From Candidatus Saccharimonadota bacterium (lineage in GTDB: Archaea; Nanobdellota; Nanobdellia; Pacearchaeales; GW2011-AR1), in NCBI GenBank assembly GCA_026002795.1, contig BPGA01000001.1:90001-122000 (forward strand): a stretch of DNA of 32,000 nt, written 5' to 3'. Below the pieces are notes generated by a model, which was given only the letters and a program-made list of their open reading frames with translations, did not search any database and was not told the DNA's origin. Positions 1-32,000 of the stretch are shown here, one piece after another. The position numbers and the translations under genes are program-made. The stretch's first letter is position 1; the number at the start of each line of letters is the position of its first letter.

Positions 1-518
1 GAATCACCGCTTGCTAAATCTAATCTATTTGCAGCTCCTCTAAACAACTGTACATCTGGATTAAAGTAAAGATTAGCTGTTGTATTTATTGAACCAACAA
101 CATCTAATGTTTGTTGTGGTGTTGTTGTTCCAATGCCGACTCTGCCTGTGTTTCCTACAAAAGTTACAAACTCTGAATTAGAATCATTTAAAAAGGCTAA
201 CCTATAATCTCCTGCACCAGAATTCCAGTTAACAATGTTCCTTAATTTTATATCTCTTGTTGCCTGAACAACTCCTCCAGCACTTACGTTGCTGTCATAT
301 TTTCCTCTGAAAATCACATCAGGAGAGTCTGAACTTGAATTATCTGCTACATCGTTTGCAAGTGCTATAGCACTTCTTGAAAATAAGATATCACGCCACC
401 TATAACTAGAATTTCCTAAATCAAAACTATTATCTAAATCAGGAATTAAGCTTCCATTAATTTCTAAGTTATTAACTTGAAGTGCAGAAATATTAACAAA
501 ATAACCTGTTCTGAGCAT
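1..518 (-). CDS. tail-fibre-like repeat surface protein, array member D. It runs off the window and is probably the frame-shifted continuation of 493..1089.
   Basis: My hand translation of the minus strand (codons starting at coordinates divisible by 3) is open from 644 down to 1. It reads MLRTGYFVNISALQVNNLEINGSLIPDLDNSFDLGNSSYRWRDILF...FVGNTGRVGIGTTTPQQTLDVVGSINTTANLYFNPDVQLFRGAANRLDLASGD. It carries the same VGIGTTTP-x3-L-x-V-G module as its neighbours. It is absent from the ORF track because it has no stop inside the window. Confidence 0.6.
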   Translation of the reverse strand, partial: MLRTGYFVNISALQVNNLEINGSLIPDLDNSFDLGNSSYRWRDILFSRSAIALANDVADNSSSDSPDVIFRGKYDSNVSAGGVVQATRDIKLRNIVNWNSGAGDYRLAFLNDSNSEFVTFVGNTGRVGIGTTTPQQTLDVVGSINTTANLYFNPDVQLFRGAANRLDLASGD

Positions 519-1089
519 AAATATCCCCACCAATAATTGAAAGCCCACCATTCTGCCAACCACCATTAAAATCAAAATTGCCATATACAGATGTGTTAAG
601 TGGCATGAAAAAGCTAGAGTCATAACCATCAAGTTTGTCTGCGTTTACATTAGTTAAGCCAGAACCATTTCCTGAAAAAGTTCCATAAATTGTTCCTGTT
701 GCATTAATGTCACCTATAACATTCAACTTATTTGCAGGTGTTGTCGTTCCGATGCCGACGTTGCCTGTGTTTGAATTTACAAACAAAACATTAGAGCCTA
801 CTGTGAGGTTGTTGTTAATAACTGCATTGTTTCTTATTGTTGTTGTTCCTGAAGAAGCTCCAAGTCTTAAGGTTGTTGCAGCTCCACCAATGTCAAGAGT
901 TGTTGCAGTTGTATTTATTAAAGCGAAAGTTGTTGATGGTGTTGTTATATTTGAAATTATTGATGGACTTGTTAATGTTGGTGTGTTATTAAAAACAAGA
1001 GCTCCAGAACCTGTTTCATCTGTTACAGACAGAAGCAACATTAGCAGAAGAAATTGTAGAAACAAGATTTGAAGAAGAATCTGTTGCAA
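493..1089 (-). CDS. tail-fibre-like repeat surface protein, array member C. This is a frameshift fragment; the real coding part probably begins near 1030.
   Basis: ORF track. The first ~20 aa (MQQILLQILFLQFLLL...) are out-of-frame noise overlapping the end of 1016..2710. From SVTDETGSGALVFNNTPTL onward the sequence is family-like and includes GNVGIGTTTPANKLNVIGDINATGTIYG. Confidence 0.6.
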   Translation of the reverse strand: MQQILLQILFLQFLLLMLLLSVTDETGSGALVFNNTPTLTSPSIISNITTPSTTFALINTTATTLDIGGAATTLRLGASSGTTTIRNNAVINNNLTVGSNVLFVNSNTGNVGIGTTTPANKLNVIGDINATGTIYGTFSGNGSGLTNVNADKLDGYDSSFFMPLNTSVYGNFDFNGGWQNGGLSIIGGDIYAQNRLFC

Positions 1090-2710
1090 CCAACCTATTT
1101 GCTGTTAATCCTGAAATTCTTGCGTTTGTTCCATAAATTGTTCCTGTTGCATTAATGTCACCAACAACATTCAACTTATTTGAAGGTGTTGTTGTTCCAA
1201 TACCAACATTACCTGAAGTGTCATTAACAAACAAATCATTAGTAACATTAAGACTTAGTCCTCCTGTTCCGCTACCTTGTATTTCAAGTTTTGCCCCCGG
1301 CGCCGTCGTTCCAATGCCGACGTTGCCAGAGTTATCTAATACCAACACATTGCCCAACCCACTCGACCAGAACAATAAGTCACCTCCTGTTCCTGCTCCA
1401 TGAAGTGTCTCATTAGCAGAAATGATGTCCCAAGCCCTATCACCGCTTCTCTCTATTCTCAGTCTACCGGCATTTCCATTTGAGTCGCCGAAGAGGTGGA
1501 ATTGTACTCCTGGATTCGTCGTCCCGATGCCGACGTTGCCAGTGCTGGTTATTGCCATCATGTCCCCTGGTCCCGGCGTCCATAACCTTGCTACATTCCC
1601 TATGCTATACCAGACATATTTTTGACCCGCTCCTGCACTAACATTTGGAGTAAATCCTCGGTCGTAGAACGATAGAGATGCGCCGGTTCCTGCGGATGAA
1701 ATTTCACCACCCTGATTGATATTTCCAGATATAATAGCTCCAGTGGCATCAGCAACGATAGCACCTACAACGTGAAGTTTAGTTTCAGGATTCGTCGTCC
1801 CGATGCCGACGTTGCCTGGTATTATCATTCCATCGCTTGGCGGCACAGTTCCTGCATATGAACCAACTGAGAGACCTCCTGTTGCTCCTGATACCGCATA
1901 AATACCTAACTTTCTGTTGCCGTTTATCCACACTGCGAGCGGATCGCCTGTATTTGCATTCTCAAAAACTAAATGGGCATTGTCTGTAGTGTCTTGGTCA
2001 TAAAACTGTACATTGGCCGATGATGCACCTCCATCCAACGTTGATTTTCCAAGTAATCTCAATGAAGCTCGTGCTCCATTGTTTTGGATACGTAAACTGT
2101 CAACATTAACCCCCACATTGTCTACAATATGGAGTTTCGCTCCCGGACTCATCGTGCCAATGCCGACGTTGCCGTTCAAACCACCAACATACAGCAGGTC
2201 ATTAATGGCCAGAGGCTTCGACGCGACCCCAACATATCTGCTGTAAATCCACGAACGGTCAGCTGTTGCGTCATACCCGATGCTGATGCCGCGATTGCTC
2301 GCATCGCGGATGTTCGTGATGCCATTATCATTGAGTGCAGCATTGCCACCCTGGACATCCAATTTTGCATTTGGCCCCGTCGTCCCGATGCCGACTCTAT
2401 CTGTATTGCTATTCACAAAAAGAGTATTTGTGTCAACTGTGAAATTCTGTCCAACAACAACATTATTATTAAATGTCTTATCTCCTGCAAAAATCTGCGT
2501 TCCTGTAGAAACAACTCCTGATTGTGTTGAAGAAGCATCTCTTATTGTAACATTACTTGCGCTTGTAATTCTTCCTTGAGCATCAACTGTGAATCTTCCC
2601 ACTACAATATCTCCGCCATAAGTTCCTGCTGTTACTCCTGTGTTTGAAAGAGAGAAGGTTACATTTCCGCTGCCAACAAGTCTATCTGTCAGTGTTCCTG
2701 AAATTGACAT
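1016..2710 (-). CDS. tail-fibre-like repeat surface protein, array member B. It has no signal peptide, and its central part is GC-rich.
   Basis: ORF track, 564 aa. It has six (G/D)xVGIGT(T/M)xPxxKLxVxG modules. The N-terminus reads TGVTAGTYGGDIVVGRFTVDAQGRITSASNVTI, which is typical of tail-fibre-domain proteins as I recall them. The frame is open upstream to 2782. Confidence 0.8.
   Translation of the reverse strand: MSISGTLTDRLVGSGNVTFSLSNTGVTAGTYGGDIVVGRFTVDAQGRITSASNVTIRDASSTQSGVVSTGTQIFAGDKTFNNNVVVGQNFTVDTNTLFVNSNTDRVGIGTTGPNAKLDVQGGNAALNDNGITNIRDASNRGISIGYDATADRSWIYSRYVGVASKPLAINDLLYVGGLNGNVGIGTMSPGAKLHIVDNVGVNVDSLRIQNNGARASLRLLGKSTLDGGASSANVQFYDQDTTDNAHLVFENANTGDPLAVWINGNRKLGIYAVSGATGGLSVGSYAGTVPPSDGMIIPGNVGIGTTNPETKLHVVGAIVADATGAIISGNINQGGEISSAGTGASLSFYDRGFTPNVSAGAGQKYVWYSIGNVARLWTPGPGDMMAITSTGNVGIGTTNPGVQFHLFGDSNGNAGRLRIERSGDRAWDIISANETLHGAGTGGDLLFWSSGLGNVLVLDNSGNVGIGTTAPGAKLEIQGSGTGGLSLNVTNDLFVNDTSGNVGIGTTTPSNKLNVVGDINATGTIYGTNARISGLTANRLVATDSSSNLVSTISSANVASVCNR
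1026..1033. repeat. 4-nt tandem duplication CAGA-CAGA (minus strand TCTG-TCTG) at the frame change between members B and C
   Basis: The minus strand reads gct tct gtc tgt aac aga tga. Deleting one tctg gives gct tct gta aca gat gaa aca ggt, which translates to ASVTDETG. Confidence 0.7.
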
Positions 2711-2775
2711 GCCTGTTCCTTGGACAATAGATCCTTTAACAAAACCAGCGCTTGTGTTAACTTCCTGAAGCTGAC

Positions 2776-4431
2776 TTAAATCTCAAGTGTTCTTGATTGT
2801 GGAACTGCGTTTGTTGCAGTTGAGTTTACTGATTGCAATTGTGAAAGTGTTACAGCATCTTGTGCAGATGTTCCATTTGCAAGATTAATGATTTTGTTGT
2901 TGTCCATGTTTATTGTTCCGTTGAAAACAGCAGAACCATTTACATGGAGTTTTTGTTGTGGTGTTGTTGTAGCAATGCCGACGTTGCCGCTACTGTCTAT
3001 TCTTACTCTTTCTAAACCTCCTGCATAAAGAGCTATGTCATTTGTTGTTGGAGGTCTAAAGAATTTAACCTGGCCTAAAGGAGATCCTGCATAAATAATC
3101 TCATTGCTTGTTGTTTGAAATGGGCCTGAAGCTAAAATATCCCCATTAACTTCAAACTCCTCTCCAGGTGTTGTTGTTCCTATACCAATTCTTGTTCCGT
3201 TTTGATAGATAATTGAGTTGTTTAAAGAGCTAGAAGAGTTCCATAATGGTATATAACCAAATGTTCCTTGGCCTGTTATTGTTCCTCCTGAATTTTGATC
3301 TGCAACACAAACAAGTTGTCCTGTGCTTGTTGTTGTTAAAACCTCTCCTGGATTACAGATTGAAGCCTGGAATATAGAAGCTCCTGTTACATTAAGTGTT
3401 CCTAAAACATTTAATGTTGCTTGTGGGGTGCTTGTGTTTATACCAACATTGCCGCTACTGTCTATTCTTACTCTTTCTAAACCTCCTGCATAAAGAGCTA
3501 TGTCATTTGTTGTTGGAGGTCTAAAGAATTTAACCTGGCCTAAAGGAGATCCTGCATAAATAATCTCATTGCTTGTTGTTTGAAATGGGCCTGTTGATTG
3601 TATTGTTCCAACAACATCCAAAGCTTCAGAAGGTGTTACAGTACCAATACCTACTTTTCCTGTATCATTATTAACAAACAAGACACCACCAGCACTTAAA
3701 TTTCCACTAACTGTTAAATTTTTTCCTATATCTAAGTTATTGCTTATATCTGCATCTATTGCAAAAATTTTTGTGATTTTTGATGCTAGACTTCCAAGAA
3801 AACTAAAAAAGCCGTAATTTGCGCTTACATTAAAGTTTCCAAGCGAAAGATTGGTATCTATTGCAACATCACTTAAATTAACTTGTGTAGCTCTAAAAGC
3901 ATAAGGAACTCTTCCAAGCTGAGTAATATTTCTCAAAACACCATCTCTATAATAACAAAGATAATACTGCTTATCAAAACTTAAAGCGCTTAAATTACCT
4001 CCTCCAGAACCAATTTGTGGAAGATACAAAGAAACAATACCTCTTAAATCTGTAGTTAAAGTTACAGAATGATTATAAACAACAGGCTGCTCACAAGAAG
4101 TTAGATTTGGGTTTTCTGTAATGTTAAAAGCAAAATTAAAAGTTCCTGTTTGGATTGTTCCATTAGGAAAAGTTGTTTGTAAATTTATGTGAAATGTATC
4201 GTTTATTGGTTCAGAATAAACAAAATTAAAGAAAAATATTGAAATTAAAAATGAAAAAAAAGCAAGAATTGTTTTTTTTGTATTGTTCTTTTTTATTTTT
4301 TGTAATTGTTTTTTATTTTTTTTTATTGGTATTTCTTTTATTTTTTCATATTTATTGTACCTTTCAAATTTAATATTATCCTCGCTAAGTGAAAGATACC
4401 ATACGCTACCTGACATATGAAAAAAACACAA
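2776..4431 (-). CDS. exported or anchored tail-fibre-like repeat protein, array member A, rich in N-x-S/T sequons
   Basis: ORF track, 551 aa. A Lys-rich N-terminus is followed by the hydrophobic stretch TILAFFSFLISIFFFNFVYS. There are four VGIGT-type modules and more than 20 N-x-S/T sequons. The C-terminus reads NNKIINLANGTSAQDAVTLSQLQ. The track start at 4431 is a TTG; the first ATG is at 4416. Confidence 0.8.
   Translation of the reverse strand: MCFFHMSGSVWYLSLSEDNIKFERYNKYEKIKEIPIKKNKKQLQKIKKNNTKKTILAFFSFLISIFFFNFVYSEPINDTFHINLQTTFPNGTIQTGTFNFAFNITENPNLTSCEQPVVYNHSVTLTTDLRGIVSLYLPQIGSGGGNLSALSFDKQYYLCYYRDGVLRNITQLGRVPYAFRATQVNLSDVAIDTNLSLGNFNVSANYGFFSFLGSLASKITKIFAIDADISNNLDIGKNLTVSGNLSAGGVLFVNNDTGKVGIGTVTPSEALDVVGTIQSTGPFQTTSNEIIYAGSPLGQVKFFRPPTTNDIALYAGGLERVRIDSSGNVGINTSTPQATLNVLGTLNVTGASIFQASICNPGEVLTTTSTGQLVCVADQNSGGTITGQGTFGYIPLWNSSSSLNNSIIYQNGTRIGIGTTTPGEEFEVNGDILASGPFQTTSNEIIYAGSPLGQVKFFRPPTTNDIALYAGGLERVRIDSSGNVGIATTTPQQKLHVNGSAVFNGTINMDNNKIINLANGTSAQDAVTLSQLQSVNSTATNAVPQSRTLEI
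2984..3128. repeat. copy 1 of a perfect 145-bp direct repeat inside member A
   Basis: A letter-by-letter comparison with 3449..3593 shows the two copies are identical. Confidence 0.9.
3449..3593. repeat. copy 2 of a perfect 145-bp direct repeat inside member A
   Basis: Identical to 2984..3128. The offset is 465 bp (in frame, 155 codons). It encodes PFQTTSNEIIYAGSPLGQVKFFRPPTTNDIALYAGGLERVRIDSSGNVGI. Confidence 0.9.
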
Positions 4432-4502
4432 ATTTTAAACATAAAATTTAGAGGATAAAAAGGGCCTAAAACTTGTTTTTTTAGTACCAATTGAAAATTA
4501 TT

Positions 4503-4513
4503 TTTTACCCTAC
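4503..4513 (-). promoter_or_regulatory. GTAGGGTAAAA motif (reverse orientation) followed on the minus strand by an A/T box. It is a candidate promoter or operator facing array member A.
   Basis: The plus strand reads ttttaccctac. The minus strand reads gtagggtaaaaaataatttt, about 90 nt upstream of the ATG at 4416. Confidence 0.35.
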
Positions 4514-4577
4514 GTTTTTTATGTAAGGTAAAAACTAAAATTTTAATTTTCCGTCGATAAAAATTGAAAAAAAATGT

Positions 4578-4596
4578 GTAGGGTAAAATTTATAAA
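4578..4596 (+). promoter_or_regulatory. GTAGGGTAAAA motif abutting the TTTATAAA box of the RHH gene promoter
   Basis: gtagggtaaaa lies at 4578-4588 and tttataaa at 4589-4596, 40 nt before the ATG at 4636. An imperfect third copy, gtaaggtaaaa, lies at 4523-4533. Confidence 0.4.
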
Positions 4597-4635
4597 CATC
4601 AAAATTCTTAATTTTTAAGTTTTAAAGGGGGTGAA

Positions 4636-4827
4636 ATGAAGCAACCTGTAAAAATTTATTTAGATTTAGAAACTAAAAAAAAGCTTTTAAAGAAGGCTAA
4701 TGAAACAGGTTTTAGTGGTAGAGGTGCTTTAACAAAATTTATAGAAAAGATTGCTTCTGATGATATATGCTTCCTTGATAATAACCTAAGAAAAATGCTA
4801 AAGGTTTTATTCCCAAACACAAAATAA
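4636..4827 (+). CDS. ribbon-helix-helix (CopG/Arc/MetJ-like) DNA-binding protein
   Basis: ORF track, 63 aa. The sequence VKIYLDLETKKKLLKKANETGFSGRGALTKFIEKIA fits a beta strand-helix-helix pattern. The start is preceded by GGGGGTGA (4627-4634), the only well-spaced Shine-Dalgarno-like site I saw in the window. Confidence 0.6.
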   Translation: MKQPVKIYLDLETKKKLLKKANETGFSGRGALTKFIEKIASDDICFLDNNLRKMLKVLFPNTK

Positions 4828-4863
4828 TTCTTAATTAAAAATTCAAAGATTAAAGTAAATTTT

Positions 4864-4908
4864 AAAAAGATAAACTCTTTAAAAATTAAAAAGATAAACT
4901 CTTTAAAA
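4864..4908. repeat. two copies of the 21-nt sequence aaaaagataaactctttaaaa, 24-nt period, immediately upstream of tRNA-Ile
   Basis: Copy 1 is 4864-4884 and copy 2 is 4888-4908. Each contains a TTTAAAA box. Confidence 0.7.
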
Positions 4909-4920
4909 GAAAAAATAAAA

Positions 4921-5051
4921 GAGCCCGTAGCTCAGCCTGGTTAGAGCACTGCTCTTATATGAGAGTGTTTCGTTTTAGGAACACACCTTTAGAGTTAAGA
5001 GGTGAACTCTAAGATAGGCAGGGGTCCTCGGTTCAAATCCGAGCGGGCTCA
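4921..5051 (+). tRNA. tRNA-Ile, anticodon UAU, with a 56-nt intron at the canonical 37/38 position (4960..5015)
   Basis: Hand fold. Acceptor GAGCCCG/CGGGCTC plus discriminator A. D arm GCTC-AGCCTGGTTA-GAGC. Anticodon stem CTGCT/GGCAG. Loop C-T-TAT-A|intron|A. T arm CTCGG-TTCAAAT-CCGAG. The bulge-helix-bulge is CTTA (4954-57) paired with TAAG (5010-13), flanked by 3-nt bulges TA|T and AT|A, then GAG/CTC. Confidence 0.75.
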
Positions 5052-5161
5052 TCTTTTATTAACAAATTTTAAAAACTATTTTTCAGTATATTTTAAAGTT
5101 TACAAAAAGTATACAAGTATACTCTTGTAATTTAGGTTTGTAAAAAATAGATTTGTAAAAA

Positions 5162-5234
5162 GCCCCGATAGTTCAGAGGCCAAGAATGCGGCCCTTTCAC
5201 GGCCGTGACCCGGGTTCGAATCCCGGTCGGGGCG
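5162..5234 (+). tRNA. tRNA-Glu, anticodon UUC
   Basis: Acceptor GCCCCGA/TCGGGGC plus G. Anticodon arm CGGCC-CTTTCAC-GGCCG. T arm CCGGG-TTCGAAT-CCCGG. Confidence 0.9.
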
Positions 5235-5242
5235 CTTTTTAA

Positions 5243-5800
5243 TTATTTTTTATCTTTTTTTATTTCTTTATCTGAATTGTTGTTTTTTTGAAATTTTATC
5301 AAGTCAAAAAAAGATTTCTTTTCCATAAAAAGAACACTTCCTGTTTTATCTTCAACATGAGCTTGCAACAAACCAAGGCCTTTTAAAAAACCAGTACAAT
5401 TCCAAACAAGCCTATCATCAAAGGTTCCTAAAAAAACAAGGAGTTTTTCAATATCATAAACAATATTCCTATTTAACATCTCTTCATGAAGAATCCTTTT
5501 TATCTCATCAATATCAAGCTTTATTTTTTCTTTTATTTCTTTAGGAATTAACTTTTCATGCTTTATTGTCTCTGCTTTTTTACCAAGAGGAATAAGCTCT
5601 ACTTTTCCGTCAACTTTAAAGCTATAAATAAGCTTTTTACTAGGTACATAAAAATCAATTTGAGTTTCTTTATGTTTTTTTCCTTCTTTGTATTCTCTTA
5701 TAAAGAACAAAGAGCACAAATAAGCATCTGGGTTTTCTTTTATAAACTTTTTATATTCTTTTGAAGATTTTAGTTTTTTTATGTAATCAATTGTTTTCAT
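5243..5800 (-). CDS. hypothetical protein, tentatively PepSY-like two-domain
   Basis: ORF track, 185 aa. It is a long ORF with the same codon style as its neighbours. The C-terminal part (VWNCTGFLKGLGLLQAHVEDKTGSVL) recalls PepSY-like archaeal proteins, but the assignment is weak. Confidence 0.6.
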   Translation of the reverse strand: MKTIDYIKKLKSSKEYKKFIKENPDAYLCSLFFIREYKEGKKHKETQIDFYVPSKKLIYSFKVDGKVELIPLGKKAETIKHEKLIPKEIKEKIKLDIDEIKRILHEEMLNRNIVYDIEKLLVFLGTFDDRLVWNCTGFLKGLGLLQAHVEDKTGSVLFMEKKSFFDLIKFQKNNNSDKEIKKDKK

Positions 5801-5859
5801 TTTTACCTTTTATTTTTTACTTTATTTTAAGCTTTTAACTTAGGCTTTTAACTAGTTAA

Positions 5860-7602
5860 CTAAAAACCTTTGAAAGCCTTTGTTTCTATTTCTATATTTA
5901 AATTTTTTATAAACTCTTCTAGTTTTAAACTTTTTATTTTTTTGTCTCCTTTGATTCTAACAGCTATCATATTTTCCTTTTCCTCTTTATCTCCAATAAC
6001 AACAATATAAGGAATTCTCATTAGTTCTGCATCCTTAACTTTTATATCTAATGGAACTGACCTAAAATCAGAGTCTATCCTTAGATTTGGCATCTCTTTT
6101 AGGATTTTGTCTATAATTTTTTGTGAGTGGTTTATGTTTCTGTCTGTAAAGCTTAAAACCCTTACTTGAATTGGTGCTAGCCAGGTAGGAAGCCTTCCTT
6201 TTGTATGCTCTAAAAGAATACCTAAAAACCTTTCTATAGTGCCAAAAATTGCCCTATGTATAACTAAAGGTGTTTTTTCTTTGCCGTTTTTGTCAGTATA
6301 CTTTAATTCAAATCTTTTTGGCATCTGCATATCTAGCTGAATTGTTGTAAGCTGCCAGCTTCTACCTAAAGAATCTTTAATGTGAATATCGATTTTTGGG
6401 CCGTAAAAAGCTCCTTCTCCTTTTTTAATGCTATATTTTACTTTTGATTTTTTTAAAGCAGACTCAAGTGCTTTTTCTGCAAAATCCCACTCTTCTTTTT
6501 TTCCTAAAAGGTTTTCTGGCCTTGTTGAAAGTTCAACAGAGTATGGAAATTTAAAAACATCTTCATAAACAATTTTAAACATTTCAAAGATATTCATAAT
6601 CTCAGATTCAAGCTGCTCTTCTGTACAAAAAATATGGGCGTCATCCATTGTAAGCTTTACAACCCTAAAAAGACCGCTTAAAACACCTGAAAGCTCTTTT
6701 CTATGAACAATTCCAAGCTCTGCAAATCTTAAAGGCAGCTCTTTATAGCTTCTTGGTCTTATTTTATAGATTAGCATTGCAGGAGGGCAGTTCATTGGCT
6801 TTATAGCAGCTTCCTTGCCTTCATGTGTTGTTATAAACATGTTTTCTTTATAATAATCCCAATGGCCTGAAACTTTCCAGAGTTTATTGTTGTAAATGAA
6901 GGGTGTTGATATTTCTTTGTAAGAAAACTTTTTCCAAAGGCTTCTCATAAATGAAATAAGCTCATTGTAGATTATAAGACCATTTGGATGTAAAAAAGGA
7001 GCTCCTGGAGAAACATCATTAAAGCTAAACAAATCCATTTCTTGGCCTAAAATTCTATGATCATAACTTTTTAGCTTGCTTTTATCTAGTGTGCTTTTTG
7101 TTATGCTTCTTAAGATTGTTTTAGGATCTTGATCTTTTTCTTTTTTAAGAGATAGCTCTTCTTTAAGCTTTTTTTGATTATCTTTTTCAGCTGAAATCTC
7201 TCTACTTAACTCTGAAAGCGGATGGCCTTTAACTTTAAGTTCAAATTCTTTATAATAACCAAATGGAGCTGAAAAAACACTAAACTCTTTTTTTAGCTCT
7301 TTTTCTGCATTTTTTAGAATTTCAACTGCTTTATCAGGTTCAGAAAGATTGCTTGAAAGATGAGCATAAGGATAAAGAACAATATTTTTTACCTTAACTT
7401 GGGAAGCAATATCTTTAATGTTTTTTATAAGCTCAGAAACAAATTCGGTTTTGTCTTCTTTTTCAACAGCTGTAAGAACAAGTAAAGCTTCTTTAATTGT
7501 TTTTTCCTTTTTTTCATCAGAAGAAAGATCTTTTACAGATTTAAGGGCTTTTTTTATGGGTTTAAACTTTATATAATCAACATGTAAAGTGATTATTTTC
7601 AT
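5860..7602 (-). CDS. thrS: threonyl-tRNA synthetase, archaeal type, with N-terminal DTD-like editing domain
   Basis: The N-terminus MKIITLHVDYIKFKPIKKALK...LLVLTAVEKEDK matches the archaeal editing domain. The class II core has HRILGQEMDLFSF, NCPPAMLIY, DDAHIF, VIHRAIFGTIERF and a C-terminal anticodon-binding domain. Confidence 0.93.
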   Translation of the reverse strand: MKIITLHVDYIKFKPIKKALKSVKDLSSDEKKEKTIKEALLVLTAVEKEDKTEFVSELIKNIKDIASQVKVKNIVLYPYAHLSSNLSEPDKAVEILKNAEKELKKEFSVFSAPFGYYKEFELKVKGHPLSELSREISAEKDNQKKLKEELSLKKEKDQDPKTILRSITKSTLDKSKLKSYDHRILGQEMDLFSFNDVSPGAPFLHPNGLIIYNELISFMRSLWKKFSYKEISTPFIYNNKLWKVSGHWDYYKENMFITTHEGKEAAIKPMNCPPAMLIYKIRPRSYKELPLRFAELGIVHRKELSGVLSGLFRVVKLTMDDAHIFCTEEQLESEIMNIFEMFKIVYEDVFKFPYSVELSTRPENLLGKKEEWDFAEKALESALKKSKVKYSIKKGEGAFYGPKIDIHIKDSLGRSWQLTTIQLDMQMPKRFELKYTDKNGKEKTPLVIHRAIFGTIERFLGILLEHTKGRLPTWLAPIQVRVLSFTDRNINHSQKIIDKILKEMPNLRIDSDFRSVPLDIKVKDAELMRIPYIVVIGDKEEKENMIAVRIKGDKKIKSLKLEEFIKNLNIEIETKAFKGF

Positions 7603-7783
7603 TATTTTTAATAGAAAGACTGGTTTAAAAAATTAATCTAAATATGGGCTATAAAGTTAAAATCCTTATTTTGGTTTTGATGCAATGATGAAGAAGGTAA
7701 AAAATTTATTAATTTTATTTTAAACTTTTTTAAGAAGTACGAATAAAGAATTTTCAAGATATTTTTTTAAGGTTTTTTATTTT

Positions 7784-8068
7784 TCATTCTTTTTTCCGCT
7801 TTTTTCCGTTGTTATAATATGATAATATGTATTGCCTATACATTGCTTTTTTTATTTCTCTCCACCTACCTAAAACAGTATGTCTTGTTATAAACATCCT
7901 TCTTCCTTCTCTGTTATATGCAATTGTTTGTTCAATTTTTAACTCTTGGTAGACGGCTCTAAATGTTAAGCCTGTCCTAAAATCAGAATAAGAGATAATT
8001 TTTAATTGCTCGTTCTCTGAGTGCTCATCCCTTAAATAATTCTTATTAACCTCTTTTTCTAAGCTCAT
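7784..8068 (-). CDS. hypothetical basic protein
   Basis: ORF track, 94 aa. No recognisable motif. A TTTATAAA box on the gene strand lies about 25-30 nt upstream. Confidence 0.5.
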   Translation of the reverse strand: MSLEKEVNKNYLRDEHSENEQLKIISYSDFRTGLTFRAVYQELKIEQTIAYNREGRRMFITRHTVLGRWREIKKAMYRQYILSYYNNGKKRKKE

Positions 8069-8267
8069 AGACTAGCAAAAAAAGGAATAGTTTATAAAAA
8101 TTTAGTTATTGATTGTAATTTAATTCGTTTTTTAAATTCGTTTTGCATATTTTTAGTATGAGTTGTTTTAAGTTAGACTAATTCAAATAAGAGTAGTTAT
8201 TATTTTATTAATTGTTTAGTTATTGATTATGTTAGTGTTTTAACCTAAATTTAACATAAACTTTTAT

Positions 8268-9377
8268 TTATTTTTTAAATAAGAATTTATCAATTTCTTT
8301 TTTTGCTTTTTCTCTTTTTTTTTGATGCTCTGAAAGAAAAGCATTTATTTTTTTAATTAGATACTCTTTAAGCTCGCTAGTAAGCATTTTTCCGCTTCTA
8401 TAATCTTTTTCAATTTTTTCAAGCTTTATGTCGTCTGGCTCAAAAAGCATTTTTAAATACTGAAAAGAAACATCAATTTCAGGATTGCCTCCTTTTTTTC
8501 TATGCTCTTCAATTGTATCCTGGCCACCTGAAAAAGCATATTTTTTTATCTTAATTTCAACTTCTTTAGGAGAGTCTAGTGTAAAGATATTTGCCTCTTT
8601 ATTATCTGAAGAAGAGGTTTTTCCTTTACCAGTTAGCGGAGGAAGGAATGAGCCGTGAATTATTGCTGGTTTAAGATAACCAAGCTTTGGATAAACATCT
8701 CTTGCAACCCTAAAATGCGGATCTTGGTCAACTCCTAAAGGAATTAAACACGGAATATTTTTTCCTTTAATTTTAGAGGGAAGAATTGCTGGAACTGCTT
8801 GCATGCTTGTATAAAAAATCTGTCCTATGTTATTTTCATTTGTAAACCCAAAAGCTGCTTTAACAGTAGAAAAAGTTATTTTTTTAGCAAATTTTATAGC
8901 TTCTGGATACAAAATATTTGCATGTTTAGTATCAATTAAGAACTTTGTTTTTTTTGGATCAAATCCAAGAGCAATTACATCAAGCATATTTTCATAAGTC
9001 CATCTTTGGATTTCTTCATAGCTTTTATCTTTAAACAAGAATTTTTCATCATCTGTAAACTGGAACCATAATTCAACATCAAAAACATCTTGAAGCCATT
9101 TTGTAAACAACCATGTTTGTAAATGCCCTAAATGTATCGGCCCAGATGGACCGCAACCAGTATACAAAAAGAATTTATTTCCTTTTTCGTATTCATCAAG
9201 CAACCAGTTTAAGTCTCTATGAGCAAAAAAAACACGCCTTTTTAACATAAAATGAAGCTCTTTTGTATGACTTTTTATTCTTTCTAAAAGCTTATCATCT
9301 ATTTTTGATAAGCCAAAATCTTTAATGAGTTTTTCATAATCTATTTTACCAGAAACCTGCCAGGGAGTAACTTTCAT
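8268..9377 (-). CDS. trpS: tryptophanyl-tRNA synthetase, archaeal/eukaryotic type
   Basis: Motifs seen: VTPWQVSGKIDYEKLIKDFG, YTGCGPSGPIHLGH (HIGH), FTDDEKF, DQDPHFRVARD, GKTSSS (KMSKS-like), FSGGQDTIEEHRKKGGNPEIDV. Confidence 0.92.
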   Translation of the reverse strand: MKVTPWQVSGKIDYEKLIKDFGLSKIDDKLLERIKSHTKELHFMLKRRVFFAHRDLNWLLDEYEKGNKFFLYTGCGPSGPIHLGHLQTWLFTKWLQDVFDVELWFQFTDDEKFLFKDKSYEEIQRWTYENMLDVIALGFDPKKTKFLIDTKHANILYPEAIKFAKKITFSTVKAAFGFTNENNIGQIFYTSMQAVPAILPSKIKGKNIPCLIPLGVDQDPHFRVARDVYPKLGYLKPAIIHGSFLPPLTGKGKTSSSDNKEANIFTLDSPKEVEIKIKKYAFSGGQDTIEEHRKKGGNPEIDVSFQYLKMLFEPDDIKLEKIEKDYRSGKMLTSELKEYLIKKINAFLSEHQKKREKAKKEIDKFLFKK

Positions 9378-9519
9378 TTTAATAAAATTTCAATTCTTTT
9401 TGTTGTTTTTAATTAAATGCTTCTTAATTTTTTAAATATATCTAAAAATTAAAAAAATATTAAAGTTTTTAGATTGTTATTTCTTGTTTTTTATCTTTTG
9501 TTTTTTTAATTCATATAAA

Positions 9520-9529
9520 TTTATAAATA
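9520..9529 (+). promoter_or_regulatory. TATA box TTTATAAATA, 29 nt before the ATG at 9549 (leaderless-style promoter)
   Basis: The same 10-mer at the same spacing occurs at 16322..16331 before the ATG at 16351. Confidence 0.45.
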
Positions 9530-9548
9530 TTCTTCAATTTTAATTTTA

Positions 9549-11618
9549 ATGAAAGTTTCAATGAAAAGAGGTTTTAAGAATTTTTTAAATTTTTTAGTTA
9601 TATTTGTTGGTTTTTTATTACTGATTCCAGTTGTGTCTTCAGAGATAATTTTTAATCAACAACCAGAAACAGTTCATAATTTAGGTGATAAGCTTCCTAT
9701 ATCAATAACTATAAAATCTCTACAAGAAAAATCTGGTTTTTTAGAGATAAGATTGATTTGTGATGGACAAGAATCAGCTTTCTACAAAAACCCTTTTTCA
9801 ATTTCGCCTGGTGAAGAAAAAAAAGTTGAAACTACTCTAATTCTTGAAAAAAGATTTATAGGAGAGTTAACTGGAAATTGTTTAATAAAGGCTTCTTTAA
9901 ATGACGAATACAAACTTTCAAACCCTTTTTATATTTCTTCTTTAATCTTTTTAGAGCCAAGTTTTCAATCTAATGAATTTAATCCTGGACAAAACATTTC
10001 TATTTCTGGAAAAGCAACAAAAGAGAACAAAGCTAATGTAAATGGATTTATTGAAGTTTCATTAAATGATGCAAACAAAACAATAATAAAAAAAGAATCA
10101 ACAATAAATAACGGAATTTTTAAATTTGATTTTATTCTGCCGAAAAATATAAAATCTGGCTTTTATAGCTTAAGTTTTTATGCATATGAAAAAGACATAA
10201 ACAATGAGATAACCAACACTGGAAGAGTAGATAAAAACATAAAAATTCTTCAAATACCAACAAATCTTGAACTTGTTTTTGAAACAAAAGAAGTCGAACC
10301 TGGAAAAAGTTTAAGAGTAAAACCAGTACTTCATGACCAGGCTGGGGATCCTATTGCATCGAGTGTTTTTTTAACAATAAAAAATTCAAAAAATAAAATT
10401 GTTGAACAGGTTGAGGTTCCTACAGATTCTTTTTTTGAGTTTCCAATAAAATATAATGAAGCTCCTTCTGAATGGAGTATTTTCGCTTTGTCAAACAAAA
10501 TTTCTTCTGAATCTAAATTTAAAATTTTAGAAAAAGAGAGTGTTGATGTAAAAATAATAAATCAAACAATTTTGATAACAAACACAGGAAACGTAGCTTA
10601 CAACAAAACAGTTCTTGTAAAAATAGCTAACGAATCTTTAGATATTGATGTTTTTCTTGATGTTGGTGAGACAAAAAAATATATTGTTACGGCGCCTGAA
10701 GGAAAATATAGGGTAGAAGTTTTAACAGGAAATGTTGTTTCTTCTAATGAAGTTTTGCTTACAGGAAAAATTTTTGAGGTTAAAGAAGCTCCTGCAAAAA
10801 TACTAAGCCTTGTTAGTCATCCTTGGGTGTGGGTTTTTGTAATTGTTATTCTTGGGTTTGTTGTTTTAATTTTATATAGAAGAGGTTACAAAAAAGCCTT
10901 TATTGGAACAGCTCCTGCTTCTACCCTAGAAATTCCGAAAAAAAGAATTGAGAAAACAAAAGTAGTTAGTGCAAATGAAATTTTAAATATTCCAATGCCA
11001 CAAACAACTTTAATTGATTACAAAACAAAGGCAGAACATGTTGTATCAATAAAAGGTGAAAAACATCTGGTTTCTCTTGTAACTTTATACATAAAAAACT
11101 TTAATGAAATTAAAAATGAAAAAGAGGGTGTAAAAGAGAGTATTAATAAAATAATTAAAATTGCGGAAAGTGAAAAAGCAATTATTTATGAAACAGGAAA
11201 TTCTATAATTTTTATCTTATCTCCTATAAAAACTAAAACTTTTAAAAATGAAGAAAGAGCACTTAAACTTGCTGAAGAGATAAACAACTCTTTATCCTAC
11301 CATAATAAAATCTTTAAAACTAAATTAGATTATGGAATTTCTATAAGTAAAGGTTATATTGCAGCTAAAGTTGAAGCTGGAATTTTCAAATTTGCTGATT
11401 TTGGATCTTTGATTTTAAATTCAAAAAGATTAGCATCGTCAGCAAAGAACAGCATTTTGCTTTCAGAAGAAATGGCTTTATCATTAAAAGATTTTGTAAA
11501 AACCTCTCAAGTTCAAACAGCTTCTGGAGTCAAAGCATATTCAATAAAAGAAAAAAAAGATTATGATAAGCACTCTTCTTTTATAAGAAGTTTCTTATCT
11601 AGAAATAAAGAGAAATAA
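9549..11618 (+). CDS. single-pass receptor-like membrane protein with an extracellular beta-rich domain, one TM helix and a cytoplasmic degenerate class III cyclase-homology domain
   Basis: ORF track, 689 aa. Signal peptide FLVIFVGFLLLIPVVSS. TM helix HPWVWVFVIVILGFVVLILY followed by RRGYKK. The C-terminal ~160 aa follow the cyclase pattern: LVSLVTLYIKNF, ETGNSIIFILSP, YGISISKGYIAAKV, FADFGSLILNSKRLASSAKNSILLSEE. Confidence 0.75.
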   Translation: MKVSMKRGFKNFLNFLVIFVGFLLLIPVVSSEIIFNQQPETVHNLGDKLPISITIKSLQEKSGFLEIRLICDGQESAFYKNPFSISPGEEKKVETTLILEKRFIGELTGNCLIKASLNDEYKLSNPFYISSLIFLEPSFQSNEFNPGQNISISGKATKENKANVNGFIEVSLNDANKTIIKKESTINNGIFKFDFILPKNIKSGFYSLSFYAYEKDINNEITNTGRVDKNIKILQIPTNLELVFETKEVEPGKSLRVKPVLHDQAGDPIASSVFLTIKNSKNKIVEQVEVPTDSFFEFPIKYNEAPSEWSIFALSNKISSESKFKILEKESVDVKIINQTILITNTGNVAYNKTVLVKIANESLDIDVFLDVGETKKYIVTAPEGKYRVEVLTGNVVSSNEVLLTGKIFEVKEAPAKILSLVSHPWVWVFVIVILGFVVLILYRRGYKKAFIGTAPASTLEIPKKRIEKTKVVSANEILNIPMPQTTLIDYKTKAEHVVSIKGEKHLVSLVTLYIKNFNEIKNEKEGVKESINKIIKIAESEKAIIYETGNSIIFILSPIKTKTFKNEERALKLAEEINNSLSYHNKIFKTKLDYGISISKGYIAAKVEAGIFKFADFGSLILNSKRLASSAKNSILLSEEMALSLKDFVKTSQVQTASGVKAYSIKEKKDYDKHSSFIRSFLSRNKEK

Positions 11619-11696
11619 AAATTATGAAAAATTTAATGAAAAACCTTGTAAGATCTGTAAGATTTTAATACTTTCTTTTTTATTTTTTTAGTTTTT

Positions 11697-12512
11697 CTAT
11701 TTTTGGGTGTTTCTTGTTTTTGGCTGTTGCTTTATTTTCTGTTTACTAAATCTTGATAAAAAATCTTTTAATGAATACCTGAAGACAATCATCTTAATAA
11801 TTAACCCTGAACTTAAAAATAAAAATCCTGTTATTAAAGAAAACCAAAAAACACTTCCTGCTTTATTAAGCAAGATTCCTAAAAATAAAGAGTATGGTTC
11901 TTTAAATATCGAGAAAACAACACCTAAAATAATTTTAAATACAAAAGCTGAAATTATAATTAAAAAGCCTGCAAAAATAGGCCAGTTTATTTTATTTTCT
12001 AAAAAAACATATGAAATAGCAGCTAAAATAAGAGCAATTCCTAATGTAAGGTAAAACTTATCTCTGAAATAATCTTTGGCTTTTTTTGAAATTAAGAATA
12101 AAGGAATTTTTTCTTTGCTAAAACAATCAAAAAATCCGCATTCATATTTTTTAAAATAAAAACCATAAACAAAACTTTCCACCACATTATTAATTATTTC
12201 TTCTTTTGGTTGTGAAATAGAAGAGCATGAAATTTTTATTGTGCTATTTTCAAAAGAAACAACATACTCTTGCACATTTGGATTTTGTTGACAATAACTT
12301 TTAAATTGGTTTATGTAGTTATCTATTTCATAAGAAACATTATACTTTAATATTTCTTTGTCTGCTATATCTTTTACTAAATTTTTTGAGTTTTCTTGAA
12401 CGTTTTCATAGCTTAAAGAAAAAGTTAAAGAAGCAAATGTAAAAGTAATTAAAAGAAGTAGAAAAATTATAAAAGTTAAAATCAAAAGCAAAGTTCCTTT
12501 AATGAACCCCAT
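11697..12512 (-). CDS. hypothetical multi-pass membrane protein
   Basis: ORF track, 271 aa. It has an N-terminal TM helix, a Cys-containing external segment and several C-terminal hydrophobic helices. Confidence 0.7.
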   Translation of the reverse strand: MGFIKGTLLLILTFIIFLLLLITFTFASLTFSLSYENVQENSKNLVKDIADKEILKYNVSYEIDNYINQFKSYCQQNPNVQEYVVSFENSTIKISCSSISQPKEEIINNVVESFVYGFYFKKYECGFFDCFSKEKIPLFLISKKAKDYFRDKFYLTLGIALILAAISYVFLENKINWPIFAGFLIIISAFVFKIILGVVFSIFKEPYSLFLGILLNKAGSVFWFSLITGFLFLSSGLIIKMIVFRYSLKDFLSRFSKQKIKQQPKTRNTQK

Positions 12513-12629
12513 AATAATTTAAAATTAAATGGTGTTTATAAATTTAATATTTTTTTAAATTTTTAAAAAAAGAGAACTATAAATATAGTTCTATAAAATT
12601 AGAAAAATAAAATTATTTTTGAAGTATTT

Positions 12630-13667
12630 TTAAGTGCAAGAAGAAGAGCTAGCATAAATAGTTCCTTCGCTATTAACACAAACATATCTATTGCCTGTAC
12701 CTTTAAGATTATTAACTGATATTTCTCCTGTTTTAGAAATAACCATTCTTTCTTGGCCTTCTGTAAAGAATTTTAATGGATATTCCCAAGACACCAATCC
12801 ATTATATGAGTTGTGATCACTTGAAGCTAAAACAACTGATGCTCTATTATTTTCGTCTGTACCAACTGAAAGATATGATGCGGTTGTACTAAGTAATTGA
12901 AGAACAGTATCTGTAGGTTGAACATACATTCTAAAAGAATCGTTTCCAATTAAAAATTTAGCACCATTAGGCGGAACAATAATTTCTCCTTTGTTTTTTA
13001 TTGTTAAAAGAGCATATCCTGGTGTTCTAAATTCTGTAATTCCTGAACTGTTTTTATTTATAAACAAATATTTACCATCATTTCCACCATCATAAACAAA
13101 ATCGCCATCAGAAGTGTAAAATGTTGTTTTTCCTTGTTTTGCTCTTATTGTTGAATCTGGATGCATACTCTTAATTTCAAATGTTCCATTTGGTTCTGAA
13201 GTTCCAATACCAACATATCCTTTATCATAGTATATAACATCTCCTGCACCTGAAACAGTGCTACCTGTCAAAAAATTAGCAAAAAAACCAAGCAAACCTG
13301 TCCTGGTTCTACCAGTACTTGCGTTCTGCTCTGAAGTTCCTCCCTGCGTTGAGCATTTTCCAGAAATACAAACATAATTTTCTCCGTAAACTTTACACTC
13401 TGAATCAAAAACGCATTTAGACTCTTTTATTTGGCTTGTTCCTTCAACCTCCTTAGATTCTTCTGGAGAGCTTTCGATGCTTTTGTTTTTCTGAATAGAA
13501 AAAATGACAATAGCAATAAAAATAGCTACAGCAATAATTCCAATAATCAAAAAAAATTGAAGGTTTTTTTGTAATTTATGAGATGGGTGTTGAGAATGTG
13601 TTTGGCTGTATAAATGATGATGTGAATGGCCTTCAGGAGAATTTTTATGATGTGTGGGATAACTCAT
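12630..13667 (-). CDS. membrane-anchored surface protein with a His-rich N-terminus, a small Cys-rich module and a VGIGT tail-fibre-like domain
   Basis: ORF track, 345 aa. The N-terminus is HHKNSPEGHSHHHLYSQTHSQHPSH, followed by a TM helix. Then come CVFDSECKVYGENYVCISGKC and YVGIGTSEPNGTFEI. The C-terminus reads GNRYVCVNSEGTIYASSSSC. Confidence 0.75.
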   Translation of the reverse strand: MSYPTHHKNSPEGHSHHHLYSQTHSQHPSHKLQKNLQFFLIIGIIAVAIFIAIVIFSIQKNKSIESSPEESKEVEGTSQIKESKCVFDSECKVYGENYVCISGKCSTQGGTSEQNASTGRTRTGLLGFFANFLTGSTVSGAGDVIYYDKGYVGIGTSEPNGTFEIKSMHPDSTIRAKQGKTTFYTSDGDFVYDGGNDGKYLFINKNSSGITEFRTPGYALLTIKNKGEIIVPPNGAKFLIGNDSFRMYVQPTDTVLQLLSTTASYLSVGTDENNRASVVLASSDHNSYNGLVSWEYPLKFFTEGQERMVISKTGEISVNNLKGTGNRYVCVNSEGTIYASSSSCT

Positions 13668-13788
13668 TTAAAATAAACTTTTTATACCTCCTTTTTTATT
13701 CGTTAATTTTATTTTAAAATAAATAAAAGAATATTTTTAAATTTTTTCTTTAGAAACCTTTATTAAGTTTATAACTTTTTTTATTTTT

Positions 13789-16305
13789 ATGAAAGAAGAA
13801 GGGGTTATTTTTATTAAATGGTTTTCTGAACTTGATAAGAATTCTGGTGGTGTTGCTGGAGGAAAAGGGGCTAATCTTGCAGAAATTTATAATTTAGGGA
13901 TTAATGTTCCACCTGGGTTTGTTGTAACAGCGCAGGCTTATAATTATTTTATAAAAAATTCTGGAATTGATGAGAAAATCAGGCAACTTCTTTCTAAAAT
14001 AGATTATGAAAATACAAGAGAGCTTACAGAAGTTACAGAAAAAGTTCGAGAATTGATAACTAAAGCAGACTTTCCTAAAAATATGGAAGAAGAGATAATT
14101 GAGGCTTATGAAACTCTTTCTTTAGAAGAAGGAAAATTTAAAGGAAAAACAGCAGAGGTTATTGTTGGAAAAGCAGAACCAATTTTTGTAGCTGTAAGAA
14201 GTTCTGCAACAACAGAAGATCTTGCTGAAGCTAGTTTTGCAGGACAGCAAGAGACTTTTTTGAATGTTAGAGGGAATGAAGAATTGCTTGATAAAATTAA
14301 GGAATGTTTTGCTTCTTTATTTACTGCAAGAGCGACCTATTACAGACATAAAAAAGGATTTAAACATGAACAAGCAAGCCTTGCTGTTGTTATTCAAAAA
14401 ATGATTAATTCTGAAAAGTCTGGTGTTATTTTTTCTAAAGATCCTTCAACTGGAGAAAAAAATGTAATAATAGAGGCTGTATTTGGTTTAGGAGAGGGAA
14501 TAGTTTCTGGAAAAATAACTCCTGACAGGTATATTGTTTCTGGCGAGAGCTTTAATAATTTTGAGATAAAAAAAGAAATAATATCTAAAAAAAAGATAGC
14601 TATAGTTAGAGGTGAAAATGGAAAAGATTTGATTGTTAAGCTTAAAGAAAAAGATTCCGAAAAAAGGGTTTTGAATGATAAAGAGATTAAAGAGCTTGCA
14701 TTTATAGCCTTAAAACTTGAAAAGCATTATCAAAAACCACAAGATATTGAATTTGCTATTGAATCAGGAGAAATTTATGTTGTACAGACAAGACCTATAA
14801 CAACTCTTGAAAAAAAATATGAAAAAACACAAACAGAAATAAAGGGAGAAGCTATTCTTACAGGAATAGCTGCTTCTCCTGGTATTGGTGTTGGAAAAGT
14901 AAAAATTGTTAGGAGTTTAGAAGATTTAAAGAAAATTAACAAAGGTGATGTTCTTGTAACAACAATGACAAATCCTGATATGGTTGTAACAATGCAAAAG
15001 TGTTCTGCTATAGTTACAGATGAAGGTGGTTTAACAGCTCATGCTGCAATTGTTTCAAGAGAGATGGGAATTCCGGCTGTCGTTGGTACTGAAGAAGCAA
15101 CTTCAAAACTTAAAGAAAATGAAGTTGTAACTGTTGATGGATTTACTGGAAAAATTTACAAAGGAAAAATTGCAGAAGCAAAAGAAAAGGAAATTAAAGA
15201 AGTAAAGTCCAAAACAAAAACAAAAATTAAAGTTATAATTGATTTGCCTAGTTTCTCAAAAAGAGCAGCAAAAACAGGAATTAAAAGTGTTGGACTTGCA
15301 AGATTAGAGGGGGTAATTGCAGAGTCAGGAAAACATCCGCTTTATTTTCTTGAAAAAGGAAAAATAAAAGAGTATGAAGAACTAATTTACAAAGGCTTAA
15401 AAGAGCTTTGTGAGCCTTTTGATGAAATCTGGATAAGAACATCTGACATAAGAACTGACGAGTTTATTAATCTTGAAGGAGCTCCAAAAGAAAAAGAAGC
15501 TAATCCCATGCTTGGAATGCACGGAATTAGATTTTCATTAAGAAATCCTGAAATTCTTAAAGCAGAACTTTTAGCAATGAAAAAAATTTCAGACTCTGGT
15601 AAAAAAATCGGTATTATGGCACCACAAATAATCTCTGTAGAGGAGATTAATCAGCTTAAAAAGTTTGTTAAAGAAATTAATTTAAATGCAAAAGTCGGAG
15701 TTATGATAGAAACTCCTGCTTCTGTTCAAATTATAGAAGAACTTTGTAAAACAGGAATAGATTTTGCGTCTTTTGGAACAAATGATTTAACTCAGTACAC
15801 TCTTGCTGTTGATAGAGGAAATAAAGAGGTACAAGATCTTTACAATGAAATGCATCCTGCTATTTTAAAACAACTTTCTTATGTTATAAAGGTTTGTAGA
15901 ATGTATGGTGTTGAATCAAGTATTTGCGGACAAGCTGGAAGTAGAAAAGAAATGGTTAAGTTTTTAGTTGAAAATGGAATAAATAGCATAAGTGTAAATG
16001 CAGATGTTGCAGCTGAAATAGCAGAGTACATTGAAAGTCTAGAAAAGCAAATAAATGAAAAGTACGAAAAAGAAAACCAAAAAGAATCTGATAAAGAAAT
16101 TTTAAAAAAAGAAACAATAATTAATTTAAATCAGAATTTATCAAGCGAGAGAATCAAAGAAGAAATTAAAAAAGAGTTAGAAGAGTTTCCCATAGTAAGA
16201 GGAGCAGAATGGCCTTTAGAGGAAAGCTATTTAGATGATTTTAAGAGCGATATTGTAAGCGATATTGAAAAGGAAAAAGATAATGATGTTTCTTACATTT
16301 TTTAA
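13789..16305 (+). CDS. ppsA: phosphoenolpyruvate synthase (pyruvate, water dikinase)
   Basis: Motifs seen: GGKGANLAE, PPGFVVT, VAVRSSATTEDL, TDEGGLTAHAAIVSREMGIPAVVG (phospho-His loop), GTNDLTQYTLAVDR. There is also a K/E/D-rich C-terminal extension of about 80 aa. Confidence 0.93.
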   Translation: MKEEGVIFIKWFSELDKNSGGVAGGKGANLAEIYNLGINVPPGFVVTAQAYNYFIKNSGIDEKIRQLLSKIDYENTRELTEVTEKVRELITKADFPKNMEEEIIEAYETLSLEEGKFKGKTAEVIVGKAEPIFVAVRSSATTEDLAEASFAGQQETFLNVRGNEELLDKIKECFASLFTARATYYRHKKGFKHEQASLAVVIQKMINSEKSGVIFSKDPSTGEKNVIIEAVFGLGEGIVSGKITPDRYIVSGESFNNFEIKKEIISKKKIAIVRGENGKDLIVKLKEKDSEKRVLNDKEIKELAFIALKLEKHYQKPQDIEFAIESGEIYVVQTRPITTLEKKYEKTQTEIKGEAILTGIAASPGIGVGKVKIVRSLEDLKKINKGDVLVTTMTNPDMVVTMQKCSAIVTDEGGLTAHAAIVSREMGIPAVVGTEEATSKLKENEVVTVDGFTGKIYKGKIAEAKEKEIKEVKSKTKTKIKVIIDLPSFSKRAAKTGIKSVGLARLEGVIAESGKHPLYFLEKGKIKEYEELIYKGLKELCEPFDEIWIRTSDIRTDEFINLEGAPKEKEANPMLGMHGIRFSLRNPEILKAELLAMKKISDSGKKIGIMAPQIISVEEINQLKKFVKEINLNAKVGVMIETPASVQIIEELCKTGIDFASFGTNDLTQYTLAVDRGNKEVQDLYNEMHPAILKQLSYVIKVCRMYGVESSICGQAGSRKEMVKFLVENGINSISVNADVAAEIAEYIESLEKQINEKYEKENQKESDKEILKKETIINLNQNLSSERIKEEIKKELEEFPIVRGAEWPLEESYLDDFKSDIVSDIEKEKDNDVSYIF

Positions 16306-16321
16306 TTTTCTTTTCTAAATA

Positions 16322-16331
16322 TTTATAAATA
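16322..16331 (+). promoter_or_regulatory. TATA box TTTATAAATA, 29 nt before the ATG at 16351
   Basis: Identical sequence and spacing to 9520..9529. Confidence 0.45.
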
Positions 16332-16350
16332 ATAGAAGGTTTTAAATTCA

Positions 16351-16974
16351 ATGAAAGGAAAAAAAGAGGCTTTATTAAATCAGGATAATTCTGAAAAGAA
16401 TAAAGAAAAACCTATTGAGCGGGTTTCAAAAACAAAAAAAGAAAAAAAAGGAAAAGTTACAAAAGTTAGGTATGAATCAGTAAAGGAAATTAAAGTAGAC
16501 AGAGCTTTGGTTGAAAATTTTGTTGACCTGCAAAAAGTTTTAGTAGCTCTTTCTTCTAAACTTGACAAACTTTCAGAAAGGCTCTCAAACTTCTTATCCC
16601 TTTTAGAAGAATCAGCTAAAAATTTTGCTAAAAAAGAATTTGAATCTGCTTCAGAAAAAGAAGAAATGAAGAAAATTTTAGAGAAGCTTGACAAGCTTTC
16701 AGAACAAGCAGGGCTTATTGGTAAGGGCCTTGCTTTAATTCATGAAGCAAATCTAGAAAAAACTTCAAAAGAAAGTTATACTCAAACAACAACACCTTAT
16801 AAACCATCTTTAGTTATTGAAGAAAAAAGCAGGCAAATAGCTCCTACAAACATAAACAAATTTCAAGAGCAAAAACTAAATATGCAAAATCTAGAAATAA
16901 ATAAAAAATTAGAAAAGGAAAAACAAGAAGAAAACAAATCAACTGAAAAAGATAATTTTAGGGTATTTAGTTAA
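16351..16974 (+). CDS. hypothetical K/E-rich coiled-coil protein
   Basis: ORF track, 207 aa. It contains an internal repeat of KLDKLSE (SSKLDKLSERLS and LEKLDKLSEQAG). Confidence 0.6.
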   Translation: MKGKKEALLNQDNSEKNKEKPIERVSKTKKEKKGKVTKVRYESVKEIKVDRALVENFVDLQKVLVALSSKLDKLSERLSNFLSLLEESAKNFAKKEFESASEKEEMKKILEKLDKLSEQAGLIGKGLALIHEANLEKTSKESYTQTTTPYKPSLVIEEKSRQIAPTNINKFQEQKLNMQNLEINKKLEKEKQEENKSTEKDNFRVFS

Positions 16975-16991
16975 TTTATAAAAAATTAAAA

Positions 16992-17669
16992 ATGAAAAGA
17001 GCTAGTTTTAAAGAAAAATTTCTTTTAAGTTTAGTAAAAGAATTAATAAAAAACACAAAAAGTTACAAAAGAACTTTTATAGAAATAGAAGTTAAAAAAT
17101 TTCTATCACAATATGAAGAATATGAGAAAGAAAAAACAAAAGAAGAGGCAAAAAAGAAAGATGAAGGAATTAGCTCTTTAGTTAGAGAGAAAATGCAAGA
17201 AGAAAAAGAGAGAGTTATCGAATTAAAAAAAGAAGAAAAGCCTTTAAGGCTTTTATTTGAAAAAAGCGTTCCAAAAATAAAAATTCCTGAATTAATTCTG
17301 CCTGAAACTTTTCAATATTTAAAACCTATACCTCTTAATCTTCCGTATGAAATAAATTTAAAAAAATTAGATCCACTTATAAAAGATCCTTTTGTCAAAA
17401 CTATTGAATGTCCTGGCCCTAACTCTGAAATTGTTGTAGAAGGAAAATTCGGAAGAAAAAGAACGCAGATAAAACTTACAAAAGAAGAAATCGATGAAAT
17501 TTTACAGATTTTTTCAAGTTTAACAAAAATACCTTTAATTGAAGGTCTTTATAAAGTTGTTTTTGGAAATTTAGAGTTATCAGCATTAATTTCTGAAAAA
17601 ACTAGATTCAGAATAAGAAAATTGTCTTTTATTGGTCAGACATTTAGTCCAAAACCTATTAAGAGGTAA
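16992..17669 (+). CDS. stand-alone N-terminal domain of a FlaI/VirB11/TadA-type secretion or filament ATPase. It ends right after the IRK motif and has no Walker A or B.
   Basis: The segment LDPLIKDPFVKTIECPGPNSEIVVEGKFGRKRTQIKLTKEEIDEILQIFSSLTKIPLIEG...RFRIRKL follows the remembered family pattern DPL..DP.VxDI..nG...v.V...g....t.i.f..eEl..ii..ia...g.pi......FtIRKf. The ORF stops 15 codons after IRK. The next gene is convergent. Confidence 0.6.
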   Translation: MKRASFKEKFLLSLVKELIKNTKSYKRTFIEIEVKKFLSQYEEYEKEKTKEEAKKKDEGISSLVREKMQEEKERVIELKKEEKPLRLLFEKSVPKIKIPELILPETFQYLKPIPLNLPYEINLKKLDPLIKDPFVKTIECPGPNSEIVVEGKFGRKRTQIKLTKEEIDEILQIFSSLTKIPLIEGLYKVVFGNLELSALISEKTRFRIRKLSFIGQTFSPKPIKR

Positions 17670-17688
17670 ATTTATTGCATGTTTTTTG

Positions 17689-19107
17689 TTAAAAACTAAT
17701 GTTAACTCCTGTTAAACTAGAAATTTCTGTTGTTTCTTGTTTTTTAAATCTTGATGCAAGATCTTTTAACCACAAATTTGTGTCTTTTGAGATTAATTTT
17801 TGAAGTGTTTCATTGTCTATGTTTTTGTCGTAACTAAATTCTATCCATTGATTCCCTATTTCATATCTTAAAATTAGTCTGTTGTTAATTTCTCTTGCTT
17901 CTTTAATTTGAACTTTTGTACTTCCAAACTCTCTTTCAAGAATCTCTTTTTCTTCAGCTGTAAGTTCATTAGTTGAATTAAGAATTGTAAAGTTTGTATT
18001 TGTTGTAAGATTAGTTAAACTAGTTTCTTCTTTAGTTAAGCTGCTTTCTTCTTGTTGCTTTTCTGTTTTACTTGTTTGATTAGCTGTCTCGTTTAATTTT
18101 AAAGATCCTTGTTCGAGAGTTGTTGTTAAATAAATAAGTTCTGTATTGTTTGATTTAAGGGAAATTTTTAAACTGCCTGGTTCTAAAAAAAGACTAAGTT
18201 TAGATAGGTCAATTTCTATGTTTTTTGTTTTATTTCCAAGATAATCTTTACCAAAACCTTTTTCTGTTTCAAAATAATTTGTTGAAACTACAGCATTATT
18301 TTTTTCCAAAGAAATTTTAATCTCATTATCATCTAAAATTTTTGAGTCTGTTCTTACGCTTCTTGGTTTAAGTTCAACTCTTTCATTTTCTTGTAATTGA
18401 TAACTAAAATTTTCTAATGCAGAAGCCTCTCCTTGAATTTCTCTCTCAAATTCTGCAACAACATTTCCTGTTATTCCTAAAAAATTTCCTGTTGTTCTAA
18501 AAAAGTTAGAAATAAAGTTTCCTGTAATTGGTGTTTCTTGTTTTTGCTGTTCTAGTTGTTGCTCCTGTTGTTGTGTTTCATTGGTGTTTTCTTCTGTTTG
18601 TGTTTTGTTTTCAGATAAAACAATTAAAGTAAAATAAACCTTAGGAAATATCTTTTTTTCTCCGGGAATTCCATAACCTAATCCGCTTCCCGAGAGCTCT
18701 GCTCCTTCAATATAAAAGTTTCCGCTTTCTTTTTGTTCTGAGATTATGTTTTCTAAAGGATATTCTATAATTTTTCCATTATTATCAAAAGATATTTTTG
18801 TATCTTCAGGCAATAATTCTCCTTCTTTAAGTTTTATGTTTAATTTGCCTTCTAAAGGCTTTCCCTCTTGATATTTTGCTTCTAAATCAATAAGTGCTCT
18901 TCCTGTAATTCCTTGATTTTTATTTAAAATAAAAAAAATAACTAAAAAAATAACTAAAAAAGCAGCTAAAAAAATAAAAAAATTTATATTAAACTTTTTT
19001 CCAGGTCCTTTATACTCTGTTATAACTTTATCTCCTACTCTTTTACTTTCATAAATATATGGACCATAAATCTTATCCCCTCTTTTAATGTACTTTTTGT
19101 ATGGCAT
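17689..19107 (-). CDS. membrane-anchored extracellular protein with a cytoplasmic N-terminal YGPY-type module
   Basis: ORF track, 472 aa. The N-terminus is MPYKKYIKRGDKIYGPYIYESKRVGDKVITEYKG, followed by the TM helix FFIFLAAFLVIFLVIFFIL. The ectodomain is long and Q/E/T/N-rich with many N-x-S/T sequons. Confidence 0.75.
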   Translation of the reverse strand: MPYKKYIKRGDKIYGPYIYESKRVGDKVITEYKGPGKKFNINFFIFLAAFLVIFLVIFFILNKNQGITGRALIDLEAKYQEGKPLEGKLNIKLKEGELLPEDTKISFDNNGKIIEYPLENIISEQKESGNFYIEGAELSGSGLGYGIPGEKKIFPKVYFTLIVLSENKTQTEENTNETQQQEQQLEQQKQETPITGNFISNFFRTTGNFLGITGNVVAEFEREIQGEASALENFSYQLQENERVELKPRSVRTDSKILDDNEIKISLEKNNAVVSTNYFETEKGFGKDYLGNKTKNIEIDLSKLSLFLEPGSLKISLKSNNTELIYLTTTLEQGSLKLNETANQTSKTEKQQEESSLTKEETSLTNLTTNTNFTILNSTNELTAEEKEILEREFGSTKVQIKEAREINNRLILRYEIGNQWIEFSYDKNIDNETLQKLISKDTNLWLKDLASRFKKQETTEISSLTGVNISF

Positions 19108-19110
19108 TTT

Positions 19111-19119
19111 GTAGGGTAA
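19111..19119 (+). promoter_or_regulatory. third perfect GTAGGGTAA motif, 3 nt from the start codon of 17689..19107, followed by the palindrome CCTAAA-ata-TTTAGG (19124-19138)
   Basis: The sequence at 19101-19138 reads atggcattttgtagggtaactaacctaaaatatttagg. Confidence 0.3.
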
Positions 19120-19227
19120 CTAACCTAAAATATTTAGGATACATTATATTTAAAGTTTAGCATAAAAATATATACAAAAAAGAATAAATAATATAACTAA
19201 AAAAGAATAAAGAAAAAATAAAAAAGA

Positions 19228-20235
19228 TTATAATCCACAATTTCCAGCTTCCCAGATTGAAAAATTCTCACCAGGGTTTATATTTGGAGGAGGAGGAGTA
19301 TATTCAAGATCATCTAATAGTACTCTTAAGTAACTTATATTCTTAGTAGGAACATAATCTGCAAAATTAATTTGAAAGCAGCGGCCTTCTGCAGAGTTGC
19401 TGAAATTGACATACTTTCCAACGTATGCTGAAATAGCCACATCTGATTTTGGAAGATCTTGGCTATCAAAGTAGATATCATTCCAAACAGAGAAAATAAC
19501 TCCTGTATCAAGTGGAGGGTCTAAAATGCAACCTCCAGAACCATCTGGACCAAATCCTTGCTTACATACACACGTTTGTGTACAGTGTGCTGGTAAAGGT
19601 GTTCCATCACATTCATTTCCATCATTAATGTCTGTTTCATTCCAAACACCATCACAAGAAGCTGGCGCTGATCCTCCTCCAGTACCACTGCCTCCTGTAC
19701 CTCCATTGCCTCCTGTTCCTCCTGTACCTCCATTGCCACCAGTACCTCCTGTTCCTCCAGTGCCTCCTGTGCCTCCTGTTCCTCCAAGAGAGGAGCTTGA
19801 AATCATAACTCTGTCTGTAACATCTCCAATTGTTTCTTTAGAGTTCACTTCAAAAATAGGAGCAACTGAAACATGTGTTATGTTTGATATTCCTCCAACT
19901 TCTTCATCTGTAAATAAAAATGTTGTAGATTGTAATTGAGGAATATTAGTGTTCTTTGTTTGTGTTTTTACTGTAGTAGAGCTGTTCTCAAAAATAAAAT
20001 AAATACCTAAAAGATTTCCAGAACCAACACCCCTTCTAACTTCAACAACAACATTATTGCCTTCAATATATGCTTTTTTAATGCTTAAGTCAATAGCAAA
20101 CCTCTCGAGAGTTATGCTTTCAGATCCGCTAGAAAGAATATTTCTAATAACAACCCAAACTATAGAAATTGCAATTATTGAGATAAGCATAATAAGTAAA
20201 GTAGTAACAACAGGAGAAAGTCCTCTTTTTTTCAT
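19228..20235 (-). CDS. archaeal type IV pilin-like protein (class III signal peptide) with a Gly-Gly-Thr repeat linker and a Cys-rich C-terminal domain
   Basis: The N-terminus MKKRG|LSPVVTTLLIMLISIIAISIVWVVIRN fits the archaeal prepilin signal (K/R-G then S-P-V and a hydrophobic helix). A (GGT/GGN)n run follows. The C-terminus contains CDGVWNETDINDGNECDGTPLPAHCTQTCVCKQGFGPDGSGGC. Confidence 0.8.
   Translation of the reverse strand: MKKRGLSPVVTTLLIMLISIIAISIVWVVIRNILSSGSESITLERFAIDLSIKKAYIEGNNVVVEVRRGVGSGNLLGIYFIFENSSTTVKTQTKNTNIPQLQSTTFLFTDEEVGGISNITHVSVAPIFEVNSKETIGDVTDRVMISSSSLGGTGGTGGTGGTGGTGGNGGTGGTGGNGGTGGSGTGGGSAPASCDGVWNETDINDGNECDGTPLPAHCTQTCVCKQGFGPDGSGGCILDPPLDTGVIFSVWNDIYFDSQDLPKSDVAISAYVGKYVNFSNSAEGRCFQINFADYVPTKNISYLRVLLDDLEYTPPPPNINPGENFSIWEAGNCGL
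19672..19785 (-). repeat. tandem 9-nt (Gly-Gly-Thr/Asn/Ser) coding repeat, about a dozen units, with a 27-nt higher-order unit
   Basis: The plus strand reads (cct cct gta / cct cca ttg / cct cct gtt)n. The segment cctcctgtacctccattgcc occurs twice, at 19691 and 19718. Confidence 0.85.
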
Positions 20236-20295
20236 TTATAAAAAAAATATCTAATGTTTATAAAAGTTTAGAAAATAAAAATTGAAAAATAAAAA

Positions 20296-20748
20296 TTAAA
20301 AACTTCTACTTTGTGTTGTCTGGCAAAGTTGCTCATTTCCAGAAGCATCAATAAAGTAAGGTGTAAACTCTATTCTTGATGCGTTCAACAAAGATGTCTG
20401 TAGTTTTGCAGATTTTGTTTCAAGCTGATTTATTTTACTTCCGAAATCAAGCACTCCTGTGCTAGTAGTTCCATTAAACAAAACCACTTTTACTCCACCA
20501 ATATCTCCTCCACCAGCACCTCTACGTAAAGTTACTGTATAGTTACCAGTTTCACCAGCAACAGGATTAACACTTACAAACTCTAACTGAATTGCAGCGC
20601 ATTGTGTTGTTATATCAATTTGCTCTGAACCTTGCTCAACAAGATTTCTAATAACCACCCAAATTATTCCAATTGCAATTATTGTAAGCAAAATTATAAG
20701 CAAAGTAGTGACAACAGCTGACAAACCTCTTTTGTTTTTTTGGTACAT
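20296..20748 (-). CDS. archaeal type IV pilin-like protein (class III signal peptide), short paralogue
   Basis: The N-terminus MYQKNKRG|LSAVVTTLLIILLTIIAIGIIWVVIRN is nearly identical to that of 19228..20235. Both share the segment V.L/V.RG.G.G. Confidence 0.8.
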   Translation of the reverse strand: MYQKNKRGLSAVVTTLLIILLTIIAIGIIWVVIRNLVEQGSEQIDITTQCAAIQLEFVSVNPVAGETGNYTVTLRRGAGGGDIGGVKVVLFNGTTSTGVLDFGSKINQLETKSAKLQTSLLNASRIEFTPYFIDASGNEQLCQTTQSRSF

Positions 20749-20912
20749 TTTATTTTAACTTAATTAAATTATAAAATAAAATATTATTTAAAAACCTTTC
20801 TGTATTGAGAGGCTAAAATTATCTTCTACAAGTAAAAACTTAAATAAAAAGAGTGGTCAAAAGTCTTGAAAAGAATTTTAAAAAGAATTGATTTTTATTG
20901 AATTTTTGGCTG

Positions 20913-21197
20913 TTATTGTGATGGAGTTTGTTGGGTTTGTGGTGTTTGTTGTGGTAGTTGCAAACACTCTATTGCAACAAGATTGATTGTTTGATTGCCT
21001 AAAGTTAGTGGAATTGTCTGACACTGAGCAGCTCTTTGCCAAAGAGTAGTTAAAGCAATACTCACTCCTTGTTGTTGGGCGCTTACTGTATAACCTGTAA
21101 TTGCTGGCTTAATAACAAGAATATAAACAAGAATTCCTGCTAACACAACAACCAAAAAAACTAAAACACCAATCAAAATGCTTGTTTTATTTGCCAT
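20913..21197 (-). CDS. small membrane-anchored protein with a Q/T/P-rich tail
   Basis: ORF track, 94 aa. It has the TM helix ILIGVLVFLVVVLAGILVYILVI, two Cys residues and the tail LPQQTPQTQQTPSQ. No prepilin cleavage motif is present. Confidence 0.6.
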   Translation of the reverse strand: MANKTSILIGVLVFLVVVLAGILVYILVIKPAITGYTVSAQQQGVSIALTTLWQRAAQCQTIPLTLGNQTINLVAIECLQLPQQTPQTQQTPSQ

Positions 21198-21324
21198 TAG
21201 TTTTTTAATAACAACAGCTTTAAAAAACTTTCTTTATTATAATGATATTGTTTAATTAGATAATTTGAGAGATCTTAAAAGTTTAAGAATAAAATTAATT
21301 AAATTTTAATGATAAAAAACTATA

Positions 21325-21609
21325 ATGGCTCTACATAGAATAACAAAAAAGAAACTTTTACATTATTTTGAAATAACAGATAAAGCACTAAAAATTGCTG
21401 AAAATTCTGTGAGGAAAGGTAAAGAAAACGAAGCAAAAGAAATAATAAGCATGGTTAAAAATTATCTTTCTGATTCAAAATATTTTCAAGAGAAAAAAGA
21501 TTATTTAAGTTCTTTTGCAGCAATAAATTACGCTCATGGTTGGCTTGATTGTGGTGTTAGACTTGGTATTTTTAATGTAAAAGACAACTCTTTATTTGTT
21601 TTAAAATAA
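21325..21609 (+). CDS. DUF357-family protein
   Basis: AAINYAHGWLDCGVRLGIF matches the remembered DUF357 signature Ya.GwLDagvrlG. Confidence 0.65.
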   Translation: MALHRITKKKLLHYFEITDKALKIAENSVRKGKENEAKEIISMVKNYLSDSKYFQEKKDYLSSFAAINYAHGWLDCGVRLGIFNVKDNSLFVLK

Positions 21610-21651
21610 GAGTGAGAGAAAATTAATAAACTATTTTTTCTTTTTGTTTAT

Positions 21652-22338
21652 ATGAAAAAAATCGTGGTTTTAAGCTTAGGAGGTAGTCTTATAATTCCTA
21701 ATGAAATAAATTATTTATTTTTAAAAAAATTTAAAAAAGTTATACTCAAAAATAAAAAAAGATATAAGTTTATAATTGTTTGTGGTGGAGGAAGTTTAGC
21801 TAGGAAATATATTTCTTCTTTAAGAAAAGAGAGAATAAATGAAAGATTACAAAGTCTTGCAGGAATTTCTGCAACAAGAACAAATGCAAGATTTATGAGT
21901 TATTTCTTTAATTTAGATCAAGAATACGGAATTCCGCATACAATGGAAACTTTAGAAAAACATATAAAAAAAAGAGATATTGTTTTTTGTGGGGCTTTAG
22001 AGTATAAACCAGAACAAACATCAGATTCAACTGCTGCAGAGATCGCTTCTCATTTTAAAACTATATTTATTAACTTAACAAATGTTTCAGGACTTTATGA
22101 TAAAAACCCTTTAGAGTATAAGAACGCTAAATTTATCCCTAAAATATCCTGGAAAGATTTTTATTTAATGGTAAATAAGAGAAAGTATAAACCAGGCCAA
22201 CATTTTGTTCTTGATCAAACGGCTTCTAAAATAATTATGAAAAACAAAATAAAAACTTATATTCTTGGAAATGATTTAAATCAGTTAAAGGCTGTATTAG
22301 AAGGGAAAAAATTTAAAGGAACAGTTATTTTTGGTTGA
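21652..22338 (+). CDS. pyrH: uridylate (UMP) kinase, archaeal type
   Basis: Amino-acid-kinase fold, 228 aa as in archaeal PyrH. Motifs seen: VVLSLGGSLI, IIVCGGGSLARKYI, ATRTNA, TSDSTAAEIA, LTNVSGLYDKNP. Confidence 0.8.
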   Translation: MKKIVVLSLGGSLIIPNEINYLFLKKFKKVILKNKKRYKFIIVCGGGSLARKYISSLRKERINERLQSLAGISATRTNARFMSYFFNLDQEYGIPHTMETLEKHIKKRDIVFCGALEYKPEQTSDSTAAEIASHFKTIFINLTNVSGLYDKNPLEYKNAKFIPKISWKDFYLMVNKRKYKPGQHFVLDQTASKIIMKNKIKTYILGNDLNQLKAVLEGKKFKGTVIFG

Positions 22339-22376
22339 TAGACTAGTTTTAAAAACAACGCTCTCTTTTTAATTTT

Positions 22377-22856
22377 ATGAAGATTTTTATTGTTCAAGCT
22401 AATGATTTTCAAAAAGCATCTAAAGAAATAAAATTTCATAAAGAAAAAAATTCTTTAATAGTTGTTGAAAGCACTAATTATGATATTACAAAGAAAATCT
22501 TAGAAAGACACAAGGCTGATATCTTACTCGTTCCTCTTTTAGGAAAAAAAGATAAAATGAAGCAGTTAGATTCTGGATTTGATAGTGTTTTAGCTAGAAT
22601 ATGTAAAAAAAATAATGTTGCTTTAGGCATAAATTTGGAAGAATTTTTTAAATCAAAATCTTTTAAAGAGAAATCAAACATAATTTCAAGGATAAAACAA
22701 AATATAAAGTTATGCAATAAATATAAAATAAGTATTGTATTTTTTTCAGAAAGAAAAAGAGATTTATATGACTTAAAAGCTTTTTGTATTGTTTTGGGTT
22801 TGCAAACTTTTCTAGTTAAAAATATTAATTTTTATAAAATTGGTATAAATCAATAA
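22377..22856 (+). CDS. rnp3: RNase P protein component 3 (Rpp30 family), short form
   Basis: GFDSVLARICKKNNVALGINLEEFF and NIKLCNKYKISIVFFSE align with the remembered Pyrococcus Rpp30 segments [21 protein letters not shown] and LVEKYKVRRFLTSSA. Confidence 0.7.
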   Translation: MKIFIVQANDFQKASKEIKFHKEKNSLIVVESTNYDITKKILERHKADILLVPLLGKKDKMKQLDSGFDSVLARICKKNNVALGINLEEFFKSKSFKEKSNIISRIKQNIKLCNKYKISIVFFSERKRDLYDLKAFCIVLGLQTFLVKNINFYKIGINQ

Positions 22857-22904
22857 TTTACAAATAAACAAAATATTTTTAAGAATTAGTAACGCTTCTT
22901 TATA

Positions 22905-24452
22905 ATGAGCGAAACAAAAAATGGAAATAAAAATGAAGATAAAAAACTAAAAAAAGTTTTAGAATCATTAAGCCCAAACGAGAGGAGAATTTTACCACAT
23001 TTAACTTTAGGAAAAGTAACTGAAATATGTAAAAGATCTAATCTAGATAAAGTTTCTGTTTTAAGAGCTATAGATTATCTTTCAAACAAAGGTATTATTA
23101 AAATTTCAAGAAAAACAGAAAAAATTGTTAGCCTTGATACAAATGGAATTTTTTATAGAAAAAAAGGGCTTCCTGAAAGAAGATTACTTGATTTATTAAA
23201 TGAAAAAAGAATAATCTCTATAGATGATGCAAAAAAAGAAACTAATCTTTTAGAAGATGAATTTGAAGCTTCTTTAGGAATTTTAAAAAGAAAAAATTTT
23301 ATTGAAATTAAAAAAGGAAAAATATTTTTGATAGCAAATAAAGAGGAAATAGCAAAAAAAACAGAAGAAGAGATTTTTTTAGAAAACCTTCCTTTAAATT
23401 ATGATTCTTTAAGTGATGAACAAACCAGGGTTTTAAAAGCATTACAAAAAAGAAAAAAAATTGTCTCAATTAAAGAGGCTAAGAAAGTAGAAATAGAATT
23501 AACTGATTTTGGTAAAAAAGTTTTAATGTATAATGTAAAAGATAAAAATCTAATAGAGCAAATAACCCCTGAAATTTTAAAAAATTCTTCTTGGAAAGGT
23601 AAAAATTTTAGAAGATATGAAGTAGAATTGCCTGTGCCAAAAATTTATGGCGGAAAAAGACATTTTGTTAGTCAGGCTACAGATTATGCAAGAAAAATTT
23701 GGACTCAAATGGGGTTTAAAGAAATGAAAGGAGACCTCATTGTCAGCTCTTTTTGGAATTTTGATGCTTTATTTACTCCTCAAGATCATTCTGTAAGAGA
23801 GATGCAAGATACTTTTTTTTTAAATTTAGAAGAGGAAATCGAAGATAAAAAATTATTAGAAAAAGTCAAAGAAAGTCATGAAAAGGGCGTTGATGGAGGT
23901 TCTGGATGGAAATATTTATGGAAAGAAGAAGAAGCAAAAAAACTTATATTGAGGACACATACAACATGCCTCTCTGCTCAAACTCTTTCAAAAATCAATA
24001 AAGAGGATCTTCCACAAAAATTCTTTGCAATAGGAAAGTGTTTTAGAAATGAAACTTTAGATTGGAGTCATGGTTTTGAATTTAATCAGACAGAAGGAAT
24101 TGTTGTTGATAGAAACGCAAATTTCAGGCATTTGTTAGGTTATCTGAAAGAGTTTTTCAGAAAAATGGGTTTTGAAAAGATAAGATTTAGGCCAAGCTAT
24201 TTTCCATACACAGAACCAAGTGTAGAGATTGATGTATGGGTTCCTGAAAAAAAAGTCTGGTTAGAGTTAGGTGGTGCTGGAATTTTTAGGCCAGAGGTTG
24301 TTATTCCTCTTCTAGGAGAAAAAATAACTGTTTTGGCTTGGGGTCCTGGATTTGACAGGATGTTAATGAATTATTACAACATTAAAGATCTTAGAGAACT
24401 TTACAAAAATAATATTAATCAACTTAGAAAAATAAAATTTTGGCTAAAATAA
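22905..24452 (+). CDS. pheS: phenylalanyl-tRNA synthetase alpha subunit, archaeal type
   Basis: Class II motifs: RTHTTCLSAQ, FAIGKCFRNE, FNQTEGIVVD, FRPSYFPYTEPSVEIDV, GAGIFRPEV. Confidence 0.93.
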   Translation: MSETKNGNKNEDKKLKKVLESLSPNERRILPHLTLGKVTEICKRSNLDKVSVLRAIDYLSNKGIIKISRKTEKIVSLDTNGIFYRKKGLPERRLLDLLNEKRIISIDDAKKETNLLEDEFEASLGILKRKNFIEIKKGKIFLIANKEEIAKKTEEEIFLENLPLNYDSLSDEQTRVLKALQKRKKIVSIKEAKKVEIELTDFGKKVLMYNVKDKNLIEQITPEILKNSSWKGKNFRRYEVELPVPKIYGGKRHFVSQATDYARKIWTQMGFKEMKGDLIVSSFWNFDALFTPQDHSVREMQDTFFLNLEEEIEDKKLLEKVKESHEKGVDGGSGWKYLWKEEEAKKLILRTHTTCLSAQTLSKINKEDLPQKFFAIGKCFRNETLDWSHGFEFNQTEGIVVDRNANFRHLLGYLKEFFRKMGFEKIRFRPSYFPYTEPSVEIDVWVPEKKVWLELGGAGIFRPEVVIPLLGEKITVLAWGPGFDRMLMNYYNIKDLRELYKNNINQLRKIKFWLK

Positions 24453-24464
24453 TTTTGAAATAAA

Positions 24465-26141
24465 ATGGCAATTGTAACTTTCAATAGAGATTTATTTGAA
24501 AAAGAAATAGGAAAACTTGATGAAAACTTACAAAACAAAATAGCTATGTTTGGCACACCTATAGAGAAAATTGATGAAAAAGAAATTCATCTTGAAATTT
24601 TTCCTAATAGACCTGATTTACTTTCTTATTACAATTTTAGAAGAGCTTTTTTATCTTTTTTGGGAAAGGCAAAAGGATTAAAAAAATATAAAATAAAAAA
24701 ACCAGAAAGTAATTTTGAGGTTATAATTGATAGTTCTGTAAAAGATGTAAGACCATTCACAGCTTGTGCTATTGTAAAAAATTTAGATTTTGATGAAGAA
24801 AAAATAAAAGATATTATAGAATTGCAAGAAAAAATACATTTTACTGTTGGCAGAAAAAGGAAAAAAGTGGCTATAGGAATTTATCCTTTAGAAAAAATAA
24901 AATTGCCTATAACATTCAAAGCTTTAGAACCCGATAAAATAAAATTTGTTCCTTTAGATTTTGATAAAGAAATGTCTGGTCTTGAAATTTTGCAGAGACA
25001 TCCAAAAGGTAGAGAATTTTCTGAATTGCTTGCTGGAAAAGTAAAATTTCCTATTTTTGTTGATTCTGCTGGAGAAATTCTTAGTATGCCTCCAATAATT
25101 AATTCTAAAAAAACAGGAAAGATAACAACTGAAACAAAAGATGTTTTTGTAGAGTGTTCCGGGTTTGATTTTGATTTATTAAAATCTTGTTTGAATATTT
25201 TAGTTTCATCTCTCGCAGAGATGGGTGGCCAAATCTACCAAATGAAATTAAAATACAAAAAACCAGAAATTACTCCTAATTTCACTCCAAAAAAAATTAA
25301 AATTTCTTTAAAAAATGTAAACTTTCTTTTAGGATTAAATCTAAATGAAAAACAGATTAAAATTTTAGTTGAAAAAATGGGTCACGATTACAAAAAAAAT
25401 TTTGTTGAGATTGCTCCGTGGAGGATTGATATTCTTCATGAAGTAGATATTATAGAGGACATAGCTATAGCTTATGGGTACGAAAATTTTGTTCCGGAAA
25501 TTCCTAAAATAGATGGTTTTGGAGAAGAAGATAAAAAAGAATCTTTAAAAGAAAAAATTTCTAACATTTTAGTTGGTTTAGGTTTTCTCGAGGTATGTAG
25601 TTTTCATTTAACAAGACAAAATGATCAATTTGGAAAAATGGGAATACAAAAAAAGTTTAATGATTCTTTGAAAGTAGTTTCTGCTAAAACAGAATATTCT
25701 ATATTAAGAGAAAACCTTTCTCATATACTTCTTAGAATTCTTTCAGAAAATGTAGATGCAGAATACCCTCAAAAGATTTTTGAAATCGGAAAGATTTTCA
25801 AGATTGTTAAAGAAAAAGAAGGTTTTTTTATTAAATCAGAACGTAAAAAAATTTTAGAAGAAGAGAGTTTATGTATTGCCCTCTCTCCTGGAAATTATAC
25901 TGAAATAAGACGGGTTTTAGAGTATTTATTTAATTCTATTGATAAGAAAATAGAAATAAAAGAGTCAGAAAAAGCGCCTAATTATTTTATTGAGGGAAGA
26001 GTTGCTGAAATATTTTTCGAGGGAAAATCTATTGGATATATGGGAGAAGTACATCCAAAAATTCTTGAAAATTGGAAAATTAGAATGCCTGTGGCTATTG
26101 CAGAAATAAACATAAATTATGTTTTAGAAAGTTTATTATAA
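24465..26141 (+). CDS. pheT: phenylalanyl-tRNA synthetase beta subunit, archaeal type
   Basis: EIFPNRPDLLSY, a B3/B4 domain, and APWRIDILHEVDIIEDIAIAYGY. It lies immediately downstream of pheS. Confidence 0.92.
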   Translation: MAIVTFNRDLFEKEIGKLDENLQNKIAMFGTPIEKIDEKEIHLEIFPNRPDLLSYYNFRRAFLSFLGKAKGLKKYKIKKPESNFEVIIDSSVKDVRPFTACAIVKNLDFDEEKIKDIIELQEKIHFTVGRKRKKVAIGIYPLEKIKLPITFKALEPDKIKFVPLDFDKEMSGLEILQRHPKGREFSELLAGKVKFPIFVDSAGEILSMPPIINSKKTGKITTETKDVFVECSGFDFDLLKSCLNILVSSLAEMGGQIYQMKLKYKKPEITPNFTPKKIKISLKNVNFLLGLNLNEKQIKILVEKMGHDYKKNFVEIAPWRIDILHEVDIIEDIAIAYGYENFVPEIPKIDGFGEEDKKESLKEKISNILVGLGFLEVCSFHLTRQNDQFGKMGIQKKFNDSLKVVSAKTEYSILRENLSHILLRILSENVDAEYPQKIFEIGKIFKIVKEKEGFFIKSERKKILEEESLCIALSPGNYTEIRRVLEYLFNSIDKKIEIKESEKAPNYFIEGRVAEIFFEGKSIGYMGEVHPKILENWKIRMPVAIAEININYVLESLL

Positions 26142-26191
26142 TTTAAAATTAATATGTTTAAGGAATTTATATTTTTAAGAATTTTAGATTT

Positions 26192-26680
26192 TTAACCAAA
26201 ATATCCTCTTGTGTTGTTTTCTTTTTTTGAATCAAAACTTTTTTCAACTTTTTCCAAGATATTAAAAAAATTTTTTTTAGTATTTTGCCAAAAATTATAG
26301 CTTTCTTTTATAAATTCTGCTTCTTTTTCTTCTGAAAAAAATACGTCAAGTTTTATGTATTCAATTTCCATTTTTGTTATTTTTTTATGTATTTCTGAAA
26401 GAATCTTTTTATCATCTTGATTTATTGCTTTTAATATAAAAATAGTGAACATTGAAGGATTAGTTGGGTTAATTAAGCTTTCAATGAATCTTGCTACCCT
26501 AAACAAAAAATCTGCAACCTTAATCCTAATATGTCTTATTAAAAAATCTGTTTCTTTGTTTGAAATTTCTTCTATCCAAAATTCTTCATTAAGCTCTTTA
26601 AAGGTTGGTAATTTATACTTTTTTTTAAGCAATTCGTAACTTTTTTTCATATTTTCTAAGCTGTTTTCTTTTTTTACCAT
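26192..26680 (-). CDS. hypothetical protein
   Basis: ORF track, 162 aa. It starts 18 nt downstream of tRNA-Thr on the same strand, so co-transcription is possible. Confidence 0.6.
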   Translation of the reverse strand: MVKKENSLENMKKSYELLKKKYKLPTFKELNEEFWIEEISNKETDFLIRHIRIKVADFLFRVARFIESLINPTNPSMFTIFILKAINQDDKKILSEIHKKITKMEIEYIKLDVFFSEEKEAEFIKESYNFWQNTKKNFFNILEKVEKSFDSKKENNTRGYFG

Positions 26681-26698
26681 TTTAAAAATAATTACTTA

Positions 26699-26772
26699 AG
26701 CCTGTGCTGAGATTTGAACTCAGGACCTCGACATTACCAATGTCGCGCTCTAACCAACTGAGCTACACAGGC
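26699..26772 (-). tRNA. tRNA-Thr, anticodon GGU
   Basis: The reverse complement folds as GCCTGTG-TA-GCTC-AGTTGGTTA-GAGC-G-CGACA-TTGGTAA-TGTCG-AGGTC-CTGAG-TTCAAAT-CTCAG-CACAGGC-T. Confidence 0.9.
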
Positions 26773-26834
26773 ACACTTTTAAAAATAAAAACTTAAGAAT
26801 TTAAATTTATCTTTTTACCTTAGTTGATTCTTGA

Positions 26835-27089
26835 TTACTTTTTTCCTGATTTAATAATTAAAAGCAGTATTAAAGATATTAAAAAAGCCAAAACTAAAAA
26901 TCCAAAGATTATTGAAAGAAGACCAAAAAAGTTTATGAACAGTTCAGAAGTTGAAACGCTATAAAAAATTCCAGAGATAATAAAAAGTATAAGAAATAAA
27001 GCTAAATTCTTCCATGCAAAACTAATCCTTCTTTCTATGTTTGATAATTTTGTTGATGGCTTTGACTTTTTTACTTTATTTTTAGCCAT
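26835..27089 (-). CDS. small membrane protein (two TM helices)
   Basis: ORF track, 84 aa, with a basic N-terminus followed by two hydrophobic helices. Confidence 0.55.
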   Translation of the reverse strand: MAKNKVKKSKPSTKLSNIERRISFAWKNLALFLILFIISGIFYSVSTSELFINFFGLLSIIFGFLVLAFLISLILLLIIKSGKK

Positions 27090-27111
27090 TATCTTTAAAA
27101 TAAAAAATAGT

Positions 27112-27432
27112 TTATAAAACTATCCCTAACAAAACTTTTATTGTTTCGTTTTTTGCACTCCAGTCTTTTTTTATAGCATAAGAAGTTATATCAACAAAGT
27201 TTTTCATGGTTGTAAGAAGCCAATATAAATAAATTTTAATTCCATCAAGTATTCCTCCAATTGTAAAAGGGATATTGTTTTCTATAAAAACATAAGCTAT
27301 ACTAATAACTAAAAAAACTGTTAGTGTTATAGCAAAAAAAGTTGCAGCTGATTGCTTCTTTTTTATTAAAGTGCTAACTAAAAAAATCACAAGAATAATT
27401 ATCGCAACAAAAATCCATGCTGAAATTGCCAT
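27112..27432 (-). CDS. small membrane protein
   Basis: ORF track, 106 aa, with three hydrophobic segments. Confidence 0.55.
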   Translation of the reverse strand: MAISAWIFVAIIILVIFLVSTLIKKKQSAATFFAITLTVFLVISIAYVFIENNIPFTIGGILDGIKIYLYWLLTTMKNFVDITSYAIKKDWSAKNETIKVLLGIVL

Positions 27433-27571
27433 AAATTATCTTAATCTTTATTTTATATAAACTTTCTGTTTTTTGCTTTTTTTATTGGCTTAAAATAAAA
27501 GTTTAATAAGAGATTAACTTTAAAAAATTGGAATTTTTAGAAGTTAATTGATAAGATAAAAGAACTTTCAA

Positions 27572-27644
27572 AGCCCTGTAGTTCAGTGGTCAAGAATGGC
27601 GCGCTCTGGCCGCGCAGACCCAGGTTCGAATCCTGGCAGGGCTA
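27572..27644 (+). tRNA. tRNA-Gln, anticodon CUG
   Basis: Acceptor AGCCCTG/CAGGGCT (A1-U72) plus A. Anticodon arm GCGCG-CTCTGGC-CGCGC. T arm CCAGG-TTCGAAT-CCTGG. Confidence 0.88.
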
Positions 27645-27720
27645 TCTTTATTTTTTTAGAAAATTAATATTATAGAATAAAAAGTTATAATTGGTTTTTG
27701 TTATAAAATAAAAAGAATTC

Positions 27721-27876
27721 TTATAACTTAATTCTTAACTCTTCTGCGCTCTTTAAGTCTTTGTTATGTTGGTCAAGCCTTCCGCTAAGTAGACAGTCAA
27801 AACAAGTATGTACCTCACCGCTTTTTTCTTTTACTATTCCTGTATTATTACATTTAGGACAAACCTCTTCTGCCAT
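27721..27876 (-). CDS. small zinc-ribbon-like protein (CPxC...CxxC), 51 aa, not in the ORF track
   Basis: Hand translation gives MAEEVCPKCNNTGIVKEKSGEVHTCFDCLLSGRLDQHNKDLKSAEELRIKL followed by a stop. It has four Cys residues in two CxxC pairs. Confidence 0.5.
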   Translation of the reverse strand: MAEEVCPKCNNTGIVKEKSGEVHTCFDCLLSGRLDQHNKDLKSAEELRIKL

Positions 27877-27978
27877 ATAAATCTTAAAATATTAGTAAAT
27901 TTAAATATTTCGGAAGTTAAAAAGATAGTTTAGAAACAATAAGCTTATATACCTGTGTTTTTATATTTAATAAATAAA

Positions 27979-28230
27979 ATGGCAGAAAAAGAGATTGGAA
28001 AAGTTTCTAGTTATTTTAGCCATGTTGGTGTTGCTGCTGTAAAGCTAACATCTAATCTAAAGGTTGGAGACAAAATACATATAAAAGGCCATACAACAGA
28101 CTTCCAAACTGTTGTAAAAAGCATGCAAATAGAAAAGAAAGATGTAAAAACAGCAAAAGCGGGAGACCATGTTGGAATAAAGGTTCCTGAAAGAGTAAGG
28201 CCTAATGATGTAGTTTATCTTGTAAGTTAG
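27979..28230 (+). CDS. EF-Tu domain-2-like small beta-barrel protein (translation-factor-like)
   Basis: MAEKEIGKVSSYFSHVGVAAVKLTSNLKVGDKIHIKG...AKAGDHVGIKV is the pattern of the stand-alone archaeal elongation-factor-like proteins. The track start at 27955 is a GTG; the ATG at 27979 is more plausible. Confidence 0.55.
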   Translation: MAEKEIGKVSSYFSHVGVAAVKLTSNLKVGDKIHIKGHTTDFQTVVKSMQIEKKDVKTAKAGDHVGIKVPERVRPNDVVYLVS

Positions 28231-28368
28231 ATTTTAGTGTTAGATGTTAGTCAGATTAACATTTTAGTTAGATTTAGATGAAAACGACAAAAAGAAAGAA
28301 AAAACAGTTATAATTTTTAATCTATTTTTTAAATAGATTTTTTAAGTTTAAATTAAGTTAATTTAAAA

Positions 28369-29007
28369 ATGGAAGACCGCAGAATTAATAAGGCTCATCA
28401 CAGGTTAATAAGAAAACACGCTCCTAAAAGCATTAAAAAAATAAAAAGATTTTTTTATTTTAAGTATTATAAGTTTATTTTTTTCCTTTTTTTGGTATTA
28501 TTAGCTTATTATATTTTTAGTCTTAATTTTACAAAAAGCTTTATAGAAAATTTAGAAGAATTTAGTTATATCGGAAGTTTTATTGCTGGTTTTTTTATGG
28601 CTTATGGTTTTTCAGCTCCTTTTGGGATTGCTTATTTTTTAATTTTGGAATCGAAAAATTTAATATTTCATGCAATTTTAGGAGGAATTGGAGCTGCTTT
28701 TGGAGATTTTGTTATTTTTAAATTTATTAAGTTGTCTTTAAAAAAGGAATTCTATGAATTAAAAAAAGTAAGTATTATAAAGGGTATAGAAAATGCAATA
28801 AAAAACAATAAAAACATCTTAATTAGACATTATTTGATTTATGTTTTTGCAGGCATAATTATTGCTCTTCCGGTTTTTCCTGACGAATTTGGTGTTTCAA
28901 TGCTCGCTGGATTAACGACTGTAAAGATTAAAAAACTTTTAATTATCGCTTTTATTTTACATAGTTTAGCTATTTTTTTAATTTTATATTTTGGTTTTGT
29001 ATTTTAG
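28369..29007 (+). CDS. hypothetical multi-pass membrane protein
   Basis: ORF track, 212 aa, with a basic N-terminus followed by 5-6 hydrophobic helices. Confidence 0.65.
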   Translation: MEDRRINKAHHRLIRKHAPKSIKKIKRFFYFKYYKFIFFLFLVLLAYYIFSLNFTKSFIENLEEFSYIGSFIAGFFMAYGFSAPFGIAYFLILESKNLIFHAILGGIGAAFGDFVIFKFIKLSLKKEFYELKKVSIIKGIENAIKNNKNILIRHYLIYVFAGIIIALPVFPDEFGVSMLAGLTTVKIKKLLIIAFILHSLAIFLILYFGFVF

Positions 29008-29074
29008 TTTAATTATAACAAAACTCTTTTAAAGAAAAAACACTCTATTTTAAAAAATTTAAATAAATTTTAAA

Positions 29075-29147
29075 GCCCCTGTAGTTCAGTGGCCAAGAAT
29101 GCAGCCCTCTCACGGCTGTGACCCGAGTTCGAATCTCGGCGGGGGCG
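29075..29147 (+). tRNA. tRNA-Glu, anticodon CUC
   Basis: Acceptor GCCCCTG/CGGGGGC plus G. Anticodon arm CAGCC-CTCTCAC-GGCTG. T arm CCGAG-TTCGAAT-CTCGG. Confidence 0.9.
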
Positions 29148-29163
29148 TTTTTTATTTATTTGT

Positions 29164-29502
29164 TTATTTATTGTTGTTTTTTAAAGATGTATAAAAAGAA
29201 TAAAAAGAATCCAATTCCTCTAATGTTATTGGGTAATCAACCCACAATTTTTCTTTTTCTTCTTCTGGTTTTTCTAAAGTTTTAATATCATCTCTTTGAT
29301 TTATTCTAAAACCTAAATATAAAAATTGAGATGCAAGTCCTTCTAAATTTTCATCAACAATTACTCTTCTTTTAAAAAATAACCTATTGCTATTTTTAAA
29401 TTCTGCAATTGCTGCATACGATTTTTCTCCATTAAAAAACTCTCTTCTAGAAAGAGTACATTTAACATAAAAAGGTTTTATTTTTAATTTTTTCTCGTTC
29501 AT
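29164..29502 (-). CDS. hypothetical protein
   Basis: ORF track, 112 aa, no recognisable motif. Confidence 0.5.
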   Translation of the reverse strand: MNEKKLKIKPFYVKCTLSRREFFNGEKSYAAIAEFKNSNRLFFKRRVIVDENLEGLASQFLYLGFRINQRDDIKTLEKPEEEKEKLWVDYPITLEELDSFYSFYTSLKNNNK

Positions 29503-29605
29503 TTTAATAATTTTTTTTATTTTAAAATTATTTTTAAAATTTGTTGAAATTGAGTTGAATAATCTATCTAGAAAATTTTAAAAATAAGATTTTCCAGATT
29601 TTTAT

Positions 29606-29722
29606 ATGAAAAGAAGTTCAAGAAGGTGGAAAAAAAAGCGCCAGATGAGGTGGAAATGGCAGCGTAAAAGATTAAAAAAAGAAAAGAGAAAAAGAAAACT
29701 TAAAAGATTAAGAAGCAAATAA
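29606..29722 (+). CDS. rpl41e: ribosomal protein L41e, 38 aa, not in the ORF track
   Basis: Hand translation gives MKRSSRRWKKKRQMRWKWQRKRLKKEKRKRKLKRLRSK followed by a stop. The RRWKKK.RMRWKW core is the L41e signature as I remember it. Confidence 0.75.
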   Translation: MKRSSRRWKKKRQMRWKWQRKRLKKEKRKRKLKRLRSK

Positions 29723-29822
29723 GAAAACTAAAATAAGTTATTTTATATGAATTCTTTTAAATTTTTTTAAAATTTCTTTCTTAAACAACAATATTTATTA
29801 ACTGTTCACGATAAAAAAAGAT

Positions 29823-30785
29823 ATGGTATCTGAAATATGGACAGAAAAATATAGGCCTTCTAAGTTTTCAGAGGTTGTCGGACAAGACGATGTTGTGAAA
29901 AGAATTGAATCTTTAGTTAATTCTTTGAACATTCCTCATTTACTCTTTGCTGGACCTGCTGGAACAGGTAAGTCAACTCTTGCTTTAATAATAGTTAAAG
30001 AACTTTTTGGTCAAAATTGGAAAGAGAATTATCTTGAATTGAATGCTTCTGATGAAAGGGGGATTAATGTAATTAGGGAAAAAGTCAAGAGTTTTGCAAG
30101 AACAAAATCTATAGGAAATGCTCCTTTTAAAGTAATTTTTTTAGATGAGGCTGATGCTCTAACTCCAGAAGCTCAGCACGCTTTAAGAAGAACAATGGAA
30201 AATTTTTCAGGAACTTGTAGATTTATTCTTTCTTGCAATTACTCTACAAAAATAATAGATCCTATACAATCGAGATGTGCTTTGTTTAGATTTAAACTTT
30301 TAGAAAAAAAAGATATTGAAAAAGTACTTAAAAGAATTGCAGAAAAAGAAAAATTAGAAATAAAAGAAGAGTCTATTGAACTTATTTATGAAAGCAGCGA
30401 GGGAGATTGTAGAAGAGCAATAAACATTTTACAAGCAATTTCTTCTATTTCACCTGTTATAACGCCAGAACTTGTCTCTGCTGTTGTTTCTGGAGCAAAA
30501 CCAAAAGATATCAGAGTTGTTTTAGATTATGCTATTTCGGGAGATTTTCAGTCAGCTAGAGAAAAACTTCTTGATATTATGTTGCGTGAGAGCATTTCAG
30601 GCCAAGATGTTATAAAACATATACAAAAAGAAATTTGGAATCTACCTATAGAACCAACACTAAAAGTCAAATTAATAGAAAAAACAGGAGAAATTGAATT
30701 TAGAATTGTAGAAGGCAGCGATCCTTTTGTACAACTTCAGAGCCTTCTTGCTAGTTTTGTTCTTGCTGGTAGGGGTTTAGATTAA
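29823..30785 (+). CDS. rfcS: replication factor C small subunit
   Basis: Motifs seen: WTEKYRP, LLFAGPAGTGKST, FLDEADALT, SRC, GDCRRAIN. Confidence 0.93.
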   Translation: MVSEIWTEKYRPSKFSEVVGQDDVVKRIESLVNSLNIPHLLFAGPAGTGKSTLALIIVKELFGQNWKENYLELNASDERGINVIREKVKSFARTKSIGNAPFKVIFLDEADALTPEAQHALRRTMENFSGTCRFILSCNYSTKIIDPIQSRCALFRFKLLEKKDIEKVLKRIAEKEKLEIKEESIELIYESSEGDCRRAINILQAISSISPVITPELVSAVVSGAKPKDIRVVLDYAISGDFQSAREKLLDIMLRESISGQDVIKHIQKEIWNLPIEPTLKVKLIEKTGEIEFRIVEGSDPFVQLQSLLASFVLAGRGLD

Positions 30786-30846
30786 ATTTTTTTAGATTAA
30801 AAAATTTTTAATATAGAAAGTAAATTAGTATAATAAATTAAACAAA

Positions 30847-32000
30847 ATGAATGAAAAAAAAGATATAAAAAAAGAAACTTTTGAAGTTAGTTGGATAGAA
30901 AAATATAGACCAAAAAAGATTAGTGAAATAAGGGGTCAAAATCAAGCAATAGATAAAATAAAAGTTTTTCTTAAAAATTTTCCGAATAAAAGAGCTGCAA
31001 TTCTTTATGGTCCTCCTGGAACAGGAAAAACAAGTATTGTTTACGCTCTTGCTAATGAACTTAATTCAGAAATTTTAGAGTTAAATGCCTCTGATTTAAG
31101 AAGCGAAGAAAGGCTTATCTCAGTTTTAAAACCTGCAATTGAGCAAAAATCTTTAACTAAAGAAAGTAAAATAATTCTTATTGATGAGGTTGATGGAATT
31201 TCAAAAGAAGATGAAAACTGCATTAGCCAGATTATAAAAATATGTGGATCAAGCTTTTATCCTATTTTTCTAACTGCAAATGACATTTGGGATAGAAAAT
31301 TTGTTGAAATAAGAAATGTTGCAGACATCGTTCCGTTTAAAGAAATTGACTATAAAACAGCAAAAGAATTTTTAGTTGATATTTTGAAAAAAGAAAAAAA
31401 ATTTTTAGATAATGATATCATAACAAACATAGTAATAAAATCTAAAGGTGATTTAAGGGCAGCAATAAATGATTTACAAGTAGCAGCTATTTTAGAGGAA
31501 CCATCAAAGTTCTTAATTCATGAAAGAAATAAAGAAATAGATATTTTTAGCGCATTAAGAATTATTTTAAAGGGCAAACCCCAACTGGAATTTTTAAGAC
31601 TTTTTGATTCTGTTGATAAAAATTTAGACGAAATTTTTCTTTGGATAGAGGAAAACATACCTCTTGAATATAAAGATAAAGAGCTTTTGAGAGCTTATGA
31701 GATTTTAAGCAGAGTGGATATTTTTAGGAGAAGAATAAATAGACAGCAATACTGGAGATTTTTAGTTTATCAGAATGATTTGTTAAGTTATGGTATTTCA
31801 AGTGCAAAAGAGTCTGAAAAATTTGGATTTACAAGTTATAAAAAACCAACAAGAGTTTTAAAAATGTGGTTAAACAATCAAAAAACAGAAATAAAAAAAT
31901 CAATAATCCAAAAATATGCAAGATACATACACGTAAGTGAAAAAAAAGCAATGCAAGAGTTTCCAATAATAAAGAAGATCTTATTAAAGCAAGAAATCCA
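30847..32000 (+). CDS. rfcL: replication factor C large subunit (3' end beyond the window)
   Basis: Hand translation from the ATG at 30847 gives MNEKKDIKKETFEVSWIEKYRPKKISEIRGQNQAIDKIKVFL...AILYGPPGTGKTSIVYALANE...ILIDEVDGI...GDLRAAINDLQ. The frame stays open to the window end. It is absent from the track because it has no stop. Confidence 0.88.
   Translation, partial: MNEKKDIKKETFEVSWIEKYRPKKISEIRGQNQAIDKIKVFLKNFPNKRAAILYGPPGTGKTSIVYALANELNSEILELNASDLRSEERLISVLKPAIEQKSLTKESKIILIDEVDGISKEDENCISQIIKICGSSFYPIFLTANDIWDRKFVEIRNVADIVPFKEIDYKTAKEFLVDILKKEKKFLDNDIITNIVIKSKGDLRAAINDLQVAAILEEPSKFLIHERNKEIDIFSALRIILKGKPQLEFLRLFDSVDKNLDEIFLWIEENIPLEYKDKELLRAYEILSRVDIFRRRINRQQYWRFLVYQNDLLSYGISSAKESEKFGFTSYKKPTRVLKMWLNNQKTEIKKSIIQKYARYIHVSEKKAMQEFPIIKKILLKQEI

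Follow-up and report, generated by a model that had tools for sequence, protein, structure and literature searches.

A frame-broken mosaic locus for a putative tail-fibre-like surface adhesin in a Pacearchaeota genome

General features of the locus

The window analysed here is a stretch of 32,000 nt from MAG KatS3mg001, a Candidatus Pacearchaeota (GTDB Nanoarchaeota) of ~0.54 Mb which was assembled from PacBio HiFi reads (sample reads DRA011957 / DRR290133). The original prediction had guessed at a small-genome, host-attached archaeon; lineage and genome size bear this out and host attachment itself is probable. An episymbiotic lifestyle has been proposed for this MAG (PMC9671151).

At its left end the window was found to carry a minus-strand array of four open frames in three different reading frames (KatS3mg001_106 to _103), as had been described. 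ORF1 (KatS3mg001_106; 2776..4416, minus strand) encodes 546 aa from an ATG at 4416 and ends at a premature TAA (2776-2778) right after the first junction. Its frame (frame 1) is open from 4434 to 2779, with TTG 4431 and ATG 4416 as candidate starts; the latter is the conserved one, since the orthologue P0134 opens with the same MSGSVWY, and the start previously placed at 4431 is corrected accordingly. ORF2 (KatS3mg001_105; 1016..2710, minus strand; 564 aa from ATG 2710; frame 0, open 2782-1019) and ORF3 (KatS3mg001_104; 493..1041, minus strand; 182 aa from ATG 1041; frame 1, open 1104-496) are without signal peptides. ORF4 (KatS3mg001_103; 1..518, minus strand; 428 aa from ATG 518) lies in frame 2, which is open from 644 to 3 and then past the window edge. 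It has 172 codons inside the window, the remainder comprising the second copy of a segment termed X (see below) and a natural C-terminus (...GDMIFRI and stop), an ending also found in P0130 and P0141.

Four such long open frames are far from what would be expected by chance, because the remaining two minus-strand frames contain 50-110 stops over the region. Although the background is AT-rich, ORF2-4 are free of internal stops, which fits very recent inactivation and, equally, selection for open frames. The motif GxVGIGTTxP occurs 12 times, split 4+6+1+1 over ORF1-4, the count given earlier, provided that DRVGIGTTGP and TRIGIGTTTP are included. All of the tail-fibre motifs quoted previously (VTAGTYGG..FTVDAQGRITSAS, TDETGSGALVF, DLGNSSYRWRDIL and NNKIINLANGTSAQDAVTLSQLQ) were found in the translations.

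The right boundary of the locus is formed by two plus-strand tRNA genes (4921..5235), an intron-containing tRNA (4921-5051) and a tRNA-Glu (5162-5235), which are syntenic in a related genome. Beyond them lie a 63-aa RHH-like ORF and genes for ThrRS, a class-I (Trp/Tyr-type) tRNA synthetase and PEP synthase, in the same order in the relative. A prophage tail-fibre gene was considered and rejected, given that no other phage genes occur in the window and that the order of the right flank is kept in the related genome. A search of IMG/VR returned no close relative of the fibre gene.

The N-terminal region of ORF1

Of the four pieces, ORF1 alone possesses a start region, an anchor at its N-terminus and a head domain. 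Upstream of it is non-coding sequence, and neither this nor an anchor was found for the other ORFs; ORF2-4, like three further fragments outside the window (_094, _096 and _097), start within modules. The hydrophobic N-terminus previously ascribed only to ORF1 corresponds to a helix at residues 45-63 (4228..4284, minus strand), a predicted membrane anchor or signal that is preceded by a Lys-rich N-terminal extension. An AlphaFold model of the N-terminal 245 residues, computed as a monomer, consists of this membrane helix and a beta-sandwich. The latter, an Ig-like domain at ~residues 70-170 (3907..4209, minus strand; pLDDT 80-95), is conserved and common to many DPANN homologues, with 36-69% identity to 31 homologues in alignment. 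A fold search of the PDB with the beta-sandwich gave no significant match, the best E-value being 8.5e-3, to generic Ig-like domains.

Comparison of the orthologous locus in relatives, as had been suggested, showed that the 5' half of ORF1 is syntenic and similar at the DNA level with a related Nanoarchaeota contig (L005), in which gene order is also kept; ORF1 is therefore a native chromosomal gene. Relatives have the N-terminal region in common, conserved and in synteny, and differ in the distal part. Homologues of the N-terminal domain in other metagenomes mostly stop at contig ends.

Within ORF1, a 145-nt perfect direct repeat was identified (3449..3593 and 2984..3128, minus strand). The first copy lies within a 252-nt repeat otherwise 83% identical, so that the perfect tract resembles the product of gene conversion, and the Logan contig L004 breaks at this copy. 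The second extends over the start of segment X and stops 4 nt inside a GNVGI linker motif.

Junctions between the open frames

Junction 1 (2779..2780, minus strand) had been taken for a plain frame change, and is in fact an out-of-register join of 68 nt. Here the native tail of segment X (...CTTGAGAT) abuts mobile-element-like sequence (TTAAGTCAGCTTCAG...). Comparison with the fibre gene of a circular element, L001, by blastn and DNA alignment showed that the window has 68 extra nt (2780-2847) which shift the frame by -1 and introduce the ORF1 stop, with a microhomology of only 2 nt. The same join occurs in register in KatS3mg001_096, and P0002, the protein encoded by the L001 gene, is uninterrupted at this position (...DAVTLSQLQEVNTSAGFV...).

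The remaining two junctions are each due to one extra nucleotide (+1). At junction 2 (1026-1033, minus strand) it lies in TCTGTCTG and the repaired translation reads ...ISSANVA(S)SVTDETGSGALVF...; the site is in frame in P0198 and 20 other homologues, and DNA alignment with the contig L007 agrees. At junction 3 (509-510, minus strand) an extra A (CAGAACAGG vs CAG-ACAGG) was located by DNA alignment with two DPANN loci (L005 and L006), the repaired translation being ...GGDIYAQTGYFVNIS... Among the fetched homologues there are 29 read-through sites of the GDIYAQTGYF/WF type, and collinear homologues include P0007, P0012, P0018, P0127, P0131 and P0134.

As intact homologues continue through all three junctions, the ORFs are best read from these alignments as pieces of one fibre-gene lineage rather than four genes. 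It had been proposed that a single exported fibre protein is interrupted here. This is largely borne out by the collinear homologues, the lack of signal peptides in ORF2-4 and the matches to PHROG tail-fibre families, Pfam YadA_stalk and PDB MAT fibres described below. It needs changing in that junction 1 is a recombination scar and that the ancestral protein may have been shorter than 1,600 aa (see below). That the ORFs are expressed as four distinct genes, or yield a single protein through programmed ribosomal frameshifting, is very improbable. An in-frame ATG is present near each ORF start and four CDS are annotated in the public record; however, ORF2-4 start mid-module without signal peptides, whereas every one of the neighbouring surface-protein genes on a related Pacearchaeota contig has one. 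A +1 shift would suffice at two of the junctions, but none is slippery, the homologous positions are in frame in all relatives examined (L005, L006, L007 and >20 proteins), and junction 1 would need bypass of a stop after a 68-nt offset.

The lesions are probably real, because the whole structure is spanned by HiFi reads (>Q20, N50 10.5 kb), no lesion lies within a long homopolymer and all other genes inspected in the window, housekeeping genes included, are intact. In a mixed population, they could also be errors of the consensus or haplotypes of a minority. A stronger form of this view, in which metaFlye merged several alleles of a hypervariable gene into a mosaic consensus with spurious indels and the true gene is intact, is considered improbable. 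It is in keeping with the repetitive nature of the gene family, within whose members other assemblies break, and with another frame-staggered fibre gene on the unrelated JGI contig L007; KatS3mg001_094, _096 and _097 likewise end in frameshifts, which could mean a systematic consensus problem at repeats. Besides the read coverage and the position of the lesions, it is opposed by junction 1, where a structural difference of 68 nt with 2 nt of microhomology goes beyond a graph error, and by a k-mer assembly from the same run which reproduced 3564-4948 exactly.

Segment X and the ancestral unit

The first copy of segment X (79 aa, GLERVRIDSSGNVGIATTTPQQKLHV...NNKIINLANGTSAQDAVTLSQLQSVNSTATNAVPQSRTLE; 2782..3018, minus strand) includes a YadA_stalk / T7-tail-fibre-like neck motif. 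An identical second copy of 79 aa is present in ORF4, starting ~173 nt left of the window and followed by the natural C-terminus, such that ORF1 residues 467-545 equal residues 231-309 of P0126. X is therefore a 237-nt direct repeat which flanks a mosaic block of ~2.95 kb. Because the end of ORF1 recurs in ORF4 ahead of the natural C-terminus, the ancestral unit may have been a protein of ~664 aa, or two tandem paralogues, rather than one protein of >1,600 aa. P0150 can be aligned over the full length of the reconstructed 664-aa protein; the exact 'restored' protein was absent from a collection of 15 billion proteins.

Mosaic composition and a circular element

The sequence downstream of junction 1 is a patch of 425 nt (2355..2779, minus strand) with 95.8% DNA identity to the fibre gene of P0002, encoding LSQLQEVNTSAGFV...VTAGTYGG..FTVDAQGRITSAS...DRVGIGTT and ending at a linker motif. 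This gene resides on L001 (contig BPJI01000003.1), a circular element of 19,261 bp from the same hot spring whose unit had been assembled twice over. Binned as a CPR bacterium, L001 probably belongs to the archaeon.

The core of ORF2 (1283..2482, minus strand) has a foreign composition, with GC3 of 0.30-0.60 vs 0.166 +/- 0.055 for the remaining genes of the window (z-scores up to 7.8), and its module shares 45-72% identity (BLASTP local alignments) with the unrelated metagenome proteins P0003, P0004 and P0008. Two stretches of 50 aa and 57 aa, the second within this core, are identical to KatS3mg001_094. All patch boundaries coincide with a linker motif, and the linker codons GGCAACGTCGGCAT were found at 6/7 sites vs 0/46 in low-GC viral loci (p = 3e-7). 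Left of the window lie at least three further frame-broken fragments of the same modules (_094, _096 and _097), and a module of ~165 aa occurs in three variant copies within ~12 genes, ORF2 and _096 carrying one allele and _097 that of L001.

These copies bear on the suggestion, also made originally, of an expressed gene followed by silent cassettes. ORF1, with promoter, anchor and head domain, would then be a single expression site and ORF2-4, _097, _096 and _094 an archive of promoter-less, signal-less modules, which RadA-dependent gene conversion or deletion between linker repeats and X repeats would bring into the expressed gene, altering host specificity. This reading is doubtful, and keeps its standing because more frame-broken module copies lie left of the window. 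The variant copies of the ~165-aa module, the long open frames retained in all fragments, the perfectly identical conversion-like tracts and the homogenised linker DNA are in its favour. So are the conserved, syntenic N-terminal region with its variable distal part, and the ending of N-terminal-domain homologues at contig ends, which is expected of a hypervariable gene. Since X flanks the block as a direct repeat, one deletion between its copies would restore an intact 664-aa gene. Inside the window, however, ORF2, ORF3 and ORF4 are consecutive parts of a protein split by single-base insertions, not parallel variants of an ORF1 region; variant copies of one module were found outside it. In addition, the presumed expression site is itself truncated by the out-of-register join, ORF4 has a full natural C-terminus and stop, and the 'restored' protein was not found in the collection searched. 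More ambitiously, the stretch from KatS3mg001_094 to _106, which takes up 10 kb or more of the 0.54 Mb, might act as a functioning store of modules for a fibre by which the archaeon recognises its host, with one syntenic expression site (promoter, anchor and head) and open promoter-less fragments, shuffling at homogenised GNVGIGTT linkers and 237-nt X repeats, and import and export through the archaeon's own 19-kb circular element; the frame breaks would silence donors and the truncation would be a phase of a reversible switch. This proposal is quite doubtful.

Proposed origin and significance

The preferred reading, to which a probability of about 0.6 is given, is that of a recombination-prone and currently broken adhesin locus, made up of a modular fibre gene or two tandem paralogues with recently inactivated downstream ORFs. 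The four ORFs would derive from one chromosomal gene, or two, for a trimeric surface fibre, anchored in the membrane, that resembles phage tail fibres and the MAT fibres of Bdellovibrio and is the likely host-contact adhesin of a Pacearchaeota episymbiont. Such a gene would combine a conserved anchor and beta-sandwich head at a syntenic site with beta-helical modules, between which lies the linker ...ERxRI..GNVGIGTTxP..L.V.G. Modules may be exchanged through recombination at linker-encoding DNA, with partners that include further copies within this genome and the fibre gene carried by the 19.3-kb circular mobile element of its community. The first break probably arose as an illegitimate 68-nt out-of-register join that left the 237-nt X repeat at both sides of the mosaic block, and the second and third as single-nucleotide insertions. 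Only a C-terminally truncated product of 546 aa would be possible from the promoter-proximal ORF, the downstream ORFs being, on this reading, recently inactivated and presumably non-functional coding sequence. Adhesin function and a trimeric fold are predicted from homology, and binding of a surface structure on a partner cell is suggested by that homology together with the episymbiotic lifestyle proposed for the MAG.

Were the locus no more than a decaying one, the finding would be ordinary, namely a mosaic adhesin gene that was recently inactivated. Simple decay would not predict that a genome of 0.54 Mb keeps so many broken fibre fragments (_094, _096, _097 and _103-_105), of which there are no fewer than five and probably more. 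Little is known of the means by which DPANN archaea recognise their hosts and attach to them, and a MAT/tail-fibre-like fibre at a conserved chromosomal site is a concrete candidate for this role. The fresh exchange of sequence with the circular element L001 suggests that mobile elements may act as carriers of host-range modules for an episymbiont.

Comparison with known systems

Pseudogene or silent-cassette arrays underlie antigenic variation at pilE/pilS (Neisseria), vlsE (Borrelia) and vlhA (Mycoplasma synoviae). The locus resembles them in having a promoter-proximal gene with an export signal followed by promoter-less, signal-less open partial copies on the same strand, and its identity tracts suggest gene conversion; it differs in that the fragments in the window are sequential, not parallel variants, and in that the expressed gene is truncated.

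The YadA_stalk motif, which exceeds its Pfam cut-off in ORF1, in ORF4 and in P0002 (31.8 and 34.9 bits for the motif in X), recalls the YadA trimeric autotransporters. However, the match is to a neck motif of 31 residues common to phage fibres, and Pfam scans of ORF1, fused ORF2-4, P0126 and P0002 detected no YadA_anchor beta-barrel, head or left-handed beta-roll domains. Membership of this family was rejected, given that only the stalk motif is present and the organism is an archaeon, which to our knowledge has no outer membrane.

Similarity to phage tail fibres and tailspikes, indicated originally by motifs, was borne out by profile searches, with matches to the PHROG tail-fibre families 9942 and 18345 (E 5e-15 to 3e-21) in addition to YadA_stalk; the neck motif NNKIINLA..DAVT..QL gives a weak Phage_T7_tail match. 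Both groups have exchangeable modules delimited by conserved motifs; recombination at such motifs swaps specificity in phages, as in the mosaic distal fibres of T-even phages, and may do so here. In contrast to phage fibres, which have a virion attachment domain, the archaeal gene carries a cellular membrane anchor and occupies a conserved chromosomal site among housekeeping genes.

The closest likeness is to the MAT (mosaic adhesive trimer) fibres of Bdellovibrio bacteriovorus (Bd2133, Bd2439, Bd3182 and Bd1334; Caulton et al., 2024, PMC10769870), which were the only significant sequence matches in the PDB (E <= 0.03): 8OND (E 8e-9), 8OL4 and 8OJN. Alignments to 8OND (Bd2133) by phmmer had E-values of 8e-9 and 1.4e-5. 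This clear kinship to MAT and tail-fibre adhesins weakens the expectation that the locus holds something undescribed. The archaeal locus differs in its host, in being frame-broken, in one module 96% identical at the DNA level to a small circular element, and in a Lys-rich extension, membrane helix and Ig-like sandwich which are absent from the solved MAT fragments. The likeness is one of sequence homology, trimerisation and binding being putative here. MAT fibres evolve chimerically with exchanged tips and fall into S74 and non-S74 classes (PMC10769870), and both classes may be represented here. The chromosomal C-terminus (P0126) is NS74-like, because YadA_stalk is its only Pfam domain and its tip is without a recognised one, while P0002 scores 22.0 bits on Peptidase_S74, exactly the cut-off. 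Shared with MAT fibres are the repeated beta-helix unit with its ...ERMRI..GNVGIGT..P..KL.V.G signature, present in the locus as the 12 motif copies, the chimeric build with exchanged tips, and the probable setting of long surface fibres on a cell that needs to recognise another cell.

Gene organization and chromosomal setting

The four minus-strand ORFs are read, with a probability of roughly 0.6, as a recombination-prone locus of a modular fibre gene resembling those of the mosaic adhesive trimer (MAT) proteins, and one that is currently broken. The source is the metagenome-assembled genome of Candidatus Pacearchaeota (GTDB Nanoarchaeota) KatS3mg001, of ~0.54 Mb, from Katase hot-spring sediment (metaFlye, PacBio HiFi reads, N50 10.5 kb, > Q20; PMC9671151). 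The four open frames of the original prediction were confirmed in the window sequence (frame 1, 4434-2779; frame 0, 2782-1019; frame 1, 1104-496; frame 2, 644 to past the window edge), the remaining frames of that strand having 50–110 stops over the region. ORF2 (2710-1016) is identical to GIU68255.1 (KatS3mg001_105, on the 535-kb contig), while ORF1, ORF3 (1041-493) and ORF4 (518 to beyond 1) are KatS3mg001_106, _104 and _103, respectively. The 12 copies of the GNVGIGTT-type linker motif were also found as predicted, divided 4+6+1+1 among the ORFs. ORF1 itself was upheld, but its start was moved from 4431 to a conserved ATG at 4416, the N-terminus MSGSVWY being common to the orthologue P0134. 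The DNA to the left of the window is represented here by the proteins _103, _097, _096 and _094.

Upstream 25-mers were inspected by eye for promoters, a sigma-70 scan being left out because the organism is an archaeon. A TTTAAAA lies at about -22 of ORF1, and TAAA or TTTAAA is found ~25 nt 5′ of the ATG, with no Shine-Dalgarno sequence, at many genes of the window (for example 5860-7602, 9549-11618, 13789-16305, 16351-16974 and 19228-20235), which is the pattern expected of leaderless archaeal transcripts. The DNA for the Lys-rich N-terminal extension of ORF1 (4267-4338) consists of overlapping A/T-rich 35-nt repeats in three copies, 17–20 nt apart, with long A runs that are more prone to error or slippage than any other sequence of this ORF.

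The Nanoarchaeota contig JBBTAK010000024.1 has the same order of the ORF1 5′ half, the upstream region, a 63-aa RHH-like ORF and two tRNA genes (one with an intron), continuing with ThrRS, a class-I tRNA synthetase (Trp/Tyr type) and PEP synthase; similarity at the DNA level extends over window 3788-5234. In that contig the module which in the window spans the junction between ORF3 and ORF4 comes immediately after the head domain, and the contig stops within the gene. Apart from the fibre ORFs, the window contains intact housekeeping genes. A prophage origin was rejected, as the fibre locus is native, with the gene order of its right flank kept in the Nanoarchaeota contig and housekeeping neighbours on that side. 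The intron-containing tRNA gene (4921-5051, plus strand, 131 nt; Rfam tRNA, 53.6 bits) was missed by ARAGORN and adjoins a tRNA-Glu gene (5162-5235), the pair separating the fibre gene from the housekeeping genes. Elsewhere in the window, a 150-aa ORF (20296-20748, minus strand) has a weak match to the archaeal type IV pilin N-terminus (E 8e-4), and an adjacent 335-aa ORF (19228-20235, minus strand) is without a Pfam match and has an unusually high second-position GC (0.47). Together these two ORFs may form a second surface-structure locus.

Relationship to known fibre proteins

PHROG tail-fibre families 9942 and 18345 matched both ORF1 and the frame-corrected ORF2–4 (E 5e-15 to 3e-21). In Pfam, the YadA_stalk neck motif alone (31 residues) scored above the cut-off, a T7 tail-fibre match at that position being weak; membership of the trimeric autotransporters was rejected, the stalk motif occurring without YadA_anchor. 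When all PDB sequences were searched, the significant matches were exclusively fibres of Bdellovibrio bacteriovorus (8OND, Bd2133, E 8e-9; 8OL4; 8OJN), with alignments centred on the ...ERxRI..GNVGIGT..P..L.V.G unit. The proposed relationship to phage tail fibres is borne out by PHROG, Pfam and PDB sequence searches in agreement, and the product is probably a tail-fibre-like fibre. IMG/VR scans with ORF1 and with P0002, a fibre protein discussed below, returned zero relatives.

The prediction for the ORF1 N-terminus is a membrane helix at residues 45-63 and, after it, a beta-sandwich of Ig-like type at 75-167, the latter with high confidence. A fold search with the beta-sandwich gave nothing significant, the matches being generic Ig-like ones, all above E 0.008. 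This N-terminal region is common to 31 DPANN-type homologues (36–69% identity). Matches to the N-terminal domain (P0243-P0268) include many short proteins on contigs of 0.7–5 kb, several labelled 'partial' at NCBI. Breaks within the ORF1-type gene family appear to be common to assemblies from many environments, as would be expected of a repetitive or hypervariable gene.

Junctions between the reading frames

All three junctions are read through by intact homologues. Junction J3, between ORF3 and ORF4, is in one frame (...GGDIYAQTG(Y/W)F.NI...) in P0012, P0018, P0007, P0127, P0131, P0134, P0130 and P0133, and DNA alignment with two DPANN loci places one extra A in the window at 509-510 (CAGAACAGG versus CAG-ACAGG). 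Junction J2, between ORF2 and ORF3, has its counterpart in P0198 (...LTANRLVATDGSSNLTTTISSANLAASVTDETGTG...), and the SSANL..(V/I)(T/S)DETGSG module occurs in 20 further proteins; alignment with the DNA of L007, an unrelated bacterial contig with a fibre gene, locates one extra base within TCTGTCTG at 1026-1033.

Junction J1, between ORF1 and ORF2 (2780|2779), differs in kind from J2 and J3. P0002 is continuous over this position (...NMDNNKIINLAN..DAVTLSQLQEVNTSAGFVKGSIVQGTGMSISG...), and compared with its gene the window has 68 extra nt (2780-2847), which cause a -1 frameshift and supply the stop codon of ORF1. Full-length ORF4 (P0126, 428 aa) carries, in its part just outside the left window edge, a stretch of 79 residues that matches the end of ORF1 exactly (GLERVRID...NAVPQSRTLE; segment X), followed by MIGTANQISV...GDMIFRI*, an ending also present in other family members. 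Since P0126 holds X and then its own C-terminus, the 68 nt at J1 are taken as the native tail of X. From these alignments J1 is the X tail (...CTTGAGAT) joined to foreign sequence starting TTAAGTCAG, with 2 nt of microhomology. X thus stands on either side of a block of ~2.95 kb that begins at 2779 in the window and extends ~172 nt past its left edge. When ORF1, X and the ORF4 tail are joined, a protein of 664 aa results, to which P0150 aligns over the full length; the reconstructed protein was absent from the protein collection. The arrangement could have arisen either by insertion of a fragment that joined homologously at one end and illegitimately at the other, or by an illegitimate deletion fusing two tandem paralogues with the same C-terminal region.

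That the ORFs are separate genes, or are linked by programmed frameshifting, is highly improbable. Programmed frameshifting was rejected, as homologues are in frame at the junction positions and J1 is a 68-nt offset with a stop. In another Pacearchaeota contig each adjoining surface-protein gene has its own signal peptide, which ORF2–4 are without.

Several points argue, on the assembled sequence, that the three lesions are real. An assembly artefact is held to be improbable: the block and both copies of X are spanned whole by HiFi reads, no long homopolymer occurs at any lesion, a graph error cannot give J1, and frameshifts are limited to the fibre gene family. Window 3564-4948 was also reproduced exactly by a k-mer assembly of the same run, which breaks at exact repeats only. 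On the other side, a mosaic consensus could come from a heterogeneous population, and the similar frame staggering in L007 is taken as a caution. In that contig (JGI 3300050342, Ga0527077_0101; 4500-4600) a one-base frame change interrupts the fibre gene (...GNIGIQAALG | TLDNYALSLRT...), the ORF that follows begins within a module, and the neighbours are FtsW/RodA and NAD-ligase genes. Staggering of this kind may recur in fibre genes, either as a genuine event or through an assembly problem.

Mosaic composition and a circular element

Outside the fibre locus, window genes have a GC3 of 0.166 ± 0.055 (maximum 0.32). ORF1 lies within this background, and ORF2 from 2482 to 1283 reaches 0.30–0.60 (z up to 7.8). 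Window 2355-2779 was 95.8% identical to the gene of P0002, which is located on BPJI01000003.1 (L001), a contig of 38,547 bp binned with a Parcubacteria MAG. Because the contig holds ~2 copies of a 19,261-bp unit (a double-length concatemer), it is regarded as a small circular element. Its products include a serine recombinase and an HTH protein, along with three large secreted proteins and many small membrane proteins; neither a capsid nor a terminase could be recognised. Its GC content of 29%, the TAAA/TTTAAA boxes ~25 nt 5′ of first genes and the stretches identical to _094, _097 and ORF2 suggest a plasmid or virus of the Pacearchaeota archaeon rather than of Parcubacteria. ORF2 and the L001 gene differ before the linker by 1 synonymous and 5 non-synonymous codons, which are too few for pN/pS.

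All located patch boundaries fall at the linker motif, including both ends of the element-like patch 2355-2779; the motif also ends the stretches identical to _094 and a 145-nt perfect tract in ORF1. The latter is a direct repeat (2984-3128 and 3449-3593) inside a 252-nt repeat otherwise 83% identical, and resembles a tract of recent gene conversion. L004, an independent k-mer contig, terminates within it.

At the DNA level, GGCAACGTCGGCAT was present at six of the seven canonical linker sites in the window and at 0 of 46 in low-GC viral loci (Fisher p = 3e-7); under the genome's own codon usage the first four linker codons have a probability of ~1e-4 per site. The linker DNA was rejected as a universal recombination signal, since its codons track genomic GC at 246 sites in 120 viral loci. 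What is distinctive is that the low-GC KatS3mg001 locus uses a GC-rich version, which points to import from a donor pool of roughly 45–55% GC and/or homogenisation among copies. GC-rich GNVGIGTT codons (GGC AAC GTC GGC ATY GG. ACG) are common to the 28%-GC archaeon, the 30%-GC mobile element and a 40%-GC CPR-like bacterium, with sites at window 146, 765, 1327, 1540, 1816, 2173, 2403 and 2988 (minus strand), L001 10757-12440 and L007 4456-5682.

Further fibre fragments lie beyond the window. KatS3mg001_094 (840 aa) has its N-terminal 50 residues identical to P0002 and another 57 shared exactly with ORF2, after which the frame shifts over the same DNA. Besides fibre modules it has weak matches to CBM_4_9 and ILEI-like domains, candidates for the ligand-binding parts of a second fibre gene whose frame is likewise broken. 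Two more copies of the NNKIINLAN...FTVD.QGRITSAS...FVNSNT module are found in _097 (183 aa), the circular-element allele, and in _096 (170 aa), the ORF2 allele with an in-register version of J1; both are ended by a frameshift at the linker. These additional fragments, the identity tracts and the keeping of open frames in a very small, AT-rich genome would suit a reading of ORF2–4 as silent cassettes. The ORF anatomy within the window lends that reading no support, and we regard it as doubtful. On the favoured reading, in which the fibre locus is currently broken, the promoter-proximal ORF can yield a truncated 546-aa product only, and ORF2–4 are recently inactivated coding sequence.

Comparison with known systems

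MAT proteins are long chimeric trimeric fibres, of S74 and non-S74 classes, used on prey by the predator Bdellovibrio (PMC10769870). No description of DPANN fibres of the MAT/tail-fibre type was found in the literature searched. The expectation of something undescribed at this locus holds in part: the protein family and its mosaic evolution, which the KatS3mg001 locus has in common with phage and Bdellovibrio fibres, were already known. The new features are the occurrence of such a gene in an archaeal episymbiont, the conservation of its anchor and head domain, the recent exchange of sequence with a small circular element, and the array of fragments.
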